In this document: in pieces, positions 1 through 64,000 of the stretch
Layout: each line of letters opens with the position of its first letter
Position numbering within the stretch: position 1 is the stretch's first letter
DNA from: Candidatus Sulfotelmatobacter sp.
Lineage (GTDB): Bacteria > Eisenbacteria > RBG-16-71-46
Direction of reading: 5' to 3'
Assembly: GCA_035498555.1 (NCBI GenBank)
Contig: DATKAB010000161.1
Location: forward strand, 2,794 to 66,793
Length of the DNA stretch: 64,000 nt
Position numbers and translations under genes: made by a program
Notes under the pieces: generated by a model
Seen by the model: only the letters and a program-made list of their open reading frames with translations
Database searches by the model: none
Told to the model about the DNA's origin: nothing

Positions 1-14
1 CAGGAGGTGACGGT

Positions 15-1064
15 GTGAGCATCCTGATCGACAAGAACACGCGACTGATCGTTCAGGGCATCACCGGCCGCGACGGTGCGTTCCACACCGAGCAGATGCT
101 GAAGTACGGCACGCGGGTGGTGGCGGGCGTGACGCCTGGCAAGGGCGGCGAGACCGTGCACGGCGTGCCGGTATTCGACAGCGTGGCCGAGGCGATGGAG
201 GCGACGCGAGCCAACACCTCGGTGATCTACGTGCCGGCGCCGTTCGCCGCCGACGCGATCCACGAGGCCGCGGACGCCGGCGTGTCGCTGATCGTATGCA
301 TCACCGAGGGCGTGCCGGTGCGCGACACGCTCGCCGCGTATCACAAGGTGCTGGCGTTGCGCGGCGCGTCGAATCCGCTGGGCCGCCCGCGGCTGGTGGG
401 GCCCAATTGCCCGGGGCTCATCACGCCCGGCCAGAGCAAGGTCGGTATCCTGCCCGGACAGATCGTGAAACCCGGCCCGGTCGGGGTGGTGTCGAAGAGC
501 GGCACGCTCACCTACGAGGTGGTGAAGCAGCTCAGCGACCGGGGTCTCGGTCAGACCACCTGCCTCGGAGTCGGCGGCGATCCGGTGATCGGCACCCACT
601 TCATCGACGCGCTGACCATGTTCGAGGCCGACGGCAAGACCGAAGGCATCGTGCTCATGGGCGAGATCGGCGGCAGTGACGAGGAGGAGGCCGCGCAGTT
701 CATCAAGCGCCACCTCAGCAAGCCGGTGGTGGCGTTCGTCGCCGGTCAGACCGCGCCGCCCGGCAAGCGCATGGGCCACGCCGGCGCGATCATCTCGGGA
801 GGCACCGGCACCGCCGCCGAGAAGATCGCGGCATTCGAGGCCGCGGGCGTGCCGGTGGCGCGCATTCCCTCCGAGATTCCCGAGCTGATGGCCGAGCAGC
901 TCGAGCGCCGGCGTTCCCGCTCGCGCGCCAACTCGAAGAACGGCTCTCGCAATGGAAACCGCGAGATGAAGAGGGCTCGCGGCGCCGCTCCCGGCCGCAC
1001 TCGCCGAAAGAAGACTTCCGCCAGCCGCCGAGGCGGCAAGCCCGCCCGGGGCACCCGCCGCTAA
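15..1064 (+). CDS. sucD: succinyl-CoA synthetase alpha subunit with ~55-aa Arg/Lys-rich C-terminal tail
   Basis: GTG start 8 nt after AGGAGG; CoA-binding/ligase motifs ([28 protein letters not shown]); C-terminal [13 protein letters not shown]...[20 protein letters not shown] is absent from canonical SucD. Confidence 0.9.
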
Positions 1065-1091
1065 CCCATCACTCACTTCCAGGAGATCCGC

Positions 1092-1514
1092 TTGGCCATC
1101 GAACGCACCCTGTTCATCGTCAAACCCGACGCCACCCGCCGCAATCTGACCGGCAAGATTCTCGCGCACGTCGAGGGGAAGGGCTTCCGCATCGTCGAAG
1201 CGCGCTTCACCCAGCTGACCCGCGAGCAGTGCCAGGAGTTCTACGCCGAGCACGTCGGCAAGCCGTTTTACGCCGAGCTGGTGGACTTCATGACCTCGGG
1301 CCCGGTGATGGTCTGCTGCCTCGAGCGCGACAACGCCGTCGCCGAGCTGCGCGATGTGATCGGCGCGACCGATCCCGCGCAGGCGGCACCCGGCACCATC
1401 CGCAAGCTCTACGCCGAGAGCAAGGGCCGAAACTCGGTTCACGCCTCCGACAGCCCGGCCAGCGCGGAGCGCGAGGTCAAGCTGTTCTTCGGAGTCGCGG
1501 CACTCGCGCGGTAG
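1092..1514 (+). CDS. ndk: nucleoside diphosphate kinase
   Basis: TLFIVKPDA, NAVHASDS-type active-site region (NSVHASDSPASAEREVKLFF), 140 aa. Confidence 0.9.
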   Translation: MAIERTLFIVKPDATRRNLTGKILAHVEGKGFRIVEARFTQLTREQCQEFYAEHVGKPFYAELVDFMTSGPVMVCCLERDNAVAELRDVIGATDPAQAAPGTIRKLYAESKGRNSVHASDSPASAEREVKLFFGVAALAR

Positions 1515-1647
1515 GCCCGGCGTGGAAGGCGCCTCCCGGCTCGCTGCCCGCGCGTGCAGTCGCGCACCTCAGGCTGGACGGCGTTTGGCGCGCTGTGCTA
1601 GCGTGCCGCGTCTTTAGGGTCGTGCCCCTCGGCCGGTCCAAGACACC

Positions 1648-2127
1648 ATGGATGCGTTTACCCTCGATCTCGCAACGCTTCCGGCCGGAGCGAGCCAGGT
1701 GGTGGTCGAGGCCCGACCCGATCAGGTCGGGCTCGAGGCCGGGGCTTGGGCCGGGAAGGTGTGGGGCCGTCTTCGCGTCGAGAAGAGCGGGGAACAGGTC
1801 TCGGTCCGGGGCGAACTCGAGGCCGTGACGCACCTGGAGTGCGTGGGCTGTCTCGAGCCGTTCGACATGCCGCTTCGCGTCCCGTTCCAGGTCTTCGCCG
1901 AACGGCCCAGCGGCCGCCACGCGGGGCTCGACGAGGCGCTGGAGCGGGACGACTACATGATGTTTCACGATGGGCGGCGGCTGGATTTGCGCGAGCAGGT
2001 GCGCGAGACGCTGCTGCTCGAGGTGCCCATGACACCGCGGTGCCGCCCCGATTGTCGGGGTCTGTGTGCGCGGTGCGGGGCGAATCTAAATCTGGGTCCA
2101 TGCGGGTGCGCGCCGCCGGCCGTTTGA
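1648..2127 (+). CDS. yceD: YceD/DUF177 family protein (23S rRNA accumulation protein) upstream of rpmF
   Basis: Conserved position immediately 5' of rpmF-plsX-fab cluster; C-terminal CxxC...CxxC pairs (CVGC, CRPDCRGLCARCGANLN). Confidence 0.7.
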   Translation: MDAFTLDLATLPAGASQVVVEARPDQVGLEAGAWAGKVWGRLRVEKSGEQVSVRGELEAVTHLECVGCLEPFDMPLRVPFQVFAERPSGRHAGLDEALERDDYMMFHDGRRLDLREQVRETLLLEVPMTPRCRPDCRGLCARCGANLNLGPCGCAPPAV

Positions 2128-2166
2128 GCGGCGGCGACGCGCGACCGTAGGAAGGAGTCGGGTCAC

Positions 2167-2349
2167 ATGGCGGTTCCCAAGCGACGTCATTCGAGCACGC
2201 GCGGCCGCAAACGGCGCACGCACTGGAAGCTCAAGCGCCCCGGCCTCAATACGTGCAGCCACTGTGGAAGCCCCCGTCAACCCCATCGGATCTGCCCCAG
2301 CTGCGGATTCTACGACGGGGAAGAGATCGTTCTGCCTCGCGAAGACTAG
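2167..2349 (+). CDS. rpmF: 50S ribosomal protein L32
   Basis: MAVPKRRHSSTRGRKRR...CSHCGSPRQPHRICPSCGFY; 60 aa. Confidence 0.95.
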   Translation: MAVPKRRHSSTRGRKRRTHWKLKRPGLNTCSHCGSPRQPHRICPSCGFYDGEEIVLPRED

Positions 2350-2367
2350 GCGCTCGAGTACGCCCTG

Positions 2368-3390
2368 ATGCCCTCGATCCCGCAGATCGGGATTGACGCG
2401 ATGGGGGGAGACTACGGCCCTTCGGTCGTGGTCGAAGGCGTGGCGCTCGCCGCCCGAGAAATGCCGGGCCGCTTCCAGGTCACGCTGGTGGGCGACGAGG
2501 CCGAGATCACGCCGCTCCTCGAACGCGCCCATCTCGGAGAGCTCCCGGTCAAGGTGGTGCATGCCGCCGAAAAGGTCGAAATGGCCGATAAGGCGGCGAT
2601 GGCCGCCCGTCGCAGCGGCTCCTCCCTCGGCGTCCTGACCCAGCTCCACAAGGATGGACAAGTCGACGCCATCTTCAGTGCCGGCAACACCGGCGCGGTG
2701 GTCGCGACCGCGCTGCTCGGGCTGGGACGGCTGGAATCGGTCTCGCGGCCCGCGCTCACTGCGTTCTTCCCGAATCCCGCGGGCGGCACGGTGGTGCTCG
2801 ATGTCGGGGCCAACGCCGAATGCAAACCCTCCTACCTGGTGCAATTCGCGCACATGGGATCGGTATACGCGCGCTATCTTCACGGGCGGGAGAACCCTCG
2901 GGTCGGGTTGCTCTCGATTGGAGAGGAGGAGAGCAAGGGCAACGCGCTGGTGTTCGAAACCCAGCCGCTCATGCGGCGCGCCCGGCATCTCAACTTCATC
3001 GGCAACGTGGAGGGGCGGGATCTGTTCAAAGACACCTGCGACGTGGTGGTCACGGATGGCTTCACCGGCAACGTGGTGTTGAAGACCGCCGAGAGCCTGG
3101 CGGGACTGCTCACCCACATGGTGCGTGCTGAAGTCGAACGCGATCCGCTCGCCAGATTCGGTGCGCTGTTCATGGCTCGGGCGCTGCGCCGCCTGCGGTC
3201 CGAAATCGACTGGGAAGAGTTCGGGGCCGCGCCGCTGCTCGGCGTGGATGGCGTATGTTTCATCGGTCATGGCAGCAGTCGCGCCAGGGCTTTCCGCAGC
3301 GCGATTCGAACCATGGTTCGATTCGTGGAACAGAAGGTGAACGAGCACATTCGCGAGGAGATCCAAGCGGATCATGACAGCGCGGCCTGA
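2368..3390 (+). CDS. plsX: phosphate acyltransferase PlsX
   Basis: IGIDAMGGD N-terminal motif, GNTGA, full-length 340 aa, canonical position after rpmF. Confidence 0.9.
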   Translation: MPSIPQIGIDAMGGDYGPSVVVEGVALAAREMPGRFQVTLVGDEAEITPLLERAHLGELPVKVVHAAEKVEMADKAAMAARRSGSSLGVLTQLHKDGQVDAIFSAGNTGAVVATALLGLGRLESVSRPALTAFFPNPAGGTVVLDVGANAECKPSYLVQFAHMGSVYARYLHGRENPRVGLLSIGEEESKGNALVFETQPLMRRARHLNFIGNVEGRDLFKDTCDVVVTDGFTGNVVLKTAESLAGLLTHMVRAEVERDPLARFGALFMARALRRLRSEIDWEEFGAAPLLGVDGVCFIGHGSSRARAFRSAIRTMVRFVEQKVNEHIREEIQADHDSAA

Positions 3391-4441
3391 GGCGATTCGC
3401 GGCGTCACCATCACCGGAACCGGCATGTACGTGCCGGATCGAGTGCTGACCAACTTCGATCTCGAGAAGATGGTGGACACCTCGGATCAGTGGATTCGTG
3501 AGCGGACCGGCATCGAGGAGCGCCGGATCGCGCGCCCCGATCAGGCGGCCTCGGATCTGGCCGTGATCGCCGCTCAGCGCGCGCTGGAGAGCGCCGGGAT
3601 CACCAGCCAGGAAGTCGACCAGATCATCGTCGTCACCACCACGCCCGATCGCTTCCTGCCATCGTGCGCGTGCACCGTGCAGGCCAGGCTCGGCTGCAAG
3701 CATGCCGCCGCCTACGACGTGTCCGCGGCGTGCACCGGATTCATCTACGGCCTGGCGCTCGGGCGCGGCCTGATCGGCACCGGGCTGGCCGAGAACGTTC
3801 TGCTGATCGGCGTCGAGGTGCTGTCACGCATCGTGGACTACACCGATCGCAACACCTGCGTGCTGTTCGGAGATGGCGCCGGAGCGGTGGTGTTGCGGCC
3901 GTGCGCGCCTGGCGACGGCGTGCTCTCGATCTCGATAAGGAGCGACGGCGACCTTGGAGAAATCCTCGAGATCCCGGCCGGTGGCTCGAGGATGCCTTCC
4001 AGCGCCGAAACCCTCGCGGCCCACGGCCAGTACATCAAGATGAAGGGCAAGGAGCTGTTCAGGGTGGCGGTGCGCGCCATGGACGAGAGCACGCGCGAGG
4101 CCATGAGTGAGGCCGGACTCACCGCCGCCGACATCGATCTGCTCATCCCGCACCAGGCCAACCTCCGCATCATCGACGCGGTGCGCGAGCGGCTCGGCGT
4201 TTCGCCTGACAAGGTGTTGGTCAACATCCAGCGGTACGGCAACACCTCGTCGGCCTCGATCCCCATCAGCCTCGACGAAGCGCTGCGCGGCGGCCGGATC
4301 AAGGTCGGCGATCGGATCGGCTTCGTGGCCTTCGGGGGCGGCGTGACCTGGGGGGCTTCGATCATGAAGTGGACGCAACCGGCTCCGATCGCTTCCGCCC
4401 GCGAGGTCGCGGTGGCGAGCGCGCGCGAAGGGGCGGCGTGA
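3374..4441 (+). CDS. fabH: 3-oxoacyl-ACP synthase III
   Basis: Cys-His-Asn thiolase-fold motifs (AACTGF, HQAN, GNTSSAS); overlaps plsX 3' end by 17 nt. Confidence 0.9.
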   Translation: MTARPEAIRGVTITGTGMYVPDRVLTNFDLEKMVDTSDQWIRERTGIEERRIARPDQAASDLAVIAAQRALESAGITSQEVDQIIVVTTTPDRFLPSCACTVQARLGCKHAAAYDVSAACTGFIYGLALGRGLIGTGLAENVLLIGVEVLSRIVDYTDRNTCVLFGDGAGAVVLRPCAPGDGVLSISIRSDGDLGEILEIPAGGSRMPSSAETLAAHGQYIKMKGKELFRVAVRAMDESTREAMSEAGLTAADIDLLIPHQANLRIIDAVRERLGVSPDKVLVNIQRYGNTSSASIPISLDEALRGGRIKVGDRIGFVAFGGGVTWGASIMKWTQPAPIASAREVAVASAREGAA

Positions 4442-5394
4442 GACTCGCCTTCCTCTTCCCGGGGCAGGGGTCGCAGGCGGTGGGCATGGGCCGCGCCCTG
4501 GCCGAGGCCTACCCCGCGGCGCGAGAAACCTTCGCGATTGCCGACGCGGTGCTCGGCGAGGGCTTCTCGAAGCTGTGCTGGGAGGGCCCCGAGGAGGAGT
4601 TGCGCAAGACCATCCATGCGCAGCCCGCGCTGCTCACGCACAGCATCGCGGCTCATCGATTGTTGAGCGCTGCGGGAGTCCAGCCCGATCGGGTCGCGGG
4701 CCACAGCCTCGGCGAGTATTCGGCGCTGGTTGCCGCCGGCTCACTGTGCTTCGAGCACGCGCTCCGGCTGGTGAGGCGCCGTGGCGAGCTCATGTATCAG
4801 GCCGGGCTCGATCGGCCGGGCGCGATGGCGGCCATTCTCGGCCTGTCGCTCGCCGACGTGGACGCCGCCTGCCGCGAGGCGGTTTCGGCCGGCGTCGCGG
4901 TCCCGGCCAACCTCAACGCTCCCGGGCAGATCGTGATCTCGGGCGACCCGGCCGCGGTGGACGCCGCCTGCGAGCACGCCAGGGCGCGCGGCGCACGCCG
5001 CGCGATCCGGCTCGAGGTGAGCGGCGCGTTCCATTCGCCGCTGATGGGCCCGGCCGCCGAGGGGCTGGCGCGAGCCATCGACGAAACGCCGGTCGAGGCG
5101 GCGCGCGTGCCGGTGATCGCCAACGTGTCGGCGCAGCCGGTTCAGAAGCCGGACGAGATCCGGGCCGCGCTCAAGGCGCAGCTGCTCGGCGCGGTGCGCT
5201 GGGAAGAGACCATGCGCGGCATGTTGATCTCCGGCGTGGAAGGCTTCCTCGAGGTGGGAACCGGCAAGGTCCTGCGCGGGCTGCTGCGCACGCTCGACAA
5301 GCAGGCGGCATCCTGGAATGTCGAGGATCCCGAGAGCCTCAACGGAACTCTCGATGCGCTCGGCGTCGGTCGCGTCGGCGCGGCCGGAGCCTGA
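4438..5394 (+). CDS. fabD: malonyl CoA-ACP transacylase
   Basis: GTG start overlapping fabH stop (GTGA); [19 protein letters not shown] active-site serine motif. Confidence 0.9.
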
Positions 5395-5397
5395 GCC

Positions 5398-6180
5398 ATG
5401 ACCCAGACGGCGGGAGCGGTGACGGGTTCCGAATCCAGGGAGCTGGCGGGTCAGGTCGCGTTCGTGACCGGGGGCGCGACCGGCATCGGGCTCGCGATCA
5501 GCACGGCGCTGGCCGCCCGCGGCGCGGCGGTGGCGATCTTCAATCGCAACGAGGACAAGGCGCGTGCCGCGGTCGCGGCAGTGCGCGAGGCGGGCGGTCG
5601 CGCCGATGCGTTTCCGGCCGACGTGGCCGACACGCGCTCGATCGAGGCGGCATTCGGCGCGGCGCTCGAGTCGCTGGGCCGCGTGGACGTGCTGGTCAAC
5701 AACGCCGGCGTCACCCGGGACGGAGTGTTCCTGCGCATGACCGACGCGCAGTGGGAGGAAGTGATCAACACCAATCTGGCGGGAGCGTTCCGCTGCACGC
5801 GCGCGGTGGTGCGCTCGATGATGAAGGCGCGCAGCGGCCGCATCCTGAACATCTCGTCGGTGGTGGGCTTGATCGGGAATGCCGGCCAGGCCAACTACGC
5901 CGCCTCGAAGGCCGGCCTGCTGGGTCTGACGCGCGCTCTGGCGCGCGAGTTGTCGAGCCGCAACATCACGGTGAACGCGGTCTGTCCGGGCTACATCGAG
6001 ACCGACATGACCGCGAACCTGCCCGAGGCGGCGCGCACGGCGCTGCTCGCCCAGATTCCGCTGGGCAGGCTCGGCCGCCCCGAGGAGGTGGCCGAACTGG
6101 TGGCGTTCCTGGCCTCACCCCGTGCCGCCTACATCACCGGACAGGTGTTCACGGTGGACGGCGGCATGGTCATGTCGTGA
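5398..6180 (+). CDS. fabG: 3-oxoacyl-ACP reductase
   Basis: SDR motifs [22 protein letters not shown]; canonical position. Confidence 0.9.
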
Positions 6181-6208
6181 ATTCGAAACGGATCCATAAC
6201 CACAGGAG

Positions 6209-6466
6209 GTGAGCAACGTGGCAGCTTTCAGCGAAGACCGGGTGAAGGAGATCATCGCCAAGGAACTCGAGGTGGACGCCAAGCAGTTGTCGCCCGAGGC
6301 CAAGTTCATCGAGGACCTGGGCGCCGACTCGCTCGACATCGTCGAACTGGTGATGGCTCTCGAAGAGGAATTCGGCATCGATATTCCCGACGAGGACGCG
6401 GACAAGCTCCGGACGGTGGGCGACGCGCTGAACTACCTCAAGACTCAGACCGCCGGGAAGGCCTGA
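6209..6466 (+). CDS. acpP: acyl carrier protein
   Basis: DSLD phosphopantetheine-attachment motif ([20 protein letters not shown]); AGGAGG SD; alternative GTG start at about 6218 has better spacing. Confidence 0.9.
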
Positions 6467-6477
6467 GCGTTGGCGAA

Positions 6478-6517
6478 GGCGCGCGCCAAAGGCCGGGAGA
6501 GTGGCCGGGCGCGCGCG
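6478..6517 (+). terminator. GC-rich imperfect hairpin downstream of acpP (possible attenuator/partial terminator, no U-tract)
   Basis: ggcgcgcgcc...ggccgg...ggcgcgcgcg inverted repeat between acpP stop and fabF start. Confidence 0.25.
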
Positions 6518-6563
6518 ACGCGCCGCTGTCGTTTCGCCGTCAAACTCATTGATCGAGGTGCCG

Positions 6564-7811
6564 ATGTCGGAAACAGGATCCCGGGTGTTCGTGACCGGGG
6601 CGGGAGTCATTTCGCCGATCGGGAACGACATGGAGCGATTCTGGAGCGAGCTGATCGCCGGGAAGTCGGGCGCGGGCCCGATCACGCGGTTCGATACCAG
6701 CGCCTACGAGACGCGCTTCGCCTGCGAGGTGAAGGACTTCTCGGTGGAGCCGGTGCTCGATCGCAAGGAGGCGAAGCGCATGGATCGCTTCGTCCAGTTC
6801 GCGGTCATGGCCAGCCACGAAGCGCTCGAGCGCTCCGGAATCGACCGGTCGAAGGTGAATCTCGATCGATTCGGAGTCCTGATCGGCTCCGGGATCGGCG
6901 GCATGGAGACCTTCGAGTCGCAACATCGCGCCCTGCTCGAGAAGGGACCGGGACGCGTCAGCCCGTTTTTCATTCCGATGATGATTTCCGACATGGCCGC
7001 CGGACAGGTCTCGATTCAATTCGGCCTGCGCGGTCCGAATTTCTGCACGGTGTCCGCGTGCGCCTCCGGGGCGCACGCGATCGGCGAAGCCCTGAGACTG
7101 TTGCGCGCAGGGGACGCCGACATGATGCTCGCGGGTGGTGCCGAAGCCACGATCACGCCCATGGCGGTGGCGGGTTTCGGCAACATGCGAGCGCTTTCCA
7201 CGCGCAACGACGAACCCCAACGCGCGAGCCGTCCCTGGGACCAGGATCGGGACGGATTCGTGGTCGGTGAAGGCGCGGGCGTGCTGATTCTCGAAACCGA
7301 GGAACACGCACGGCGTCGCGGCGCATCGATCCTCTGCGAGCTTGTCGGCTACGGGGCCTCCGGAGACGCCTACCACATGACCGCTCCCAGCGAAGATGGG
7401 AACGGCGCGGCGCGCGCGATGAGGCGCGCGCTGCAGGATGGCGGCATGTCGCCCAACGAGGTCCAGTACATCAACGCCCACGGCACCTCCACGCCGGCAG
7501 GCGACCCCATCGAGGTCGCCGCGGTGAAGGACGTGTTCGGCGAACATGCGCGCCGGCTGATGATGAGCTCGACCAAGTCCATGACCGGGCACCTGCTGGG
7601 TGCGGCCGGCGGACTCGAGGCGGTCGTGACCGCACTGACCATCACGCGGGGGATCGTGCCACCCACCATCAATCTGGAGAAGCCGGATCCCAAATGCGAT
7701 CTCGATTTCGTTCCCCAACAGGCCCGAACGATTCCAGTGAAGGCCGCAATCTCGAACTCGTTCGGGTTCGGAGGACACAACGTGACGCTGGCGATGAGAG
7801 CCGCGAGCTGA
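6564..7811 (+). CDS. fabF: 3-oxoacyl-ACP synthase II
   Basis: MSETGSRVFVTGAGVISPIGN start; active-site Cys (SACASGAHAIG), HGTSTPAGD, GHLLGAAG; track ORF start 6501 is likely too far upstream. Confidence 0.9.
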   Translation: MSETGSRVFVTGAGVISPIGNDMERFWSELIAGKSGAGPITRFDTSAYETRFACEVKDFSVEPVLDRKEAKRMDRFVQFAVMASHEALERSGIDRSKVNLDRFGVLIGSGIGGMETFESQHRALLEKGPGRVSPFFIPMMISDMAAGQVSIQFGLRGPNFCTVSACASGAHAIGEALRLLRAGDADMMLAGGAEATITPMAVAGFGNMRALSTRNDEPQRASRPWDQDRDGFVVGEGAGVLILETEEHARRRGASILCELVGYGASGDAYHMTAPSEDGNGAARAMRRALQDGGMSPNEVQYINAHGTSTPAGDPIEVAAVKDVFGEHARRLMMSSTKSMTGHLLGAAGGLEAVVTALTITRGIVPPTINLEKPDPKCDLDFVPQQARTIPVKAAISNSFGFGGHNVTLAMRAAS

Positions 7812-9397
7812 AAGGACGACCGCGCCGCCGAGGCGGCCGCGGTCGCTCGCGCTCGCGCCGTCCCTCGCCGCCGCCACCCCCACCGGCCGGCCTGCTCGGC
7901 TGGATCAAGCGGCTGTTCGGCGGCGAACCTCAACCGGCGCCGGGCGCCAGCCGTTCACAACAGGAAGTCCGCACGCTCGAGGAATTCCAGCGGCACTTCC
8001 AACTTCAATTCGCGAATCTCGATCTGCTCAAGCTGGCCCTGACCCACCGTTCCTACCTGAGCGTGACCGGGCAGGGGCCGCGCGCCTCCAACGAGCGCCT
8101 CGAATTCCTCGGCGACTCGGTGCTCGGGCTGGTGACCAGCGAATTCCTGTACCGGCTCCACCCCGACGAGCACGAGGGCGAGCTCACCAAGAACAAGTCG
8201 CTGCTGGTCTCGAAGGCGATTCTCTCGCGGCGCGCGCTGGCCATGGGCCTCGGCCGGTTCGTGCTGATGAGCCACTCGGAAGTGGAATCGGGCGGCCGCC
8301 AGCGCCTCTCGATCCTCGCCGACGCGTTCGAGGCGGTGATCGGAGCGATCTATTTCGATCAGGGATTCGAGGCGGCGCGCGAGTTCATCCATCGCTGGTT
8401 GCTGCGCGAGGCCGGCGAGATCGTGGCCGACAAGCGTCACACCAACTACAAGAGTCACCTGCAGGAGTACGTGCAGAGCACCTGGCGCACGCATCCCGTC
8501 TATCGCATTCGCAGCGAGATGGGCCCCGATCACTCGAAGCACTTCCTGGTCGAGGTGATGGTCGGCAAGCGCAATCTCGGGGAAGGGCGCGGGCGCAACA
8601 AGAAGGAGGCCGAACAGGCCGCGGCCCGTGACGCCCTCGAAAGAGCCGGGGCCCCGCGCGATGCGGGGAGGGCGACCCGACCCGAACGCGACACCGAGCG
8701 GCGCCGGCCCTCCGCTGAGCTCCGGCGCGAAGTCGAAGAGCGCGGGGGCGCGAGGACCACGCCCACGGAAGGGGCCTACCCGAGCCCGCCCGCCGCGGCG
8801 CCCGATCTGGCCGAGGACGGGGAGCTCGAGTCCGACGAGCTATCGGGAGCTCGCCGCCGTCGCCGTGGCCGCCGGGGTGGTCGCGGCCGCCGTCGCGGGG
8901 AAGGCGTCACGCCCGCCCCGGGCGCGGCCGAAGCGCCGGTCGAGACGGAGAGCGGACGGCTGGCCACGCCGAGTCGCCGGCTGCCCTCGATCGAGCCGGC
9001 CGAGTCCGAGGCGGAGACCGAAGAGCGACCCGAGATCGAGCCGCCCCCGCGCTTCGAATACGACGATGAGCACGAAGAGGTGGGCCGACCCGAGGGGCCC
9101 GACCACGTGTTCCACGTCGAGCCCTCGGGGTTCGAAGGATCCTCCACGAGCCCGGCCGAGCCGCTTCGGGAGTTCGAGGCCGAGGAGGAACGGCACGAGG
9201 TGGCACCCGAACCCGAGCCGGAGCCCGAGCTCGAAATCGAGGAGCGGCCGGTCCGCGTGAGCGGGGACGAGCCACGGCGCGAGGCGGAGCACGGACCGGA
9301 ATCCGTCGAGCCAACCCGCGAGCGTGCTCCGGCGGGGCCCGCCAGGTCTGCCTCGCAACCCTCGCGAAGCTTCGGCCGGCGGCGCGGTCGCAGGTGA
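7694..9397 (+). CDS. rnc: ribonuclease III with long low-complexity N- and C-terminal extensions
   Basis: RNase III signature ALTHRSY...ERLEFLGDSVL, dsRBD (KNKKEAEQAAARDALE). The only canonical in-frame start is ATG 7694, which overlaps the fabF 3' end by 118 nt. ~330-aa acidic/RG-rich tail (RRRRGRRGGRGRRRGEG, EPEPEPELEIEE). Confidence 0.8.
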   Translation: MRSRFRSPTGPNDSSEGRNLELVRVRRTQRDAGDESRELKGRPRRRGGRGRSRSRRPSPPPPPPAGLLGWIKRLFGGEPQPAPGASRSQQEVRTLEEFQRHFQLQFANLDLLKLALTHRSYLSVTGQGPRASNERLEFLGDSVLGLVTSEFLYRLHPDEHEGELTKNKSLLVSKAILSRRALAMGLGRFVLMSHSEVESGGRQRLSILADAFEAVIGAIYFDQGFEAAREFIHRWLLREAGEIVADKRHTNYKSHLQEYVQSTWRTHPVYRIRSEMGPDHSKHFLVEVMVGKRNLGEGRGRNKKEAEQAAARDALERAGAPRDAGRATRPERDTERRRPSAELRREVEERGGARTTPTEGAYPSPPAAAPDLAEDGELESDELSGARRRRRGRRGGRGRRRGEGVTPAPGAAEAPVETESGRLATPSRRLPSIEPAESEAETEERPEIEPPPRFEYDDEHEEVGRPEGPDHVFHVEPSGFEGSSTSPAEPLREFEAEEERHEVAPEPEPEPELEIEERPVRVSGDEPRREAEHGPESVEPTRERAPAGPARSASQPSRSFGRRRGRR

Positions 9398-9448
9398 ATC
9401 GGTGGACGCGATCACCGACCACTCGGGGCCGCATGCTAGGCTCATGAC

Positions 9449-11098
9449 ATGATTCTCGGCATCCTTCTGCTGGCGCTGGCCGCCGCGCCGGTTTCCACCC
9501 GCGATTCGACCTCCTATCCGAGCGCCGAGGCGCTCCAGCGCTACACGCAGGGCCGCCTGCTCGAAGAAGAGGGCGACATCGACGGCGCGCTCGGCGAGTA
9601 CTACCACGTGCTCACCAGCGATCCGCGTTCGCTCGAGGCGATGCGTCGGATCAGTGACTTGTGCGCCCAGCGAGGGGATCTCAACCGATCGCTTGAGTTC
9701 GCCGAGCGCGCGCTGGTGGTGGCGCCCAACGACGCTCGCTCGCTCTGGCTCAAGGGCTCTGCGCTATTCAATCTGGGTCGATCGACCGAGGCGCTGGCCT
9801 CCCTTCAGAAGTGCGTCGCCGCCGACTCGGAGCAGGCCGAGTACTGGCGCACGCTGGGCCGTGTCGCCGAGCGAGAGAATCGCCTCGATCTCGTGGAGCA
9901 CGCTTACGAGGAAACCGTCGACCTCGAAGACGGCGACGCCGAGGCCTGGTTCCAGCTGGCCGGCGCGCGCGCCCGGCTCGGCGACTTCGCCGGCGCGGAT
10001 TCGGCGCTCGCCCAGTCGAAGGACTTGAACCCGCTCCGGCCGGGAACCGACTTCCTGCAGGCCTGGATCGACGAGGGGCTGGGCAACGACGACAGCGCGA
10101 TCGAGATGTACAAGCACCACCTCTCGGTGCACCCGGACGACACCGCGACGCGCCAGCGCCTGGTGTCGCTGCTCGCCGGTCGCCAGCGCTGGGACGAGGC
10201 CTATCGCGAGGCGAAGCGGGTGCGCGAGGCGCGGCCTTCCGACCCGGAGGCGCTCGAGACCGAGGCGGATCTGGCCTTTCACGCCGGCCAGCCACAGGCC
10301 GGCGAGGAACGGCTGCGCGCGCTGCGCGCGCTCGACTCCAACGATCCTCAATGGGTGTGGCGTTCGGCGGTCGTGCTGTCCCGGCACCAGCGCGCGGCCG
10401 AAGGCGTGAGGCTGGCCGGGGACTGGGAGAAGGCCCACCCCGGCGACTGGCGCGGCCCCATGCTCCTCGCACGGGCCGAATCACTCAACAATGACTTCGA
10501 CCGGGCGCTGGCCCACGCTCGCGAGGCAGTCTCGCTCGCCCCCGACTCCCTGGCCGCACGGGTGCTGCTCGGGAGGGTCTCGCAGCAGGCCAAGCACTGG
10601 AGCGAGGCCGCCGAGGTCTGGGAGAAATTGCGCCAGGAGCACCCCGATCAGCCGGGGATCCTGCTCGATCTGGCCTTCTGCAAGGAGCAGATGGGGGATG
10701 TGGACGGGAGCGTCGCCGTGGCCCGGCAGGCCCTGTCCATGGCCCCGAGCCAGCCCGACGTGCTCAACTTCCTCGGCTACCTGCTCGCCGACCACAACCG
10801 GGATCTGGCCGAGGCCAGCGAGCTGATCCAGAAGGCCGTGGCCCAGGAGCCCGATAACGGGGCCTTCATCGACTCGCTGGGGTGGGTCTACTACCGGCTG
10901 GGAAGGCTCAAGGAGGCCCGGGAGCAGCTCGAGCGGGCGGTCCGGCTCACCGGCGGGGACCCGGTGGTGCGGGAGCACCTGGGGGACGTCTACCGGGACC
11001 TGAAGCTGCCCGAACTGGCCCGCGAGCAGTACCGGAAGAGCCTGGCTTCCGACAGCACCAACCAGCGGGTCCGTTCCAAATTGGAGGCCACCCGCTAG
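9449..11098 (+). CDS. secreted TPR-repeat protein
   Basis: N-terminal signal peptide MILGILLLALAAAPVS; multiple 34-aa TPR-like repeats (W-LG-Y...A...P). Confidence 0.75.
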   Translation: MILGILLLALAAAPVSTRDSTSYPSAEALQRYTQGRLLEEEGDIDGALGEYYHVLTSDPRSLEAMRRISDLCAQRGDLNRSLEFAERALVVAPNDARSLWLKGSALFNLGRSTEALASLQKCVAADSEQAEYWRTLGRVAERENRLDLVEHAYEETVDLEDGDAEAWFQLAGARARLGDFAGADSALAQSKDLNPLRPGTDFLQAWIDEGLGNDDSAIEMYKHHLSVHPDDTATRQRLVSLLAGRQRWDEAYREAKRVREARPSDPEALETEADLAFHAGQPQAGEERLRALRALDSNDPQWVWRSAVVLSRHQRAAEGVRLAGDWEKAHPGDWRGPMLLARAESLNNDFDRALAHAREAVSLAPDSLAARVLLGRVSQQAKHWSEAAEVWEKLRQEHPDQPGILLDLAFCKEQMGDVDGSVAVARQALSMAPSQPDVLNFLGYLLADHNRDLAEASELIQKAVAQEPDNGAFIDSLGWVYYRLGRLKEAREQLERAVRLTGGDPVVREHLGDVYRDLKLPELAREQYRKSLASDSTNQRVRSKLEATR

Positions 11099-11141
11099 TT
11101 CCCCGGGAACCGGCCCGGCCGGCCAGGGGTAACACCTCCGG

Positions 11142-11777
11142 GTGAGAGTGCACGTGGCGCCTGATCGCGATCCGGTTCCTCCTCCCATTGTCCGCCTCTC
11201 GGACGAAGACCTGATGGCCCGGGTCTCCGAGGACGAGGAGCGGGCATTCACGGAGCTGGTCCGGCGCTTTCAAGGCCGCGTGATCAATCTCATCAGCAGG
11301 GTCCTGAACGACCGGGAGAGCGCGGACGACCTCGCGCAGGAAGTCTTCGTCCGGGTTTACGTGCACCGGCGAAACTACCGGCGAGGCTCGAAGTTCTCCA
11401 CCTGGCTGTTCACGATCGCGGCGAACCTGGCCAAGAACGAGATCCGGCGACGGGTCCGCAAACGGCACTGGTTCAGCCTCGACGCCCTGCAGGATCTGCT
11501 CAAGGACAGCGCGCCGATTCTCGCCGACCCGACGGAGGGTTCGGAGCGCTCGATGGAACGCGAGCAGCTGCAGGAGGCGATGGCGCGCGCGATCGGCACC
11601 GTCCCTGAGAAGTACCGACTGGCCGTGGTTTTGAGAGATCTCGAAGGACTTCCGTACGAGGAGATCGCACAAGTGCTCGGCATCCCCGGCGGGACGGTGC
11701 GTTCGCGCATCAACCGGGCCCGGACCATGCTGAAGCGCAAGCTCCAACCGCTACTGCGCGACGAAGGCGACTCATGA
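11142..11777 (+). CDS. RNA polymerase ECF-type sigma factor (sigma-24/sigma-E-like)
   Basis: Region 2 (FTELVRRFQGRV...DLAQEVFVRVY) and region 4 HTH (LEGLPYEEIAQVLGIPGGTVRSRINRAR); alternative start at about 11214. Confidence 0.85.
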   Translation: MRVHVAPDRDPVPPPIVRLSDEDLMARVSEDEERAFTELVRRFQGRVINLISRVLNDRESADDLAQEVFVRVYVHRRNYRRGSKFSTWLFTIAANLAKNEIRRRVRKRHWFSLDALQDLLKDSAPILADPTEGSERSMEREQLQEAMARAIGTVPEKYRLAVVLRDLEGLPYEEIAQVLGIPGGTVRSRINRARTMLKRKLQPLLRDEGDS

Positions 11778-12388
11778 ACTGCACCCATGCCCGCAGGTTG
11801 TTCGCAGCCTTCTGGGACGACGAAACGACGCAAGCCGAGCGCGAATGGCTCGAGGGACACTTCGCCTCCTGCCCGGCGTGCCGGCGCGACTACGAGCAGT
11901 ACGCCCGAACCCTCGAGCTGCTGGGATCGCTCCCGCGCATCGAGGCCTCACCCGATCTGGCCGAGCGCGCCCTGCAACGGGCGAGACGGTCGGAGACCGC
12001 TCCCGACCGACTCCCACAGCTCCGCCCGCAGTGGGTGCCGATCACGGCCGGAGCGGCTGCCGTGCTGCTGCTCACGCTGACGGTGCTGGGGCCGTGGCTG
12101 TCCGGCTCGCGCTCCCCACGGGTTGCCCAGCGTGCCCCCGTCGGTCAGTCGGTGACGGAGCCGGTCCTGGTCCATTCGCCGGCGGCCCCGTCGCACGGGG
12201 CGGCCCGTGCGATCGATTCGCGTCTGCCGGCCAATCTCGCCGCCAACGCGCCGCTGCCCGACAGCCTGTTCGACCATTCGGCCGACGTGGAATTCATCCT
12301 CGATCCGGTGACGCTCCATCGCGGGCGTGCCTCGGTGACTCACTCCTCCGGCGCCACTCAGGGCGAGAGGGCGGTCATCACTTTCTAG
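11774..12388 (+). CDS. anti-sigma factor, zf-HC2 type, single-pass membrane
   Basis: 4-nt overlap with sigma gene; H-x3-C-x2-C motif (EGHFASCPACRRDYEQY); TM helix WVPITAGAAAVLLLTLTVLGPWL. Confidence 0.75.
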   Translation: MNCTHARRLFAAFWDDETTQAEREWLEGHFASCPACRRDYEQYARTLELLGSLPRIEASPDLAERALQRARRSETAPDRLPQLRPQWVPITAGAAAVLLLTLTVLGPWLSGSRSPRVAQRAPVGQSVTEPVLVHSPAAPSHGAARAIDSRLPANLAANAPLPDSLFDHSADVEFILDPVTLHRGRASVTHSSGATQGERAVITF

Positions 12389-12398
12389 GAGTACCGGG

Positions 12399-13628
12399 AT
12401 GAGATTCGCCGGAGCCGGGCCGCGGGACCAGCGCTACAGGGCGCTCGCCCTGGTCTCGCTCGTGGCGTTGCTGTGCTCCGCGACGCCTGCCTTTCCCCAG
12501 TCCGACCTCTCGGCGCTCCAGACCGACGTCGCGTCGATGTCGAAGCGGGTGCGCGGCTCGGTGGTCGTGGTGGTCTCGCTCAGCAACGAAGAGCATCGCG
12601 ATCATCGGACCGGGAGAACCGTCTCGGGAGTTCACACCCGCGTCGGCTCGGGGGTCGCGGTCGAGGAGAGCGCGATCCTCACCACCGCCAGCGTTGTGCT
12701 GCGAGCCGACCGGGTGGTGGTGCGCACCGCCAACGGCCTGCAGCTCGACGCGAGCATCGCCGGCGTGGATCCGGTGTTCAACGTCGCGCTGTTGCGTGTG
12801 CCCGGGGTCCGCCTGCCCGTCCTGCACCTCGCGACCGAACGGCCCCCTCAAATCGGCGACTGGGTTCTGACGGAGGGCGCCTCCTACCGCTTCCAGCTCA
12901 CCGAATCGGTGGGCACGATCAACGCGTTCTACAGCGAGCCGCGCCTTTCGCTGCTCCAGCTCTCGAACACGGTGTCGCCCGGCAACAGCGGCGGCGCGGC
13001 CGTCAATGCCCGCGGCGAGCTGATCGGCATCGTTCAGGGCGAGCTCGGCTCGCCCGATATCGGCGCCACTTCCGACGGCGAGCGCCGCCCGACCGGCATG
13101 AGCTTCGTGCTGCCGGTCGAGACCCTGTCGCGCGTCTACGACGCGCTGCGCCGCGACGGCCGCGTGCGCCACGGCTATCTCGGCGTCACCACCAGCGGCG
13201 CGTCGGTGCCGAGCGAGACCGAGCGCGGAAGCCAGGTGCCGATCGGCGCCCTGGTCGAGAGCGTGATTCCCGGTGGCCCGGCGGCGAAGCTCGGATTGCA
13301 GCGCGGCGATCTGATCGTCGGATTCGATGGCGAGCGCGTCGAGTATCCCGGCCAGCTGGCGCGATGGGTGGCCGCCACCCCGCCGGGAACCGCGGTGGGC
13401 CTGGTGTGGGTCCGCCAGGACCTGCAGAAGGTCGGAAGCGCGTTGCTCGGCGAATCGCCCGACGTGGCACCGAGCTGGGCGCTCACCGCATCCGCTGCCG
13501 CGACGTCGTCGGCGCGTTCCAACTCCACCTCCCCGGATCGCATCTCGGATCTCGAGCGCCAGATTCAGGAGCTCAACCGGCAGCTCGAGCAGCTCAAGGG
13601 TCAGAGTCAAGCTCCGCGCCGCGAGTGA
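12399..13628 (+). CDS. HtrA/DegP-like trypsin-family serine protease with PDZ domain and C-terminal coiled coil
   Basis: Signal peptide; catalytic GNSGGAAVN serine motif; PDZ (GALVESVIPGGPAAKLGLQRGDLIVGFDG); C-terminal LERQIQELNRQLEQLKGQ. Confidence 0.8.
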   Translation: MRFAGAGPRDQRYRALALVSLVALLCSATPAFPQSDLSALQTDVASMSKRVRGSVVVVVSLSNEEHRDHRTGRTVSGVHTRVGSGVAVEESAILTTASVVLRADRVVVRTANGLQLDASIAGVDPVFNVALLRVPGVRLPVLHLATERPPQIGDWVLTEGASYRFQLTESVGTINAFYSEPRLSLLQLSNTVSPGNSGGAAVNARGELIGIVQGELGSPDIGATSDGERRPTGMSFVLPVETLSRVYDALRRDGRVRHGYLGVTTSGASVPSETERGSQVPIGALVESVIPGGPAAKLGLQRGDLIVGFDGERVEYPGQLARWVAATPPGTAVGLVWVRQDLQKVGSALLGESPDVAPSWALTASAAATSSARSNSTSPDRISDLERQIQELNRQLEQLKGQSQAPRRE

Positions 13629-14722
13629 AAGAGTTCGGACTTCTCTATCCGGGAGCTTCGTCGCGCACTCGGGTCCGGTTCGACTCCGGCGGTCTCGCGC
13701 GCGTCGGAGCATTCGCCCGCCGGATCACCGGCGCGCGACGCGCGCTGCTCGTCACCGACACGCGGGTGGGCGCGCTCTACGGCCGCGCGACACGCTCCTC
13801 GCTGCGTCGCGCCGGGATCGAGGTCGCCTCGTTCGCCATTCCGGCCGGGGAGCGTTCGAAGAACGCGGATCAGCTCGAGCGACTCTGGCGTGAGCTCGCC
13901 AGGCTCGAGTTCAGCCGCGCGGACCTGGTGGTGGCGCTCGGTGGTGGCGTGGTCGGTGACCTCGCGGGATTCGCCGCGGCCAGCTGGTTGCGCGGCGTGC
14001 CGTGGATCGCCGTTCCCACCACGCTGCTCGCCCAGGTGGACAGCGGCGTCGGCGGCAAGACCGCCATCGACCTCCCGGAAGGCAAGAACCTGGTCGGCGC
14101 TTTCCACCAGCCGGCCGGAGTGCTGATCGACGCCGCGACGCTTGGCACCCTTCCGGCGCGGCAGCTTCGCGCGGGACTCGCCGAGGTCGTGAAGATGGGA
14201 TTCGCAGTCGACGCCCGGTTGTTTCGATGGTGCGAAGCGCACCGTTCGGCGCTGGCGGGCGCCGAGCCCGCCGCCCTGGCCCGTGCCGGAGAGCTCGCGG
14301 TTCGGGCCAAGGCGCGCATCGTGCTCGCCGACGAGCGCGAGGCCGGGGCGCGGACCGCGCTCAACTTCGGCCACACGCTCGGCCACGCGATCGAGGCCGC
14401 GCTGGGATATCGAAGACTTCTCCACGGCGAGGCGATCGCACTGGGCATGCGGGTGGCCGCGCGGCTCTCGGTGCGCGAGGTCGGGCTGCCCGATGCGGAT
14501 CGCGCCCGACTCGAAGCGTTGCTCGACGCGCTGGCGCTCCCGAGCCGGCTGCCGCCGCTTCGAATCTCGCGGCTCGAACGCGCGATGCGCGTCGACAAGA
14601 AAAGACGCGGTCGGGAAGTGCGCTGGGTATTGACGCCCCGATTGGGCTTTGCTAGCGTCCCGCGTTCAATTGAGGGCCGTCGGGTGAAGGCGGCCCTGAA
14701 GGAAGCCGGCGCCGGGAATTGA
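13625..14722 (+). CDS. aroB: 3-dehydroquinate synthase
   Basis: GTG start overlapping htrA stop (GTGA); [30 protein letters not shown] metal-binding motifs. Track ORF 12473..14722 is this gene plus a spurious upstream extension. Confidence 0.9.
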
Positions 14723-14760
14723 GGCGCCGGGCACCGTCAGGCGGAGGCCATGGAGGCCCG

Positions 14761-15225
14761 ATGCGACGCATCCTGGTCCTGCACGGCCCCAACCTTCAGG
14801 CGCTCGGGACGCGTGAGCCCGAGGTGTACGGCGCCGCGACTCTCGACCAGATCGACGCGGGGCTGCGCCAGCTGGGAAGTCAGCTCGGTTGCGAGGTCGA
14901 ATCCCTTCAGAGCAACCACGAGGGTGTGCTGATCGACGCGATCTACTTAAGCCTGCCCGCGCTCGCCGGGCGTTCCTTCGACGGCATCGTCCTGAACCCC
15001 GGCGGCCTCACACACACCAGCGTCGCGCTGCGCGACGCGGTGGCGGCGTGCGCGGTCCCGGTGGTCGAAGTCCATCTCTCGAACCCGCAGGCGCGCGAGA
15101 GCTTCCGCCGCCAATCGCTGACCGCCGGAAAAGCGGTGGGAGTGGTGCAGGGATTCGGCGCCGACAGCTACTCGCTGGCGCTTCGCGCTCTCGCCGGGGT
15201 CCTCGACCGTGCCGCGATCGCGTAG
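14761..15225 (+). CDS. aroQ: type II 3-dehydroquinate dehydratase
   Basis: [24 protein letters not shown]...HLSNPQARE; ~154 aa. Confidence 0.9.
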
Positions 15226-15334
15226 GCCCGTCGCTGCGCGCCCGCGCAAGGAAGCGAAGCGCTCCGGGGCCGCGCGCGACGTGAAGTCCGCCTCGGCGGG
15301 CGCCGATAACTCCGGCGGTGCGCCGTCCGGAAGG

Positions 15335-15790
15335 GTGCCGCTCGCGGACATCCGCCAGCTCATCCGTCTGGTTCAGCGCACCGGCATCGGCGAGCTCGAG
15401 GTCACCTCCGGCGGGCGCACCATTCGCATTTCGGCGGCAGGCGTGATGCGGCAGGCGCCGTCACCGGGGGAGGCCTTCGCGGCCGCGCCGACGCCGTCGG
15501 CACGATCGTCCTCGGACGCGAAGGCGGCCGAGACGGCGGTTGCCGACAAATCGGTGGCGATCACCTCTCCGATGGTGGGGACGTTCTATCGCGCGCCGGC
15601 GCCGGACGCCGATCCGTACGTCGAGGTGGGCGACATGGTCGAGGTGGGGCAGACGGTGTGCATCGTCGAGGCCATGAAGCTGATGAACGAGATCGAATCG
15701 GAAGTGCGCGGGCGGGTGGTCCAGATTCTGGTCGAGAACAGCCATCCGGTGGAGTTCGGTCAGAAGCTCTTCTTGATCGAGCCGGCCTGA
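15335..15790 (+). CDS. accB: acetyl-CoA carboxylase biotin carboxyl carrier protein
   Basis: Biotinyl-lysine motif [13 protein letters not shown]; start uncertain (GTG about 15335 chosen to avoid overlap with aroQ; track start 15209). Confidence 0.8.
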
Positions 15791-15815
15791 ACGACGCCGT
15801 GGGCGAAGGAGCGCC

Positions 15816-17030
15816 ATGAACATCCGCACCGTGCTCGATAAGATGATCGCCGCGCGAGCGAGCGACCTTCATCTCAAGGCGGGAACCCCGCCCGTGGTGC
15901 GCGTCGACGGCGTGCTCTACACGCTCGACGAGCCGCCGCCCAGCGCCACCGAGCTGCGCGAGGTGAGCAACCAGCTGCTCAACGAGGAGCAGCGCCTCTA
16001 CTTCTCGACCCACAGCGAGATCGACTTCGCCTTCGGCGTGTCGGGGCTCGCCCGGTTCCGCGCCAACATCTTCATGCAGCGCGGCACCCCGGCGCTCGCC
16101 CTCCGGCACGTGCCGGTCGAGGTGCCGAGCATCGACGATCTCACGCTGCCTCCGGTGGTGCGCGAGCTGGCGTTCTCGCCGCGCGGACTGATCCTGGTGA
16201 CCGGGCGTACCGGCTCGGGCAAGTCCACCACGCTCGCGGCGATGATCGATTCGATCAACAAGGTGACTTCGCGCAACGTGATCACCGTCGAGGACCCCAT
16301 CGAGTTCCTTCACCGGGACCGGCTCTCGTACATCCACCAGCGCGAGGTCGGGCTGGACACCCGCTCGTTCCACGACGGCCTCAAGTACGTGCTGCGCCAG
16401 GACCCCGACATCATCCTGGTCGGCGAAATCCGCGACCTCGACACCATGAGCACCGCGCTGATGGCGGCCGACACCGGCCACCTGGTGCTGTCGACGCTGC
16501 ACACCACCGACGTCATGCAGACCATCCAGCGCATCATCTCGTTCTATCCACCGCACCAGCACGACGAAGTGCGCCTCTCGATCGCCACCAACCTGCGCGC
16601 CGTCATCTCGCAGCGACTGATTCCGAGGAAAGACGGCGCAGGTCGCGTGCCCTCGGCCGAGATCATGGTCTCCACGCCCACGGTGCGCGAATACATCATG
16701 GACCAGGAAAAGACGCCGTTGCTCCGCCAGGTGGTGGCGGAGGGAGTGACTCAGTACGGCATGCAGACTTTCGATCAGTCGATCCTCAGCTTGCTGCGCG
16801 ATGGCGTGATCTCCGAGGAGGAGGCCCTGCGGAACAGCTCCAACCCCAACGAACTGAGTCTCAAGCTCAAGGGAATCTCGGCGACCTCGGACCGCACCTG
16901 GCAGGCGGTGGATGCCGCGGAAGAGAGCGGCGGTGGCTTCGGGGCGAGCATGGGGGGCTCGGCGCCCGTCGGCTCGCAGCCGCCCGGGCAGACCGGTGGA
17001 GGCAATCGTCCCGGCTGGATGAGCCAGTAG
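15816..17030 (+). CDS. pilT: PilT/PilU-family type IV pilus retraction ATPase with ~45-aa Gly/Ser-rich C-terminal tail
   Basis: Walker [10 protein letters not shown], Walker [11 protein letters not shown], His-box LVLSTLHT, typical PilT N-terminal domain; located between accB and accC. Confidence 0.85.
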
Positions 17031-17037
17031 GAGGAGG

Positions 17038-18402
17038 ATGTTCCGCAAGGTCCTGGTGGCCAATCGTGGCGAAATCGCATTGCGGATCATCCGCGCGTGC
17101 CGCGAGCTCAACATCGCCACCGTGGCGGTGTTCAGCGAAGCCGACCGGGACAGCCTGCACGTCCGACTCGCCGACGAGTCGGTGTGCATCGGCCCGCCGC
17201 CCCCCGCCCAGTCCTACAACTACATCGCGCGACTGATCTCCGCCGCGGAAGTGACCGGCGTGGACGCCATCCACCCCGGCTACGGTTTCCTGTCCGAGAA
17301 CGCCCATTTCGCCGAGGTTTGTGCCTCGTGCGGGTTCCGCTTCATCGGCCCGACCCCCGAGATGATCCGCAAGATGGGCGACAAGGCGGTCGCGCGGCGG
17401 ACCATGAAGGACGCCGGGCTCCCGGTGGTTCCCGGCAGCGAAGGCGTGCTGGACGACGCCGACTCGGCGCTCGAGCTGGCCCGGCAGATCGGATTTCCGG
17501 TCATCATCAAGGCGGCGGCCGGCGGCGGCGGTCGCGGCATGCGCGTGGCTCACGACGAGAAACAATTGCGCGCCGGGTTTGGCATCGCCCAGGCCGAGGC
17601 CGGCGCAGCCTTCAACAACAGCGCGGTCTATCTCGAGAAATACATCGGCCGGCCGCGCCATATCGAGTTCCAGCTGTTCGGCGACACCCACGGCACCCTG
17701 GTTCATCTCGGCGAGCGTGAATGCTCGGTGCAGCGCAATCACCAGAAGCTCATCGAGGAATCGCCGAGTCCATTCCTGAGTTCGGAGCAGCGGCGCAAGG
17801 TGGGCTCGATGGCGGTGCGGGGCGCGCAATCCATCGGCTATGTGAACGCCGGCACCATGGAATTCCTGTTCGATCAGGACGGCTCGTTCTACTTCATGGA
17901 AATGAACACGCGCATTCAGGTGGAGCATCCGGTGACCGAGGAGGTCACCAAGCTCGACCTGGTGAAGGAGCAGATCCTGGTGGCGGCGGGAGAGAAGCTC
18001 TCGTTCACTCAGGAGCAGATCGAGTGGACCGGCCACGCCATCGAGTGCCGCATCAATGCCGAGGATTTCGAGCACGGTTTCCGGCCGAGCCCCGGCAAGA
18101 TCACCTACTTCTACAAGCCCGGCGGCCCGGGCCTGCGGGTGGACAGCCACGTCTACGCCGGCTACTCGGTTCCTCCCTATTACGACTCGATGATCGGCAA
18201 GCTGATCGCCTACGGCAAGGACCGGCGCGAAGCGCTTCGGCGCATGGAGATCGCCCTCGAGGAAATGATCGTCGAGGGCATCAAGACCACGATTCCCTTC
18301 CACCTGATCGCACTGCGCGACGAGCGGTTCCGGCGCGGCGACCTCGACACCCACTTCGTCGAGAAGCTGCTCGCGAATCGCGAGCCGGTCGCCGCCCGCT
18401 GA
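17038..18402 (+). CDS. accC: acetyl-CoA carboxylase biotin carboxylase subunit
   Basis: [24 protein letters not shown]-grasp motifs, [14 protein letters not shown]; 454 aa. Confidence 0.95.
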
Positions 18403-18421
18403 AGCGGGCGAAGGGCCGGAC

Positions 18422-19192
18422 GTGAAGCGCGTGCGGGTCGTGCTCGCCGCCCCGGCGGCGGCCGACGTCGAGGCCCGGCGAGACTCGCGCGATTATCTGC
18501 ACCTGCCGCTCGAGCGGAGCGTTGGCGCGGTTGCCCCCGGTCCGGCGCCCGGCCGCGGCGCGGTCGCGGTCGCGATCGACGTGCTGCGCGCCACCACTTC
18601 GCTCTCGGTGGCGTTCTCGAACGGCGCGGCGCGCGTGCTCCCGGCCGGCACCGTCGCGGAAGGATTCCGGCTCCGCGACCAGCATCCGGGCGCGCTGCTG
18701 TGCGGCGAGCGAGAAGGAAAGAAAGTGCCCGGCTTCGATCTCGGCAACTCGCCGTTCGAGTACTCGCGCGAGGTCGTCGCGGGCAGGACTCTGCTGTTCG
18801 CTTCCACCAACGGTTCGCAGGCGCTGCGCCATGCGGTGGGCGCCGATCGCCGCCTGCTCGCCGCGTTCGTCAACGTGACCGCGACCGCCGAGCGGCTGGC
18901 GAACGCGGAAGAAGTGTGGCTGGTGGCGGCCGGCAAGCTGGGGCGCTTTGCGCTCGAAGACGCGGCATGCGCGGGCTGGCTGATGCGTTCGCTGCGAGCG
19001 CGCGGATTCGACGCCGCCGGTCCCGGGGCGCGAATCGCGGAGGCGCTGGCGCCGCCGGATGCGGCCGCGGTGCGCGCGCTGCTCGAAGGTTGCTCGCACG
19101 GCCGTTACCTGCGCTCCCTTGGCGCCGGTTTCGCCCGCGACGTGGAATTCTGCGCCCGGGTGGACGCGATCGGCTCGGCGTTCGAGGTGTAG
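18422..19192 (+). CDS. 2-phosphosulfolactate phosphatase (ComB) family protein
   Basis: AIDVLRATTS and GFDLGNSP motifs characteristic of PF04029; 256 aa. Confidence 0.6.
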   Translation: MKRVRVVLAAPAAADVEARRDSRDYLHLPLERSVGAVAPGPAPGRGAVAVAIDVLRATTSLSVAFSNGAARVLPAGTVAEGFRLRDQHPGALLCGEREGKKVPGFDLGNSPFEYSREVVAGRTLLFASTNGSQALRHAVGADRRLLAAFVNVTATAERLANAEEVWLVAAGKLGRFALEDAACAGWLMRSLRARGFDAAGPGARIAEALAPPDAAAVRALLEGCSHGRYLRSLGAGFARDVEFCARVDAIGSAFEV

Positions 19193-19199
19193 CGACCGC

Positions 19200-20279
19200 C
19201 TAGCGCTGCTGCGCCTGCCAGAGCATGACGGCGCCTGCGCCGCCGAACACCAGATTCCCCGACCACGCCGCCAGGTAGGGGGGCAGCGCACCGTTGTGCC
19301 CGAACGCCTGGCCCATCCGCACGAAGGCGTAGTAGGCGATCGCGATCGCGATCGACAGGCCGAAGCCGAGCGCGGTGCTCTGCGAGCGCAGGCGGGTCGC
19401 GACCGAGGCGCCGATCATGATCACGATCAGGTTGACCAGCGGCAGGGCCAGCTTGAGGTGCAGATCGACGAGATGGCCGGCCACGCGCGCCCCGCTCGCG
19501 CGGAGACGCTCGACGTAGTTGCGCAGCTCAGCGTAGCTCATCTCGTCGGGATTGCGGGTTTCGCGGGCGAAATCCTCGGGCCGCTCGCGAATCCCGCCCA
19601 CCGTCATGCGATCGAAGGGGCGTGCCTGCTCCTGCCCGCCCACGAAGGTGCGCACCACGCCCGAGCTGAAGGTCCAGCCGCTGCCGTTCCAGCTCGCCTC
19701 GTCGGCGTCGATGCGGCGCACCAGCGCGCCGTTGTGGAATTCCTGCAGCGAGACCTCGTGCATGCGGCGCTCCTTGATCAGGTAGAGCCGCATGATGTAG
19801 ATCCGCCCGCCCTCGCCGAGATAGGTGACGTCGGCGCGCTCGGTCGGCTGCTCGGTGCGAACGCGCTCGATCTGCTCGTGGAGCACCTCGTCACGCACCC
19901 GGTTCGCGCCCGGCACGATCAGCTCGTCGATCAGGAACGCCCCGAGCGTCACCAGCACCGACAGCGCCATGATCGGGCGCAGGATGCGGAGCAGCGAGAG
20001 GCCGGCGGCGCGCATCGCGGCCAGCTCGCCGAACTTGTTCAGCTGGCCGAGCGCGAGAAAGGTGGCCAGTAGCATCGCAATCGGCAGGATCTGGACGATG
20101 GTCTGCGGGGCCTGGAGCAGCAGGTAGCGCGCCACGGTCTGGGGCGGCGCGTGCTGGTCGAGGAAGACGTCGATGCGCTGGAACAGCTCGACCACCAGCA
20201 GGATGACCACGAAGCCGGTGACGCCGAGCGCCAGATAACCGGAGAATTCGCGCAGCAGGTAGCGATCGAGAATCTTCAC
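19200..20279 (-). CDS. lptG: LPS export ABC permease, LptG-like (YjgP/YjgQ family)
   Basis: VKILDRYLLREF N-terminus (GTG start overlapping upstream stop as GTGA), 6 TM segments with periplasmic beta-jellyroll region; track ORF extends spuriously upstream. Confidence 0.7.
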   Translation of the reverse strand: MKILDRYLLREFSGYLALGVTGFVVILLVVELFQRIDVFLDQHAPPQTVARYLLLQAPQTIVQILPIAMLLATFLALGQLNKFGELAAMRAAGLSLLRILRPIMALSVLVTLGAFLIDELIVPGANRVRDEVLHEQIERVRTEQPTERADVTYLGEGGRIYIMRLYLIKERRMHEVSLQEFHNGALVRRIDADEASWNGSGWTFSSGVVRTFVGGQEQARPFDRMTVGGIRERPEDFARETRNPDEMSYAELRNYVERLRASGARVAGHLVDLHLKLALPLVNLIVIMIGASVATRLRSQSTALGFGLSIAIAIAYYAFVRMGQAFGHNGALPPYLAAWSGNLVFGGAGAVMLWQAQQR

Positions 20280-21673
20280 GCCGCGGCGCTCCGGGGCGCC
20301 AGCCGGGCCCGCGGCTGCGCCGACGATCGCATCGTCGGCCACGGCAGATCGCAGGCCTTCCAGGTGGCGATGATTCCCCAGAGTCCGAGCACCAGATTCG
20401 GAAGCCACATCGACAGCCACGGCGCGATCAGCAGCCGGTCCGCCAGCTCTTCGCCGCCAACCAGACACATGTAATAGAACAGGAACAGCGGCACCGACAG
20501 GAACGCGACCGCCGGACCGGTGCGCCGCACCCTCATGCCGAGCGGCGCGCCGAGCAGCACGAACACCACGCAGGCGGTCGGCAGCGAGAACTTCTTGTGG
20601 ATCTCGACCGACAGGCCGGCAATGCGCTTGAGCAGCGCCTCCCGTTCCAGTCTCCACATGTCGAACTCGGCGCGCACCACCGGCGAGTTCCGCGCGACAT
20701 CCTCGAACTCCTGCCGGTGGAGGATCACGCGCGCCAGCCAGCCCGTCAGCCGGGCGGGCCACGGCTGGCGCTCGGGAGTCAGCGCGGCGAGGTCCGCCTG
20801 ACTGGCGCCGAGCCCGCGAAGTCGCAGCCGGCGATCGAACACCGCGTCCCGGTACTGACGCGTGATGCTGTCACGCACGGCGATCAGCTCCTTCGCGCTC
20901 ATCTCGCGATCGGTGCGCGAATCGCGCACCGTGCGCTCGAGGAACGCGCCGGCTCCGGGAATATTGATGGTGTGGGTCTTGAACACCAGACGGCGATAGT
21001 GACGCGCGCCCTCCTCGTCGGGGGGAATGTCGTGGATCTCGCCGTCCTTCAGTTCCAGCACCGCGGTGTGGCCGTCGGGCGAGTAGGAGAGCATGCCTTT
21101 CTTGGCGAAGATCGTGGTCGGAGGTCCGCCGGCGCGCAGCTGGTAGATCGTCACGCCGCTCATCTCGTTGGTTCGGCCGTTCACCGACTGGACCAGCAGG
21201 TTGTAGCCCGGGAAATCGGTGATGAACACCCCCTCCTGCAGCTTGACCGTGGGCCGCATGCGGCCGATATCCACCATGAGGTTGAAAAATGCATGGTTGG
21301 CGTCGGGCAGCACGTGGTTGTTGAACAGCGTCATCAGGATGGCCAGGACTACCGAAGCCCCGAGCGGGGCGACCAGGGCCTGGGCCACGTTCACTCCGCC
21401 GGCCCTCATGGCGGTGATCTCGTTGTCCTGCGAGAGCCGCCCGAAGGTCATGAGGACCGCCACCAGGACCGCGCAGGGCAACGACATGGCCAGCACGAAG
21501 CCCAGGGAGAGCACGAAGATCTGGCCGACGACCAGTACCGGGACCCCCCGGTTGACGATCAGGTCCATGTACTGGATCAGGGCGTCCATCTCGAGGATGA
21601 AGGTGACGACCCCGAAGCCGAGAAGAAAGGGAACCAGGTGCTGCCGGAGAATGTAGGAACGAAGGATACCCAC
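20276..21673 (-). CDS. lptF: LPS export ABC permease, LptF-like (YjgP/YjgQ family)
   Basis: ILRSYILRQHLVPFLLGF start region (GTG at about 21673), TM topology as for lptG; tandem with lptG. Confidence 0.7.
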   Translation of the reverse strand: MGILRSYILRQHLVPFLLGFGVVTFILEMDALIQYMDLIVNRGVPVLVVGQIFVLSLGFVLAMSLPCAVLVAVLMTFGRLSQDNEITAMRAGGVNVAQALVAPLGASVVLAILMTLFNNHVLPDANHAFFNLMVDIGRMRPTVKLQEGVFITDFPGYNLLVQSVNGRTNEMSGVTIYQLRAGGPPTTIFAKKGMLSYSPDGHTAVLELKDGEIHDIPPDEEGARHYRRLVFKTHTINIPGAGAFLERTVRDSRTDREMSAKELIAVRDSITRQYRDAVFDRRLRLRGLGASQADLAALTPERQPWPARLTGWLARVILHRQEFEDVARNSPVVRAEFDMWRLEREALLKRIAGLSVEIHKKFSLPTACVVFVLLGAPLGMRVRRTGPAVAFLSVPLFLFYYMCLVGGEELADRLLIAPWLSMWLPNLVLGLWGIIATWKACDLPWPTMRSSAQPRARLAPRSAAA

Positions 21674-21809
21674 GGGGGCGGAGCCTACCCCACGGGCCGT
21701 AAGAGGAGCGAATGGATTTGCCGCGGCATGACTTAGCCCATTTCGCCGCGGTCGCGACGGTCCGCCGCTGCGCCTCCCCCGCAGGTGGCGCGAGTGTTTC
21801 GGGGCATGA

Positions 21810-24800
21810 ATGCCGATTGCGCCCACCCTGCCAGCACTGGCATTTCTAATCTCTCTCAAGGGTTTCCCGGGGTTTGGCCTTCACAAGGCCAAGCCGGCCC
21901 CTGCGGACACCCTGCCGCCTCCCTGGCGACCGGTCAGCCGCCTGACGCTCGAAAACGACTTCGTGACCGCCGCGCTGCCCCCGATCGTGGACAACTGGGT
22001 GGCGCTGAAGCTGACCTTCGACCCGCGCACGCTGCGGGTCAACGTCGACCCCGATTCGGGCACCGTGAGCGCCGGGCCGCTGGTGAACACGGTTCCGGTG
22101 GGTCCGCCGCTGCGCCTGACCTTCGACAGCTATGCCGATCAGATGTCGCGCGACAATTTTCAGCGCTTGTGGGTCAAGAAATCCGTCGAGTCCATCAACA
22201 CCCGAGCGGCGGTAGCCGGGCCCACCACCGGTACCGGGGGGCTGTCGTTCAAGCTGCCCTCGCCGCTCCCCAAACAGGTCCAGAGCCTGCTCGGTCCGGG
22301 CGGACCGGCGATCAACGTGGCGGGTTCGGAGAACATCCGCTTTTCGGGCCAGAGCAACTGGACCAATCAACAGATTGGACCGCTGGGGCAGAAGCGCTCG
22401 CTGTTCCCTTCGCTCGACATGCAGCAGGACCTCGACATCCGACTCGAAGGCCAGCTCTCGGATCGGATCAAGGTCAACCTGTTGCAGAACTCGGCCAACC
22501 AGGTGCCGCTCGCCAATCGGATCTACATCAACTACAAGGGCGAAGAAGACGACATGGTGCAGCAGCTGGCGCTCGGCAACACCGATCTCTCGCTGCCCGG
22601 CACCCAATACGTCTCCTACAGCGGCAAGAACGACGGTCTGTTCGGCATCAAGTCGGCCCTGCGCTTCGGGCCCGCCGACTTCACCCTCCTGGCCAGCAAG
22701 CAGGAGGGCCGCAGCGAGCGCGCCACCTACACCGGCGGGGCCTCGCACCAGACCGGCACGCTCGCCGACATGGACTACATCCGTGGTGTCTTCTACTTGC
22801 TCTACGATCCCAACACGCTCCCGAGCTGGCTGCCGCCGAGCGTGGCGGCGGACCCCAATTTTGCGGGCATCGACATTCCTGAGACCTCGATCAAGGTCTA
22901 TCTCGACGACTACAACTACGGCAACGACATCAACGTGGTGCGCGGCAAGGCCCTAATCAATCCCGAGGATCGCGGCACGTCGGTGGCGGACTCTTCGGCG
23001 GTGCGCGGGTCGTTCGCGCTGCTCAATCCGGGCGCGAATGCCGACTACGAGATCCTGCGCAACGTCTACGGCCCGTTCTTCAAGGTCCTGCGCCTGGTGA
23101 AGCAGGTGAGCGGCGAGCAGCGGCTGGGCATCACCTATCAGGCGCGAGCGTTGGCCAAGGACGGCTCCCAGCTCTATCCGCCGGGCGGCGCACTGGTGGA
23201 CATCGGCGGCGAGTACGAGGTGGACGCCGCACCCGACACCGCGCACGCGTTGCGCATGAAGCTGTTGCGCCCGCCCCAGAGCCAGCTGAGCCAGGACGCC
23301 GCCGGCAACTACGACACCACCAACGTATTCACGCGCGTGCGCGACCTCGAGCTGCACAATTTCTACCAGCTCCCTGGCCAGCGGATCGATCCGACGACCT
23401 TCACCATGGCCATCCAGCGGGGCGTGGACCAGCCGCCGGTCACGTTCCTCAACCTCAAGGACGCCGCTCACACTCCGGTTCCCTATATCGAGGCGCTCGG
23501 GCTCGACAACGTCGATGAGACCACCGGCCAGCCGCTTCCCGGCCACGACGCCAAGGTGGACGGCTCGCTCGTCAGCACGGACAGCCGGGCATTCATCGAC
23601 TACGAGAACGGCATCCTGTTCTTCCCGGACATCCGGCCGTTCGCTCCGCGCCTGGCCGGCCCCGACGCGAAGCCGTTCGAGCAATTCGTGAGCAGTCACT
23701 TCGTGTTTCGGCGCGATTCGCTAACCGCCAATCCCGACAGCGCGGACGGGGCGAACCCGTTTATCTACGACAAGTACAACCCGCGGCGGGACCTCGACGT
23801 CCGCTACTACATCAACCTGGACTTCACCGCGGCGCGGGCGGTGGGCGACATCTCGCTGGGTCGCGGCAACATCCTCGAGGGATCGGAGGTCATCACCATC
23901 AACGGCGACCAGCTGGTGCGCGACCGCGACTACTCGATCGACTACGACATCGGTCGCGTCACCCTCAAGCGCCAGCTCGGCCCCGCCGACCAGCTCAACG
24001 TGAACTACTCCTACGCCCCGCTGTTCGCGCAGGCCGGACGCACGCTGATCGGCAGCGACTTCCGCATCGAGGGCCGTGACAAGCGGGTCGGCGCGGCGCT
24101 CATGTACGAAAGCACCGGCGCCCAGGACATCCGCCCGCGTCTGGGCGAGGAGCCGTCGCGCAGCATCATCGGCGACTTGAACACCGAGTTCACGCTGCAT
24201 CCGGACTGGATCACGCATCTGGTGGATCGGCTGCCCGGCATCCGCACGACCACCCAGTCGGATTTCCACGTTCAGGCCGAAATGGGCCTGTCGCTGCCCA
24301 ATCCCAACACCAAGAACGTCGTCTATCTCGACGACATGGAGGGCGTGAAGGACGCCGTGTCGCTCTCCATGACCGCCGAGCACTGGCTCCACTCGAGCGT
24401 GCCGAGCCGTCTGGTCAATGGGATCAGCACGCCGCTCCTGGCGCTGGCCAAGCAGCACAACGCCGAGATCCAGTGGTACTCGCCGCCCTCGGCGGTGAAG
24501 GAGAAGGAATTGAATCCCGACCTCACCCAGGCGCAGGGCTCCGACAACTCGCGCCAGGTGCTGGCGCTGTCGATTCCGCGGCGGCCGACCAGGAACATCG
24601 ACAATTCGCTCGGGTCGCCGGACACCCTCTGGGCCGGCCTCACCTATTCGCTGGACAAGGTGGGGCTCGATCTGTCCCGCGCCCAATTCATCGACATCTG
24701 GGTCAACGATTTCAACGATCATCACAACTGGCCGAACGCGGAGCCACGCGTGCGGGGGCTGAACGTCAAGTTGCATCTCGATCTGGGTGTGGTGAGCGAG

Positions 24801-27800
24801 GACCAGATGCGCTCCCCCGACGAACCACCCAACGGAAAGCTCGACACCGAGGACCTGGTGCCACGCGACAACGTGCTGAGCGTCACGGGTGGACAGGATG
24901 AAGACACCGGAGTCGATGGCCTGAAGGACAAGGACGAGCCGGGCTTCGGCAATCCCGATCCGAATTTCTGGCGCGACCTGACGACGGCGAGCGCGGCCGA
25001 CCCCGGAGGCGACGACTTCCACACCGTCAACGAGAATTACAAGGACCCGATCGACACCCGCCGTTTCTTTGGCACCAACGGCACCGAAGCCAACAAGAAC
25101 CTGCTGCCATTCCCCGACACCGAAGACCTGAATCTCAACAACAACATCGACACCAGCGAGAACTATTTCGAGTACACGATCGAGCTGGGGCAGCGGAACA
25201 ACCCGTACCTGGTGACGGACGTGCAGCGCGACTATCCGGGCCGCGCGGTCACCGACTCGCTCAATGGCTGGAGGCGCTACCGCATTCCGCTCTCGGACTC
25301 GCTGCGCCGGGTGTTCGGCTCCCCCGATCTCACCCTGGCCCGGCATCTTCGGCTGTGGATGGAGGGCATCATGCGCCCCGATCCGCCGGCGGATTCTCTG
25401 TCCAGCGGGCAGCCGGTGCGGCCGCTGATCGTGCTGGGTGGGCTCGACATCGTCGGCAGCCGCTGGCAGACCGCGATCCTCGACAGCGCCGCGCAGGTGA
25501 ACGGCACGACCCTGACGCTCAACAGTGTCAACACCATCGACAATCCCTACTACGTCGCGCCGTTCGATCCCGGCGAGACGCTGGCCGGCAGCCAGAGCGT
25601 TGCGCGGCGAGAGCAGTCGCTGTCGCTCGAGTTCACGCAGCTGATGCCCGGACAGACGCTGGAAGCGTTCAAGACCTTTTCGGTCGAAGAGGACTACAGC
25701 CGCTACAAGGCGCTCGACTGGTTCGCCACCGGCTTCAACGTTTCCGGCTTCAGCGCCGCCACCGACACCGCCCTCTACTATTTCGTCCGCTTCTCGTCGG
25801 ATGAGCTCGGCCAGAGCTATTACGAGTACCGGACGCGCCTGCCGCGCTACAATGGCACCTCGGGCGGCTGGCAGACCGTGCACTTGCCGCTCACCGATCT
25901 CTCGAATCTCAAGCTTCGTCCGGATTTCCCGATCAACGATCCCATCCATTACTCGGCCGCCGGCAGCCAGCCGGGGGATTCGCTGATCGTGAACGGCCGG
26001 CCCTCGTTCACCCGATTGCGACGCATCTCGGTGGGACTCGTCAACGCCTCGAACAAGATCTATGACTCGGGGCAGCTCTGGTACGACGAGCTGCGCGCCA
26101 CCGACGTCGCCAAGGATGTCGGCCACGCGAGCCGCCTCCAGATGGACGGCAAGTTCGCGAACCTCTTCCGCTACAACCTGGCCTACAACGCGCGCGACGC
26201 CAACTTCGTCTCGGTCGGCGAGTCGCGCGGCTCGGGCAACAGCACCTCGGACCTGACGCTGGGGGGCGGGCTCGACATCTATCGCTTCTTCGAGGGCACC
26301 GGGATCGTCATCCCGCTCTCCGGCACCTATTCGCGCAATACGTCGCAGCCGATGTTCACGGCCGGCGATGACGTGGTGCGCACCGGCGCCCTGCAGGCCA
26401 ACAGCGAGACCGGCAGCGAGTCCAAGAGCCTGAGCGCCAGCTACAGCCGGTCGTGGAGCGACCGTTCGAACCCGTTTCTTCGCTACACGCTCGGTGGCAT
26501 CACCGGCAGCTACACCTATTCGACCAGCGACGGGCACGGACCGACCTCGCTGAGCAACGGAGAGACCCGCAGCGCGACCGTCTCGTACGGCATCAGCCCG
26601 CGCAACCTGTTGCGGCTCCCGATTCCGCACACCCGGATCAACCTGTTCCCGCTGCCCGAGCACCTCTTCTGGAACTACGGAGTGTCCACCACCAACAGCC
26701 AGAGCTTTGTCGTGCTTCGCGACGGGACGGTCCTGCCCCAGACCAATATCGCCGCGCGCAGCGCCGCGATCACCTTTGGCGCGGATACGCGCCCGCTCGA
26801 CATCCTGCATCACCATTTCGACGCGGTGCGAAGCCTGACCCTGCCGGACAACCTCCTCGAGCGCATCGGCTTCATCAATCTGGGACGCGTGACGCAGTGG
26901 CGGCAGAGCTTCGACTCGCGATACGCCATGACGCGCGGACCCTGGCTCTCGCCGAGCTTCTCGTGGAACTCGAACTACAACCAGGACAATCGCCCGGATC
27001 TATCGCCGGACATGTCGGTGCGCGCGATCAACAACGGCCAGGGGATCTCGGGAAGCTGGGCGCTGCCCTTCGATCGGCTGGGGCGAAGCCAGTCCGCCCT
27101 TCCCGACAGCACGCACCGAGGGCCGCGCTTCTCGGTGGGGTCCCTGCTCTCCAGACTGGGGAGCTTCTCGGCCGACGCGAGCGTGAACCAGTCGAGCTCG
27201 TACTCGAGGCTCGCCGGCGTCCCGAGCATTCCGTACCTGGTCGGCATCACCAGCCAGCCGGGATTCAGCCTGGTGCCGGGGCACGGGGTGACACCTCAAT
27301 TCGGCAACTCCTCGAGTCAATCGTTCAACTGGCGGACGGCGGGACGAACCCGGCTGGCGCTGGGAGCCGATGTCTACATGTCGGTGCGCGCCGAGTACAA
27401 CAACTCGAAGAACAACGTGAACGGGCTGCTCACGCGGTCGATCGCCACCAAGTTCCCGGACTTCGACCTGGACTACGGCCGGCTCGCCCAGATCACCCAC
27501 TTGACGCACTTCCTGGAGAATCCCACCCTGCGCACGTCCTACACCCGGTCGGTTCAGACCGACTTCCTCGGCATCTCGACGATTCCGACCGGGCGCAGCA
27601 TCAGCAGTCAGTGGTCGCCGCTGGTCAGCGTCAGCGGCACCTTCAAGAACCAGACGCGAGCCGAACTCAGAATCGAGCGTCGCGTGAGCGAGCGCGAGAA
27701 CTTCCAGTTGGTCAATTCCATCACCACCAGTCGCAACACCGACGTCAATCTCAACTTGAGTCGCGCCTACAGCAAGGGCCAGAAGATCTCGGTGCTCGGC

Positions 27801-28067
27801 CGCGAGAGCACGGTGCGCAGCAACGTCAACCTGTCGCTGGCGATGGTCTACTCGAAAGAGAGCGGCGAGACCCGCCAGGCGGGTTACAGCCAGCCCCAGC
27901 TGCCGGTGGACCGCGACCGGCTGTCGCTCACCGGCAACGGCTCGTATTCCTTCAGCAACAACGTGACCGGCAATCTCACCCTGGGCTACGGCCTGAACCG
28001 CGACATTCAACGCGACATCATCTCTCAGAACATTCGCGTCGAAGTGCGCGCCGCTTTCACCTTCTGA
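21810..28067 (+). CDS. giant (~2085 aa) outer-membrane beta-barrel protein, SprA/Sov-like (T9SS translocon family)
   Basis: Length/composition typical of SprA-family proteins (Asn/Ser/Thr/Tyr-rich amphipathic strands), C-terminal beta-barrel signature ...NIRVEVRAAFTF ending in Phe; family assignment from recollection, not a search. Confidence 0.5.
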   Translation: MPIAPTLPALAFLISLKGFPGFGLHKAKPAPADTLPPPWRPVSRLTLENDFVTAALPPIVDNWVALKLTFDPRTLRVNVDPDSGTVSAGPLVNTVPVGPPLRLTFDSYADQMSRDNFQRLWVKKSVESINTRAAVAGPTTGTGGLSFKLPSPLPKQVQSLLGPGGPAINVAGSENIRFSGQSNWTNQQIGPLGQKRSLFPSLDMQQDLDIRLEGQLSDRIKVNLLQNSANQVPLANRIYINYKGEEDDMVQQLALGNTDLSLPGTQYVSYSGKNDGLFGIKSALRFGPADFTLLASKQEGRSERATYTGGASHQTGTLADMDYIRGVFYLLYDPNTLPSWLPPSVAADPNFAGIDIPETSIKVYLDDYNYGNDINVVRGKALINPEDRGTSVADSSAVRGSFALLNPGANADYEILRNVYGPFFKVLRLVKQVSGEQRLGITYQARALAKDGSQLYPPGGALVDIGGEYEVDAAPDTAHALRMKLLRPPQSQLSQDAAGNYDTTNVFTRVRDLELHNFYQLPGQRIDPTTFTMAIQRGVDQPPVTFLNLKDAAHTPVPYIEALGLDNVDETTGQPLPGHDAKVDGSLVSTDSRAFIDYENGILFFPDIRPFAPRLAGPDAKPFEQFVSSHFVFRRDSLTANPDSADGANPFIYDKYNPRRDLDVRYYINLDFTAARAVGDISLGRGNILEGSEVITINGDQLVRDRDYSIDYDIGRVTLKRQLGPADQLNVNYSYAPLFAQAGRTLIGSDFRIEGRDKRVGAALMYESTGAQDIRPRLGEEPSRSIIGDLNTEFTLHPDWITHLVDRLPGIRTTTQSDFHVQAEMGLSLPNPNTKNVVYLDDMEGVKDAVSLSMTAEHWLHSSVPSRLVNGISTPLLALAKQHNAEIQWYSPPSAVKEKELNPDLTQAQGSDNSRQVLALSIPRRPTRNIDNSLGSPDTLWAGLTYSLDKVGLDLSRAQFIDIWVNDFNDHHNWPNAEPRVRGLNVKLHLDLGVVSEDQMRSPDEPPNGKLDTEDLVPRDNVLSVTGGQDEDTGVDGLKDKDEPGFGNPDPNFWRDLTTASAADPGGDDFHTVNENYKDPIDTRRFFGTNGTEANKNLLPFPDTEDLNLNNNIDTSENYFEYTIELGQRNNPYLVTDVQRDYPGRAVTDSLNGWRRYRIPLSDSLRRVFGSPDLTLARHLRLWMEGIMRPDPPADSLSSGQPVRPLIVLGGLDIVGSRWQTAILDSAAQVNGTTLTLNSVNTIDNPYYVAPFDPGETLAGSQSVARREQSLSLEFTQLMPGQTLEAFKTFSVEEDYSRYKALDWFATGFNVSGFSAATDTALYYFVRFSSDELGQSYYEYRTRLPRYNGTSGGWQTVHLPLTDLSNLKLRPDFPINDPIHYSAAGSQPGDSLIVNGRPSFTRLRRISVGLVNASNKIYDSGQLWYDELRATDVAKDVGHASRLQMDGKFANLFRYNLAYNARDANFVSVGESRGSGNSTSDLTLGGGLDIYRFFEGTGIVIPLSGTYSRNTSQPMFTAGDDVVRTGALQANSETGSESKSLSASYSRSWSDRSNPFLRYTLGGITGSYTYSTSDGHGPTSLSNGETRSATVSYGISPRNLLRLPIPHTRINLFPLPEHLFWNYGVSTTNSQSFVVLRDGTVLPQTNIAARSAAITFGADTRPLDILHHHFDAVRSLTLPDNLLERIGFINLGRVTQWRQSFDSRYAMTRGPWLSPSFSWNSNYNQDNRPDLSPDMSVRAINNGQGISGSWALPFDRLGRSQSALPDSTHRGPRFSVGSLLSRLGSFSADASVNQSSSYSRLAGVPSIPYLVGITSQPGFSLVPGHGVTPQFGNSSSQSFNWRTAGRTRLALGADVYMSVRAEYNNSKNNVNGLLTRSIATKFPDFDLDYGRLAQITHLTHFLENPTLRTSYTRSVQTDFLGISTIPTGRSISSQWSPLVSVSGTFKNQTRAELRIERRVSERENFQLVNSITTSRNTDVNLNLSRAYSKGQKISVLGRESTVRSNVNLSLAMVYSKESGETRQAGYSQPQLPVDRDRLSLTGNGSYSFSNNVTGNLTLGYGLNRDIQRDIISQNIRVEVRAAFTF

Positions 28068-28993
28068 TGATCCGGCCGCGCGTGCTGGCGATGCTGGTGC
28101 CGCTCGCGCTGCTCTCGTGCGCGGCCCGCTTCACCCCCCCGATCGACGGCGGACGCGCGCACGATCGCGTCGCGAAGCAGGTCGCGTTCGGCCCGCGCAT
28201 CCCCGGAACCCCGGGCCACCAGGCGATGCGCGCGTGGCTGGTGGCGGAGCTGCGCCGGCTCGGAGCCGACGTCGAGGAGCAGACCTTCGTCGATTCCACG
28301 CTCGGCAAGCGGATGTCGCTCTGCAACGTCATCGGCCGCTATCCGCCGGCCCACCCCGGCGTCACCCGCCGCGTGATGCTGTGCGCGCACTGGGATTCGC
28401 GGCCGTGGAGCGACGAGGACCCCGACACGGCCTCGCGCCGGCTGCCCTGCCCGGGCGCCAACGACGGCGGCTCGGGGGTGGCGGTGCTGTTCGAAGTGGC
28501 CGAGTGCCTGTCGCGGGAACGCGCGCCGGTGGGGGTGGATCTGGTGTTCTTCGACGCCGAGGACATGGGCCGCTCGACTCGGCCGGATGAATTCTCGATC
28601 GGCGCGAAGGAGTACGCCCGTCGCCTGCCTGCGACCGGCGATCCGCGGCGGCCGGTCGCCGCCTTTCTTTTCGACATGGTCGGCGATCGTGATCTCGACA
28701 TCCCGGTTGAATCCAACTCCTATCAACGCGCGGCCAATCTCGTCGCGCTGGTACTGGACGGCGCCCGGGCCACCGGCTCCAGGGCTTTCCACGACGAAAT
28801 TCGCTATACGATCGTCGACGACCACCTGCCGCTTCTCGACGCCGGGCTGCCGGCCGTCGACCTGATCGACTTCGACTACCCGGTCTGGCACACGCACCTG
28901 GACCTGCCCGATCAGGTCGCCCCGGCCAGCCTGGCCGAGGTTTCCCGGGTGGCGGCCTGGCTCGTCTATCGCAGCCCCCTCTCGGGACCTTAG
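28067..28993 (+). CDS. M28-family zinc peptidase / animal-type glutaminyl-peptide cyclotransferase-like lipoprotein
   Basis: ATG overlaps sprA-like stop (TGATG); lipobox LALLSCAA; metal-site motifs LCAHWDSR (cf. CHYDS), DGGSGVAVL, FFDAEDMG, WHTHLD. Confidence 0.6.
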   Translation: MIRPRVLAMLVPLALLSCAARFTPPIDGGRAHDRVAKQVAFGPRIPGTPGHQAMRAWLVAELRRLGADVEEQTFVDSTLGKRMSLCNVIGRYPPAHPGVTRRVMLCAHWDSRPWSDEDPDTASRRLPCPGANDGGSGVAVLFEVAECLSRERAPVGVDLVFFDAEDMGRSTRPDEFSIGAKEYARRLPATGDPRRPVAAFLFDMVGDRDLDIPVESNSYQRAANLVALVLDGARATGSRAFHDEIRYTIVDDHLPLLDAGLPAVDLIDFDYPVWHTHLDLPDQVAPASLAEVSRVAAWLVYRSPLSGP

Positions 28994-29191
28994 GTTGTGA
29001 GGCGGAGAATGTTGATCGCCTGCCGCGGGCCCGAACTCGGGAGAAGCCGGATCGAATTTTCAAGGACTTAGCGGCCCGATTCCCCCCATCAACAGTCTGC
29101 GCCGCACAACCAAGACGCTGGCCCGGCTTCCCATCCCCGCCCGAGGGGGCCGCTTGCCGATCCCGCGGCCATGAGTTACTGTGCCGCCTGA

Positions 29192-29225
29192 GGAGTGGGG
29201 CAGGCGCGACCACTCCGTTTTTTTC
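29192..29225 (+). terminator. intrinsic terminator-like hairpin (GGAGTGG/CCACTCC stem, 11-nt loop, T7-8 tract) about 20 nt upstream of rimP start; probable leader attenuator
   Basis: ggagtggggcaggcgcgaccactccgttttttt read directly. Confidence 0.6.
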
Positions 29226-29242
29226 CCCTCCCGGGAGCCGAA

Positions 29243-29731
29243 TTGGAAGTCCGAGAAGAAGTTCGCCAGTTGAGTCAGCCCCTCGCCGAGGAGCTTGGCT
29301 ACGAGCTGGTGGACGTCGAAGCGCTCGTGCTCGGACGAGCCAGAGTGCTGCGTGTGCTGCTCGACAAGCCAGGCGGCATCACGGTGGGGGAGTGTGCCGC
29401 GTTCAGCCGCCGACTCGGTGACAGTCTGGAAATGAACCAGACCGTTTCCGGGAGCTATCACCTGGAGGTGAGCTCCCCGGGAATCGACCGGCCGATTCGT
29501 ACGCTGGAGGCGGCGGCGCGATTCGCGGGACGGCACGTCACGCTGACCACGCACGAGCCGCACGACGGACGGCGCCACTGGGATGGCGCGTTGCTGGTCG
29601 CGAAGGACGGGCGTGCGGGCGTGCGTACCGAGGATGCAGTCGAGCACTGGTTCGCATGGGCGGACGTGAAGTCCGCCCGGCTGGTGGTGGATCCCTGGGA
29701 AGGCAAGCGTTCGCAGAGGGGACGCCGATGA
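29243..29731 (+). CDS. rimP: ribosome maturation factor RimP
   Basis: DUF150/RimP-like sequence (LVDVE, HLEVSSPGIDRP), canonical position before nusA; TTG start about 29243 (track ATG 29195 possible). Confidence 0.75.
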   Translation: MEVREEVRQLSQPLAEELGYELVDVEALVLGRARVLRVLLDKPGGITVGECAAFSRRLGDSLEMNQTVSGSYHLEVSSPGIDRPIRTLEAAARFAGRHVTLTTHEPHDGRRHWDGALLVAKDGRAGVRTEDAVEHWFAWADVKSARLVVDPWEGKRSQRGRR

Positions 29732-31116
29732 ACAACGAAATTCTTGAGGCGCTCAGTCAGATCACGCGCGAAAAGAGCGTGGATCGGGCGCTTCTGATCG
29801 AGACGCTCGAGGCCGGGCTGGCCAGCGCCGTGCGCAAGAAGCACGGTGCGACCGCCGACGTCGAGGTCAAGTTCTCGAATGACACCGGCTCGATCACGGT
29901 GGCGATCAAGAAGACCGTCGCCGAGACCGTCGAGGATCCGGCCCTGCAGATGACGCTCGAGGAGGCAAGGGCCAATCGGCCTGCCGCCGCGGTCGGCGAC
30001 GTGATCGTGATTCCTCTGCCGATCGCCGAGTTCGGGCGCAACGCGATTCTCGCCGCCAAGCAGGTGTTGATTCAGCGCGTGCGCGAGGCCGAGCGCGAGC
30101 GCGTGTATCGCGAGTACTCCGACAAGATCGGCACGCTGGTGCGCGGCGTGGTCCAGCAGGTGGACCGCGGCAACGTGATCGTCAAGCTCGATCATTCCGA
30201 GGGGTTCCTGCCGGCGCGCGAGCAGATTCCCCGCTCGTACCACCGCCAGGGCGATTACGTGCGCGCGGTGGTGCACAGTGTGGACAAGCTGGCCAAAGGT
30301 CCGCAGGTGATCCTGTCGCGCACGCAGCCGGATTTCCTGCGCCGCCTGTTCGAGTCCGAGGTGCCCGAGATCGCCGACGCCATCGTCGAGATCAAGGCGG
30401 TGGCGCGGGAGGCCGGCGCCCGTTCCAAGATCTCCGTGTATTCGCACGATCCGCGAGTGGACGCGGTCGGTTCGTGCGTGGGGCTCAAGGGTTCGCGCGT
30501 TCAGAGCATCGTGCGCGAGCTGGGCGGCGAGCGCATCGACATCGTGCCGTGGTCCCAGGATCCTGCGGTGTTCGTGTCGCGCGCGCTGGCGCCGGCCAAG
30601 GTGATGGACGTCAAGGTGCGCGAGGCCGAGAAGCGCATGATCGTGGTGGTCGCCGACGATCAGCTGTCGCTCGCCATTGGCAAGGGCGGACAGAACGCTC
30701 GACTGGCCGCGCGGCTCACCGGCTGGAAGATCGACCTGATCTCGAAGAGCGAGGAGAAGAAGCGGCTCGAGCTGGAACGCGCGAGTCGCGTCGAGATCGA
30801 AAAGCTCGAGCTGGGCGAAGCCACCACCGAGAAGCTGATCTCGGCGGGCATCGAAACGGTCCAGGAGCTGCTCGCCAAACCGCTCGAGACGCTGGTCGAG
30901 ATTCCGGGCATTGGCGAGAAGACCGCCGAAAAGCTGATCGCGACCGCGCAGGAGTATCTGGCCGCACATCCGCCGGCACCGCCGGAGGCGCCGAAGCAGG
31001 ACATGGAATTCACGCCGGAGATGGAAGCGGCGCCCGATGCAGCCCCCCCGGCAACCACGGAAGAGGCGGCCGCGGCCGAGACGGCCGGATTGAATCACGG
31101 AGAACCGAGTGCCTAG
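29728..31116 (+). CDS. nusA: transcription termination/antitermination factor NusA
   Basis: ATGA overlap with rimP; S1 and KH domains, GxxG (IGKGGQN), C-terminal HhH acidic repeat. Confidence 0.9.
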
Positions 31117-33415
31117 CGCCACCCCTCCCAAGAAGCAGCGGGTCTACGAAGTCGCCAAAGACCTCGGCATGTCCAGCGAGGCCGTACTGCAGATCGTGCG
31201 GCGCATGGGCGTCGAGGTGAAGAATCACATGAGCACGCTCAGCACCGAGGCGGTCGAGAAGGTGCAGGCGGAGATGGCTCACGAACGCACCGCGGTGCGC
31301 GAAGAGCAGGCGCGCAAGCACGAGCAGGAGCTGCAGCGCGCCCGCGAGGAGCGTGCCCGCGCCGCCGCGCAGGCCGCCGCCGCCGTCGCCGCGCAGGCGG
31401 CCGCCGCGCCCGCCGCGCCGGCGCGCCCGGCTCCGCTCCGGCCGGCGCCGACCCTGCCCGCGCGACCCACCGGTCCCGCGCCGCGGCCGCTCGAGCCCCG
31501 CGGCTTTCGCCGGCGCGATCGCAAGAAGAAGAAAGTGGTCGACGAGAAGCTCGTCATCGAGAGCGTTCGCAAGACCCTCGCCAGCCTCGATACCGGACAG
31601 GCGCGCCGGCGTCATCGCCGTCGTGACGAGGAAGGCGAGGGAGCCGGCGCCGAGGCGGCGCGCGTCATCCACGCCACCGAGTTCATCACCGTGGCCGAGC
31701 TCGCGAACCTGATGGAAGTGAAGCCGCAGGAAGTCATCACCACCGCCATGCGGATGGGCGTGATGGCCACCATGAACAAGCGGCTCGACAAAGACACCAT
31801 CGAAGCGGTGGCCGATGAGTTCGGCTACGGTGTCGAGTTCGAGGCCGAGTACGGCACGGTCGAATCCGAAGCGCCCGCCGAGGTCGAAGAGGGCGAGCGG
31901 CTGCCCCGGGCGCCGGTGGTCACGATCATGGGCCACGTGGATCACGGCAAGACCTCGCTGCTCGACTACATCCGCAAGACCAACGTGATCGCGGGCGAGG
32001 CCGGCGGCATCACCCAGCACATCGGCGCCTACGAGGTCGAGCTCCAGGATGGCCACAAGATCACCTTCCTCGACACGCCCGGCCACGAGGCGTTCACCGC
32101 GATGCGCGCACGCGGCGCGCAGGTGACCGACGTGGTGGTGCTGGTGGTGGCGGCCGACGATCGCGTGATGCCGCAGACCATCGAGGCCATCGATCATGCC
32201 AAGGCCGCCAACGTTCCGATCGTGGTGGCGATCAACAAGATCGATCTGCCGACCGCCAAGCCCGATCTGGTGAGGCAGGAGCTGGCGACCCACGGCGTGG
32301 TGGTCGAAGCCTATGGCGGCAAGACCGTGGCCGCCGACATCTCCGCCAAGCGCGGCACCAACGTGGACAAGCTGCTCGAGCTGATCCTGCTGCAGGCCGA
32401 GCTGCTCGATCTCAAGGCCGATCCCGTGCGGCGGGCGAAGGGCGTGGTGCTCGAGGCCCGGGTCGAACAGGGCCGCGGCGTGGTGACCAGCGTGCTGGTG
32501 CAGCAGGGAACGCTGCGCGTCGGCGACGCCTTCGTCGCCGGCCAGCACTCCGGTCGCGTGCGCGCGATGTTCGACGAGCGCGGCCGCACGGTGAAGCAGG
32601 CGGGGCCCTCGACGCCGGTCGAGGTGCTGGGCTGGAGCGGGACGCCCGCGGCCGGCGACACGTTCGTGGCCTTCCTCGACGAGCGCGAGGCGCGCGAAAT
32701 CGCCGCCAAACGACAGGCGCTGCATCGCGAGCAGGAGTTCCGCGCGGCCAAGGCGATTTCGCTGACGGAATTCCACTCGCGCATGGCCCAGGGCGAGACC
32801 AACGAGCTCAAGCTGGTGATCAAGGGCGACGTGGACGGCTCGGTCGAGGCGCTGTCCGAGGCGCTCACCCGCCTCAGCACCTCCGAGGTCTCGGTGCGCA
32901 TCATCCGCCAGGCAGTCGGGCAGATCAGCGAATCGGACGTGCTGCTGGCCGCCGCCTCGTCGGCGATCATCGTCGGCTTCCATACGCGGCCCGACGCGCG
33001 GGCGCGCGAGCTCGCCGAGCGCGAACGCGTCGAGATCCGGTTCTACGACATCATCTACAAGGCCGTGGACGAGGTGAAGCAGGCGCTCGAAGGCCTGCTC
33101 AAGCCCGAACTCAAGGAAGTCGTGCTGGGAGCGGCCGAGGTGCGCCAGGTGTTCAAGCTGTCCAAGTCCGGCACCGTGGCCGGCTCGATGGTGACTTCGG
33201 GCACGATTCCGCGCACCGGAAAGGTCCGGCTGATCCGCGGCGGCGAAACGGTGTGGACCGGCCGTATTCAGGCATTGCGCCGCTTCAAGGACGACGTGCG
33301 CGAGGTGTCCAGCGGCTTCGAGTGTGGCATCACCCTCGAGGGCTGGCAGGATCTCAAGGTGGGCGACGTGATCGAGGCGTTCACCATCGAGGAGATGGCC
33401 CGGACGCTCGGCTGA
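31109..33415 (+). CDS. infB: translation initiation factor IF-2
   Basis: G-domain [25 protein letters not shown]; Ala/Pro/Arg-rich N-terminal linker; 768 aa. Confidence 0.95.
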
Positions 33416-33468
33416 TCCCCCTCGAGGTGGTCGGCCCCGTTCGGCCCGGCTCCGTCCCCGTCGTCGCC

Positions 33469-33750
33469 ATGTACGTCGGCATCGTCCGAATCGAACTGCA
33501 CCTCCCCGGCAGCCAGTCGCTCAAGGACAAGCGTTCGATCGTGCGGGGGCTCAAGGACCGGATTCGTTCGCGCGTCTCGGCTGCGGTGGCCGAGGTGGAC
33601 CATCAGGATCTCTGGCAGCGCGCGGCGCTCGGCGTCGCGGTCGTGTCGGGCGATGCGCATCACCTTCACGAGTTGCTCGACTCCGTGCGGCGATTGGTGG
33701 AAGCCACCCACGGCGCAGAGTTGATCGAGTGGCAGGAGCAGGAAGCATGA
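33469..33750 (+). CDS. DUF503 (YlxP-like) protein
   Basis: [22 protein letters not shown]..., conserved infB-DUF503-rbfA arrangement. Confidence 0.65.
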
Positions 33751-34121
33751 GAATTCGACCCGAACGCGTCGGTCACATGATGCAGCGCGAGATCGCCGAC
33801 ATCCTGGCGAACAAGCTCCGCGATCCGCGGCTCGGCGCGATGGTGAGCGTGACCGACGTCGAGGTCACCCCCGACCTCTCGTTCGCGCGCGTTTTCGTGA
33901 GCATCCTGCCGCAGGATCAGCAGCGCGACCGAGTGCTCGAGGGCCTGCAGAACGCCGCGGGGTTCGTCCGGCGCGAGCTGGCGCCGCGACTCGGATTGCG
34001 CGAAGTGCCCGAACTTCGATTCCTGCTCGATACCTCGAGTGAGCGCGGCGCGCGCGTGGAGGATCTGCTGCGGCGCCTGTCGAAGGGTGAGAACATCCAG
34101 GACGAGGAGGAGGAGTCGTGA
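33747..34121 (+). CDS. rbfA: ribosome-binding factor A
   Basis: [14 protein letters not shown]...[20 protein letters not shown]. Confidence 0.85.
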
Positions 34122-35116
34122 CCGTGGCGGCGCCGCGAGTCCCGGCCGCCGATCGCTCGGCGAGCCCCCTGACCTCGGGACTGCTGGTGGTGGACAAGCC
34201 CGCCGGACCGACCTCGCACGATGTAGTGGAGCTGGTGCGCCGGCGCCTGCGCGCGCCGGGGGCGGGGCACGTCGGCACGCTCGATCCCGCCGCCACCGGC
34301 CTGCTGCTGGTGGCGGTCGGGGCGGCGACCCGCTGCGTGCCGGTCTGGCAGCGCGGGCTCAAGACCTACGAGGCGGCGATCCGCTTCGGGCTCGAGACCT
34401 CGACCCAGGATCTCGGCGGCGAGGTGATCGCGCGCGGCGGATCGATTCCCGACGAGGCCGCGATCCGCGCGGCCTCACGCGAGTTCGTGGGCGACCTGGA
34501 GCAGCTGCCGCCGATGGTCTCGGCGGTCAAGGTGGGCGGCCGCCGGCTGCACGAGCTGGCCCGCGAGGGGCGCACTGCCGAGCGGCGCGCGCGCCGGGTC
34601 CGCGTGGAGGATTGGAGCTGGCTCGAATTCTCGGCCGCCACCGCGCGCTGCCGCATTCGCTGCTCGGGCGGCACCTACGTGAGGACGCTGGCGCACGATC
34701 TCGGCCAGAAGCTCGGCTGCGGCGCGGCGATCGCGGCTCTTCGCCGGCTCGCGAGCGAGCCGTTCGACTTGTCTCGAGCGGTGACGATCGACGAGCTGCG
34801 CTCGCTCGACACTCAGGCCATCTGGGAACGCGCCGGCATTCCGCTCACCGAGTCGCTCGCGCACTTGCCCTCGCTCTCGCTCACCGCCGAGGAAGCGACG
34901 CGAGTCGGACATGGCAATCCAGTTCTCCGTCCCGGGATCGCCATCGCCGAGCCCGGAGAACGCCTGAGCCTCTTGCTCTGCGACGCCTCCGGCATGCCGC
35001 TGGCGCTGGCCGCCGCACGCTCCGATCCCCACGACTCCCGACTCGGCTGGGTGCAGCCCGACCTGGTCTTTCCCTGGGCGGTGCGGGAGGGACCTCCGAA
35101 GGCGGGACGCGCGTGA
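34118..35116 (+). CDS. truB: tRNA pseudouridine(55) synthase
   Basis: GLLVVDKPAGPTSHDVV, catalytic Asp motif GHVGTLDPAATG. Confidence 0.9.
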   Translation: MTVAAPRVPAADRSASPLTSGLLVVDKPAGPTSHDVVELVRRRLRAPGAGHVGTLDPAATGLLLVAVGAATRCVPVWQRGLKTYEAAIRFGLETSTQDLGGEVIARGGSIPDEAAIRAASREFVGDLEQLPPMVSAVKVGGRRLHELAREGRTAERRARRVRVEDWSWLEFSAATARCRIRCSGGTYVRTLAHDLGQKLGCGAAIAALRRLASEPFDLSRAVTIDELRSLDTQAIWERAGIPLTESLAHLPSLSLTAEEATRVGHGNPVLRPGIAIAEPGERLSLLLCDASGMPLALAAARSDPHDSRLGWVQPDLVFPWAVREGPPKAGRA

Positions 35117-36015
35117 GCGCCGTCGTGACCGTCGGCGTGTTCGATGGCCTTCATCTCGGGCATCGCCAGATCCTTGAGCGGGCCCTGGCGCGACGGCGTG
35201 GCGATCGCTGCGTGGTGGTGAGCTTCGATCCGCATCCCGATCTGGTGCTCTCCAAACACTTCCATGCCGAGCCGCCCCTGACACCGCTGGCGGAGAAGCG
35301 CGCCCGGCTGAACGCCATGGGCGTGGATACGCTCGACGTCATCCCCTTCACCCGCGAGCTGGCGGCGCTGCCGCCCGAGCGCTTCGTCGCCGAATACCTG
35401 ATCTCGCCTCACGGAATGCGCGCGCTGGTGGTGGGGGAGAACTTCGCGCTCGGCAAGGGCCGCGCCGGCAACGTCGGCTGGCTGCGCGAGCATGGCGCGC
35501 GCGAGGGCTTCGAGGTCGAAGCCGTGCCGTTGCTCGAACTGGAAGGAGCGCCGGTCACCAGCACGCGCATTCGCGGCCTGCTGGCCGAAGGGCGCGTCGC
35601 GGACGCCGCCCGGTTGCTGGGACGCCGCTATTCGCTGTCCGGACGCGTGGTGAAGGGCCGCTCGGTGGGACGAACGCTCGGCTTTCCCACCGCCAACCTG
35701 CAGCTCCACGCCGAGAAGCTCGTTCCCGCTCATGGGATCTATGCGGTGTGGGCGCGCCCCGAGGGCGAGCGCGAGCCGTCGATGGGCGCGATGAGCATCG
35801 GCGTTCGCCCGACGTTCGGCGAAAGCGAGCGGACGCTCGAGGTGTTCCTGCTCGACTGGGATGGCGACCTCGGGGGCCGCGACCTGGACGTGGAGTTCGC
35901 CCACTGGCTGAGGCCCGAGCAGCGGTTCGACTCGCCCGCGGCCCTGTCGGAAGCGATGGCGCGCGACGTCGCCGCGACTCGCCGGCTGCTCGATGCCCAG
36001 ACCTCACGGCGCTGA
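35113..36015 (+). CDS. ribF: bifunctional riboflavin kinase / FMN adenylyltransferase
   Basis: GTGA overlap with truB; VTVGVFDGLHLGH (FAD synthetase), riboflavin kinase motifs GFPTAN, EVFLLDWDGDLGG. Confidence 0.9.
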   Translation: MSAVVTVGVFDGLHLGHRQILERALARRRGDRCVVVSFDPHPDLVLSKHFHAEPPLTPLAEKRARLNAMGVDTLDVIPFTRELAALPPERFVAEYLISPHGMRALVVGENFALGKGRAGNVGWLREHGAREGFEVEAVPLLELEGAPVTSTRIRGLLAEGRVADAARLLGRRYSLSGRVVKGRSVGRTLGFPTANLQLHAEKLVPAHGIYAVWARPEGEREPSMGAMSIGVRPTFGESERTLEVFLLDWDGDLGGRDLDVEFAHWLRPEQRFDSPAALSEAMARDVAATRRLLDAQTSRR

Positions 36016-36175
36016 ACGGACCGGTCCGGCTGGCCCGCTTGTCGGGCATCGTCGTCGGGTGTTACAGTGCCGGCTCGCCCTGAACATGGGTGCACCTGAT
36101 CACGCTCCGCCACCCGAGAGCTTGCACTCGGTGGCCCGGGCCCGCAGTTGACCCACCATGCAGGAGGTGACTTCT

Positions 36176-36445
36176 GTGACGCTCTCCAAGGAGCAGAAGC
36201 AGGGGATCATCGGTAAGTACAAGATTCACGAGGGGGATTCGGGTTCCCCGGAAGTCCAGATCGCGCTGCTCACCGAGAAAATTCACTACCTCACCGAGCA
36301 CTTCAAGGTTCACAAGCGCGATCACGCTTCGCGTCGCGGTCTGCTGAGGATGGTGGGCCAGCGCCGGAGGCTGCTGGATTACCTGAAGGCCACCAAGGTC
36401 GATCGGTACCGCAAGGTCGTCAAGGAACTCGGACTGCGCCGCTAG
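36176..36445 (+). CDS. rpsO: 30S ribosomal protein S15
   Basis: [13 protein letters not shown]...[15 protein letters not shown]; GTG about 36176, 8 nt after AGGAGG, gives an 89-aa product (track ATG 36158 overlaps the SD). Confidence 0.9.
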
Positions 36446-36616
36446 GCGCGGTCCGCGATGAGGAGCGCCAGGGAAGCCCCCACACGGGGGGCGTCGCGCT
36501 CCAGCGCGCGGGATCGTGCGTTCCCGCAGCCGCCCACCGGCCCTTCGCTTGGCCGGCGTGCGCGGAGTGGGTCCGGCGGGTGCCGGGCCTGAAGGCGAGA
36601 GGACAGGACACTTCGA

Positions 36617-38803
36617 ATGGAACAGCGAGTTTCGTTGGAACTGGGCGGGCAGACGCTCACCCTCAGCACTGGAAAGTGGGCGAAGCTGGCCGGCGGCTCG
36701 GCCGTCGTGCAGCTCGGAGGCACCGTGGTGCTGGTGGCCGCGAGCGCGGCCAAGAACGCCAAGCCCGGATTGGATTTCGTACCCCTGACCGTGGACTACC
36801 GCGAGCGCACCTATGCCGCCGGCAAGATCCCCGGGGGATTTTTCAAGCGCGAAGGCCGCCCCACCGAGAAGGAGACGCTCAGCTCGCGCCTGATCGACCG
36901 GCCGGTCCGGCCGCTCTTCTCGAAGCAGTTTCCCTACGAGACCCAGATCATGGCGACGGTGGTCTCGTCGGATCAGGAGAATGACGCCGACGTACTGGCG
37001 CTGATCGGCGCCTCGGCCGCGCTGACGCTCTCCGACATTCCCTTTCCAGAGCCCCTGGCGGGCGTGCGGGTCGGCCGCGTCAATGGCGAGCTGACCGTCA
37101 ATCCCACCTTCTCGCAGCTGGGCGAGAGCGACCTCGACATGGTGGTGGCCGGCACCGCCGACAACATCATCATGGTCGAGGGCGGATGCCGCGAGATCCC
37201 CGAGAGCGTGCTGGTCGAGGCGCTCCAGTTTGCGATGAAGCACATTCGCGACATCGTCAACCTGCAGCACCAGCTGCTGGCCGGGCGCGCCAAGGCGAAG
37301 CGGCCGCTGGTCGAGAAGGTCGACGTCTCCGAGCTGGAGAGCGAGCTCAAGTCGCGCTACAACGAGCGGCTGAAGGCGGCGATCCGCATCCCGGGCAAGG
37401 AAATGCGCCAGGAGGAGATCGACACGATCGGCACCGAGGCCACGGCCAGCCTCACCGAGAAATACGGTGACCAGGCGGTCTTCATCGGCAAGATCCTGCA
37501 CGACCTCGAGCGCGACCTGCTGCGCGCCATGATCCTCGACGAAGGGGTGCGTGCCGACGGCCGCGGGCCGGACCAGATCCGCCCGATCACGATCGAGGTC
37601 GGGGTGCTGCCCCGCACCCACGGCTCCTGCCTGTTCACGCGCGGCGAGACCCAGGCGTTGGTGGTGACCACGCTCGGCACCAAGAGCGACGAACAGCGCA
37701 TCGAGGAGCTCGAAGGCCAGTCATGGAAGTCGTACATGCTGCATTACAACTTCCCGCCCTTCAGCGTCGGCGAGGTGCGTCCGATCCGCGGCCCCGGCCG
37801 GCGCGAAATCGGCCACGGCGCGCTGGCCGAGCGCTCGATCGAGCCGGTGATCCCGACCGATGCCAACTTCCCCTACACCATCCGCGTGGTCAGCGACATC
37901 CTCGAGTCCAACGGGTCATCGTCGATGGCGTCGGTGTGCGGCGGCTCGATGGCGCTGATGGACGCCGGCGTGCCGATCAAGGCGCCGGTCGCCGGCATCG
38001 CGATGGGGCTGATCAAGGAGGGCGAGAAGATCGCGGTGCTCACCGACATCCTGGGCGTCGAGGACCACCTCGGCGACATGGACTTCAAGGTGACCGGCAC
38101 GCACGACGGCGTCACCGCCTTCCAGATGGACACCAAGATCGGCGGCATCTCGTTCCAGGTGATGACCGACGCCCTCGAGCGCGCGCGGCAGGGGCGGCTC
38201 CACATCCTCGGCAAGATGGAGGCGACGCTGCCGGCGCCGCGCGCCGAGATGTCGCCGTTCGCGCCGCGCATCATCATCATGCACATCCATCCCGACAAGA
38301 TCCGCGAGGTCATCGGGCCGGGCGGCAAGATCATCAAGCGCATCACCGAAGAGACCGGCACTCAGATCGACATCGAGGACAGCGGCGAGGTGCGGATCGC
38401 GGCGGTGAACGGCGAAGGTGGCCGTCGCGCCGAGGAAATGATCCGCAACATCACCGAGGATCCCGAGGTTGGTCGCGTCTATCAGGGCCGGGTGCGCAGC
38501 GTGGTCACGTTCGGGGCCTTCGTCGAGATCGTCCCGGGCCGCGACGGCCTGCTACACATCTCGGAGATCGATCATCATCGCGTCGCCAAGACCGAAGACG
38601 TGCTGAACGTCGGCGATCTGGTGATGGTCAAGGTCATCGACGTGGATCGCGACGGCAAGATTCGCCTGTCGCGCAAGGCGCTGTTGCCGGTTCCCGAGGG
38701 CGTGACGGTCGGGGCCGGTGATCGCGAGCACCACGATCGGGGCCGGGACCGCGACCGGGATCGAGGGCGCGATCGGGATCGCGACCGCGGCCGGCGGCGG
38801 TGA
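36617..38803 (+). CDS. pnp: polynucleotide phosphorylase with C-terminal Arg-Asp repeat tail
   Basis: Two RNase PH domains, KH and S1 domains ([32 protein letters not shown]); tail [24 protein letters not shown] encoded by a short tandem codon repeat. Confidence 0.95.
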
Positions 38804-38864
38804 ACCCGCGCGGCCGCCGCTGACCGAAGGCCGCGCTGCGGAACATCGTCTCAGCGACATCCGG

Positions 38865-38892
38865 GTGGCAGGGCGACCTGCCACTCGCCGTT
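38865..38892 (+). terminator. hairpin downstream of pnp (GTGGCAGG/CCTGCCAC stem, GCGA loop, weak U-tract)
   Basis: gtggcagggcgacctgccactcgccgttt read directly, 60 nt after pnp stop. Confidence 0.45.
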
Positions 38893-38941
38893 TGGAGCCG
38901 CGAGGGAGCGGATTCTGGAAGAGAGCTATCGCAAGAGTCGC

Positions 38942-40192
38942 ATGACCTCAGGGCTCACCCTGGTCAGCGAAACCATGCCGCACCGGCGGTCGGTCGCGAT
39001 CGGCGTGTGGTTGCGCACCGGCGCGCGCGACGAGCCCGTCGAGCGCCTCGGCATCACGCATTTCCTCGAACACATGATGTTCAAGGGCACCGCCCGTCGC
39101 GACGCCCGGGCCATCGCCCGCAGCCTCGAATCGGTGGGCGGCCACCTCGACGCGTTCACCGGGCGCGAGCAGGTGTGCTACTACGCGCGCTGCCTGGTCG
39201 AGCACCTGCCGACCGCGGTGGACGTGCTGGCCGACATCGTCTGCCACTCGCGCTTCGCCGAGCACGAGCTCGAGCGTGAGAAGTCGGTGGTGCGCGAAGA
39301 GATCTTCTCATGCGAGGACAATCCCGAAGACAAGGTCAACGATCTCCACGCCGAGCAGATCTGGGGAGATCACCCGCTCGGCCGCCCGATCCTCGGCCGC
39401 GTCGAGACCGTCGACGCGCTGACGCGGCCGGCGCTCAGCGACTACTTCCAGCGCCGCTACCGGGCCGATCATCTGGTGATCACCGCAACCGGCGCGATTC
39501 AGCACGATCAGTTGCTCGAGCTGATCACGAAACACTTCGATCCGCCCGAAGGGGAACCCCTGCCGCTCTCGCCGCCGCCGCTCGGGTTCTCGGCCTCGGT
39601 GCGGCACGAAGTGCGCGACGACTTGCAGCAGCTCTATCTGACGCTCGGGACGCGCGGGCTCGCCTACACCGATGCCGAGCGCTATCCGCTGGTCGCCCTC
39701 AACGCGCTGCTCGGCGGCGGCATGAGCTCGCGACTGTTCCAGAGCGTGCGTGAGGAGGCCGGGCTCGCCTACTCCGTGTATTCGACGGTGGACTTCCACC
39801 GCGATGGCGGTTTGTTCGGCATCCAGCTCGGGGTGGCCCCCGATCGCGGCCGTGAAGCGCTGGCGCGGGTTCGCCACGAGCTGACCGCGCTGGTGAGCGA
39901 CGGGCCGACCGAAGAGGAAGTGGACGCCGCGATCGCCCAGCTCTGCGGAAGCGTGCTGATGGGGCAGGAGAGCGTGTCGAACCGGATGTATCACCTGGCG
40001 CACGAGGAGATCTACCGCGGGCACTACACGCCGCCCGAAGAGCAGGTGGCGAGGATCCGCGCCGTGACGCCGGCCCAGGTGCGCGCCGTGGCGGCTCGAT
40101 TTCTGCCGCCGGGCGGATTCGCGCTGACCGCGCTCGGTCCGGCCGCGGGGGCGCCGCTCAGCGAACAGGACTGGCGGATCGACGCCGCCTAG
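38942..40192 (+). CDS. M16-family (pitrilysin/insulinase-like) zinc peptidase
   Basis: Inverted zinc motif HFLEHMMFKGT, downstream Glu (EQ...E), 416 aa. Confidence 0.85.
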   Translation: MTSGLTLVSETMPHRRSVAIGVWLRTGARDEPVERLGITHFLEHMMFKGTARRDARAIARSLESVGGHLDAFTGREQVCYYARCLVEHLPTAVDVLADIVCHSRFAEHELEREKSVVREEIFSCEDNPEDKVNDLHAEQIWGDHPLGRPILGRVETVDALTRPALSDYFQRRYRADHLVITATGAIQHDQLLELITKHFDPPEGEPLPLSPPPLGFSASVRHEVRDDLQQLYLTLGTRGLAYTDAERYPLVALNALLGGGMSSRLFQSVREEAGLAYSVYSTVDFHRDGGLFGIQLGVAPDRGREALARVRHELTALVSDGPTEEEVDAAIAQLCGSVLMGQESVSNRMYHLAHEEIYRGHYTPPEEQVARIRAVTPAQVRAVAARFLPPGGFALTALGPAAGAPLSEQDWRIDAA

Positions 40193-41400
40193 TAGCTCAT
40201 CCCGGCTTCATTCATCCGCCTCGCGGCTTCGCGCAGGCGATCCTCCGAAACGCAGAGCGCGACGCGAACGTAGCCTTCGCCGGCCTGCCCGAAGCCGCTG
40301 CCCGGAGAGACCACCACGCCGGTCTTGTCCAGCAGCTCGGCGGTGAATTCGAGCGAATTGGAGAATCGCCGCGGAATGGGCAGCCACACGTAGAGGGTGG
40401 CCTTCGGGGTGTGCACCGGATAGCCCAGGGCCCGCATGCCTTCGAGGAAACTGTCACGGCGGCGGCGGTAGGTCGCCGCCGCTTCGCTACAGTAGTCCTG
40501 GGGGCCGGTGAGCACCGCGAGCGCCGCACGCTGGATCGCCATGAACACCCCGAAATCCATGTTGGACTTGATCTGCGTCAACCGCGCCACCGCCTCGGCG
40601 TTGCCCGAGGCGAAGCCTATGCGCCAGCCCTGCATCGAGTAGGACTTCGAGAAGGAATGGAACTCGATCGTGCGCTCCTTCTCCTTGTCGAAGTTGAGGA
40701 AGGATTTCGCCCGATAGGAAGGATCGAGGGACAGATCGCAGTAGGCGATGTCCGAAACCACGAACAGGTCGAAGTCGCGCGCGAAGCGGAGCAGGTCGTG
40801 ATAGAACGCGTCGGTCTCGACCGCACCGGTCGGATTGTTCGGGAAATTCACGCACAGGATCTTCGCGCGCCGCGCCTTGTCGGTCGGAATCGCGGTGAGA
40901 TCGGGAAGGAACTGCCGGCTCTCGAGCAGCGGCACCTCGACCAGATCGGCCTGGGTGAGCGCCGCCACTCCCAGGTACGCGGGATAGCAGGGCGTGCAGA
41001 GCAGCAACGTGTCGCCCGGGTTCACGTGAGCGAACATGAACTTGGCGATGCCTTCCTTGGAGCCCACCAACGCCAGGGTCTCGCGCTCGGGATCGACCGG
41101 CACGCCGAATCGCGTGCGATACCACTGCGACACGCCGGCGCGGAACTCCGGCAGCCCGTTGAACGATGGATAGCGGTGGTTCTGGACCCGTGGGTCGTTG
41201 AGCGCCTCGATCAGGGCGTCGATCGCGCGCTGCGGCGGGCGCAGGTCGGGGTTGCCGACCCCCAGGTCGATCACGTCGACGCCCTGGCGGATCTTGGCGT
41301 CGCGATCCTGGAACACCTTGGCGAGCGCGTAGGGCGGCACGTTCAGCAAGCGGTCCGACGGTGCAAGCAGAGCGTTGACAGGGGATTGGCTCGCCGACAT
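40189..41400 (-). CDS. class I/II PLP-dependent aminotransferase (LL-diaminopimelate/aspartate aminotransferase-like)
   Basis: PLP-lysine region FSKSYSMQGWRIGF, NPTG motif (NFPNNPTGAV); start MSASQSPVN at about 41400 with GGAGG SD; stop overlaps convergent M16 stop. Confidence 0.8.
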   Translation of the reverse strand: MSASQSPVNALLAPSDRLLNVPPYALAKVFQDRDAKIRQGVDVIDLGVGNPDLRPPQRAIDALIEALNDPRVQNHRYPSFNGLPEFRAGVSQWYRTRFGVPVDPERETLALVGSKEGIAKFMFAHVNPGDTLLLCTPCYPAYLGVAALTQADLVEVPLLESRQFLPDLTAIPTDKARRAKILCVNFPNNPTGAVETDAFYHDLLRFARDFDLFVVSDIAYCDLSLDPSYRAKSFLNFDKEKERTIEFHSFSKSYSMQGWRIGFASGNAEAVARLTQIKSNMDFGVFMAIQRAALAVLTGPQDYCSEAAATYRRRRDSFLEGMRALGYPVHTPKATLYVWLPIPRRFSNSLEFTAELLDKTGVVVSPGSGFGQAGEGYVRVALCVSEDRLREAARRMNEAGMSY

Positions 41401-41653
41401 ATTGCCTCCGGCCGCGAGTCCTCCGCGCGGCATCGGAATTGCGTGAACGCTGTTCAATCATGGGTGGTGCTCCGAAGATTGCAGCTGGGGGGTGGCTGCG
41501 CTTTAGGCCACAAGGCCGTGCCCGGGTTCTCGGCGGTCGTTGCCGAAACCGACGGAATGGCATGGACTTCCGCTGGCCAACCGCAATCTTCGGAGCAAGA
41601 CCCAATTCATGCGGATGTCCGTTGATTGTAAGCCACTGCCCGCCCACCCACCA

Positions 41654-42499
41654 ATGTTGCGATCGCGACCGGCGAAGCTAGCGCTGATCGCGTTGGGCGG
41701 CCTGTTCCTGCTGGCCGCATGTCCCACCTTTGCCGACGAGGATTCGCTCGGCGTCGCTCCCGACACCATCGACGCTCTGCCGAGCGTGGTGCTGACCTCG
41801 CCCGACTCGGGACAGGTCCTTCCGGCGGTGAGCCAGCCGTTCCGAGCCGGGGAATCGCTGCGATTCTCGGTCCAGTACGGCATCATCCACGCCGGATCGG
41901 CGTGGCTGGAGGTCGCGAGCGCGACCATGCCCGACGGGCGGCCGGGATTCCAGCTCACGGCGCGCGCCGAGTCGAACTCGTTCTTCAGTCATTTCTACAA
42001 GGTCCGGAATCGGATCGAGTCGCTGTGGGATCGCGATGGCCGGTTCAGCTGGCGCTACAGCGAAGATCGCCACGAAGGGAAGTACAAGACCAGGACCGAA
42101 ATCCGCTTCGATCCCAACCGGCACGAGGCCATCTACTCCAACGGCGACACGCTGCCGATCCCGCCCAACGTCCAGGACGCGCTCTCGGCGTTCTACTTCA
42201 CGCGTTATCAGCCGCTCCCGCTCGGCGGCAGCGTCGTGTTCGACTATCATGCGAGCCACAAGAGTCAACCGCTCGAAGTCCGCGTCATCGGGCGCGACCG
42301 AGTGGACACGCCGGCCGGCACTTTCGAATGCGTGATGGTCGAACCGCTGCTGCGCGCCGGCGGCATCTTCAAGAACAAGGGCCGCCTCGTGATCTGGCTC
42401 ACCGACGATGAACGCCGCATGCCGGTGCTGATGAAGAGCCGCGTGCTGATGGGCTCGATCAGCGTCGTGCTCCAGGAAATCCGGAACGGATCCGGATGA
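41654..42499 (+). CDS. DUF3108-family secreted protein/lipoprotein
   Basis: Signal peptide MLRSRPAKLALIALGGLFLLAAC; similarity to DUF3108 proteins is from recollection; track ATG 41540 would place the signal peptide 38 aa in. Confidence 0.55.
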   Translation: MLRSRPAKLALIALGGLFLLAACPTFADEDSLGVAPDTIDALPSVVLTSPDSGQVLPAVSQPFRAGESLRFSVQYGIIHAGSAWLEVASATMPDGRPGFQLTARAESNSFFSHFYKVRNRIESLWDRDGRFSWRYSEDRHEGKYKTRTEIRFDPNRHEAIYSNGDTLPIPPNVQDALSAFYFTRYQPLPLGGSVVFDYHASHKSQPLEVRVIGRDRVDTPAGTFECVMVEPLLRAGGIFKNKGRLVIWLTDDERRMPVLMKSRVLMGSISVVLQEIRNGSG

Positions 42500-43452
42500 G
42501 CCGCTATCCGGAGGCCGATCTCTCGCGCCTCAAGGTCGGCTCGGTCCGACAACGGCCGACGCGCGTGAAAGTCGAACAATTCGCGAAGCCGTTGCCGAGC
42601 GGCGCCGCGGCCGCGCTGCTCGCGGCGTTGCCCGATCAGCTGGCGGCGCGCGCCCTGCGCGAGGCGGTTGAACGCATGGTCGCTGCGCATCGCGCCGCCC
42701 GGCCGGTGCTGGCGATGTGCGGTGGGCACGTGGTCAAGGTCGGGGTTTCGCCCTGCCTCATCGAGCTGATGGAGCGCCGCGTGGTCACCCACCTCGCACT
42801 CAACGGCGCCGCGGCGATCCACGATGTGGAGATCGCCCGGGACGGCGCGACCTCGGAGGACGTCGAGGCGCATCTGCACTCCGGCACCTTTGGCATGGTG
42901 GACGAGACCGGCGACTTCATGAATGCCGCGGCGCTCGAAGGGCGCTCGCGCCGGGAGGGCCTCGGCGAATGCTGGGGGCGGGCGCTGGTCGAAGCCTCGG
43001 CACCCCATCTGCGCGCCAGCCTGCTCGGGCGCGCCTGGCAGCTCGGCGTGCCGGTCACCGTCCACGTCGCGATCGGGACCGACACGATTCACCATCACCC
43101 CAGGGCCGACGGCGCGGCGCTCGGGGAAGGTTCGCTTCGCGACTTTCGCATTCTCGCCGCCTCGCTCGCCGAAGCCCGCGGATCGGTGGCGCTCAATATC
43201 GGCTCGGCGGTGATCCTGCCCGAGGTCTATCTCAAGGCTCTGGCGGTGGCTCGCAATCTGGGCGCAGACCTCTCCGGTCTCACCACCGTCAACTTCGACC
43301 AGATCCAGCACTACCGCCCACGCGTCAACGTGGTCGAACGCCCGACCCGGGGCGAGGGGAGCCGGGGGATCGCTCTGACCGGCCATCACGAGATCCTGGT
43401 GCCGCTGTTCTCGGCTGCGGTTCTGGACGCACTGGCGGCCCCGCAGCCTTGA
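42496..43452 (+). CDS. hypothetical protein (weakly deoxyhypusine-synthase-like/Rossmann-like), ATGA-coupled to DUF3108 gene
   Basis: Intact 318-aa ORF with GC3 skew typical of coding; no confident family assignment (motifs LAMCGGHVVKVG, VAIGTDTIHHHP). Confidence 0.45.
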   Translation: MSRYPEADLSRLKVGSVRQRPTRVKVEQFAKPLPSGAAAALLAALPDQLAARALREAVERMVAAHRAARPVLAMCGGHVVKVGVSPCLIELMERRVVTHLALNGAAAIHDVEIARDGATSEDVEAHLHSGTFGMVDETGDFMNAAALEGRSRREGLGECWGRALVEASAPHLRASLLGRAWQLGVPVTVHVAIGTDTIHHHPRADGAALGEGSLRDFRILAASLAEARGSVALNIGSAVILPEVYLKALAVARNLGADLSGLTTVNFDQIQHYRPRVNVVERPTRGEGSRGIALTGHHEILVPLFSAAVLDALAAPQP

Positions 43453-43528
43453 TTTGCCCATCCCAGGGCGCGCCCGGCACATGGCTTGCGAACTCAGGGC
43501 GTGCCGAGCCCCCAACGCCCATCGAGCA

Positions 43529-43558
43529 TTGACAGTCCCGAGAGGCCCGACCTATACT
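43529..43558 (+). promoter_or_regulatory. sigma70-like promoter TTGACA-N18-TATACT followed by about 225-nt leader before the EPS locus
   Basis: ttgacagtcccgagaggcccgacctatact read directly; region is locally AT-richer than the genome. Confidence 0.5.
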
Positions 43559-43788
43559 TCCGCCTGCAATTCCCTCGATTTACGGCAGTTCCCGATTGCG
43601 GTCGGAGGTCTCCCGAGACGCCATTTGCTACTTCCTGGGACGGGTTCTGAGTGATTTGACCCTTCCTCTGGGTGGGTAACACGCCCCCAGGCTTCGCGTC
43701 CGGTGACCGCTTCGACCCGTCCCTCGACAGGGCGGGCTCGGTCGTTCCCTCGCGAAGCACGACGGGCCGCAAGCGTTCGGGAGTCGAC

Positions 43789-44541
43789 TTGATCTCCAGA
43801 TTCATCTCGCGTTCGTTCCTACCGCTGGTGCTCGTCCTCTCCTTGGCGGCGCCCGCGCTTGCGGACCTCGGCTCGGCCGACTCCACTTCGATGGACTGGA
43901 GCCGCGTGCCCGAGTACCGCATCGTTCCCGGCGACCTGCTGCGCTTCAATTTCGGACCGTTGCTGTTCAACTATCAGGATCTCCTTCGCGAGGCCCGGGT
44001 CCGGCCCGACGGGCGCATCTCGGTCTACCCGGTGGGCGAGGTGCTGGCCGCGGGCCGCACCGTGCAGGAGCTGCAGACCGCGGTCCTCAACATGATGGCG
44101 GCCGAGTACAAGAACCCGCGGGTGTCGATCGAGCTGGCCGACGTCGCCGGCAACAAGGTCCATGTGATGGGACAGGTCAAGTCGCCGGGCTCCTATCCGG
44201 TGCAGCCCTTCATGACGGTCAGCCAGGCGATCGCCGCCGCCGGGGGATTCGCGGATGACGCGGCACGCAACAGCATCCTGCTGGTGCATCGCGATGGAGC
44301 GCATACCGTGCTGGTGGCGCGCATCCGCATGGATCGCATCATCCGCCAGGCCGCCTTCGGCGAGGATCTCCAGCTCTCCCGGTTCGACCTCGTGATCGTG
44401 CCGCGCTCGGCGATCGGCAACATCGACATCTTCCTGCGTCAGTTCTTCGGTGACGCTGGCGTCGCGTTCAACACCTCGATCCTGGGCTGGGAACTCTTCC
44501 ACCTCGACCGCGTCTTCTTCATCGGCAATACGAGTCACTGA
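43789..44541 (+). CDS. polysaccharide export protein, Wza/KpsD family (Poly_export + SLBB)
   Basis: TTG start then signal peptide ISRFISRSFLPLVLVLSLAAPALA; Poly_export core YRIVPGDLLRFNF...NKVHVMGQVKSPGSY and SLBB-like C-terminus. Confidence 0.8.
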   Translation: MISRFISRSFLPLVLVLSLAAPALADLGSADSTSMDWSRVPEYRIVPGDLLRFNFGPLLFNYQDLLREARVRPDGRISVYPVGEVLAAGRTVQELQTAVLNMMAAEYKNPRVSIELADVAGNKVHVMGQVKSPGSYPVQPFMTVSQAIAAAGGFADDAARNSILLVHRDGAHTVLVARIRMDRIIRQAAFGEDLQLSRFDLVIVPRSAIGNIDIFLRQFFGDAGVAFNTSILGWELFHLDRVFFIGNTSH

Positions 44542-45953
44542 TGAATGCTCCGATTCAGGAAGCTCCGATCTCCGCCCCGCGGCAATCCACCGCGCGCGAA
44601 TTCGTCGCCATTCTCTTCCGGCGCCGCGCGCTGATTCTCGGGCTGTTCTCGATCACCACCGCGACCGTCCTGGTCTTGGCGCTGACCACGCCCACCGAAT
44701 TCATCTCGGCGGGCCGCGTTCTGGTCAAGCGGGGGGCCAAGGAGAGCCTGCTCTCGCCCTCCACCCGCATGACCGGCGACTGGGAAGAGGACATGGGAAG
44801 CGAGGTCGAGGTGGTGAAGAGCCACCCGGTGCTCCAGCGCGCGACGGAGATTCTCAAGCAGGAGGCTGGGGCGGGCCGGTCGTCGCCAAGAGTGGATCTG
44901 AAGAGTGTCGACGTCGAGGTGACGGGACGCACGAACGTCGTGGCGATCGGCTACGTGGATCGTGATCCGGAGGTGGCACGGCAGGTGTGCAGCGCGGTGG
45001 TGCGTGCCTATGTGGAGTTCCGCGAGGCCGACTATCGACTCGTCTACCCGTCCAACTTCTTCGAAGGCGAGATGAAGCAGGCGCAGAAGGACCTCGACTA
45101 CTGGATCGAAATGCGCCGCAGCTTCTCGAACACCTCGGGAGTCGTAGACCTCGAGCATCAGAAGAGCAGCTATATCGACCAGCAGGGCGTGCTCCGGCAG
45201 CGCAAGGACGAGGTCGAAGCCGATCTCGCCGAAGCCAACATGATGTTGCAGAAGACCACGGAGCTGCGCGACCGCCAGAACATCGACCTTCCCACCTTCA
45301 CCTCGCTGTACAGCAACGAAACGGCGCTCGTGGACATCAAGAAACGCGTGGTGGACCAGGAGTTGGTCGTGGCCAAGCTTCGCGAGACCCTCCGCGACGA
45401 TTCGCCCGAGGTGCTGGCGGCCATGACCACGCTCGACACCCTGCGCACCATGATGCGGCGCGAGGTGGACGCGCGCGTGGCCATGAGCAAGGCGCGAGTG
45501 GACGTGCTGAATGCGCGACTCGCGGTGGTCCAGCGCGACATCAATGAAATTGACCGCATGCTTGCGGAGATGCCCGACAAGGAACGCACCCTTGCCGAGA
45601 TGGATCACAAGATCGACATGCTCAAGGCACGCTACAGCGAGATGTCCACCAACAGCGATGAGGCGCTCATCACCCAGAACACGACGCCATCCAGAAGCGT
45701 CGTCCTGCTCAGCGACGCCGGCCCCGCCACGCCACGGAACGCGCGCGACTACGTGCGCCTCGCGCTGGCGCCCGTGTTCAGCGTCGTCGTCGGAGTCGGA
45801 CTCGCCTTCTTCGTCGACGGCCTCGATCTGACGGTCCGCACCCCGAACCATGCCGAGGAGGCGATCGATCTGCCGGTGCTCGCGACGCTGACCGAACGAA
45901 AGCGCCGGCGCCGCGGCTCTCGCGAACTCACTCTGGAGACGCCCGCCGCATGA
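44541..45953 (+). CDS. polysaccharide co-polymerase / chain-length determinant (Wzz/GumC-like, no kinase domain)
   Basis: N-terminal TM (ALILGLFSITTATVLVLAL), long periplasmic coiled-coil region, C-terminal TM (LALAPVFSVVVGVGLAFFV); ATGA overlap with wza-like. Confidence 0.8.
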   Translation: MNAPIQEAPISAPRQSTAREFVAILFRRRALILGLFSITTATVLVLALTTPTEFISAGRVLVKRGAKESLLSPSTRMTGDWEEDMGSEVEVVKSHPVLQRATEILKQEAGAGRSSPRVDLKSVDVEVTGRTNVVAIGYVDRDPEVARQVCSAVVRAYVEFREADYRLVYPSNFFEGEMKQAQKDLDYWIEMRRSFSNTSGVVDLEHQKSSYIDQQGVLRQRKDEVEADLAEANMMLQKTTELRDRQNIDLPTFTSLYSNETALVDIKKRVVDQELVVAKLRETLRDDSPEVLAAMTTLDTLRTMMRREVDARVAMSKARVDVLNARLAVVQRDINEIDRMLAEMPDKERTLAEMDHKIDMLKARYSEMSTNSDEALITQNTTPSRSVVLLSDAGPATPRNARDYVRLALAPVFSVVVGVGLAFFVDGLDLTVRTPNHAEEAIDLPVLATLTERKRRRRGSRELTLETPAA

Positions 45954-46726
45954 CCCGGATCTTCGACGCCCTCAAGAAGGCTCGCGGCGGAGGCGCCCCG
46001 ACCGAGGTCATGCCGCCGGCCGCGCCCGCACATTCCTCCTCGATCCACGCCGTCATGAATCGCGGTGCGGCCGCCGTCTCGGCGGCACGCCACTCATTCG
46101 ACCGCGCGGACCTGATACCCATCGGACCGGTCGCGCCGATGGACGAGACCGTCGCGCGCGAGATGTCCACGCTCCGCGTCATCCTCGAGAGCTCGCTCAC
46201 CGAGCGCCTTCCCCGCTCGGTCATGCTCACCAGTTCTCAGGCGGGGGAGGGCACGACCACGGTCACGCTTCAGTTCGCACAGACCCTGGTCGCCGAGGCC
46301 GCGCACCGCGTCCTCATCCTCGACGCCAACCCGCGCTTGCGTTCACCCTTCTACGAGGCGGCCATTGACGCGATGCGGGCCGGCGAGGGACGCGGCCGGG
46401 CCGCGATGGACCTCCTCTCGCTCTCGGATTGCGTGCGTCGTTTCGGGCCAATGAATGTGGCCGCGATCCGCGACCTGCTCGAGACCGTGAGCGCCGGCTA
46501 CGACTGGGTACTGGTGGATTCGCCGGCCCTGCTCGAATCGCCGGACACCGCGCCGCTCGCAGCACAGTTCGACGCGGTGGTGGTGGTGGTGCAGGCGGGC
46601 AGGACCAAGCGCCCGGTGCTGGTGCGGGCCACCGATCTGCTTCGCCGCTCCGGCGCCAACGTGGTGGGCACGGTGCTCAATCGCCGGCGTCTGGAGATTC
46701 CGGACTTCATCTACCGCCGGATCTAA
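45950..46726 (+). CDS. BY-kinase/MinD-like P-loop protein with degenerate Walker A (pseudo-kinase candidate)
   Basis: VMLTSSQAGEGTTTV (Lys of GEGKS/T replaced by Thr), A' box VLILDAN (DxD to DxN), Walker B WVLVDSP, no C-terminal Tyr cluster. Confidence 0.7.
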   Translation: MTRIFDALKKARGGGAPTEVMPPAAPAHSSSIHAVMNRGAAAVSAARHSFDRADLIPIGPVAPMDETVAREMSTLRVILESSLTERLPRSVMLTSSQAGEGTTTVTLQFAQTLVAEAAHRVLILDANPRLRSPFYEAAIDAMRAGEGRGRAAMDLLSLSDCVRRFGPMNVAAIRDLLETVSAGYDWVLVDSPALLESPDTAPLAAQFDAVVVVVQAGRTKRPVLVRATDLLRRSGANVVGTVLNRRRLEIPDFIYRRI

Positions 46727-46732
46727 TCGCTC

Positions 46733-47929
46733 ATGCCGACGACCGTCCGCCGGCGAGCGGGGAACTCGGCTGCCCTTTCCGCATCGATGGCAATCGACGG
46801 CCGGCTGGCCGAAGCGCTGGAACATGCCGCGTCCTGGCTTCCGGATTCCTTGGCCATGGTATTGGGCGGGAGCCACGCCTCGGGCGAGGCGGTCTGGATT
46901 CGTACCGTCAGGGGCGAGGTGTGCCTCTCGGACATCGATCTCTACGCGGTGTTCGCCGCCGAGCCGGAGCGGGCCGCCAGCGCCGATCGTGCCGCCTCTG
47001 CGATGCCCGGCTTGGAGCTGCGGCTCGCGCAGCTTGGATTCCTCGGGCCGCTCGAACTCGGGTTGCACACGCGGAGCGAATGGGAACGTCTTCCCGCGCG
47101 GCCCGCGACGCTGGAGCTCAGGCGCCATGGCCGGGTGATCCACGGCGACGAGTCCGCGCGCGAGTGGCTGCCGGACTACCGGCCTGGCGACGTGCCCGCC
47201 GAGGAAATCCTGCTGCTGCTCGAGAATCGGGGGTTCGAGCTGCTCAAGGCGCGTTGGCCGCTGCGCTCCGATGATCCTTTCGCGGCCCTGCGCCGCCGGC
47301 ATTCGGTCTACAAGACGGCGCTCGATCTGGCCGCGGTTGCGGACCTGCGCTCGGGTCGCTGGGAAGACGGCGCCGAGGCGCGCGTGCGAGTCGCCCGGGA
47401 TCTGGCGTCTCGCGCGGTCGAGGAACCGCCGTGGGACTCGGCGCTCGCCTGGCGGCGAGGCGTGGTTCCCGACGACGACGAAGCGGAACGCGACTGGTGG
47501 CGGACCTCGCGAGCCTGGGTTCGGGAATGGCGCTCCACCGCCGTCGGGACGGCGCAGGGGCTCGAGTTCGACGAGATCGCGCTTCGCGCGGCGCGGCGGG
47601 CCCGCTTGCGGCGCCGCCTTCGGCTCGCGCTGCGACCCGGGCCGCGCGCCGGACGCCGAGCCCCGGCGGTGTCCCGCCTGCGCTTTGCGGTTCCGGGCAC
47701 ACCCCAGCATCGGCTGAATGCCTCGGCAGCGGCGCTGCTCGCGGCGCTGGTGGAACTCGATACGTCATCGGCGCGGCGAGCTGAGATCGAACGGCGACTG
47801 GCTCGCGTCCTTGCGCGGCTCGGCGTGGTCCCGGCCGGTCTCGAGGTCGGTCGCGCCGCACGCGGGCTGATCGCCGCCTGGGAGAGCTGGATCCTCGAGG
47901 TTCCGCGCGAAACGGGAGCCGGCTCGTGA
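46733..47929 (+). CDS. Pol-beta-superfamily nucleotidyltransferase-fold protein of unknown function
   Basis: hG[GS] ... [DE]h[DE]h signature: LAMVLGGSHASGEAVW...GEVCLSDIDLYAVF; Arg-rich helical C-terminal domain; 398 aa (start possibly 46787). Confidence 0.6.
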   Translation: MPTTVRRRAGNSAALSASMAIDGRLAEALEHAASWLPDSLAMVLGGSHASGEAVWIRTVRGEVCLSDIDLYAVFAAEPERAASADRAASAMPGLELRLAQLGFLGPLELGLHTRSEWERLPARPATLELRRHGRVIHGDESAREWLPDYRPGDVPAEEILLLLENRGFELLKARWPLRSDDPFAALRRRHSVYKTALDLAAVADLRSGRWEDGAEARVRVARDLASRAVEEPPWDSALAWRRGVVPDDDEAERDWWRTSRAWVREWRSTAVGTAQGLEFDEIALRAARRARLRRRLRLALRPGPRAGRRAPAVSRLRFAVPGTPQHRLNASAAALLAALVELDTSSARRAEIERRLARVLARLGVVPAGLEVGRAARGLIAAWESWILEVPRETGAGS

Positions 47930-49074
47930 AGGGGCGCATGGTGGTGCTGCTGGTGGACGCGCTCGGCTGGCGGCTCGCCAGCGAGAGCCCGGGATTCGCG
48001 ACCGGACTCGTTCATCGCCGGCGCCTCGAGACCATCCTCGGATTTTCCTCGGGGGCGCTCCCCACGCTGTTCACCGGCCGTACTCCCGATCAGCACGGCC
48101 GCTGGCTCATGTACCGGCGGGCGAACGGCTCGACTCCCTTTCGGGGATTCGGCGCGCTGGCTCTGCTGCCCGCGCGGCTGCGCGGCAGCCACCGGCTTGG
48201 AAGCTGGCTCAGGCGCGAGGTCGAGCGGCGCGGGGTGCATGGTTACTTCCACCTTTACGAGGTGCCGCGCGAGCTGCTCGAGCGGTTCGATCTGCCCGAG
48301 CGGGAAGACATCTTCGCTCCCGGTTCGCTGCCGATGGATTCGCTGTGGGACACCCTTGAGCGCCGTCGCATTTCCTGGCGCGGCTGGAATTGGCGCACGT
48401 CCGAAAGTGGCAATCTCGAGGCGCTGGCCGCGCGCGCCGCGATGGGGGACGAGCGGCTGCTGTTCTGCTACACGGCCGACCTCGATGCGCTGCTCCATCG
48501 GGACGGTTCGCGAGCCGGGGCGGTTCGCGAGCGCATGGCGCGTTACGACGGCTGGCTCAGCAGTCTCGCCGAGAAAGCCGAGGCGCGAGGTGAGCGGCTC
48601 TGGCTCTACCTGCTCTCCGACCATGGCATGGTGGACGTGGGGGAGACGCGCGATGTGATGGGGGCGCTGCAAGGCCTCGCGGTCCGATGGCCTGCGGACT
48701 ACCTGGCGTTCTTCGACTCGACCATGGCGCGGTTCTGGTGGCGCTCGCCCGCCGCGCGCGAGCCGGTGGTTCGCGCCCTGAATGCGCTGGGAGGCGGCCG
48801 CTGGCTCACTCGCGAGGAGCGCGCAGCGCAACGCACTCCCCCGGACTTCCGGGCCTGGGGCGAAGACGTGTTCCTGCTCGATCCCGGCGTGCTGATGGTG
48901 CCGTCATTCATGGGGCGCGGGCCACTCGCGGCCATGCACGGCTACGATCCCGCCCATCCCGACATGGCGGCGCTGCTGTGGTCGAACCGGCCGATTCCCG
49001 AATCGGTGCGGCATCTCACCGATGTGCGCGCGTTCCTCGAATCGGAGCTCGAGGCGCTGGAGGCCTCGGCGTGA
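47926..49074 (+). CDS. alkaline-phosphatase-superfamily enzyme (type I phosphodiesterase / nucleotide pyrophosphatase-like), cytoplasmic
   Basis: VVLLVDALGW N-terminal metal-site region, LLSDHGM motif, no TM/signal; ATGA overlap with upstream NTase-fold gene. Confidence 0.65.
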   Translation: MKGRMVVLLVDALGWRLASESPGFATGLVHRRRLETILGFSSGALPTLFTGRTPDQHGRWLMYRRANGSTPFRGFGALALLPARLRGSHRLGSWLRREVERRGVHGYFHLYEVPRELLERFDLPEREDIFAPGSLPMDSLWDTLERRRISWRGWNWRTSESGNLEALAARAAMGDERLLFCYTADLDALLHRDGSRAGAVRERMARYDGWLSSLAEKAEARGERLWLYLLSDHGMVDVGETRDVMGALQGLAVRWPADYLAFFDSTMARFWWRSPAAREPVVRALNALGGGRWLTREERAAQRTPPDFRAWGEDVFLLDPGVLMVPSFMGRGPLAAMHGYDPAHPDMAALLWSNRPIPESVRHLTDVRAFLESELEALEASA

Positions 49075-50651
49075 GGCGCGGCGAGATCGCACACACCGTT
49101 TCACGCGGCGCGTTCTACCTGACCCTCGAGAAGGCCGCGGCGCTGTTCTCGGGCGTCGCCTACTTCGCGTTGCTGCTCCGCTGGCTCGGCCCGACCAAGT
49201 ACGGAATCATGACGCTGGCACTGTCGTTCGCCGGACTAGCCACCATGATGAACGGGAACTTCGAGGTGTTCCTCGAGCGCTACGCCGCCGAGTACCAGGC
49301 GCACGGCCGGCTGCGCACGCTGCGCCGCGCGCAATTCCATGCCATGGGACTCAAGCTGGCGCTCGGCGCGGTGGCCAGTCTGGTCCTGGTCCTTGGCGCG
49401 CCCTTCATCGCCGTCCAATTCCACACCCCCGAGCTGTCCTACCTCCTGCCGATGCTGAGCCTGATGGTGCTGCTCGAGGGCTTCGCGTCCACCGGGCGCG
49501 CGACGCTGTACGGACTCCAGCAGTTCCGCTGGATGAGCGTGGTGGCGCTCGCGTTCCACATCGCGAAGACCATCATGGTGGGGCTCCTGTGGTGGCTCAA
49601 GCAGGGTCTGCCGGCGCTCGCGATCGGGCTCACCACGCTGGCGGTGCTGCAGGGCGCGGTCAGCGCCGCGATTCCCATGTGGATGCTGCGCCGCGCGCGC
49701 GACCCCGAGGGCGCGCCGCCCGGACTGAGCGGCAAACCGCTCACGCGCGCGATCCTGGGCTATTGCCTGCCGCTGCTCGGCGCACGGGTCACCTTCCTCT
49801 CGGGGCAGAATCTCGGCAAGATCGTGCTCGGCAAACTCTTCGACACCACCCTGCTCGGATTCTTCTCGTTCGCCTATCAGACCGTGGAGCGCTTCGTCGA
49901 GATGATCTTCGCGATTCCCTCGTCATTGCTGCCCTCGCTCACCCATCTGGTGGCGCGGGAAGAGCGCGATCGGCTGCGCTTCGTGTTCGATCAATCGTTG
50001 CGGATCATTCAGGTGGTGGCGCTGGTGCTGAGCTGCGGCATGGCCGTGTTCGCACGCGAGATCACGCTGGTGATCGGAAGCCCACTGTTCGAGCCCGCGA
50101 TCCCGATGCTTCGCATCATGGCCCTGGTCCCGATCGCGCGCACCGCTCAGCAGCCGCTGACCATGCTGTTCCAGGCGCTGCGCCTGCCCGGAACCGTGCT
50201 GGTGCTGGCGATCATCAAGTTCGTAACCGAGTTTGGCTGCTACTTCGCGCTGGTCCCCACGGTGGGCATCGCCGGGGCGGCCTGGGCGAACCTGGCCGGC
50301 GCCATCGTGTCCTACATCGTGGCGATGATCCTTCTCGATCAACTGGTGCCCGAAGGACGGGACGAGCGCACTCGCACCACCTGGCTTGGACTCGCCTGCT
50401 TCGCTCCGTTCCTGCTGCTCGGTCTCGTGATCGGCGATCACTTCGGCCATCTCGGCTCGACGCTCGCGCGACTCGCCCTGGTGCCGCCCACGCTCGCGCT
50501 CACGCTGGCGGTCGGCCTGGTGCGCCCGGCGGACTTCGAGCGGCTCAGTTCGTTCCCGCTGGAATCGACGTGGATGAGGCGGACGCGCGATCTGGTGGTC
50601 GCAGCCGCTCAGCGCACCGCGAACGCGCTGGTGCCGCGGAGGCTGCTGTGA
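49071..50651 (+). CDS. Wzx-type polysaccharide flippase (MOP superfamily)
   Basis: GTGA overlap with upstream; about 12-14 predicted TM helices, Polysacc_synt-like N-terminus (YLTLEKAAALFSGVAYFALLLRWLGPTKYG). Confidence 0.75.
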   Translation: MRRGEIAHTVSRGAFYLTLEKAAALFSGVAYFALLLRWLGPTKYGIMTLALSFAGLATMMNGNFEVFLERYAAEYQAHGRLRTLRRAQFHAMGLKLALGAVASLVLVLGAPFIAVQFHTPELSYLLPMLSLMVLLEGFASTGRATLYGLQQFRWMSVVALAFHIAKTIMVGLLWWLKQGLPALAIGLTTLAVLQGAVSAAIPMWMLRRARDPEGAPPGLSGKPLTRAILGYCLPLLGARVTFLSGQNLGKIVLGKLFDTTLLGFFSFAYQTVERFVEMIFAIPSSLLPSLTHLVAREERDRLRFVFDQSLRIIQVVALVLSCGMAVFAREITLVIGSPLFEPAIPMLRIMALVPIARTAQQPLTMLFQALRLPGTVLVLAIIKFVTEFGCYFALVPTVGIAGAAWANLAGAIVSYIVAMILLDQLVPEGRDERTRTTWLGLACFAPFLLLGLVIGDHFGHLGSTLARLALVPPTLALTLAVGLVRPADFERLSSFPLESTWMRRTRDLVVAAAQRTANALVPRRLL

Positions 50652-51352
50652 GTGCGCCGCGTGTACTGGTGATCGTCCCCGCACACAACGAGGCGGACAG
50701 CCTGCCGGCGACCCTGGCCGAGATCCGGGCGCGGGCGGACTGGTGCGACGTGCTGGTGGTGGATGACGGCTCGCGCGACCGCACCTCGGCGGTGGCCAGG
50801 GAGGCGGGGATACCGGTGGTGCGGCACGCCGTCAACCTGGGCGTGGGTGGGGCGCTCCAGACCGGATTCCGCTATGCCGTTGCCCATGGCTACGACATCG
50901 GAGTCCAGCTCGATGCCGACGGCCAGCACGATCCCGCGTTTCTGCGTGACCTGGTCGCCCCGGTGGCCGACGGTCGCTGCGACCTGAGCATTGGCTCGCG
51001 CTACGTGGCCCGTTCAGGCTACCGTGCTCCGGCGACGCGCCGGCTCGGCATGCTCATGTTCTCCGGAATCGTGCGTCTCGTGTTGCATCAGAGGATCGCC
51101 GATACCACTTCGGGATTTCGCGCCTATGGGCGCAGGGTCATGGAGGTGTGCCAGCACGACTTCCCCACGGATTTCCCGGACGCGCCGCTCCTGATCGCGC
51201 TGGCGCTGCGGCATTTCCGGCTGCTGGAAGTGCCGGTCGAAATGCGCGAGCGTCGCGCCGGACAATCGTTCTACACCCTGGGAAAGTCATTGTACTACCC
51301 GTACAAGAATCTGCTCGCGTCACTCATGGCCTGGCTGCAACGCCCGGCCTGA
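50648..51352 (+). CDS. GT2 polyprenyl-phosphate glycosyltransferase (Dpm1/GtrB/ArnC-like)
   Basis: GTGA overlap; VLVIVPAHNEADSLP, DxD (VLVVDDGSRD), QLDADGQHDP motif typical of ArnC/GtrB/DPM1. Confidence 0.8.
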   Translation: MSAPRVLVIVPAHNEADSLPATLAEIRARADWCDVLVVDDGSRDRTSAVAREAGIPVVRHAVNLGVGGALQTGFRYAVAHGYDIGVQLDADGQHDPAFLRDLVAPVADGRCDLSIGSRYVARSGYRAPATRRLGMLMFSGIVRLVLHQRIADTTSGFRAYGRRVMEVCQHDFPTDFPDAPLLIALALRHFRLLEVPVEMRERRAGQSFYTLGKSLYYPYKNLLASLMAWLQRPA

Positions 51353-51368
51353 TGAATCGGAGGCAACC

Positions 51369-51743
51369 ATGTTGTTCCTGTCGCGCACTCAGCTGATCGC
51401 AGCTCTGGGAGCGGTCGCGATGGCGCTCTACGTCCTCGATCTGGTTCGGCGCCGCCGGCTGTCCGAGGAGTATTCGCTGCTGTGGGTGATCGCCTCCAGC
51501 ATCATCGCGATCCTCGGATTCTGCACGCCGCTGCTGCTCTGGGTCACCCAGCTGCTCGGCATCCTCGGCGCGGCCTCGACGGTGTTCGCCTTCGGTCTGG
51601 CGTTCGCGATGGCGATGCTGCTGTACCTCTCGGTCAAGATGTCACGGCTCGGGCAGCAGAATCAGGCGCTCACGCAGGAACTGGCGTTGATGCGTCACGA
51701 GCTGGAGCGGCGTGGCGCACCGGAACGGACGGGGGACGCGTGA
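51369..51743 (+). CDS. DUF2304-family small membrane protein
   Basis: 124 aa, 3 TM helices plus C-terminal coiled coil (LGQQNQALTQELALMRHELERR); commonly paired with GT2 enzymes. Confidence 0.6.
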   Translation: MLFLSRTQLIAALGAVAMALYVLDLVRRRRLSEEYSLLWVIASSIIAILGFCTPLLLWVTQLLGILGAASTVFAFGLAFAMAMLLYLSVKMSRLGQQNQALTQELALMRHELERRGAPERTGDA

Positions 51744-52750
51744 GCCAGCGACTCAAGCTGATCATCGGCATCGCGGTGTCGGTGGTGTGCGTCTGGGTGT
51801 CGATGCACGATGTGAAATTGAGCGAAGTCTGGAACGCGCTGCGCCATGCCAATTACCTCGGGTTCGCCGCGGTGATGGCCCTGACCCTGCTGGGATTCTG
51901 GATTCGCGCGGTGCGCTGGCGCTCGCTGATCGCCGCCCCGCGGCCGATCTCGACCGATAGCCTGTTCTCGGCCACGATGATCGGTTTCATGGCCAACAAC
52001 GTGCTGCCCTTCCGGCTCGGCGAGTTCGTTCGCCCCTGGGCGCTCGCCCGCCGAGAAAAGCTGTCGAAGACCACGCTGCTGGCGACCGTGGTGGTGGAGC
52101 GCGCGGTCGACATGCTGACCCTGCTCGGCATCCTCGGGATCTCGCTGCTGGTGCACCCCGCTTCGGTGTCGGCCCGTACCGAAGCCGGACGGATGACCCG
52201 GGCCGGCGCCGGCGTGCTGGTATTCATGTGCGTGGGGCTGACCGCGTTCGTCATCGCGCTGGAGTGGTCGCCACGCCTGGCGCACGGGGTGGTGCACTGG
52301 CTGACCCGCCCGTTGCCGGAGACGGTCCGGCGGCGCGTGAGCGCCATGCTCACCCATTTCTTCGAAGGACTCGGGCTGTTCCGCGATCTGCCGCGGCTGG
52401 CCTGGGTGTTCGCGCTGTCGTTCCTGATGTTCGGCGTCTTCGCGCTCGGGCTGAGCGTGTGCATGTGGGCGCTCAGCCTGTCGGTCCCCTGGTACGCCGG
52501 GCTGATCATGCTGGTGATCACCGCCATTGGCATCATGGTGCCGGCGGCACCCGGATACATCGGAACGCTCAATCTGGCGTGCATCGCCGGCCTCGCTCTG
52601 TTTGGCGTGAGCAAGGATCTGGCGGCGCCATTCTCATGGTTCTACTGGGCGAGCCAGTGGCTGCCGGTCACCGGGGTGGGGCTGTTCTACCTCCAGCGTG
52701 AAGGGCTCTCGCTCCGCTCGCTGGGACAAGCCCAGGAGGCGGCGGCGTGA
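51740..52750 (+). CDS. flippase-like membrane protein (UPF0104 / lysyl-PG-synthase TM-domain family)
   Basis: GTGA overlap; 8 TM helices, RxxR and NNVLPFRLGEFVRP motif resembling PF03706. Confidence 0.6.
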   Translation: MSQRLKLIIGIAVSVVCVWVSMHDVKLSEVWNALRHANYLGFAAVMALTLLGFWIRAVRWRSLIAAPRPISTDSLFSATMIGFMANNVLPFRLGEFVRPWALARREKLSKTTLLATVVVERAVDMLTLLGILGISLLVHPASVSARTEAGRMTRAGAGVLVFMCVGLTAFVIALEWSPRLAHGVVHWLTRPLPETVRRRVSAMLTHFFEGLGLFRDLPRLAWVFALSFLMFGVFALGLSVCMWALSLSVPWYAGLIMLVITAIGIMVPAAPGYIGTLNLACIAGLALFGVSKDLAAPFSWFYWASQWLPVTGVGLFYLQREGLSLRSLGQAQEAAA

Positions 52751-52758
52751 GCCCGGCT

Positions 52759-53967
52759 TCACGCCCGGAAGTGTCCGACGATCTTCCGAATCGCGGCCGC
52801 GACGTCGTCGACGTCGCGCTCGGTCATGGTGGGGAAGAGCGGCAGCGAGATCGCGCGCCGGTAGGCGTCTTCGGCCACCGGGAACTGTCCTTCGCGCACC
52901 CCAAGCGAATCGCGGAAGTGGGGGTGGAGGTGGATCGGGATGAAGTGCACCGAGCTGCCGATGTTCTCGGCGCGCAGCTCGGTGATGAAGCGCGCGCGAT
53001 CGATGCGCAGCCGCTCCAGTTCGAGTCCGATCGGGTAGAGATGCCAGGCGTGCGTGGCGCCCGGGCGCGTGACCGGGCGGCGGATCTCGGGCAGCTCCGA
53101 CAGCAGCGTGTCGTAGCGCGCCACCCGTTCGCGGCGCAGGCGCTGGAGCTCGTCGAAGCGCTCGAGCTGCCCGAGGCCGATCGCCGCCAGCACATCGCTC
53201 AGGTTGTACTTGTAGCCGGGTGCGGTGACCTCGTAGTACCACGAGCCGGTGTCGGTGTAACGCTTCCAGGCGTCGCGGTTCATGCCGTGGAGCGAGAGCA
53301 GTCCGAGCCGCTCGGCCAGCTCGTCGTCGTCGGTCACGGCCGCCCCGCCTTCGCCGGTGGTGAGATTCTTGGTGGCGTAGAACGAGAACGCAGTGACGGT
53401 CGCAAGCGAGCCGATCGGTTTTCCGCGCCAGGCCGCGCCCAGCGCGTGTGCGGCGTCCTCCACCACCGGAGCCTCGATCCGCTCCGCGAGCGGCAGGATG
53501 CGGTCGTAGTCGCAAGGATGCCCGGCGTAGTCCACCGGCAGCACCGCGCGCGTACGTGGGGTGAGCGCGTCCTCGAGCGCCGCGGGGTTCATGCACAGCG
53601 TGTCGGGTTCGACGTCCACCAGCACCGCGCGAGCGCCGACGTGCTCGATCACGTTCACGCACGCCGCGAAGGTGTACGTCGAGGTGATCACCTCGTCCCC
53701 GTGGCCGACGCCGAGCGCCACCAGCGACAGGTGCAGCGCCCCGGTGGCCGAGTTGAACGCCAGGCCGTGTCGAGCACCGGCGAGCTTCGCGACCCGCTCG
53801 GCCAGCTCGATGCTCTTCTTGCCGGTGGTGATCCAGCCCGAATCGAGGGTCTCGAGCACCAGCTGCTTCTCGCGCTCCCCGATCGCCGGAATGGCGAGCG
53901 GCAGGAAGCGCTCCCGGACCGGGCGTCCTCCCTGCGAGGCCAGGGGCTCCGGCGGTGCCGTCTTCAC
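52759..53967 (-). CDS. DegT/DnrJ/EryC1/StrS-family PLP-dependent sugar aminotransferase
   Basis: SATGALHLSL, PLP-lysine FSFYATKNLTTGEGG, DAAHALG; convergent with upstream operon, divergent from wzx2. Confidence 0.9.
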   Translation of the reverse strand: MKTAPPEPLASQGGRPVRERFLPLAIPAIGEREKQLVLETLDSGWITTGKKSIELAERVAKLAGARHGLAFNSATGALHLSLVALGVGHGDEVITSTYTFAACVNVIEHVGARAVLVDVEPDTLCMNPAALEDALTPRTRAVLPVDYAGHPCDYDRILPLAERIEAPVVEDAAHALGAAWRGKPIGSLATVTAFSFYATKNLTTGEGGAAVTDDDELAERLGLLSLHGMNRDAWKRYTDTGSWYYEVTAPGYKYNLSDVLAAIGLGQLERFDELQRLRRERVARYDTLLSELPEIRRPVTRPGATHAWHLYPIGLELERLRIDRARFITELRAENIGSSVHFIPIHLHPHFRDSLGVREGQFPVAEDAYRRAISLPLFPTMTERDVDDVAAAIRKIVGHFRA

Positions 53968-54110
53968 GAGGCTCGGGATCCGGTTCGCATCAGGGCAAAT
54001 AGTCTAGGCGAGCGCTCGGAATCTCACCAGCGGCGACGGCGCGCGCGCGCGCCCGCCGCGGCGGCGAAGGCTCGAACGCCTTCCGCCGCGTCCCGCTGAC
54101 CGAGCGCGCC

Positions 54111-55640
54111 ATGCACCCCCGAAAGCTGGTTCGCGACTCGATCGGATACGCCACCTCGCAGTTCATCGTCCGCGCCGCGATGATCGTGCGCACGGTGCTG
54201 GCCGCGCGCTGGCTGGGGCCTCAGGCCTATGGCGCGTGGAATGCCCTCCAGCTGATGATGGACTACGGCACTCTTGCCCCGCTCGGAACTCAGCAGGGCC
54301 TCGATCAGCGCGTGCCGCGCGCGATCGTGGACGGCGATCCGGTGCGTCTTGCCCGAATCAAGCGCGCCGGCTTCACCAATATCCTCCTTCTTACCGGGTT
54401 GTTCTGCGCGACGGGCATCGTCTACCTCTCGCGCTCGAACGGCAGGATCATGTCCTTCTGGGCGGGGGCCGGCATGCTGGTGGCGATGGCCGTCGTGCTC
54501 CTCATCAATTGGGCCAATTACCACACGACGTTGCTCCGCTCGCACGGCAACATCGGCGCGGTGAGCCGATGGTTCTTCGTCCAGGGCATGGTGGGCGCGG
54601 TACTCGGCCTCGCCCTGATTCCATGGCAGGGAGCCTGGGGCCTGCTGTGGGGCTGGCTGCTGGGAACGCTGGTGTCGTTCGCCTGGACCCGGTGGGACGC
54701 TCGGAAACTCGCGCCGCTCCGGCCACTGATCGGCTCCGAAAACGGCGACCTCCTGCGCGTGGGCTTCCCGCTGTTCTTCTTTCTCGGCTCGGCGCTGGTG
54801 ATGCGCAGCCTCGATCGGCTCATCATTCTTCGCTTTCTCGGCACGCGCGAGCTGGGTTACTACAGCCTGGCGGTGACCGCGCTGACGCTGCTCATGTACG
54901 TGCCCGACTCGGCCACCTACGTGCTCTACCCCCGCTTGCTCCAGGGCTACCGGGCGGGCGGGGACCAGCCCGAGGCGATCCGCGACCACGTCATCGTCGC
55001 GCTCACCGTGCTGAGCACGCTGACGCCGGCTCTCGGTGGGCTGGCATTTCTGGCCGCGCGCGATCTGATCGGTGCGGTGCTGCCCAACTACATCGCCGGC
55101 GCCACCGCGGTCCGGGTGCTGTGCTTCGGCGCGGCGGCGCTGACGCTTTCGAATCTCGCCTCGATCGTGCTGATGACCCTCGGCCGCCAAGTGTGGCTGA
55201 TTCCCATCGCCGTGCTGTTCACGGCCGCCTGCGGCTTCGCCGATCTCGAGGTGCTGCGGCGCGGCTACGGGATCAGCGGAGTCGCCTGGGCGACGCTCGC
55301 CACCTACGTGGCGAGCGGCATGGTGGTGCTGGCGCTGGCCCTGGCCGCGCTGGGTGCCGGCTGGCTCGGCACGCTCCGACGCCTGTTCGGGTGCGCGTGG
55401 GCGTTGCTCGCGGCGATCGGGATCGCCGTCGGGCTCGATCGGCTGCTGCCCTGGCGCAACACCACCGACGAGGCGGTCCGGCTGATTCGCGTCGGGCTCG
55501 AGTGGTCGGCATTCGCGATCAGCTATGCCCTGGCGGTGCGGCCTCTGCTGCGCGAGATCGGGCTGCGACAGGTGTTGTCGGAGTTCAATCTGCCCTTTGC
55601 CTCGCTCTTGCGCCGCGACCCCGGAGGGGCCGGAAAGTGA
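54111..55640 (+). CDS. second Wzx/MOP-superfamily polysaccharide flippase
   Basis: 509 aa, about 14 TM helices, Polysacc_synt-like N-terminus. Confidence 0.7.
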   Translation: MHPRKLVRDSIGYATSQFIVRAAMIVRTVLAARWLGPQAYGAWNALQLMMDYGTLAPLGTQQGLDQRVPRAIVDGDPVRLARIKRAGFTNILLLTGLFCATGIVYLSRSNGRIMSFWAGAGMLVAMAVVLLINWANYHTTLLRSHGNIGAVSRWFFVQGMVGAVLGLALIPWQGAWGLLWGWLLGTLVSFAWTRWDARKLAPLRPLIGSENGDLLRVGFPLFFFLGSALVMRSLDRLIILRFLGTRELGYYSLAVTALTLLMYVPDSATYVLYPRLLQGYRAGGDQPEAIRDHVIVALTVLSTLTPALGGLAFLAARDLIGAVLPNYIAGATAVRVLCFGAAALTLSNLASIVLMTLGRQVWLIPIAVLFTAACGFADLEVLRRGYGISGVAWATLATYVASGMVVLALALAALGAGWLGTLRRLFGCAWALLAAIGIAVGLDRLLPWRNTTDEAVRLIRVGLEWSAFAISYALAVRPLLREIGLRQVLSEFNLPFASLLRRDPGGAGK

Positions 55641-57604
55641 AAGTCCTGGTGACCGGAGCGACCGGTTTCATCGGTCGCCGTCTGCTCGACCATCTGCTCG
55701 GGGCCGGCCACGAGGTGGTGGCGGCCGTGCGTCGTCCGGCGCCCGAGCTCGACCCCGAGCGCGTGACGGTGATCGAGGTGCGTCTCGACGATCGCGACGG
55801 GCTGACGCGCGCGCTCGCCGGCTGCGACGCGGTAGTTCACCTCGCGGTCGCGACCGGCGCCATCACCGAACGCGCGGCGTACGACGTGAACGTGGTGGGC
55901 ACCGAGCATCTGCTCGAGGCCTCGCGGCTGGCAGGAGTCGGCCGTTTCGTCTTCGCGTCCACGATTTCGGCGACGCGCGAACGCATGGGTCCCTACGGGC
56001 GGACCAAGCGTCTGGCCGAAGCGCGTGTGGCGGCTTCGGGGATTCCGTTCTGCACGTTGCGCCCTTCACTGGTCTATGGCGGCCGCGAGGGCCTGGTCGC
56101 GAACCTGACCGCCTACCTGATCGGCCTGCCGATCATTCCGGTGATGGGAGACGGCACGGTCGAACTCGACCCGATCCACGTCGACGACGTTTGCGCCGCG
56201 ATCCTGTGCGCGTTGCGCGACCAACATTTGCTGGGAAACACCTACGACCTGCTCGGGCCGGATCGCGTCACCTTCAACCAGTTCCTCGACCGGCTCTCGA
56301 CGGGCCTTGGAGTGAAGCGGCCCTACCTTCACGTTCCCGGCGAGATCGCGCTCGCGATGGCGCGCGTGCTCGGTTTGGTCCTCAAGCGTCCGCCCATCAC
56401 CGTGGACAACGTGCTCGGCATGATCTCGCCGGCGCGCGTGGAGCGGGAGCGGGCGCGGCGTGATTTCCGGATGGCGTGGACCTCGCTCGATCAGGGGCTG
56501 CTCGGAAAATCCGCCAATCCGCCGCCGGCTCGCGCGAGCGCGGCGGGCTCGATCCTGCGCGACGGCCCGTCGCGCCCGCTGCGCGTCGCCATCGTCGGGC
56601 TCGGCAAGATGGGCATGGTGCACGCCGCGGTGCTCTCGTCGATGGACGAGGTGAGCCTGGTCGCGTTCGTGGACCGCTCGCCCGCTCTGGCGAAGACCCT
56701 CTACGGCATGGGATTCCGGGCGCCCTACTGCGCCACGCTCGAGCAGGCGCTGGAACGGGCCCGCCCCGACGCGGTGTGGATCTGTACGCCGCCCGACTCG
56801 CACGCCCCGATCGCCGAAGCCTGCCTGAGCGCGGGAGTCGCCGCCTTCATCGAGAAGCCGCTCGCGCAGAACCTGGAGGACGCGCGCCGGATCGAAGCGG
56901 CCGCGAAGCGATCGGATCGCGCGACCGCGTGCGGCTACGCGCAGCTCTTCTTCCCGTGCTTCGGGGCCGCCGTCGAGCTGCTGCGCGCGAACGCGATCGG
57001 CAGGATCACCGGGATCCGCTCCTCGATGTTCCTCTCGCAGGTGTTCGGCCCGCAGAAGGGTTGGATCGCGGATCCCCGGCGCTCGGGCGGCGGCGTGGTC
57101 GCGAATCTCTCGTCGCACCTGCTGGCGCAGTTGCGGGCCGCGTTCGGGCAGCCGGTCCGCGTCCGCGCACGGTGGAAGAAGATGTACGGCGAGGTCGAAG
57201 ACCAGCTCGACGCGACGTTGACGCTCGCGGACGGAACCGAGATCGAGTTCGCGTCGTCGTGGAGCGTGCCCGATTTCCCGATCTCCTCGACCACGATCGA
57301 AGTGACCGGCGACAACGGAACGATGAAGGTGACCAACGACTCCGTCGAGCTGGAGCTGCGCGAGGCCCGCGCCGAGCGGCCGGTGGGCCGCAGCGTGCTG
57401 CGCGCCGCCGAGCTCCCGGCACGAGCGAGGTTCGAGCTCAACGGCGAGTTCTACGACCTCGAGGACGCGGAGTTCCTCGCTTCGGTCGCGGGCGGACCTG
57501 CCGCCCGCGCCAGCGTCGAGCTCGGCGCCGATGTTCAGCGCGTGATGAGCGCACTCTACGAGTCGGCGGAGCGCGACGGCGAATCGGTGGAGGTACCGCG
57601 ATGA
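55637..57604 (+). CDS. fusion protein: NAD-dependent epimerase/dehydratase (SDR) domain + Gfo/Idh/MocA oxidoreductase domain
   Basis: GTGA overlap; N-terminal VLVTGATGFIGRRLLDHLL...YGRTKRLAE (YxxxK); C-terminal RVAIVGLGKMGMVHAAV...EKPLA Rossmann and GFO_IDH_MocA core; 655 aa. Confidence 0.8.
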   Translation: MKVLVTGATGFIGRRLLDHLLGAGHEVVAAVRRPAPELDPERVTVIEVRLDDRDGLTRALAGCDAVVHLAVATGAITERAAYDVNVVGTEHLLEASRLAGVGRFVFASTISATRERMGPYGRTKRLAEARVAASGIPFCTLRPSLVYGGREGLVANLTAYLIGLPIIPVMGDGTVELDPIHVDDVCAAILCALRDQHLLGNTYDLLGPDRVTFNQFLDRLSTGLGVKRPYLHVPGEIALAMARVLGLVLKRPPITVDNVLGMISPARVERERARRDFRMAWTSLDQGLLGKSANPPPARASAAGSILRDGPSRPLRVAIVGLGKMGMVHAAVLSSMDEVSLVAFVDRSPALAKTLYGMGFRAPYCATLEQALERARPDAVWICTPPDSHAPIAEACLSAGVAAFIEKPLAQNLEDARRIEAAAKRSDRATACGYAQLFFPCFGAAVELLRANAIGRITGIRSSMFLSQVFGPQKGWIADPRRSGGGVVANLSSHLLAQLRAAFGQPVRVRARWKKMYGEVEDQLDATLTLADGTEIEFASSWSVPDFPISSTTIEVTGDNGTMKVTNDSVELELREARAERPVGRSVLRAAELPARARFELNGEFYDLEDAEFLASVAGGPAARASVELGADVQRVMSALYESAERDGESVEVPR

Positions 57605-58479
57605 GCCGGACCCACTTCACCGTTCCGCGGCTGCTGCTCTCGGGGGAGGCGCTGCTCGGCATCACGCGGCATCCGCGCGAGCACACGCTCGAGGTCAAGC
57701 GGCGATACGACAACGGAGCCGCGCTGGCGGCCGCGCTGTCCCTGGCGCTCGACCGCGGCGCGGACGGCGTGCTGTTCACGCCCTCGGCCACCGTGCGCGA
57801 AGCCCTGGGTGGCCTGTCGCGCCGCGTCCCCACCTGGGCGGTGGTGCCCAACGTGCCGCAGTTCGCGCGCGATTCGGCCGAGCTCGGCCTTCCAGGCGCG
57901 GCGCTCAAACGGCTGCGCGGCGCAAGCCCGATCACCTTCGCGCGAATCGGGCTCACCGGGGCCGGTCACGTGCTCGAAGTGTTGAAGAACGACATCGGGG
58001 GTATGGCGCCGGTGCTGATCGAGCTCGAGATCGCTTCGCTCGGCGCGCGCGACCTGCACGGCGTGGTGATGGCGTCCACGCTCACCGACCTGGCGCTGGC
58101 CGCGCGCCACCGGCGATTCTTCAGCCACGTGGTCGACTTCGTTCGGTCACGCTTTGGCGTCCAGGCCGGCTTCGAGACGCACAATCCCGGCTGGTTGCTC
58201 GGGGCTCTGCGCGAATGGGACGTGCGGCCCGATCTGGTGGTCGGCCCGCTGAATCCGATGGGCTTCATGATGAAGCCCGATCCGGCGCGCACCCTCCGCG
58301 AGATCGCGGCCGCCCGCTTCCCGCTGGTGGCGAAAGAGCTGACCGCCGGGGGCGCGAACCCGCTGGCCGTCGGCGCCGCCTACGCTCGTGCCCACGGCGC
58401 GCAGGGCCTCGCCATCGATCTCGCCGACCTCGATCCGGACATGGGGGGGCTCACCGCATTGGGGGAGGCGGGCGGATGA
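57601..58479 (+). CDS. hypothetical protein (no recognisable family), ATGA-coupled between fusion oxidoreductase and membrane protein
   Basis: Intact 292-aa ORF in an operon context with coding-like codon usage. Confidence 0.5.
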   Translation: MSRTHFTVPRLLLSGEALLGITRHPREHTLEVKRRYDNGAALAAALSLALDRGADGVLFTPSATVREALGGLSRRVPTWAVVPNVPQFARDSAELGLPGAALKRLRGASPITFARIGLTGAGHVLEVLKNDIGGMAPVLIELEIASLGARDLHGVVMASTLTDLALAARHRRFFSHVVDFVRSRFGVQAGFETHNPGWLLGALREWDVRPDLVVGPLNPMGFMMKPDPARTLREIAAARFPLVAKELTAGGANPLAVGAAYARAHGAQGLAIDLADLDPDMGGLTALGEAGG

Positions 58480-60521
58480 ACCGTGCCGGCGAAGACGGCG
58501 CCGGCGCACGCGCCGTTCGAAGCCTGGGTGTGGTCGCGGCCGCGCTGGTCATGCTGCCGCTCCGTCTCCCGAATCCGGTCGCGGCCCTGGCGCTGGCGAT
58601 CACTCTTGCCTGGCTCCCGGGATGCCTGTTGACGGATTCGATCCGAGCGCTCCGCGATCGCGGCGAGCGGATCCTCGCGTCGCTGGCACTCTCGCCGGCG
58701 CTGGCCGGCGGCGCGGGCGCTCTGCTGATGGGCCTGGGAGCGGCCCCCCTGCTCGCGACGCGAATCGTGGCGGCGGCGCTCTTCATCGGCGCACTGTGGC
58801 GGGCGTTTGCGCCGCGTGGTGGGGACGGCATGCGTGCGGGGGATTGGCACGCGGAGGCGGCACCCACGGCGATCGCTCCGGCGCTGTTGTGGGCGTCGAT
58901 CGTGGCGGCGTTCCTCGCCGCCAATATCTACCTGCCGCCGCGCTCCGACGGCTGGTTTCACGCCGGAGTCACGCAGCAGATCGCGCTACGCGGGCTGCCG
59001 GTCGAGGATCCATCCTACGCCGGGTTGCGGCTCCTCTACTTCTGGGGCACCGATCTGTGGGCGGCGTTGTGGCTGGCGCGGGGGCCAGGCCTCGCGGTGT
59101 GGACACCGCTGATCACGCTCAACGTCGCGGCGGCGATGGCGGTGATCCTCGGCGTCTGCGCGATTGCCCGCCGGCTCGGCGCCACTCGCGGCGGGCAGTG
59201 GCTGGCGGCGGCGCTCGCGATTCTCGGCTATTCGCCGTTCGCGTGGGTCTGGGTGGTGGCGCGCGCGGCTGGTGGGGAAGTGCGCGGACTCGCGGAGCTC
59301 CAGCGCCTGATCGCCTCCGGCGCCGACACCGCGTTGCGCGCGCTCGGGGTGGGGCAGTTGCACGCTTCGCTCTCCACGTTTGCAGACAAGTTCCTGGTGC
59401 TGACGCCGTTCGGACTGGGCCTCGCTCTATTTGCGCTGTTCCTGATCGGGCTGCGCGAGGTTGCGGACACACGCGGATCGCGACCGGCGGTGCTGCTCGC
59501 GCTGGTGGCCGCCGCGACGCTGTTCACCCACACCGTGGCGGGGTTCAGCGCGCTGGCGGTCGCCGGCGTGTGGGGAGCCGCGGAGCTCGCGCGCGGAGGA
59601 CCGCGCCGGGCCGCGGCGTTGCGCGCGGCGCTCGCGCTGCTGGCCGGCGTGGCGCTGGCGGTGCCCTATCTGCTGGCGGTCACTCACGGCAAGCACGCGG
59701 CGATTGGCCCCGGGTTCTCGCGCGGCGCGGTGGGTTCGCTGGTGCTGGGCGGCGCGCTGCTGGTTCCCGCCGGCGCCTGGGCCGCGTGGCGCTTCTCTCG
59801 CGCGCGGCCGATCGCGGCGGATCTGTTGATCGCAATGGGCGTGCTCGCCGCCTTGGGGCTCCTGCTCAAGCTGCCCGAGAGCAACCAATCCAAGTTCTTC
59901 AATCTGCTGTTCCTGGTCGCAGCGGCGCCGGCGGCGCTGGCGATTCTGGCGCTGGCCGAGCGCGCGCTGCCTCCGGCGCGTATCGTGATCGCGATCGCCG
60001 TGGCCCTGGCCGTGCTGCCCACCGCCGCGCTCTGCGCATGGGGCTTCGCCGCCGAGCGCGGACAGAGCCTCGACTCCTGGCATTTCCCAGCCCCCGAGGT
60101 GATGGCGGCCTGGCGCTGGCTCGCCGGCCACACGGGGCGGAACTGCGTGGTCGCCGACGAGGGCGGCGCGCGCGAGCCGATGGTCTACGCGGCGCGCTCG
60201 GCACTGGCGCCCGGTGCGAGTCTGGAGCGTGATTGGGGTTATGCGCCGTCGGAGGTCGCGGTGCGCAAGCGCGCCTCGCGCGAGCTGGCGACGCGCGGCC
60301 CGCTCTCGAGCACCACCGACTCGCTGCTGCGCGCTCTCGGCCGCGAGGTGGTGGTGGTCGAGCGCCGCGCCGGGGCGCCGGGCGACCTGGCCCGGCAGAC
60401 CGTCGCGCCGCCAGCGAATTCAGCGGGCGCGCGCACCGGCGAGGCCAGGCGCGAGCCGCGCTACGCGTTGATCCGCGATGCCGGCGCGATGGCGTTCTGG
60501 CGGGTGGAGCTCCCGCGATGA
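58476..60521 (+). CDS. large polytopic membrane protein (about 681 aa), putative GT-C-fold glycosyltransferase/polymerase
   Basis: ATGA overlap; more than 12 hydrophobic helices, Ala/Leu-rich; no soluble domain. Confidence 0.55.
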   Translation: MNRAGEDGAGARAVRSLGVVAAALVMLPLRLPNPVAALALAITLAWLPGCLLTDSIRALRDRGERILASLALSPALAGGAGALLMGLGAAPLLATRIVAAALFIGALWRAFAPRGGDGMRAGDWHAEAAPTAIAPALLWASIVAAFLAANIYLPPRSDGWFHAGVTQQIALRGLPVEDPSYAGLRLLYFWGTDLWAALWLARGPGLAVWTPLITLNVAAAMAVILGVCAIARRLGATRGGQWLAAALAILGYSPFAWVWVVARAAGGEVRGLAELQRLIASGADTALRALGVGQLHASLSTFADKFLVLTPFGLGLALFALFLIGLREVADTRGSRPAVLLALVAAATLFTHTVAGFSALAVAGVWGAAELARGGPRRAAALRAALALLAGVALAVPYLLAVTHGKHAAIGPGFSRGAVGSLVLGGALLVPAGAWAAWRFSRARPIAADLLIAMGVLAALGLLLKLPESNQSKFFNLLFLVAAAPAALAILALAERALPPARIVIAIAVALAVLPTAALCAWGFAAERGQSLDSWHFPAPEVMAAWRWLAGHTGRNCVVADEGGAREPMVYAARSALAPGASLERDWGYAPSEVAVRKRASRELATRGPLSSTTDSLLRALGREVVVVERRAGAPGDLARQTVAPPANSAGARTGEARREPRYALIRDAGAMAFWRVELPR

Positions 60522-63112
60522 TCCGCTCGAAGCGCGTTCGAACTGCGCTGCTGGTGATGGGGTTGTTGCTCGTCCAGCTCGCTCTTCGCCATGGATTACT
60601 CGGCTCGCTCCCCGAATCGCTCCGCCTCACCCTCGCATTCTCGGCGTTGGTGCTCTTGCCGGGCTACGCGTTCGTCCGACTCGGTGCGCGCCCGAACGAG
60701 AGTGGGGCGTTCGTTCCGGTCTGGGCGCTGGGCATGGGAGTGGCCTGGAATGCTCTGCTGATTCTCGCGACCCGCATGAGCGGGGCGCGATTCACCGTGC
60801 TGCTCGACTGGAGCCCGGCAATCACGCTCGCACTCTGGCTGCTGGTCGGGGTGCTGCCACGGCGTCGAGCCAACCGAGACACCCCGCCCACTCCGGCCCG
60901 GCTGCGTGGGGCGGCGCTGGGACTGGTGCTCGTGGCCGCGGCACTGGCCGCTTTCCATGCCGGGCGGATGGGCGCGCCTGTCTACTACTCCAGCGATTCG
61001 CCCGATCACATCGCGACCATCCGCCGGATGCTGATCTCCGGCGACGCGTTTCCGCGAGACGCGTTCTTCCGCGACGCCGGCCCGGGCGGCGCCGATCCGC
61101 GCAAGGGACTGTGGCATCCGCAGGTGGCGCTGATCTGCGCGCTCGCGCATGTGGATCCCGCCGACGGCTGGCGGAAGCTGCCGGTCGCGATCGCCCCGCT
61201 CTTCATCCTCAACGCCGCCTGGTTCGGCTGGCTGAGCGCGCAGGGCGCCGGCGCCGCACTGTTCGCGTGGCTCGAACTCATCGTGCTGGCGGGCGCGATC
61301 AACTGGTGCCCGCTTCGCAAGGCCGACTTCGCCACCTTTCTCGGCGACCAGCTGGCGCTGGGTTGCGCCATCGCCGTTCTGAGCGATGCCGGGCGACCTT
61401 CGCGTGCCGCGCGCTGGACCGCGATTGGCATCGGGCTCGGCGCCATCGCCTGCCACGTGTTTGCGGCACTTCAATTCGCGCTCGTGTTCACCGCGCTCGC
61501 GGTGGCGCTGGCCATCCGCGAACGTTCGGTGCGCGGCCCGTCGTGGAGAGTGATGCGGACGGCGCTCACCCTCGGCCTCATCTCCCTGCCCTATCTGCTG
61601 TGGCGCGTTCACCAGTCCGGGCCGCCGGTGAACATCATCCACACCGAGCCGCAGGGATTGCTCTACGTCACCGATCGCATCCAGGTGGTGTCGATTGGAG
61701 TGCTGTGGGACTGGATGGGGATCCTGTGGGTGCTGTTCCCGATCTCGTGGTGGTGGCTGTGGCGCGAAGGCAAGCGCGATCCCGCGGCGCTTTACGCGTT
61801 CGCGACGTCGATCGCCGTCGCGCTGGTGATCTTCGATCCGCCGGTGGTGGCGCTGCTGGCGCCGAAGCTCGGCTACCTCCTCATGCGCTTGATCTGGATG
61901 GTGCCGGTCGCGCCGTTGATCGGCTGGCTGACGCTGGCGCTGATGCGCGCGATCCGCTCGGGCGCGCATCGGGCGCCCGCGGTCGTCGCGCTGGCCGCGC
62001 TCGGATTGTCGTTGGCGCCCACCGCGCGCGATGCCGCCGCGACCTTCTTGAACCCGGAGCCGATCATCGAGGTGGATCGCGACGAGAGCCCGTTCCGCTG
62101 GCGGGAAGCAATGACCTGGCTGGACACCCGCTTGCCGCCCGGACAAGTGGTGCTGTCGGATCCCGCCACCTCATACGGCATTCCGATGCTCACGCGCCAG
62201 TACGTGGTGACCCTGGTGGACCAGCACAGCTCGCCCAGCGACTCGACCGCGCTGACGCGGCTGCTCGATGCGCGCGACGCGCTCGACCCGTACGGCAGCT
62301 GGGAGCGGACACGCCAGGTGATCAAGCGCTGGGGTGCCACGATGATCGTGATCAATTCGGATTTCTCGAGCACGCCCCACTTCGCCTACTGGGAGCCGAG
62401 CGTCGAGTGGGCGGAAGCCGCGCGAGCGCGATTCGACTCGGCGCCGGCCGCATTCGAGCGCCTCGCCGACATTCGCGGGTTCACCATTTATCGAATCCAT
62501 CCCCAGGCGCTCGACACCCTGAGCAGTCCGCCGCTCCCCCGGCCGTTCGTGGTGCCATTCGTCTCCGGTCGCTTCCCGATCGCGCATCGCTACGATGACC
62601 GGGCGCCGGCGATCCTCGATCTGCGCCTGTGGCCGCAGCGCGCGTCGCGCGGCGACTCGCTCACCGGCGTCGCCGAATGGCGCGCCCTTCGGCCGCTGCC
62701 GCCGGGTTCCTACGCGGTCGCGGTGCGCTTCGATCGCCCGTTGCCCGGCGGGTTCGAGCCACCCGCGCTGCTCGCGAAGCCCGCCCGCAAGCTGCTCGAG
62801 AAGCTCAATCACGAGCGCTACCGCTTCCGGCGCGATTATCTGCCGGTCGAAGGCGCCTACGGAGTGGACCTGTGGCGGCCCGATCAGGTGGTGCGAGACA
62901 CCTTCGGAATGAGGATTCCTGGCGATGTCGCTCCAGGCTGGTATCGCGTGCAGATCCGGATGGTCCGCCAGCCGATCTATCCCATGCTTCGCCTGAGCGA
63001 TTACTTCTTCGACCACGATTACTTTTCCGGCGTCGAGACGGGTACACTCGAAGTGCTCTCGCCCGCCGGCAGCCGCGAGCGCGGGAACTCACCTCCCCTC
63101 GAGGGGCACTGA
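60518..63112 (+). CDS. large membrane protein (about 864 aa): N-terminal about 480-aa polytopic domain + about 380-aa C-terminal extracytoplasmic domain; putative GT-C-fold (ArnT/PMT-like) glycosyltransferase
   Basis: ATGA overlap; topology resembles GT39/GT83 enzymes; acidic loop YYSSDSPDH after the early TMs. Confidence 0.5.
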   Translation: MIRSKRVRTALLVMGLLLVQLALRHGLLGSLPESLRLTLAFSALVLLPGYAFVRLGARPNESGAFVPVWALGMGVAWNALLILATRMSGARFTVLLDWSPAITLALWLLVGVLPRRRANRDTPPTPARLRGAALGLVLVAAALAAFHAGRMGAPVYYSSDSPDHIATIRRMLISGDAFPRDAFFRDAGPGGADPRKGLWHPQVALICALAHVDPADGWRKLPVAIAPLFILNAAWFGWLSAQGAGAALFAWLELIVLAGAINWCPLRKADFATFLGDQLALGCAIAVLSDAGRPSRAARWTAIGIGLGAIACHVFAALQFALVFTALAVALAIRERSVRGPSWRVMRTALTLGLISLPYLLWRVHQSGPPVNIIHTEPQGLLYVTDRIQVVSIGVLWDWMGILWVLFPISWWWLWREGKRDPAALYAFATSIAVALVIFDPPVVALLAPKLGYLLMRLIWMVPVAPLIGWLTLALMRAIRSGAHRAPAVVALAALGLSLAPTARDAAATFLNPEPIIEVDRDESPFRWREAMTWLDTRLPPGQVVLSDPATSYGIPMLTRQYVVTLVDQHSSPSDSTALTRLLDARDALDPYGSWERTRQVIKRWGATMIVINSDFSSTPHFAYWEPSVEWAEAARARFDSAPAAFERLADIRGFTIYRIHPQALDTLSSPPLPRPFVVPFVSGRFPIAHRYDDRAPAILDLRLWPQRASRGDSLTGVAEWRALRPLPPGSYAVAVRFDRPLPGGFEPPALLAKPARKLLEKLNHERYRFRRDYLPVEGAYGVDLWRPDQVVRDTFGMRIPGDVAPGWYRVQIRMVRQPIYPMLRLSDYFFDHDYFSGVETGTLEVLSPAGSRERGNSPPLEGH

Positions 63113-63116
63113 GCAT

Positions 63117-64000
63117 GTGCGGCATCAACGGCGTCTTCCACTACGGCTCCGACACCCCCGCCGATCGCGCGCTGGTCGAGCGGCAGGCGCTGTGCATGCA
63201 GCATCGCGGTCCGGATGACTGGGACGTGTGGTGCGAGGGACCGGTCGGACTGGGGCATCGCCGGCTCGCGATCGTCGATCTCTCGCCCGGCGGACATCAG
63301 CCGATGCCCAACGAGGACGGCTCTCTGTGGGTGACCTATAACGGCGAGCTCTACGGCTGGCCCGAGATCCGCGCCGAGCTGGCCTCGCGCGGCCACCGCT
63401 TCCGGGGTCTGAGCGACACCGAGGCGCTGCTCCATCTCTACGAGGAGCAGGGCACGAAGCTCTTCCCGCGCCTGCGCGGCATGTTCACCTTCGGGCTCTA
63501 CGACCGGCCGCGGCGCCGGATCCTGCTCGGGCGCGATCGCTTCGGAATCAAGCCGCTCTACTACCACGACGACGGCAAGCGCCTGGTCTTCGCCTCCGAG
63601 CTGAAAGCGCTGATGCTCGACCCCACGGTGCCGCGGGAAGTTGACGAGCAGGCGCTGGCCGACTACCTCACGTTCCAATACGTGCCCGCGCCGCGCAGCA
63701 TCTTCCGGGCGGTGAAGAAGCTGCCGGCCGGGCACTTCCTCACCTGTGACGCGAGCGGAGTGAAGGTCGAACGCTACTGGGCCCTTCCCGCCGAGCCCGA
63801 TCGCGGGCATCCGCTCGAGTTCTATCGCGAGCGGTTGCGCGACCTGCTCGCCGAGGCGGTGCGCCTGCGGATGGTGGCCGACGTGCCGCTCGGCGCGTTC
63901 CTCTCGGGCGGCATCGATTCGAGCGTGGTGGTGGCACTGATGAGCGCCGCCAGCTCGAAACCCGTCAAGACGTTCAGCATCGGTTTCGAGGAGCAGGATT
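63117..64000 (+). CDS. asnB: asparagine synthetase (glutamine-hydrolysing), N-terminal part (runs off window)
   Basis: MCGINGV (Cys2 nucleophile), RGPDDW, LAIVDLSPGGHQPM, SGGIDSS PP-loop. Confidence 0.9.

Follow-up and report, generated by a model that had tools for sequence, protein, structure and literature searches.

The stretch of DNA analyzed here (64,000 nt; hereafter the window) originates most likely from Candidatus Eisenbacteria. On its plus strand it contains a gene for a giant protein of the SprA/Sov family, the outer-membrane translocon of type IX secretion systems (T9SS), which is immediately followed by a gene for a small predicted lipoprotein of the glutaminyl cyclase (QC) family. 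The coordinates of these genes and of their main features are given in Table 1. The open reading frames of 2085 and 308 codons, their positions, the sequence motifs and the TGATG junction listed in a preliminary description of this DNA were all recovered. The same applies to the housekeeping context that it had noted beside lptFG: lptF and lptG are divergently oriented upstream of the pair, and the order downstream is rimP-nusA-infB-rbfA-truB-ribF-rpsO-pnp. Other T9SS genes, including those for PorK/L/M/N, PorV, PorU/Z and CTD cargo, were not seen within the 64-kb window.

Table 1. Position of the sprA-QC gene pair, its main features and its neighbors in the window.
Feature	Coordinates	Strand	Basis or remark
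lptG	19200-20279	-	Pfam LptF_LptG; divergent from sprA
lptF	20276-21673	-	Pfam LptF_LptG; divergent from sprA
sprA/sov, putative T9SS outer-membrane translocon	21810..28067	+	2085 aa; TIGR04189, SprA_N, 6h3i homology
TGATG junction, sprA stop / QC start	28065..28069	+	read in the sequence
Predicted type II (PgQC-like) glutaminyl cyclase, M28 fold, predicted lipoprotein	28067..28993	+	308 aa; Pfam, PDB, AF2
Predicted lipoprotein signal peptide, lipobox A-L-L-S-C	28067..28120	+	Cys18 codon 28118-28120
Asp133-Gly134; Asp133, predicted Zn ligand	28463..28468	+	counterpart of PgQC Asp149-Gly150; alignment, PMC7948796
Glu165-Asp166; predicted catalytic base and bacterial-QC-specific Zn ligand	28559..28564	+	counterpart of PgQC Glu182-Asp183; alignment, PMC7948796
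Trp274-His275; QC-type Trp and predicted third Zn ligand	28886..28891	+	counterpart of PgQC Trp298-His299; alignment, PMC7948796
rimP-nusA-infB	29243..33415	+	starts 250 bp downstream of the QC gene

A curated equivalog model and homology to solved SprA both identify the large protein as a homologue of SprA/Sov, as had been proposed. It scored 530.2 bits against TIGR04189 (E 1.2e-158; cut-off 200) and 76.7 bits against Pfam SprA_N (E 2.3e-21; cut-off 27). PDB entries 6h3i and 6h3j are the SprA structures in the PDB match list, and residues 593-1454 of the query matched residues 607-1534 of chain 6h3i_A, Flavobacterium johnsoniae SprA (E 1.5e-32), so that ∼860 residues align with the solved protein. 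In addition, NCBI lists an identical protein, HTO92050.1, under the name 'cell surface protein SprA'. SprA/Sov proteins were taken to be giant outer-membrane β-barrels, of 36 strands and about 2000-2500 aa; like F. johnsoniae SprA and Porphyromonas gingivalis Sov, the window protein is giant in size and ends in an aromatic β-signal (...RVEVRAAFTF, followed by the stop codon). It differs from F. johnsoniae SprA in being ∼320 residues shorter (2085 versus 2403 aa), and from both proteins in its N-terminal signal: the N-terminus (MPIAPTLPALAFLISLKGFPG...) is atypical, being hydrophobic but lacking a positively charged n-region, and an in-frame stop codon is located immediately 5′ of the start. 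The same unusual N-terminus was observed at another Eisenbacteria MAG locus (L156). No Gln is present close to the N-terminus of the window SprA.

The evidence supports the view that the small protein is a predicted lipoprotein belonging to the bacterial type II glutaminyl cyclase family, and not a generic M28 aminopeptidase. Its signal peptide, MIRPRVLAMLVPLALLSC, contains a PROSITE-type lipobox, the Cys18 of which is shared by all 42 Eisenbacteria homologues; a lipoprotein signal at the N-terminus is shared with PgQC of P. gingivalis, which is anchored via Cys21 (PMC7948796). Of the QCs encoded next to sprA (see below), 28 out of 43 have a strict lipobox pattern and most others have a Cys after a hydrophobic stretch. 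Pfam Peptidase_M28, the model suggested for this check, scored 99.2 bits (E 3.2e-28; cut-off 21.3). The best sequence matches in the PDB were the bacterial QCs 3tc8 (PdQC, 9e-47), 6qro (TfQC, 6e-46) and 6qql (PgQC, 2e-41); weaker matches were obtained with human QC (2e-12) and with aminopeptidases (2e-8 or weaker). An AF2 model, built from Eisenbacteria-only homologues, had a pLDDT of 94.2. Each of its 50 top Foldseek matches in the PDB was a QC, and the solved structures of the family include examples from Planctomycetes and Acidobacteria. The modeled fold resembles those of PgQC, TfQC, PiQC, PdQC (3tc8) and BtQC (4fuu), with TM scores for bacterial QCs of 0.83-0.90 and a sequence identity of ∼45% (phmmer).

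The motifs LCAHWDS, NDGGSG, FFDAED and WHTHLD, which had been cited as a QC / M28 metal-site pattern, are indeed present in the sequence, but they are general M28 motifs; what sets a QC apart is an 'ED' in place of 'EE', together with Asp-Gly and Trp-His (PMC7948796). The window protein has all three marks, and D133, E165, D166 and H275 were invariant (4/4) both in an alignment of 15 diverse sequences and in one of 42 Eisenbacteria homologues. A Glu-Glu pair occupies the position of 'ED' in animal QCs and M28 aminopeptidases. The Asp of the 'ED' pair is a Zn ligand specific to bacteroidal QCs (PMC7948796). The window protein shares with PgQC and its Bacteroidota relatives the Asp/Asp/His ligands predicted for a single zinc, as well as the catalytic Glu, Asp-Gly and Trp-His. 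Because it has ED, DG and WH, it falls outside the dizinc M28 aminopeptidases, which are characterized by EE, by Asp-Asn or Asp-Asp with a cis peptide, and by a Tyr before the His. Besides the phylum of its host, Eisenbacteria, a difference with PgQC is that the loop ahead of Trp-His is seven residues shorter and, due to this deletion, the counterpart of PgPhe294 is uncertain. The conserved residues together with the predicted fold point to glutaminyl cyclase activity.

The TGA of sprA (28065-28067) and the ATG of the QC gene (28067-28069) share base 28067, confirming the reported overlap. Such a one-base TGATG overlap is an arrangement typical of translational coupling. A scan of the region 21400-29400 for promoters and terminators was uninformative, returning no sigma-70-like sites and terminator-like matches that were located inside coding sequence. 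From the gene geometry alone we infer that the two genes are co-transcribed and translationally coupled. Tight junctions are also common elsewhere: an overlap of 1 or 4 nt, or a gap of at most 9 nt, was found for 21 of the 39 sprA-QC junctions in other genomes, counts that rest on heuristic start calls. The head-to-tail arrangement with sprA distinguishes the window gene from that of PgQC (PG2157 / PGN_0202), which heads a different operon, PG2157-PG2158-hemG (PG2157-PG2159; PMC5837995, PMC10653852). In agreement with the claim that a coupling of translocon and QC had not been described, no paper in the searched full-text literature links SprA/Sov and QC by gene order.

The pair is not peculiar to the window. 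Among 80 named genomes carrying this QC, 35 have sprA immediately upstream of it on the same strand. Adjacency was observed in all Eisenbacteria (4/4), Zixibacteria (4/4) and Marinimicrobia (8/8), in 3/4 KSB1, 2/3 Calditrichota, 6/11 testable Ignavibacteria and 1/2 Gemmatimonadota genomes, in Zhuqueibacter (1/1) and in six out of ten unnamed MAGs, as well as in independent metagenome contigs (L009, L010, L012, L018, L019/L020, L021 and L033). In contrast to the window, where sprA is followed by the QC gene, none of 13 loci examined in Bacteroidota-labelled MAGs showed this arrangement, and it was also absent from the Poribacteria and Armatimonadota QC loci examined. The genes that flank the pair vary by phylum and include lptFG, murB, Ham1, prmA, selA, a ComEA-like gene and rimP-nusA. 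According to tblastn synteny, the lptFG block is also near the pair in KSB1, Zhuqueibacter and Gemmatimonadota loci; the rimP-nusA-infB block lies downstream in Eisenbacteria-labelled loci and related unnamed MAGs, and infB is near the pair in some Ignavibacteria loci too. Amid changing neighbors, sprA-QC is a conserved cassette that spans no fewer than eight lineages of phylum level within the FCB superphylum. Upon average-linkage clustering the sprA-linked QCs were spread over many QC sequence clusters and interleaved with unlinked ones, which argues against a single, recently transferred cassette.

Downstream of the pair, two Marinimicrobia-type loci (L162 and L166) have genes for a CTD-bearing protein and for two PorV/PorQ-family proteins, and hence the QC gene lies inside a T9SS cluster there. 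The same QC family is, however, present in Poribacteria and Armatimonadota. We know of no T9SS in these two phyla, nor in Planctomycetes or Acidobacteria, and the enzyme is therefore not intrinsically tied to this secretion system. The ∼1260-aa TPR proteins encoded upstream of QC at three loci (L016, L022 and L113) scored 45-73 bits against PorW/SprE (cut-off 250), and this identity was dropped because the scores were no better than generic TPR similarity. The match of the Marinimicrobia CTD proteins to PorZ/PorU was confined to the CTD itself.

The preliminary description stated that in Bacteroidota T9SS cargo is modified by QC. Cargo is indeed included, but the enzyme acts on most signal-peptidase-I substrates and not on cargo only, a generality known as the Q-rule; in P. 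gingivalis T9SS components and cargo are among its best followers (86%), and pyroglutamate shields exported proteins from aminopeptidases (PMC5837995, PMC10653852). In its published description the rule is specific to Bacteroidetes, other FCB bacteria forming a 'continuum with no obvious pattern' (PMC5837995, PMC10653852). Using a crude home-made signal-peptide predictor and small samples, we found that about 40% of the predicted signal-peptidase-I substrates start with Gln in KSB1, Marinimicrobia and Zixibacteria. In the Bacteroidota controls the share was 53-60%, and in Poribacteria and Armatimonadota combined it was 0/23. Inspection by eye revealed Gln at the likely cleavage site in about half of the CTD cargo met by chance in the fetched loci, and in SprA itself at a KSB1 locus (L095), a Marinimicrobia locus (L158) and apparently also L162. 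With respect to the Bacteroidetes Q-rule (Bochtler et al. 2018), the enzyme family and the presumed substrates, Gln-starting products of signal peptidase I, are alike; the differences are that it is precisely the non-Bacteroidia FCB phyla in which QC and sprA are tied together and that, by the crude count, several of these phyla reach ∼40% Gln at +1.

For Eisenbacteria the corresponding data are few. The predictor, which works on the Bacteroidota controls, made almost no calls in the high-GC Eisenbacteria loci, because these are syntenic housekeeping regions. Signal-peptide candidates in the window are a TPR protein, a DegP-like protease (...AFPQSD, ambiguous), a DUF3108 protein and a Wza-like protein. 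No clear Ala-X-Ala site followed by Gln was present among the ∼4 recognizable signal peptides of the window and the Eisenbacteria loci, and these about four usable signal peptides gave no evidence for the Q-rule in Eisenbacteria. A search for Eisenbacteria CTD cargo with a single real CTD as probe yielded five candidates in all, and one with a 13-CTD profile yielded only fragments of 80-155 aa, none of which was labelled Eisenbacteria.

Together, these results lead us to favor, with a probability of about 0.72, the view that the locus is a two-gene sprA-QC operon of a Candidatus Eisenbacteria genome, that it represents a conserved FCB cassette, and that the cyclase caps the N-terminal Gln of exported proteins. 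According to this model, sprA and the QC gene would be co-transcribed and translationally coupled, so that the cyclase would be made whenever the translocon is made. The cyclase would reside on a membrane, facing the periplasm; signal peptidase I would expose an N-terminal Gln, and the cyclase would turn this residue into pyroglutamate. Its substrates would be exported proteins, T9SS cargo and components included, and the modification would protect them from aminopeptidases as in P. gingivalis. The linkage of sprA and QC seems to be an ancestral trait of the FCB lineages that bear a T9SS. Bacteroidia, Rhodothermales, Kryptonia and some Ignavibacteria, in which the QC gene is located elsewhere, apparently lost it.

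An alternative that we consider unlikely assigns the cyclase to the translocon as a dedicated accessory, which would be anchored in the outer membrane, dock on SprA's periplasmic face or near it, and cyclize the N-termini of T9SS cargo where this is exported. The tight pairing across phyla and the overlapping codons are typical of subunits made in fixed proportion, the QC gene lies inside the T9SS cluster of the Marinimicrobia-type loci, and Gln is often the first residue of cargo in linked lineages. SprA also has other partners: the structures of Lauber et al. from 2018 reportedly include the accessory proteins PorV, Plug and a PPIase, and together with the later SprE/PorW and PorD these set a precedent for partners that face the periplasm and act on cargo at the translocon. 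On the other hand, non-cargo proteins of the linked lineages start with Gln too, and some Marinimicrobia QCs lack a lipobox. Moreover, a cytoplasmic-membrane anchor is drawn for PgQC (PMC7948796), and QC is not reported among the partners of SprA/Sov in the searched literature. It is improbable that QC arose as an ancestral T9SS accessory, physically associated with SprA, made in fixed proportion to it from the overlapping reading frame and capping cargo N-termini at the pore, of which the Q-rule of Bacteroidia would be a later, uncoupled expansion.

Still another explanation would be that gene order was conserved with no specific function linking the two, and that these housekeeping genes of envelope biogenesis stayed together by descent in an old lptFG-sprA-QC-rimP-nusA block. 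The location of the pair amid housekeeping genes, the recurrence of lptFG, nusA and infB near it in several phyla, and the occurrence of the QC family in lineages without a known T9SS are in line with this. The flanks change by phylum (prmA, selA, murB, Ham1, PorV/Q) while sprA-QC alone is constant, however, and overlapping or near-abutting codons are kept in more than half of the junctions. Gene order this old seldom persists unless co-expression is selected, and we regard this explanation as quite improbable. Finally, a role for the M28 protein in trimming T9SS cargo or SprA, as a zinc aminopeptidase or processing peptidase instead of a cyclase, is very improbable: it combines the M28 fold with every classical metal-site residue, is publicly annotated as 'M28 family peptidase' and gave weak aminopeptidase and DapE matches, and nothing more, in NCBIfam, but its matches to characterized QCs are ∼38 orders of magnitude better than those to aminopeptidases, the bacteroidal-QC-specific Asp, Asp-Gly and Trp-His are present and invariant, and its top structural matches are QCs without exception.

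SprA and QC both belong to known families, and neither gene is new. What appears to be unreported is the tightly coupled cassette in Eisenbacteria, Zixibacteria, Marinimicrobia, KSB1, Calditrichota, Ignavibacteria and Gemmatimonadota. This cassette offers a genomic rationale for two observations in P. gingivalis, namely that QC is, puzzlingly, essential and that it is strongly associated with T9SS proteins. The cassette is also of relevance to the QC inhibitors in development as selective anti-Porphyromonas agents. A QC gene following sprA provides a simple marker for T9SS loci in uncultured FCB phyla and for tests of QC function in them. The cassette also suggests that the Q-rule is not limited to Bacteroidetes, and the 'no obvious pattern' outside this group may track its presence. 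A common evolutionary origin of pyroglutamate capping and type IX secretion is likewise suggested by it.

The upstream gene of the pair (see table) encodes a member of the SprA/Sov family, the outer-membrane translocon of type IX secretion (T9SS). The 2085-aa product scored 530 bits against the NCBIfam model TIGR04189, 'T9SS outer membrane translocon Sov/SprA' (cut-off 200), matched Pfam SprA_N, aligned with the Flavobacterium johnsoniae SprA structure 6h3i (E 1.5e-32) and is identical to NCBI entry HTO92050.1, named 'cell surface protein SprA'. This agrees with the preliminary description, which had called it SprA-like. That description was also accurate in its coordinates and details, since both ORFs, the TGATG overlap, the lipobox and the four metal-site motifs that it cited in the 308-aa ORF were all found as stated. 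The Eisenbacteria MAG locus L156 has a similarly atypical SprA N-terminus, which rules out an assembly artefact of this contig.

Features of the window and of loci fetched from other genomes and metagenomes (locus prefix L; slashes in sequences mark likely cleavage sites)
Feature	Position	Remarks
sprA	21810..28067 (+)	2085 aa; C-terminus ...RVEVRAAFTF
SprA N-terminus	21810-21880	MPIAPTLPALAFLISLKGFPGFG; positively charged n-region absent; in-frame TGA immediately 5'
QC gene	28067..28993 (+)	308 aa; N-terminus MIRPRVLAMLVPLALLSC/AARF, PROSITE-type lipobox; base 28067 common to sprA TGA and QC ATG (TGATG)
ECF sigma factor, zf-HC2 anti-sigma factor, DegP-like trypsin/PDZ protease in a row	11142-13628	envelope-stress-module-like; protease signal region ends ...ATPAFPQSD, the window's sole Gln close to a candidate cleavage site
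fab genes and rnc		
accBC and PilT-like ATPase		
nusA-infB-pnp region		
Exopolysaccharide cluster	43672-55640	Wza-like exporter, EpsF-like chain-length determinant, BcsQ-like ATPase, two Wzx-type flippases, DegT aminotransferase, LPG-synthase-TM protein
Region with gene calls that are not confident	55640-60500	G+C about 70-73%; long ORFs without the codon-position GC bias of adjacent genes
ORF in that region	56476-58479	only C-terminal part resembles a real protein
Gemmatimonadetes MAG locus	L142:7255-10816	lptG-lptF (minus strand) directly abut QC gene, sprA not between
Loci without sprA	L016:302-4066, L022:6168-9941, L113:6166-9957	~1260-aa TPR protein ends 20-30 nt before QC or overlaps it; PorW/SprE matches just 45-73 bits (cut-off 250); in L113 three CTD cargo genes adjoin the TPR gene
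Marinimicrobia-type loci	L162:2473-14001, L166:823-12956	pair, then 'choice-of-anchor X' protein, ~560-700-aa CTD-bearing protein, two PorV/PorQ-family proteins
Marinimicrobia QCs without lipobox	L129:6027-6941, L145:6048-6962, L152:1396-2304	SPI-type signal peptide, then Gln: ...GLMA/QTG, ...DLWA/QTG, ...PLAA/QSG

The 308-aa protein belongs to Pfam Peptidase_M28. With this protein as query, the nearest solved relatives by sequence were bacterial type II glutaminyl cyclases (QCs), namely 3tc8 (9e-47), TfQC 6qro (6e-46) and PgQC 6qql/7cje (2e-41), and human QC matched at about 1e-12. An AlphaFold2 model (pLDDT 94.2, pTM 0.91) was compared with the PDB using Foldseek, and its best 50 matches were all glutaminyl cyclases, the bacterial ones first (TM 0.83-0.90). 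The loop preceding Trp-His, in which an equivalent of PgPhe294 would fall, is seven residues longer in TfQC than in the window QC. Both genes are ordinary members of known families, already annotated as such.

The remainder of the window (G+C ~68%) is housekeeping, as had been noted, and no T9SS gene besides sprA was found within the 64 kb. Named QC homologues at 63-67% identity carry the label 'Candidatus Eisenbacteria' or Eiseniibacteriota. The proteins encoded at 21810-28993 are deposited (HTO92050.1/HTO92051.1) as 'Candidatus Sulfotelmatobacter sp.' (Acidobacteriota). Misbinning or mislabelling probably explains this, because NusA of the window and NusA of the Eisenbacteria-labelled L156 share 82% identity and the block accC-comB-lptG-lptF/sprA-QC-rimP-nusA-infB is colinear between the two.

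A metagenome scan with the window QC returned 80 loci (32-100% identity), and sprA lay directly upstream of QC in L009 and L010 (Eisenbacteria relatives), in L012, L019/L020 and L021, whose QCs are just 39-46% identical to that of the window, and in L018 and L033. A diverse QC alignment, scanned against a set with a single genome for each GTDB species, gave 80 named loci, in which sprA was sought by tblastn with three, then 25 SprA queries and by ORF-level inspection. The pair, with sprA immediately upstream on the same strand, was present in 35 of these: Eisenbacteria (4/4), Zixibacteria (4/4), Marinimicrobia/Neomarinimicrobiota (8/8), KSB1 (3/4), Calditrichota (2/3), Ignavibacteria (6/11 testable), Gemmatimonadota (1/2), Zhuqueibacter (1/1) and unnamed MAGs (6/10). 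It was found in none of the loci from Bacteroidota-labelled MAGs (0/13), Poribacteria (0/6), Armatimonadota (0/7), Cloacimonadota (0/2), Kryptonia (0/2), Rhodothermales (0/1) or Chlorobiaceae (0/1), nor on Bacteroides-like contigs from gut metagenomes, in which the gene before QC encodes an M19/C26 peptidase. In P. gingivalis, QC is the first gene of the PG2157-PG2158-hemG operon (PMC10653852), whereas in the window it directly follows sprA. QCs with adjacent sprA occur in many of the QC sequence clusters, intermingled with QCs that lack this neighbour, a distribution more consistent with an ancient linkage that was lost repeatedly than with a single cassette that moved recently.

Several observations speak for a connection of QC with type IX secretion. 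In L162 and L166, genes for CTD-bearing (cargo-marking C-terminal domain) and PorV/PorQ-family proteins follow the pair, which thus places QC inside a compact T9SS cluster; the first of the two PorV/PorQ-family proteins scored 102 and 91 bits against NF033709 (cut-off 90), the second below the cut-off. Of the CTD cargo that happened to be encoded in the fetched loci, about half had, as judged by eye, Gln at the likely cleavage site (...FIHA/QNS, ...LTAFG/QMI, ...ICAYG/QIH, ...SAVIA/QPD, ...SLKA/QLL, ...LAFT/QGL, ...LSFA/QGL, ...WLSG/QSG). Gln is also the +1 residue of SprA itself in KSB1 locus L095, Marinimicrobia locus L158 and apparently L162. In P. gingivalis, where QC is essential, 77% of signal peptidase I (SPI) substrates obey this Q-rule, as do 86% of T9SS proteins (PMC10653852). 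The rule was termed Bacteroidetes-specific in 2018, yet reached 77% in Ignavibacterium album and showed no evident pattern in the remaining FCB group (PMC5837995). A crude home-made signal-peptide predictor gave, on small samples, Gln at +1 in 53-60% for Bacteroidota controls, about 40% for KSB1, Marinimicrobia and Zixibacteria loci and 0/23 predicted SPI substrates for Poribacteria and Armatimonadota loci. In some Marinimicrobia the cyclase may be a Q-rule substrate itself, since the QCs without lipobox there have an SPI signal followed by Gln. No clear AXA/Q site was seen among about four signal peptides in the window, and two CTD-probe searches retrieved no Eisenbacteria CTD cargo.

The T9SS cluster of L162 and L166 would suit a cargo-dedicated accessory physically docked on SprA. 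Against a T9SS-exclusive role, however, non-cargo proteins of linked lineages start with Gln too, and the QC family extends to phyla not known to have a T9SS: Poribacteria (L123, L128, L131, L141, L149, L159) and Armatimonadota (L106, L117, L153, L155, L157) have PgQC-type cyclases 42-47% identical to the L019 QC. We regard docking as unlikely. Somewhat less likely still is that the adjacency reflects inherited gene order without functional coupling. Flanking genes do recur: in Eisenbacteria, lptFG lies upstream of the pair and nusA downstream; KSB1 and Zhuqueibacter share the former, related unnamed MAGs the latter, and infB recurs in some Ignavibacteria too. L142 looks like a case in which sprA was secondarily lost or moved out of an ancestral lptFG/sprA-QC block. 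The pair is conserved across phyla against variable flanks, which elsewhere include murB, Ham1, prmA, selA or a ComEA-like gene, and clustering of all neighbouring ORFs left only SprA and QC common to all lineages. With QC starts called heuristically, the predicted gap ranged from -26 to +282 nt, with overlap or a gap of at most 9 nt at 21 of 39 junctions. That the window M28 protein is an aminopeptidase and no cyclase is very improbable: genuine aminopeptidases matched at only 2e-8, and the PgQC features that set bacterial QCs apart from dizinc M28 aminopeptidases (zinc ligands Asp149, Asp183, specific to bacteroidal QCs, and His299; Asp149-Gly150; Trp298; PMC7948796), transferred by sequence alignment (chain numbering offset by 16), correspond to Asp133-Gly134, Glu165-Asp166 and Trp274-His275, invariant in 15-sequence cross-phylum and 42-sequence Eisenbacteria alignments. 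The QC-like lipoprotein of the preliminary description is accordingly placed in the bacterial QC family by sequence matches, catalytic-site residues and modelled fold.

In the full-text literature searched, outside which many subscription journals lie, we found no report of a link between SprA/Sov and QC, whether in gene order, in an operon or through interaction, in line with the earlier remark that such coupling had not been described. A T9SS interactome paper mentioning 'cyclase' was ruled out as a QC link, the word referring to the adenylate-cyclase two-hybrid system. What appears to be new is the conserved sprA-QC cassette and its taxonomic pattern.

We favor, with a probability of about 0.72, coupled expression of sprA with a membrane-anchored periplasmic QC that caps and protects exported proteins, including T9SS cargo. 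The two genes would be co-transcribed and translationally coupled, and the predicted QC, anchored in the membrane and facing the periplasm, would turn the N-terminal Gln left by SPI into pyroglutamate on exported proteins, T9SS cargo and components among them. By analogy with P. gingivalis, in which aminopeptidase protection through QC has been demonstrated (PMC10653852), this pyroglutamate may shield exported proteins from aminopeptidases.

Follow-up and report, generated by a model that had tools for sequence, protein, structure and literature searches.

A conserved pair of predicted cytoplasmic nucleotidyltransferase and phosphodiesterase in polysaccharide-export loci of Eisenbacteria and other uncultured lineages

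Results

Organisation of the locus

The window analysed here (the whole 64,000-nucleotide stretch of DNA) contains a syntenic block which adjoins nusA-infB-truB-pnp. It opens with a gene for a DUF3108 protein (41540..42499, plus strand, as for all genes below unless stated; PF11306, 2.3e-40), also syntenic in the homologous loci, and continues with a GSU2086-family protein of unknown function (42496..43452; NF052581, 380.5 bits against a cut-off of 250). Conservation within the block is highest for the latter, at 66–81% identity between Eisenbacteria loci. ORFs of 313–322 aa occupy its relative position in homologous loci L058, L063, L144 and L145 (matched by place and size alone), those of L058 and L063 giving a weak Pfam match to ArgZ-like_C_2nd.

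The export machinery begins with a Wza/OPX outer-membrane polysaccharide export protein (43672..44541; Poly_export, SLBB and SLBB_2), for which the best NCBIfam match is the XrtA/PEP-CTERM export protein TIGR03027 (90.5 bits, cut-off 180). This is followed by a PCP-2-type polysaccharide co-polymerase, or chain-length determinant (PCP; 44541..45953), with two transmembrane segments (hydrophobic peaks at around residues 30 and 407) and best NCBIfam matches, both below cut-off, to EpsF (TIGR03017) and the XrtA chain-length determinant (TIGR03007). A BY-kinase-like protein, classed as a pseudokinase (45950..46726; sub-threshold matches to TIGR01007, TIGR03018 and ParA/AAA_31), ends 6 nt before the start of the first gene of the pair under study. 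This gene encodes a 398-aa Pol-beta-fold nucleotidyltransferase (NT; ATG ORF at 46733..47929, fold assigned by Foldseek), and the second a 378-aa phosphodiesterase of the NPP/alkaline-phosphatase superfamily (PDE; 47938..49074, PF01663). A Wzx/MOP flippase (49071..50651; Polysacc_synt, Polysacc_synt_3) overlaps the PDE stop by 4 nt, and the pair thus sits between the BY-kinase-like and flippase genes, as a sequence-only reading of this DNA had placed it.

Downstream lie a GT2 polyprenyl-phosphate glycosyltransferase of the PpgS/ArnC/DPM1 type (50648..51352; Glycos_transf_2, 3.7e-26; best NCBIfam match PpgS, 2.9e-29, below cut-off), its DUF2304 small membrane partner (51369..51743; PF10066, 7.6e-21) and a flippase-like LPG_synthase_TM/TIGR00374 membrane protein (51740..52750; PF03706, 5.7e-49; TIGR00374 above cut-off). 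A DegT/ArnB/PseC-type sugar aminotransferase (52759..53967; NCBIfam ArnB 3.9e-112 and PseC 4.2e-109, both below cut-off) is encoded on the minus strand, here as in all homologous loci, with a GC3 of 0.91; a plus-strand ORF at 52747..54099 was rejected as its shadow. A second MOP-family flippase-like protein follows (54111..55640; Polysacc_synt, 9.2e-10). Antisense ORFs over the pair (46343..47710 and 47308..48831) were likewise discarded as high-GC shadows; the third-position GC contents of NT (0.81) and PDE (0.84) are coding-like. The Eisenbacteria block showed no cytidylyltransferase of the kind that forms CDP-alcohols.

The junction between the two genes can be read in two ways. The sequence-only reading had described an ATGA-coupled PDE of 382 aa, and an ORF of that length does begin at GTG 47926 (47926..49074), although the overlap reads GTGA (47926–47929). 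An alternative ATG at 47938, preceded by GAAGGGG, gives 378 aa, which fits the homologues (376–383 aa) and the length annotated for a database protein of 99% identity. Depending on the start codon, the genes overlap by 4 nt or are separated by 8 nt; homologous loci show junctions from a 34-nt overlap to a 39-nt gap.

Both enzymes of the pair retain conserved active sites

NT comprises an N-terminal nucleotidyltransferase domain (approximately residues 20–150) and a helical domain (150–398) whose Arg-rich character, remarked on from the sequence alone, amounts to 37 Arg in the 199 residues of the C-terminal half. The protein matches no Pfam or NCBIfam model and no PDB profile, yet the family is a large one (1,288 cluster representatives at E<=1e-3; 141 close homologues). 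The motif previously picked out (GGSHASGEAVW...CLSDIDLYAVF) contains G46-S47, D67 and D69, all invariant in 45 homologues. To this minimal signature can be added a third acidic residue, E108, found on an hEh strand 39 residues past D69 and with a conservation of at least 90%; the equivalent position is Glu or Asp in five of six NT subgroups and is lost from the NTs of group A. Residues common to all six subgroups are the G/S, D and D/E positions together with N165, R166, K/R194, D198 and R217, and there is no invariant Tyr in the alignment. The AF2 model (pLDDT 91.4) returned ANT(4'), AadA/ANT(3'')(9), ANT(4')-IIb and HalB as the top Foldseek matches, the likeness to the ANTs being weak (TM 0.29–0.49, E ~1e-4 to 1e-2).

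For PDE, the match to PF01663 (2.2e-10; 41.1 bits, cut-off 23) and the motifs VVLLVDALGW and SDHGM agree with a structural comparison in which the AF2 model (pLDDT 90.5) aligns best with Xac NPP (4.4e-16, TM 0.65) and then with ENPP6 and ENPP5. Further structural matches include ENPP1 bound to cGAMP and pApG, and ENPP3 with UDP-GlcNAc. Residues D7, S37, D183, H187, D228, H229 and H334, constant across 33 homologues and every subgroup, provide the complete AP/NPP set of metal ligands plus a Ser nucleophile. A helical insert of about 80 residues (~55–135) carries many invariant Arg, suggesting an enclosed small anionic substrate. Neither a hydrophobic segment nor a signal-like N-terminus was found in NT or PDE, consistent with the cytoplasmic location earlier proposed for PDE. 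Both fold assignments of the sequence-only reading thus hold, and the catalytic carboxylates, whose loss it had associated with an inactive scaffold, are retained in the homologue alignment.

The neighbouring BY-kinase-like protein lacks the Walker A Lys

The BY-kinase-like protein of the window has GEGTTT in place of a Lys-containing Walker A motif, and the Lys is missing from 50 of 50 Eisenbacteria orthologues and from subgroups X, C and D. Subgroup B retains it and still has NT and PDE. A P-loop-like GEG[TV][ST]T and Walker A'/B-like motifs are kept. The tail (EIPDFIYRRI in the window) has a single Tyr, invariant in the 50 Eisenbacteria orthologues, and the pattern IPEF[IL]Y[KR]R[IV], with Tyr at −4, is common to Eisenbacteria and subgroups X, B, C and D. 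The BY-kinases of group A are canonical, with a GxGK[ST] Walker A motif and Tyr-rich tails, and are not located next to NT. Mean Kimura distances are similar for NT (0.94), PCP (0.89) and the BY-kinase-like protein (0.89), against 0.33–0.50 for the other enzymes, and the mirror-tree partial r of NT is 0.31 with the BY-kinase-like protein versus 0.49 with the GSU2086-family protein.

The two genes stay together across lineages and in two gene orders

Wherever a Candidatus Eisenbacteria locus extends far enough downstream, NT is followed by PDE, and in all Eisenbacteria loci PDE is followed in turn by the flippase. This adjacency is non-specific evidence because the whole 13-gene block is syntenic within Eisenbacteria. 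Four subgroups that are more divergent (X, B, C and D; GC 48–63%) nevertheless share the order Wza–PCP–(AAA_22 ATPase)–BY-kinase-like–NT–PDE; in them PDE aligns end to end with the window protein at 31–40% identity, and the pair lies directly upstream of a flippase in Eisenbacteria, X, B and D. In group A (Acidobacteriota-type) the order is PDE–GT4–NT in 33 of 40 loci, the remaining seven having no PDE within reach, and the genes are set among FemAB, DegT, GT4 and Wzy genes. In some group A loci NT is also directly preceded by a cassette of Rossmann NTP_transferase, GHMP kinase and HAD genes. A DegT aminotransferase is found near the pair in Eisenbacteria and several group A loci. While glycosyltransferase sets vary by lineage, the pair stays with the export/co-polymerase module.

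Retention across lineages and in two gene orders indicates that the coupling is functional and goes beyond synteny; the sequence-only reading had left its pairing to stand or fall on such co-conservation. Its remark that neither protein is a standard exopolysaccharide component is correct for textbook loci, but the pair belongs to the standard core of the present class of Wza–PCP–BY-kinase-like loci, which bear a distant likeness to XrtA/PEP-CTERM loci.

Discussion

A probable soluble enzyme module coupled to polysaccharide export

The pair is real and uncharacterised, with an NT family absent from the Pfam and NCBIfam catalogues, and is shared by several uncultured soil bacterial lineages in their polysaccharide-export clusters. 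As the two genes travel together, they probably perform one unrecognised step in the making or control of surface polysaccharide. We think it very probable that NT and PDE are catalytically competent, soluble cytoplasmic proteins, functionally coupled as one module within an exopolysaccharide system of the Wzx/Wzy type (Wza–PCP–BY-kinase-like–NT–PDE–flippase, distant kin of XrtA/PEP-CTERM loci), core chromosomal in Eisenbacteria and other uncultured lineages.

Starting from the observed folds, active-site conservation and genetic coupling, we infer an acceptor, a nucleotide and a direction of cleavage by PDE. Our preferred reading, to which we assign a probability of roughly 0.35, is that NT moves an NMP onto a hydroxyl of a sugar in a glycan intermediate in the cytoplasm and that PDE then processes the diester. 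NT would act like the aminoglycoside O-nucleotidyltransferases, its nearest structural relatives, with D67, D69 and E108 holding two Mg2+ ions and R166, K194 and R217 of the helical domain holding the NTP triphosphate. The NMP would be transferred to a hydroxyl of an amino-sugar-containing intermediate, namely the repeat unit on its lipid carrier or the first sugar of that unit, at the cytoplasmic face and ahead of flipping by Wzx. PDE would then take the sugar-O-P-O-nucleoside diester so formed as its substrate, with Ser37 attacking the phosphorus. Expulsion of the nucleoside would leave the phosphate on the sugar or allow the phosphosugar to be passed to an acceptor; alternatively, expulsion of the sugar would remove the NMP as a reset or checkpoint.

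This proposal is supported by the best solved matches of NT, whose reaction is the nucleotidylation of hydroxyl groups on amino-sugar antibiotics, by the DegT aminotransferase near the pair in Eisenbacteria and several group A loci, and by the place of the pair directly before the flippase in Eisenbacteria, X, B and D. An uncharacterised enzyme of a glycan locus usually serves to make a precursor or to add a decoration, and the LicD/fukutin NTase-fold enzymes set a precedent for transfer of phospho-substituents to glycans. Against it, we know of no nucleotidylated glycan intermediate, and classical NPPs release 5'-NMP and would merely reverse the NT reaction. HalB, with a protein Tyr acceptor, scores similarly to the ANTs, NT is evolving as fast as the PCP and BY-kinase-like proteins, and group A NTs lack the third carboxylate. 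Since the pair is tied to the export module while glycosyltransferase sets vary, a machinery or regulatory role fits as well as decoration.

Alternative roles for the pair

Several of these observations bear on a regulatory role which we regard as possible, if rather unlikely: NT would put AMP or UMP on the C-terminal Tyr of the BY-kinase-like protein, or on the PCP, the NPP-type PDE would take it off, and this nucleotidylation cycle would replace the autophosphorylation/dephosphorylation by which canonical BY-kinase systems cycle their PCP-2 oligomers. The BY-kinase-like–NT–PDE order in five deep subgroups (with the 6-nt gap in the window), the lost Walker A Lys, the invariant tail Tyr and the shared evolutionary rate of NT, PCP and BY-kinase-like protein all point this way, as does group A, where canonical kinases lie away from an NT without its third carboxylate. 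Neither an LMW-PTP nor a PHP phosphatase was seen in these loci. Pol-beta-fold Tyr nucleotidyltransferases are known (GlnE, GlnD and DrrA), and AMP is classically removed from Tyr with venom NPP. Moreover, the structural neighbour HalB uses the hydroxyl of a protein Tyr to prime synthesis (PMC13434031), and BY pseudokinases are documented for which the driver of the cycle is open (PMC12004946). However, GlnE and GlnD fall outside the Foldseek top 50 for NT and DrrA reaches only E=1.1, subgroup B combines a Walker A Lys with the pair, and the mirror-tree signal with the BY-kinase-like protein is weaker than that with the GSU2086-family protein. The correlation is also based on very few independent evolutionary events, the PDE insert suggests a small enclosed substrate, and the group A pair lies among glycosyltransferase genes.

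A role in precursor metabolism appears improbable. Here PDE would be a phospho-sugar mutase or nucleotide-sugar pyrophosphatase and NT would (re)activate a sugar-1-phosphate to an unusual NDP-sugar, feeding the PpgS/ArnC-like GT2 or the DegT pathway, both of which require an NDP-sugar. The alkaline phosphatase superfamily includes phosphomutases with a Ser or Thr phospho-enzyme intermediate, and the Ser nucleophile of PDE, where Thr is typical of NPPs, and the match to ENPP3 with UDP-GlcNAc are consistent with this idea, as is the lack of a Rossmann-type sugar-1-P nucleotidyltransferase among the genes examined in the Eisenbacteria block. On the other hand, some group A loci already own such a cassette, the pair follows the export module and not particular sugar genes, and we know of no Pol-beta-fold enzyme that makes NDP-sugars.

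We are more doubtful still that NT makes a free linear or cyclic (oligo)nucleotide which PDE degrades, with either the Lys-less P-loop of the BY-kinase-like protein or the AAA_22 ATPase sensing the signal and so gating polymerisation or export. HalB, an oligonucleotide-synthesising enzyme of the same two-domain architecture (PMC13434031), the ENPP1 complexes with cGAMP and pApG, the use of cytoplasmic PF01663 enzymes on second messengers, such as AtaC on c-di-AMP (PMC7132281), and the P-loop proteins adjoining the pair in five subgroups argue for it. Yet no receptor domain was identified, PADLOC and CD-NTase matches were absent, the group A genes lie among glycosyltransferases and not with the kinase, and the enzymes look constitutively co-expressed, neither carrying a sensory domain with which to modulate a signal.

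That the two proteins have unrelated functions and are neighbours by inherited synteny, or that one is an inactive scaffold, seems very unlikely. The synteny of the Eisenbacteria block, the seven group A loci with no PDE within reach and the missing group A carboxylate would fit, but the linkage outlasts both rearrangement (PDE–GT4–NT) and deep divergence in at least six subgroups with other neighbours changing, the PDE partners of all NT subgroups share their catalytic residues and align end to end, and the catalytic residues of both enzymes are strongly constrained. Finally, although HalB, CdnG and DncV appear in the Foldseek list, a CBASS- or Hailong-like anti-phage module inserted in the locus (the sequence-only reading had rightly given little weight to a CD-NTase-like role) is effectively refuted by the lack of PADLOC matches for NT, PDE and their remote homologues, of an effector gene and of any compositional anomaly, by the poor CdnG and DncV matches (E>0.4, TM<0.2) and by the fixation of the genes beside nusA-infB-truB-pnp throughout the phylum.

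Comparison with known systems

The closest known relatives of NT are ANT(4')/KNTase and AadA ANT(3'')(9) (PDB 6nmk, 1kny, 6fzb and 7uy4), which have the same two-domain build, with GS, DxD, a third carboxylate ~40 residues on and a helical C-terminal domain containing basic and acidic residues, and whose acceptors are hydroxyls of amino-sugar compounds. Sequence similarity is nevertheless undetectable with Pfam or PDB profiles, and NT is ~150 residues longer, has an extra Arg-rich helical region and is a core gene of a polysaccharide locus, whereas the ANTs are resistance genes. HalB (PDB 9dbj; Foldseek E 7e-3) shares the KNTase-like fold and illustrates that this class can take a protein Tyr hydroxyl as acceptor and make signalling oligonucleotides (PMC13434031). 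It is, however, a ~210-aa protein paired with an ion-channel effector in defence islands, while NT has no HalA-like partner, no PADLOC match and no invariant Tyr of its own.

PDE shares its fold and six metal ligands with the NPPs (Xanthomonas NPP, 2gsn/7mw8; ENPP5, ENPP6, ENPP7 and ENPP1) at 13–16% identity, and differs in being cytoplasmic without a signal peptide, in using Ser in place of Thr, in replacing the Asn which follows the nucleophile (on our reading of the motif GFSSGALPTLFTG) and in its Arg-rich helical insert. Compared by description, it resembles the c-di-AMP phosphodiesterase AtaC of Actinobacteria (PMC7132281), a cytoplasmic PF01663 enzyme that is likewise soluble and single-domain and acts on a nucleotide diester. 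Unlike PDE, AtaC is encoded neither in EPS loci nor beside an NTase.

The GlnD/GlnE and DrrA/SidD systems follow a shared logic, in which addition of an NMP to a protein Tyr by a Pol-beta-fold enzyme is undone by a partner hydrolase, but there the removing step falls to an HD domain, a second NTase domain or a PP2C-like enzyme and not to an NPP. LicD/fukutin-type enzymes, also of NTase fold, install phosphodiester-linked substituents in polysaccharide and teichoic-acid loci; neither LicD nor FKRP was among the Foldseek matches of NT, and a PF04991 match was absent. The locus also resembles the BY pseudokinase–PCP-2 systems EcpK/EpsV and HfsB/HfsA, in which a stand-alone BY-kinase-like protein without the Walker A Lys adjoins a PCP-2 protein without a kinase domain (PMC12004946). 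Whereas EcpK has no Walker motifs at all and no C-terminal Tyr (PMC12004946), the protein described here keeps a P-loop-like motif and a single-Tyr tail, and is always followed by NT and PDE.

A nucleotidyltransferase–phosphodiesterase gene pair in a core polysaccharide locus

The EPS locus of the window encodes, side by side, a Pol-beta-fold nucleotidyltransferase (NT) and a phosphodiesterase of the NPP/alkaline-phosphatase superfamily (PDE). The two open reading frames proposed by the sequence-only reading are present on the plus strand at 46733–47929 (ATG start, 398 aa) and 47926–49074 (GTG start, 382 aa). Both have a coding-type third-position GC content (0.81 for NT and 0.84 for PDE), and the long antisense ORFs that cross them are high-GC shadows. 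That reading had the genes coupled through ATGA, which the junction sequence (cggctcGTGAaggggcgcATGgtg) corrects to a GTGA overlap. An alternative start for PDE, an ATG at 47938 with GAAGGGG ahead of it, gives a 378-aa product (47938–49074) whose length agrees with those of its homologues and with a 99%-identical database protein. In related loci the two genes overlap by up to 34 nt or lie up to 39 nt apart. Both proteins are free of hydrophobic segments, and neither begins with anything resembling a signal sequence.

The neighbours are also those first described, namely a BY-kinase-like (BYK-like) protein upstream (45950–46726, plus strand, with GEGTTT at the Walker A position) and a Wzx/MOP flippase downstream (49071–50651, plus strand). 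The wider plus-strand order is a DUF3108 protein (from 41540), a GSU2086-family protein (42496–43452; NF052581, 380 bits), the export protein Wza (from 43672), a polysaccharide co-polymerase (PCP; from 44541), BYK-like, NT, PDE, Wzx, a PpgS/ArnC-like GT2 (from 50648), a DUF2304 protein (from 51369), a flippase-like LPG_synthase_TM protein (from 51740) and, beyond a minus-strand DegT/ArnB-like aminotransferase (52759–53967), a second MOP protein (from 54111). Within the block of the window we recognised neither an initiating phosphoglycosyltransferase nor a Wzy polymerase. Ahead of the block lie SprA (21810–28067) and, by start position, NusA (29656), IF-2 (31109), TruB (34118), PNPase (36617) and an M16 peptidase (38942), all on the plus strand, and a minus-strand aminotransferase (40189). 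Nucleotide composition is uniform along the window, and the locus belongs to the core envelope-polysaccharide genes rather than to an island.

Several features of the surroundings deserve mention in their own right. The SprA-like protein (2,085 aa) belongs to the type IX secretion translocon family and, with a minus-strand LptF/G pair at 19200–21859, is in keeping with a diderm of the FCB group, such as Eisenbacteria. A 450-aa plus-strand ORF at 52747–54099 is a shadow of the DegT/ArnB-like gene, which has a GC3 of 0.91, NCBIfam matches at 1e-112 and a minus-strand position in all homologous loci. Past the second flippase, long plus-strand ORFs at 55525–63112 (312, 667, 768, and 706 or 959 aa) have no Pfam match. 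The GSU2086-family protein is the most conserved of the block (66–81% identity), and we found neither a solved homologue nor informative literature for its family. ORFs of similar size head four other loci (L058:2763–3704, L063:1–899, L144:753–1721 and L145:3–968, counted within each locus); by size and position these are putative GSU2086-family counterparts, and two of them give a weak ArgZ-like_C_2nd match.

Membership of the XrtA/PEP-CTERM class was considered and rejected. The best matches are indeed to models of that class, all below cut-off (TIGR03027, 90.5 vs 180 for Wza; TIGR03007, 66 vs 279 for PCP; TIGR03018, 56 vs 231 for the kinase-like protein), so that there is no equivalog-level match, and the window ORFs that were scanned include no exosortase.

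NT has a complete Pol-beta active site

NT matches no Pfam or NCBIfam family, even at E≤1, placing it outside the curated NTase families, and searching PDB sequences with a profile gave spurious bromodomain matches only. Its 141 close homologues are about 400 aa long, none with a Pfam domain, and those named by organism are mostly Candidatus Eisenbacteria. In an alignment of 45 homologues G46, S47, S66, D67 and D69 are invariant, and conservation is at least 90% for E108 (within PLELGL) and, in the helical part, for E158, E164, N165, R166, H190, K194, R289, H326 and R327. The third acidic residue, which the sequence-only reading had left to be located, is E108, and with it the Pol-beta signature is complete. 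The three carboxylates are spaced like D47/D49/E87 in AadA.

Searching 1.84 billion cluster representatives (clustered at 50% identity) with an NT profile recovered 1,288 relatives at E≤1e-3, of which 632 reach E≤1e-10. Besides the Eisenbacteria set (Eis), they include five more distant full-length subgroups, X, A, B, C and D, named by their C-terminal motifs. Across all six, the hG[GS] motif before helix 2 is retained (G in 100%, S in 98%), as is the [DE]h[DE]h metal-binding strand, with D67 in 100% and D or E at position 69. Eis, X, B, C and D have E or D as the third carboxylate, which group A has lost. Universal positions are G46, S47, D67, D/E69, G138, N165, R166, K/R194, D198, R217, W266 and P324. 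The group A homologues (Acidobacteriota-type, more than 458 metagenome loci) keep the GS, D-x-[DE], NR, K and D elements without the third carboxylate and may be catalytically altered or inactive.

The AlphaFold (AF2) model of NT (pLDDT 91.4, pTM 0.90) comprises an alpha/beta domain (residues ~20–150) and an all-helical domain extending to residue 390. Its beta-strand core (41–113) is that of an alpha/beta NTase, matched by Foldseek with probability 1.00 to ANT, AadA and KNTase structures. The best PDB matches are ANT(4') (E = 3.5e-4), AadA/ANT(3'')(9) (about 1e-3), KNTase (about 3e-3 to 4e-3), ANT(4')-IIb (about 4e-3 to 1e-2) and Hailong HalB (7e-3), with the TM scores of the top matches being low (0.24–0.49). 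CdnG, DncV, FAM46 and DrrA appear at E>0.4 only. GlnE and GlnD are not among the best 50 matches and DrrA scores E = 1.1 with a TM of 0.25, so that these matches show no similarity of the model to the GlnE-type AMPylation domain.

PDE is a cytoplasmic member of the NPP fold

PDE exceeds the PF01663 gathering threshold (41.1 bits vs a cut-off of 23, residues 44–239). It has 712 homologues at E≤0.001, the best 120 of which are 61–99% identical, and PF01663 is present in all but three of these 120 among the matches listed. The bimetallo site is intact, with D7, S37, D183, H187, D228, H229 and H334 invariant and the catalytic residues conserved in all six subgroups; the motifs align with DxxxH, SDHGM and HGYD of Xanthomonas (Xac) NPP. 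The predicted structure (pLDDT 90.5) superposes on Xac NPP, ENPP6 and ENPP5 with a TM of about 0.65 and E of about 1e-15. As judged from these solved matches, the fold is that of a cleaver of phosphodiesters and pyrophosphates, including nucleotide diesters.

There are four differences from the classical NPPs. These use a Thr nucleophile, whereas PDE has Ser (GFSSGAL), and where they follow the nucleophile with F-P-N, containing the oxyanion Asn, PDE has Ala or Gly at the Asn position, in the register of the NPP motif. Classical NPPs are secreted or ecto-enzymes, whereas PDE is cytoplasmic, beginning directly at beta-strand 1 (MVVLLVDALG) and reaching a maximum KD19 of 0.98, which corresponds to no hydrophobic segment. 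PDE also carries an extra helical insert (~55–135) that is rich in invariant Arg.

The pair is conserved within Candidatus Eisenbacteria

When each GTDB species was represented by one genome, scanning yielded 53 loci, most of them titled Candidatus Eisenbacteria, 12 only 'uncultured bacterium' or 'bacterium', and a few assigned to other phyla. The tblastn table gives an identical order for a 13-gene block in every sufficiently long locus, and in the Eisenbacteria-type loci PDE follows NT without exception. Such order within one phylum is by itself phylum-level synteny and no specific evidence for coupling of NT to PDE. Seven loci (L013, L014, L024, L029, L038, L039 and L051) come from MAGs with the titles Udaeobacter, Saccharimonadaceae, Limnocylindria, Terriglobales, Methylomirabilota, Acidiferrales and Verrucomicrobiia. 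Their blocks are of Eisenbacteria-level identity (that of L051 is short and partial), and their deposited taxonomy is probably wrong.

Mean Kimura distances over 22 complete Eisenbacteria loci divide the block into a faster group (NT 0.94, BYK-like 0.89, PCP 0.89, Wza 0.74) and a slower group (Wzx 0.61, PDE 0.50, flippase-like 0.49, DegT 0.36, GT2 0.34, GSU2086 family 0.33). By this measure NT changes at the pace of the machinery proteins and PDE at that of an enzyme. Mirror-tree partial correlations for the same 22 loci are weak (NT with the GSU2086 family 0.49, the highest, with BYK-like 0.31, with DegT 0.30 and with PDE 0.26), and no single partner of NT stood out.

The linkage persists through rearrangement and deep divergence

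In X, B, C and D the gene order is Wza, PCP/Wzz, an AAA_22 (ExeA-like) ATPase, a ParA/BYK-like protein, NT and PDE, followed by a flippase in X, B and D and by an LPG_synthase_TM protein in C. The GC content of these loci spans 48% to 63%, their PDEs are 32–40% identical to that of the window, and their downstream glycosyltransferases vary. The ATPase, between the PCP and BYK-like genes (L058:6262–7113, L061:4048–4905, L063:6333–7175, L144:5403–6260, L145:4274–5122), is placed as in XrtA/PEP-CTERM loci and is absent from the Eisenbacteria block and the window. The B, C and D loci also contain, downstream of GT2/flippase-like genes, a Pfam-less ORF of ~855–903 aa (L063:12464–15079, L144:10632–13199, L145:11237–13948). 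Its N-terminal 120 residues look strongly hydrophobic by eye, and it could be a GT-C-type transferase or polymerase.

Group A is organised differently, as FemAB, DegT, PDE, GT4 (stp2-like), NT, DUF362, GT4 (stp1-like) and Wzy_C. FemAB here exceeds the TIGR03019 cut-off (366 vs 260), other best-scoring models are those for stp1, stp2 and O-ligase, and the few organism-named members are mostly Candidatus Acidoferrales. Of 80 group A metagenome loci, 40 extend 3 kb or more upstream of NT. PDE is present in 33 of these, most often ~1.3 kb from NT with one GT4 between. The exceptions are a clade with a heptose-type cassette abutting NT and a rearranged locus, L141, along with L143, which has the upstream genes of L141.

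The cassette, inserted immediately ahead of NT in some group A loci (L066:4084–7908, L083, L087 and L133), consists of an epimerase, a Rossmann NTP_transferase, a GHMP kinase, a 226-aa ORF and a HAD phosphatase (undetected in L133), and resembles a GDP-heptose-type pathway. A HAD gene lies directly upstream of NT in L066 and L141, and a HAD phosphatase was considered as a substitute for PDE in the group A loci that have none. We rejected this idea because in the L066 clade the HAD is part of an inserted cassette that is present also where PDE is kept: L083 carries the cassette between PDE-GT4 and NT, as does L133 minus a detectable HAD, and both retain PDE.

The PDE partners retain every catalytic residue in all subgroups. 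The linkage of NT to PDE has outlasted both rearrangement and deep divergence, which indicates functional coupling. That NT and PDE are active-site-intact cytoplasmic enzymes forming a coupled module of this Wzx/Wzy locus class is firmly supported.

Possible roles of the pair

We infer the chemistry of the two enzymes by analogy. ANTs act on hydroxyls of amino-sugar compounds. Our preferred reading, to which we give a probability of roughly 0.35, is that NT would O-nucleotidylate a sugar of a cytoplasmic glycan intermediate and that PDE would then process the product. It draws on the base rates of glycan-locus enzymes, the ANT-like fold, the position of the pair before the flippase and the glycosyltransferase setting of group A. 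Sequential action on one intermediate is favoured because a cytoplasmic pair that adds and removes the same group under one promoter would be futile. If the pair does modify a glycan, it would define a new way for abundant uncultured soil bacteria to make polysaccharides with phospho- or nucleotidyl substituents.

A rather unlikely alternative is that NT and PDE write and erase a tyrosine O-nucleotidylation mark, or a nucleotide signal, with the BYK-like protein as the target. This protein is not a BY-kinase by the usual features: it has no Walker A Lys (GxxxxGK[ST]) and no Tyr-rich tail, and it scores far below the cut-offs of the NCBIfam BY-kinase models. All 50 Eisenbacteria orthologues have GEG[TV][ST]T instead of GxGK[ST], and all 50 end in EIPxF[IL]YRR[ILV], with one invariant Tyr. 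Comparison of the copies from the window (45950–46726) and from L001–L056, L058, L060, L061, L063, L144 and L145 reveals a common N-terminus (MSxIFDALRKAE) and, throughout Eis, X, B, C and D, an IPEF[IL]Y[KR]R[IV] tail that places the Tyr four residues from the C-terminus. This Lys-less P-loop with its invariant Tyr tail, the conserved order of BYK-like, NT and PDE, and the machinery-like rate of change of NT all speak for such a cycle. There is also a precedent in HalB, whose acceptor is a protein tyrosine hydroxyl (PMC13434031). The tyrosine reading is weakened by subgroup B, which keeps the Walker A Lys that X, C and D lack, and by the scarcity of independent events. Group A has canonical BY-kinases, with the Walker A Lys and Tyr-rich tails, several kb upstream of NT. 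Were the mark real, it would provide an ATP/NTP-driven assembly and disassembly cycle for a pseudokinase-dependent PCP-2, replacing tyrosine autophosphorylation. Polysaccharide polymerisation and export would then be under a new kind of post-translational control, with the first bacterial NPP-type de-nucleotidylase, and action on the pseudokinase would answer a question raised in 2025, namely what drives the cycling of PCP-2 co-polymerases that work independently of phosphorylation.

The remaining readings are less probable still. We consider a role in unusual precursor (NDP-sugar) metabolism improbable. Slightly more so is a free nucleotide signal made by NT and broken down by PDE, for which the cytoplasmic PF01663 enzyme AtaC, known to degrade a signal nucleotide (PMC7132281), is a relevant comparison. 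That the two proteins have unrelated functions, against the coupling to which their linkage points, is the least probable of these three. The readings listed take up most of the probability, and a minor share, a little above that of precursor metabolism, falls to other mechanisms. A defence system was rejected as extremely improbable: PADLOC on NT, PDE, BYK-like and two remote NT homologues was negative save two insignificant short matches, NT does not resemble a CD-NTase/CBASS enzyme (CdnG E = 0.43 and DncV E = 1.6, both with TM<0.2), and the pair lies among EPS genes in a core chromosomal setting.

With two soluble enzymes possessing clear active sites, the question is directly testable in vitro under either the glycan or the tyrosine reading.

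Comparison with known systems

Few envelope machines have been studied as well as the Wzx/Wzy-dependent polysaccharide systems, and we know of no described counterpart to the NT–PDE core pair in them. The folds themselves are already known; Pfam and NCBIfam contain no model of the NT family or of the NT–PDE module, and neither is described in the literature searched, which contained nothing tying an NTase/PF01663 pair to EPS loci, to Eisenbacteria EPS or to GSU2086 function. The NT family is large, fixed throughout one candidate phylum and frequent in Acidobacteriota-type loci from soil. BY pseudokinases are on record in EcpK and HfsB, which have been proposed to act as scaffolds (PMC12004946). 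EcpK has neither Walker motifs nor a C-terminal Tyr (PMC12004946), whereas the BYK-like protein of the window retains a P-loop-like motif together with an invariant tail Tyr.

Follow-up and report, generated by a model that had tools for sequence, protein, structure and literature searches.

A probable GacIJKL/PpgS/Arn/Gtr-type extracytoplasmic glycosylation module in a polysaccharide locus of the uncultured phylum Eisenbacteria

Introduction

Streptococcus pyogenes attaches the side-chain GlcNAc of its Group A carbohydrate with GacI/J/K/L, a GT2 with a DUF2304 activator, a Wzx-family flippase and a GT-C enzyme encoded in one polysaccharide locus. In mycobacteria, galactosamine is placed on arabinogalactan by PpgS (Rv3631) together with its stimulating DUF2304 partner Rv3632, and Rv3779, a GT-C enzyme, completes the amino-sugar transfer. 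The DUF2304-family proteins GacJ and Rv3632 bind and stimulate their GT2 (10.1101/180810). The ArnB/ArnC/ArnE-F/ArnT system, which puts aminoarabinose on lipid A, combines an aminotransferase, a GT2 and a GT-C-fold transferase. GtrA/B/C and a pentofuranose system share a polyprenyl-phosphate-sugar donor, a flippase and a GT-C; among such three-component systems are ones with a CBM-bearing GT-C and auxiliary SDR epimerases, some with several GT-Cs (Kelly et al. 2024, PMC11127046). In archaea, an LPG_synthase_TM/UPF0104 domain is fused to AglD and adjoins PMT/STT3-like enzymes (Makarova et al. 2015, PMC5898192). Here we compare with these systems a locus in a 64,000-nucleotide stretch of Eisenbacteria DNA (the window).

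Results

Gene content of the locus

A preliminary description of the window placed an Arn/Gtr-like module at 50648-63112 inside a Wza-Wzc-type EPS locus. GC3 frame analysis, translations and Pfam/NCBIfam scans confirmed every gene it had listed there, with coordinates and sizes, and added two that it had omitted, Wzx2 (54111-55640) and a 292-aa orphan (57601-58479). The genes are as follows.

43672-44541, + strand: Wza-like outer-membrane polysaccharide export protein (Poly_export + SLBB), start of the EPS locus
44541-45953, + strand: polysaccharide co-polymerase/chain-length determinant, 470 aa, 2 TM; EpsF and pepcterm_ChnLen matches, below cutoff
45950-46726, + strand: tyrosine-autokinase-like P-loop protein; partial TIGR01007 and TIGR03018 matches
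46733-47929, + strand: 398-aa soluble protein of no family; nucleotidyltransferase-like G-S...D-x-D motif by eye
47926-49074, + strand: soluble protein of the alkaline-phosphatase superfamily, Phosphodiest-like (PF01663, E 2e-10)
49071-50651, + strand (start codon approximate): Wzx1, multi-TM MOP-family flippase; NCBIfam MOP flippase, O-glycosylation Wzx and TuaB matches
50648-51352, + strand: GT2 polyprenyl-phosphate glycosyltransferase of the DPM1/ArnC/GacI/PpgS class, 234 aa (PF00535, E 4e-26)
51369-51743, + strand: DUF2304 small membrane protein, 124 aa (PF10066, E 8e-21), GacJ/Rv3632-type GT2 partner
51740-52750, + strand: LPG_synthase_TM/UPF0104 flippase-like membrane protein, 336 aa (PF03706, E 6e-49; TIGR00374 above cutoff)
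52759-53967, - strand (convergent): DegT-family PLP sugar aminotransferase, ArnB/PseC-like, 402 aa (PF01041, E 6e-123)
54111-55640, + strand: Wzx2, second MOP/Polysacc_synt (Wzx-type) flippase, 509 aa (PF01943, PF13440)
55637-57604, + strand: SDR fused to a GFO/IDH/MocA dehydrogenase, 655 aa (Pfam Epimerase residues 3-195, GFO_IDH_MocA 315-652)
57601-58479, + strand: 292-aa soluble orphan, no family; uncurated domain family
58476-60521, + strand: GT-C-fold glycosyltransferase, 681 aa, optional paralog (AF2 pLDDT 91.8; Foldseek)
60518-63112, + strand: GT-C-fold glycosyltransferase, 864 aa, constant member (AF2 pLDDT 92.6; Foldseek)
63115-64000, + strand: asparagine-synthase-family amidotransferase, truncated where the window stops; best match TIGR03108, XrtA/PEP-CTERM amidotransferase

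GGAGG-like ribosome-binding sites precede the start codons, and five gene junctions overlap by 4 nt. The assignment to a Wza-Wzc-type EPS locus was borne out by the Poly_export/SLBB protein, the EpsF-like chain-length determinant, which has a TM segment at each end, and the tyrosine-autokinase-like P-loop protein, in which Walker A is degenerate (GEGTTT). The Wza-like protein matched the XrtA/PEP-CTERM export protein best in NCBIfam, below cutoff, and its gene keeps its position in Eisenbacteria and Krumholzibacteriota loci. The 398-aa protein matched nothing in Pfam or NCBIfam and its synteny is conserved; the Phosphodiest-like gene occurs in 8/8 Krumholzibacteriota-type loci and most Eisenbacteria loci. 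The amidotransferase lies directly 3' of the 864-aa GT-C in 35 of 48 species. The sequence covered showed no gene for an initiating phosphoglycosyltransferase. The loci of relatives run on with GT4s; at least one has a Wzy_C gene and another a polysaccharide deacetylase.

Comparison with described systems

The likeness to Arn and Gtr drawn earlier holds for the shared three-component logic, but GacI/J/K/L and PpgS/Rv3632/Rv3779 are the nearest counterparts among named systems, ahead of Gtr. The Gac order I-J-...-K-L resembles GT2-DUF2304-...-Wzx2-GT-C in the window, whereas the host here is diderm and the locus is of the Wza/PCP export type, the window adds the LPG_synthase_TM gene and DegT, and its GT-Cs belong to uncurated families with four additional N-terminal helices and large C-terminal domains. 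In NCBIfam the GT2 scores highest with PpgS, yet its 102 bits fall far short of the equivalog cutoff of 370; the predicted acceptor also differs from that of the PpgS system, and the window genes are clustered and embedded in an EPS locus. With Arn, the window shares an ArnB-like aminotransferase, an ArnC-like GT2 and a GT-C-fold transferase, and in the Krumholzibacteriota version a small EamA-like protein with 4 TM segments recalls ArnE/F. However, neither an ArnA-type decarboxylase/formyltransferase nor ArnD was found in the locus, all Arn equivalog cutoffs were missed, the setting is a polysaccharide locus and the flippase candidates are of a different type. With the three-component systems, the window shares the predicted polyprenyl-phosphate-sugar donor, a candidate flippase, a GT-C with a carbohydrate-binding-like C-terminal part, an auxiliary SDR and the presence of more than one GT-C. 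Whereas those systems are usually variable or phage-borne accessories, the window module is a phylum-wide constant part of its locus, with a GT2+DUF2304-type donor synthase and UPF0104/Wzx flippase candidates in place of GtrA. The archaeal AglD setting shares the trio of a Dpm1-like GT2, a UPF0104/LPG_synthase_TM module and a GT-C-like enzyme; there the domains are fused and serve S-layer protein N-glycosylation on dolichol carriers, whereas the window has separate genes. The module is of the GacIJKL/PpgS/Arn/Gtr type, a variant of an established strategy and not a new kind of system, with two previously uncurated GT-Cs.

The GT2, its partner and the flippase candidates

The GT2 is a soluble-type enzyme and has no TM helix. 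Its PDB matches included DPMS (5mlz, E 1e-15) and ArnC (E 2e-11), and alignment with archaeal Dol-P-Man synthase and ArnC revealed a conserved DAD..QH motif, in keeping with the ArnC-like class assigned to it before. The DUF2304 protein had been cast as a small flippase; precedent from the GacJ/Rv3632 family instead makes it a GT2 binder and stimulator, and by analogy it would hold and activate the GT2. Three other proteins are candidate flippases, perhaps for two lipid-linked species, and the flippase assignments are ambiguous. LPG_synthase_TM is found in 33/33 species, including two without Wzx2, and in most species the Wzx2 gene directly precedes that of the GT-C. LPG_synthase_TM/UPF0104, which has a precedent in the archaeal GT2+UPF0104+GT-C arrangement, is the favoured candidate for flipping the lipid-linked sugar, and Wzx2, in the position of GacK, the alternative.

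Two GT-C-fold membrane proteins

Neither large membrane protein matched a Pfam or NCBIfam model, and neither belongs to a curated GT-C family. GT-C enzymes were the sole Foldseek matches of both high-confidence AlphaFold models (probability 1.00), as the preliminary description had predicted from topology; Wzy, ligase or transporter folds were not returned. The 681-aa model matched AftA (top), STT3, DPY19, PglB and ArnT, and the 864-aa model matched DPY19, AftA, STT3, ArnT, PglB and AglB (E 6e-8 to 8e-4). The two families aligned in hhalign at 98% (E 2e-13) and are distant paralogs. S-D-x-x-x-H and acidic FP-D/E motifs are aligned and invariant across both, and the positive-inside pattern places the S-D-x-x-x-H loop as the first periplasmic loop. 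Invariant residues of the 864-aa protein are D160, P162, D163, H164 and D193-P-R-K...W199-H200. Its C-terminal region comprises an alpha/beta domain and a beta-sandwich, and resembles the Wzt carbohydrate-binding domain (Foldseek E about 0.02).

DegT, the dehydrogenase fusion and the orphan

An amino sugar had been deduced from a Gfo/Idh/MocA + DegT pair on the WbpB/WbpE paradigm. That argument fails at both ends: among PDB entries the DegT protein comes closest to ArnB, at 318 bits, with WbpE far behind at 165 bits, and the GFO domain is most like inositol/glucose dehydrogenases. All 33 species have DegT but only 6/33 the fusion, and DegT is therefore independent of it. In NCBIfam, DegT scored 375 bits with ArnB (cutoff 631) and 365 bits with PseC, both below cutoff. 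This ArnB-like protein points to a 4-amino sugar at some stage of the pathway, whether it is the donor or part of the repeat unit.

The SDR part of the fusion is NDUFA9/HpnA/OleD-like with a YxxxK motif, according to its PDB neighbours. In 8/8 carrier species the fusion reads through as a single frame of 650-672 aa, so that a frameshift artefact is not borne out. The 292-aa orphan, which always co-occurs with the fusion, had no match in Pfam, NCBIfam or PDB; its domain family comprises 548 representative clusters and is elsewhere fused to glycosyltransferases (PMT_2, WecG, GT2).

Conservation across species

GT2, LPG_synthase_TM and DegT lie upstream of the 864-aa GT-C in all 33 Eisenbacteria species, DUF2304 in 32 and Wzx2 in 31. 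The SDR::GFO fusion and orphan occur in six of the 33. Of the 33 species whose upstream sequence spans at least 9.9 kb, 10 have the 681-aa GT-C, as do 14 of the 45 loci in which the DegT-to-GT-C interval is complete. The fusion and the tandem GT-C pair, noted earlier as unusual, are real, but they are optional cassettes and not core; of the two GT-Cs the 864-aa protein alone is constant. Dozens of species-level genomes share this gene order, an arrangement far beyond chance, and the module is real and conserved across the phylum. In Krumholzibacteriota-type loci the GT2 and GT-C stand in the same Wza/PCP frame together with a small EamA/TMEM234-like 4-TM protein, and the GT2-GT-C linkage persists where the flippase type is swapped. 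The 864-aa GT-C and GT2 are invariant across species and common to this second phylum, while the cytoplasmic GTs vary.

Discussion

From the demonstrated gene content, folds, motifs and co-occurrence we infer all steps of the pathway below, with its sugar, lipid carrier and acceptor. We consider it moderately probable that the module is an extracytoplasmic glycosylation pathway within a Wzx/Wzy-type, Wza/PCP-exported polysaccharide locus, in which a lipid-carrier sugar is flipped and put on the exported polysaccharide. The soluble GT2, anchored and activated by DUF2304 as in GacI/GacJ and PpgS/Rv3632, would transfer one sugar from a nucleotide sugar onto polyprenyl phosphate. LPG_synthase_TM/UPF0104 (favoured) or Wzx2 would flip the product, and the 864-aa GT-C would pass the sugar to the lipid-linked or growing locus polysaccharide ahead of Wza export. 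The optional 681-aa paralog may add a sugar to another site or in another linkage, and SDR::GFO with the 292-aa protein may form a redox/tailoring cassette that alters the sugar made. The GT2-flippase-GT-C logic proposed at the outset withstands the tests that sequence, structure and synteny allow. Counting against the reading are the failure of the window proteins to match a curated GT-C family, the ambiguous flippase assignments, the protein glycosyltransferases at the top of the fold matches, the negative result for an initiating phosphoglycosyltransferase in the sequence covered, and the constancy of a module whose classical three-component counterparts are usually variable.

An Arn-like change of lipid A or LPS core, with a DegT-made 4-amino sugar loaded by the GT2 onto undecaprenyl phosphate and ArnT-like GT-Cs altering surface charge, seems unlikely to us. 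ArnB is the closest solved and curated relative of DegT, the GT2 aligns with ArnC, ArnT is among the fold matches, and the genome encodes LptF/G and therefore makes LPS. Yet cutoffs were missed widely (ArnB as above; ArnC 44 against 529 bits), ArnA and ArnD are missing from the locus, the module has a fixed syntenic place within the Wza/PCP/Wzx/GT4 polysaccharide loci of two phyla, and the large C-terminal domain of the 864-aa GT-C includes the Wzt-CBD-like beta-sandwich.

We would give a similarly low probability to PMT-, STT3/PglB- or DPY19-like O-, N- or C-glycosylation of secreted or surface proteins. The best fold matches of the 864-aa protein, DPY19 and STT3, are protein glycosyltransferases, but they reflect the shared GT-C core, and AftA and ArnT score similarly. 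Fusion of the orphan's domain family to PMT_2 in another organism and the tie of LPG_synthase_TM domains to archaeal S-layer N-glycosylation also point to proteins, whereas the searches gave no signal of the WWDYG type or of the PMT family and the neighbours are polysaccharide export and assembly genes.

Quite unlikely, in our estimate, is periplasmic polymerisation, in which the GT-Cs would processively build a chain or long branch from polyprenyl-phosphate-monosaccharides, as Emb/Aft/Mpt do for mycobacterial arabinan and mannan. It would account for the module being the constant core of the locus, with GT2 and the 864-aa GT-C invariant into a second phylum amid variable cytoplasmic GTs, and AftA ranks first among the fold matches of the 681-aa protein and third among those of the 864-aa protein. 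However, Wzx, GT4s and at least one Wzy_C in relatives suffice for a classical repeat-unit pathway, and sequence does not separate processive from single-addition GT-Cs.

GpgSDF/HexSDF-like aminoglycolipid synthesis, in which the GT2 would glycosylate a glycerolipid for LPG_synthase_TM to flip outward with the GT-Cs as mere neighbours, has a parallel in the UPF0104 flippases that accompany GpgSDF glycolipid synthases but is highly improbable, as GpgS is a GT4 with an adjacent deacetylase of a kind not found here, DPM1/ArnC-class GT2s and DUF2304 are both tied to polyprenyl-phosphate acceptors, and the GT2 stays linked to the GT-C even with the other flippase type.

Gene content of the module and its polysaccharide setting

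At a window G+C content of ~69%, reading frames were picked by third-position GC and then translated, and gene identities in 50648-63112 were assigned from Pfam and NCBIfam scans. Nine genes occupied this interval, compared with seven in the preliminary description, which had their coordinates and sizes right but left out a second MOP flippase (Wzx2) and a 292-aa orphan (g292).

Genes of the module (coordinates, strand, product, length)
50648-51352, plus, GT2 glycosyltransferase, 234 aa
51369-51743, plus, DUF2304 protein, 124 aa
51740-52750, plus, LPG_synthase_TM (UPF0104) protein, 336 aa
52759-53967, minus, DegT aminotransferase, 402 aa
54111-55640, plus, Polysacc_synt/MOP flippase (Wzx2), 509 aa
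55637-57604, plus, SDR::GFO fusion, 655 aa
57601-58479, plus, g292, no family, 292 aa
58476-60521, plus, large membrane protein, 681 aa
60518-63112, plus, large membrane protein, 864 aa

A GGAGG-like ribosome-binding site was present at every start and five junctions had 4-nt overlaps, which indicates that these genes, the convergent DegT gene excepted, form one tightly coupled operon. The polysaccharide locus begins at 43672, downstream of a housekeeping block (nusA-infB-truB, PNPase, an M16 peptidase and an aminotransferase), and runs in the order Wza-like Poly_export/SLBB protein, EpsF-like chain-length determinant, tyrosine-autokinase-like P-loop protein, 398-aa protein, Phosphodiest-like protein and first MOP flippase, the last ending at 50651. 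An asparagine-synthase-family amidotransferase with the XrtA/PEP-CTERM amidotransferase as its top match starts at 63115; in related genomes GT4 glycosyltransferases come next along the locus, with a Wzy_C gene in one related locus and a polysaccharide deacetylase in another. The label 'Wza-Wzc-type EPS locus' given earlier to these surroundings thus holds, because of the Wza-like, EpsF-like and P-loop genes upstream and the continuation in relatives. No initiating phosphoglycosyltransferase was found in the sequence examined.

The P-loop protein (45950-46726) has a degenerate Walker A motif, S-S-Q-A-G-E-G-T-T-T with Thr in place of Lys, and a single Tyr near its C-terminus; it may partner the chain-length determinant as a pseudo-kinase. 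The genes for the 398-aa soluble protein and the Phosphodiest-like protein adjoin each other at 46733-49074, beside the Wza, chain-length determinant and kinase genes, as they do at 4921-7324 of a more distant related locus, L079. The 398-aa protein returned no family in Pfam or NCBIfam scans; by eye, it carries a nucleotidyltransferase-like G-S...D-x-D motif.

A DPM1-class GT2 with a DUF2304 partner

The GT2 belongs to PF00535, and its top NCBIfam hits were PpgS, Dol-P-hexose transferase, AglJ and ArnC. PpgS is the mycobacterial polyprenyl-P-GalNAc synthase. The protein aligned over its full length to the Pyrococcus Dol-P-Man synthase (5mlz; E 1e-15) and to ArnC (E 2e-11), and shared with both the motifs DDGS and D91-A-D93-x-Q-H, in agreement with its earlier description as ArnC-like. 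Its scores fell short of the equivalog cutoffs for PpgS (NF058614; 102.1 bits, cutoff 370) and ArnC (44.2, cutoff 529).

No hydrophobic segment was found in the 234 residues of the GT2, and the DUF2304 gene follows 17 nt downstream. A short GT2 lacking TM segments next to a DUF2304 gene is the arrangement of the GacI/GacJ and PpgS/Rv3632 pairs, and it recurred in 32 of 33 species. GacJ and Rv3632, which bind and stimulate GacI and PpgS, are themselves DUF2304 proteins; the GT-C enzyme GacL uses Und-P-GlcNAc afterwards (10.1101/180810). From this precedent we assign the DUF2304 protein, by analogy, as the activator or anchor of the GT2, and not as the 'small flippase' proposed earlier.

The two large membrane proteins are predicted GT-C enzymes

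Neither large membrane protein matched a Pfam or NCBIfam model, and profiles of both families found nothing among PDB sequences even at E<=10. Homologs numbered 238 for the 864-aa protein and 93 for the 681-aa protein, nearly all of those with a taxonomic label coming from Candidatus Eisenbacteria MAGs. DUF6541 (PF20176) was matched by neither window protein even at E<=1; of 40 homologs per protein, 15 for the 864-aa protein (best E 2e-10) and 5 for the 681-aa protein matched it weakly. Both families are probably distant relatives of this uncharacterised family, for which a literature search found nothing.

AlphaFold2 models built from 40-sequence alignments were of high confidence (pLDDT 92.6 and pTM 0.92 for the 864-aa protein, 91.8 and 0.93 for the 681-aa protein). 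In Foldseek searches of the PDB, the matches at probability 1.00 were GT-C enzymes only (DPY19, AftA, STT3/OST, ArnT, PglB and AglB), with E-values of 6e-8 to 8e-4 and 2e-6 to about 1e-3, respectively, so the GT-C-like topology first noticed from the sequence was recovered at the level of predicted fold. Two other identities were rejected: a Wzy polymerase or O-antigen ligase, on the lack of a Pfam hit and of any Wzy or WaaL among the significant Foldseek matches, and a transporter, none of which appeared among those matches. The extra C-terminal beta-sandwich of the 864-aa protein (residues ~675-850) had a weak likeness to the Wzt carbohydrate-binding domain (Foldseek, E about 0.02).

Paralogy of the two proteins was visible only by profile-profile comparison, which aligned 570 columns at 98% probability; BLASTP of one against the other found no similarity. 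This alignment placed the invariant S159-D160-S-P-D163-H164 of the 864-aa protein on R-S157-D158-G-W-F-H162 of the 681-aa protein, and the invariant residues (D160/D163/H164 and D158/H162) follow a TM helix. Since the loop before this helix contains six Arg/Lys and the N-terminus is basic, the positive-inside rule puts the SDxxxH motif on the periplasmic side; the pattern is clear only as far as the first periplasmic loop. GT-C enzymes carry a catalytic acidic residue on the periplasmic side. In the models both proteins have a GT-C fold, and the first periplasmic loop of each carries an acidic residue; they are predicted to represent two GT-C families so far uncurated, for which the motif is a clear catalytic candidate.

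A constant module frames a variable slot

One genome per GTDB species was scanned, yielding 80 loci onto which all window proteins were mapped by tblastn. Presence was counted in the 33 Eisenbacteria-type species whose sequence extends at least 9.9 kb upstream of the 864-aa GT-C, and contents of the interval between DegT and this GT-C in the 45 loci where that interval was complete.

Occurrence of module genes in 33 Eisenbacteria-type species
GT2, 33/33
LPG_synthase_TM, 33/33
DegT, 33/33
DUF2304, 32/33
Wzx2, 31/33
681-aa GT-C, 10/33
SDR::GFO with g292, 6/33

Contents of the DegT-to-GT-C interval in 45 loci
Wzx2 the only window gene matched, 27/45
Wzx2 and 681-aa GT-C, 7/45
full set, 6/45
fusion and g292 without 681-aa GT-C, 2/45
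nothing, 2/45
681-aa GT-C only, 1/45

These patchy counts mark the fusion and the tandem GT-C pair as optional cassettes; the slot that takes them varies, and the module around it is constant. Both features, called unusual in the preliminary description, are present in the window, but they do not belong to the core. Among the 27 loci in which only Wzx2 was matched, 22 had an interval of about 1.6-1.9 kb with nothing else inside and five had a longer interval with extra genes. In three of these five (L018, 6000-10000; L023, 6900-10000; L049, 6200-11000) the slot between Wzx2 and the 864-aa GT-C held another Wzx and a 326-aa GT2, with a SAM methyltransferase as well in L018. The slot is a hot spot of glycan diversification.

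The fusion is real: a single frame of 650-672 aa ran without stops in all eight species that have it, ruling out a frameshift artefact, and the linker is variable and Pro/Ala-rich. Its SDR domain, nearest to NDUFA9-type and HpnA/OleD-type reductases, has the GATGFIG and YxxxK motifs, and no 4,6-dehydratase signature was visible by eye. The closest relatives of the GFO domain are scyllo-inositol/L-glucose and glucose-fructose oxidoreductases (solved relatives: inositol, glucose and glucose-fructose oxidoreductases). The nearest solved relatives of DegT were three ArnB structures (318-301 bits, against 165 bits for WbpE). The suggestion that fusion and DegT form a WbpB/WbpE-type pair therefore fails, as DegT is universal and the fusion rare. 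DegT fell below the curated cutoffs of both the ArnB and PseC models (374.6 against 631 for the ArnB equivalog), and its product is probably a 4-amino sugar destined for the lipid carrier or the repeat unit. The module did not fit the Arn pathway as curated, both the ArnB and ArnC cutoffs having been missed and Pfam/NCBIfam scans of 43672-64000 having detected no formyltransferase/decarboxylase (ArnA) and no ArnD.

In the loci examined, g292 always accompanies the fusion. It has no Pfam or NCBIfam family, and its profile gave only noise against the PDB. Few of its 74 close homologs have a taxonomic label, mostly Eisenbacteria; a profile search of 1.84 billion representatives returned 548 clusters (at 50% identity). 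Its fusion partners in other organisms are a PMT_2 GT-C, a WecG/TagA transferase or a GT2 (proteins P0318, P0374 and P0411), and one family member gave a faint aldo/keto-reductase signal. From the glycosyltransferase fusions and the family spread, g292 is probably an uncurated enzymatic domain tied to glycan synthesis.

In automated MAG sets, some contigs with clearly orthologous or near-identical loci go under the names Sulfotelmatobacter, Limnocylindria, Saccharimonadaceae, Udaeobacter, Acidiferrales or Binatia (P0214, L003, L033, L051, L067). These are probably binning or labelling errors, because the bulk of such loci are labelled Candidatus Eisenbacteria.

Flippase candidates and the more distant loci

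The LPG_synthase_TM protein, a member of the MprF flippase-domain family, exceeded the TIGR00374 cutoff. The archaeal UPF0104 domain forms a fusion with the Dol-P-hexose synthase AglD and adjoins PMT/STT3-like enzymes (PMC5898192); in bacteria the family accompanies aminoglycolipid synthases, GpgSDF (PMC12713373). We tentatively favour this protein as the candidate polyprenyl-P-sugar flippase over Wzx2 (PF01943), the alternative in the GacK position, because it is kept in two species without Wzx2.

Thirteen more distant loci, several labelled Krumholzibacteriota, had a GT-C identity of about 25%. In L079 the order is Wza, chain-length determinant, ATPase, kinase-like, Phosphodiest-like and Wzx genes, then a 225-aa GT2, a 140-aa 4-TM protein, the GT-C homolog (motif A-D-S-L-D-H...DPRKGLWHP) and GT4 genes. 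The 4-TM protein (9522-9944) showed weak EamA/TMEM234 similarity; it is ArnE/F-like, a single gene in place of DUF2304 and LPG_synthase_TM. By tblastn, the eight loci of this type with enough upstream sequence all had Wza, chain-length determinant, kinase-like and Phosphodiest-like genes, seven had the GT2 and only two the 398-aa protein. That GT2 and GT-C stay linked while the flippase type is swapped is the strongest comparative argument that they act in one pathway.

A working model and its alternatives

In the best-supported model, which we consider somewhat better than even, the GT2/DUF2304 pair would form a polyprenyl-P-sugar at the cytoplasmic face, the UPF0104 protein (or Wzx2) would flip it, and in the periplasm the 864-aa GT-C would attach the sugar to the polysaccharide of the locus. 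Variety in the product would come from the 681-aa paralog and the redox cassette. We infer all the chemical steps from what was observed: gene content, folds, motifs and co-occurrence.

A more far-reaching reading, to which we give a low probability, is that the two large proteins found new CAZy-level GT-C families (S-D-x-x-x-H) and, with the GT2, make up an obligatory phylum-wide EPS core common to Eisenbacteria and Krumholzibacteriota. The periplasm would then be the site where a portion of the polymer, perhaps a cationic 4-amino sugar, is added or polymerised from a polyprenyl-P-monosaccharide; the fusion and g292 might, in some species, epimerise the lipid-linked sugar by oxidation followed by reduction, in analogy with DprE1/DprE2. 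The acceptor might instead be lipid A or core, which we think unlikely, or protein, which we judge just as unlikely, and periplasmic polymerisation in the manner of Emb/Aft appears quite improbable. An aminoglycolipid pathway of the GpgSDF/HexSDF kind has very little in its favour: the UPF0104 flippase family alone is in common, whereas the synthase here is a DPM1-class GT2, not a GT4 glycolipid synthase, and the adjacent deacetylase of those systems is lacking.

GT-C enzymes are already well documented as parts of three-component systems. The account by Kelly et al. (PMC11127046) covers GT-Cs that bear C-terminal CBMs, SDR epimerases with an auxiliary role that modify the lipid-linked sugar, and 'more elaborate systems' in which several GT-Cs occur, and the locus on the polysaccharide model would work alike. 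It is not orthologous to any named system, as all equivalog cutoffs were missed. What is new is the two uncurated GT-C families, the presence in a diderm Wza/chain-length determinant locus of both a GacI/J-type synthase and a UPF0104 flippase candidate, and a module that stays constant at the core of the locus throughout a phylum. Because such a mechanism is familiar in general, the advance in concept is moderate.

Soils, sediments and groundwater commonly harbour Eisenbacteria, which are uncultured, and we know of nothing reported on their surface glycans; the locus is a concrete, conserved and modular candidate pathway for these. It also offers a bacterial case of the GT2, UPF0104 and GT-C trio, until now predicted mainly in archaea, and adds, in g292, an uncurated soluble domain family fused to glycosyltransferases elsewhere. 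Lipid-linked periplasmic glycosylation would be the constant part of the locus and the cytoplasmic steps the variable part.

Two further gene pairs lie outside the locus. Genes for a DUF3108 protein and a GSU2086-family protein (380 bits, above cutoff) occupy 41540-43452, directly upstream of the Wza gene. At 20276-28067, an LptF/G permease gene (minus strand) adjoins that of a 2085-aa SprA-like protein. SprA is a component of the type IX secretion translocon, and the pair is consistent with an FCB-group diderm that has LPS and T9SS.
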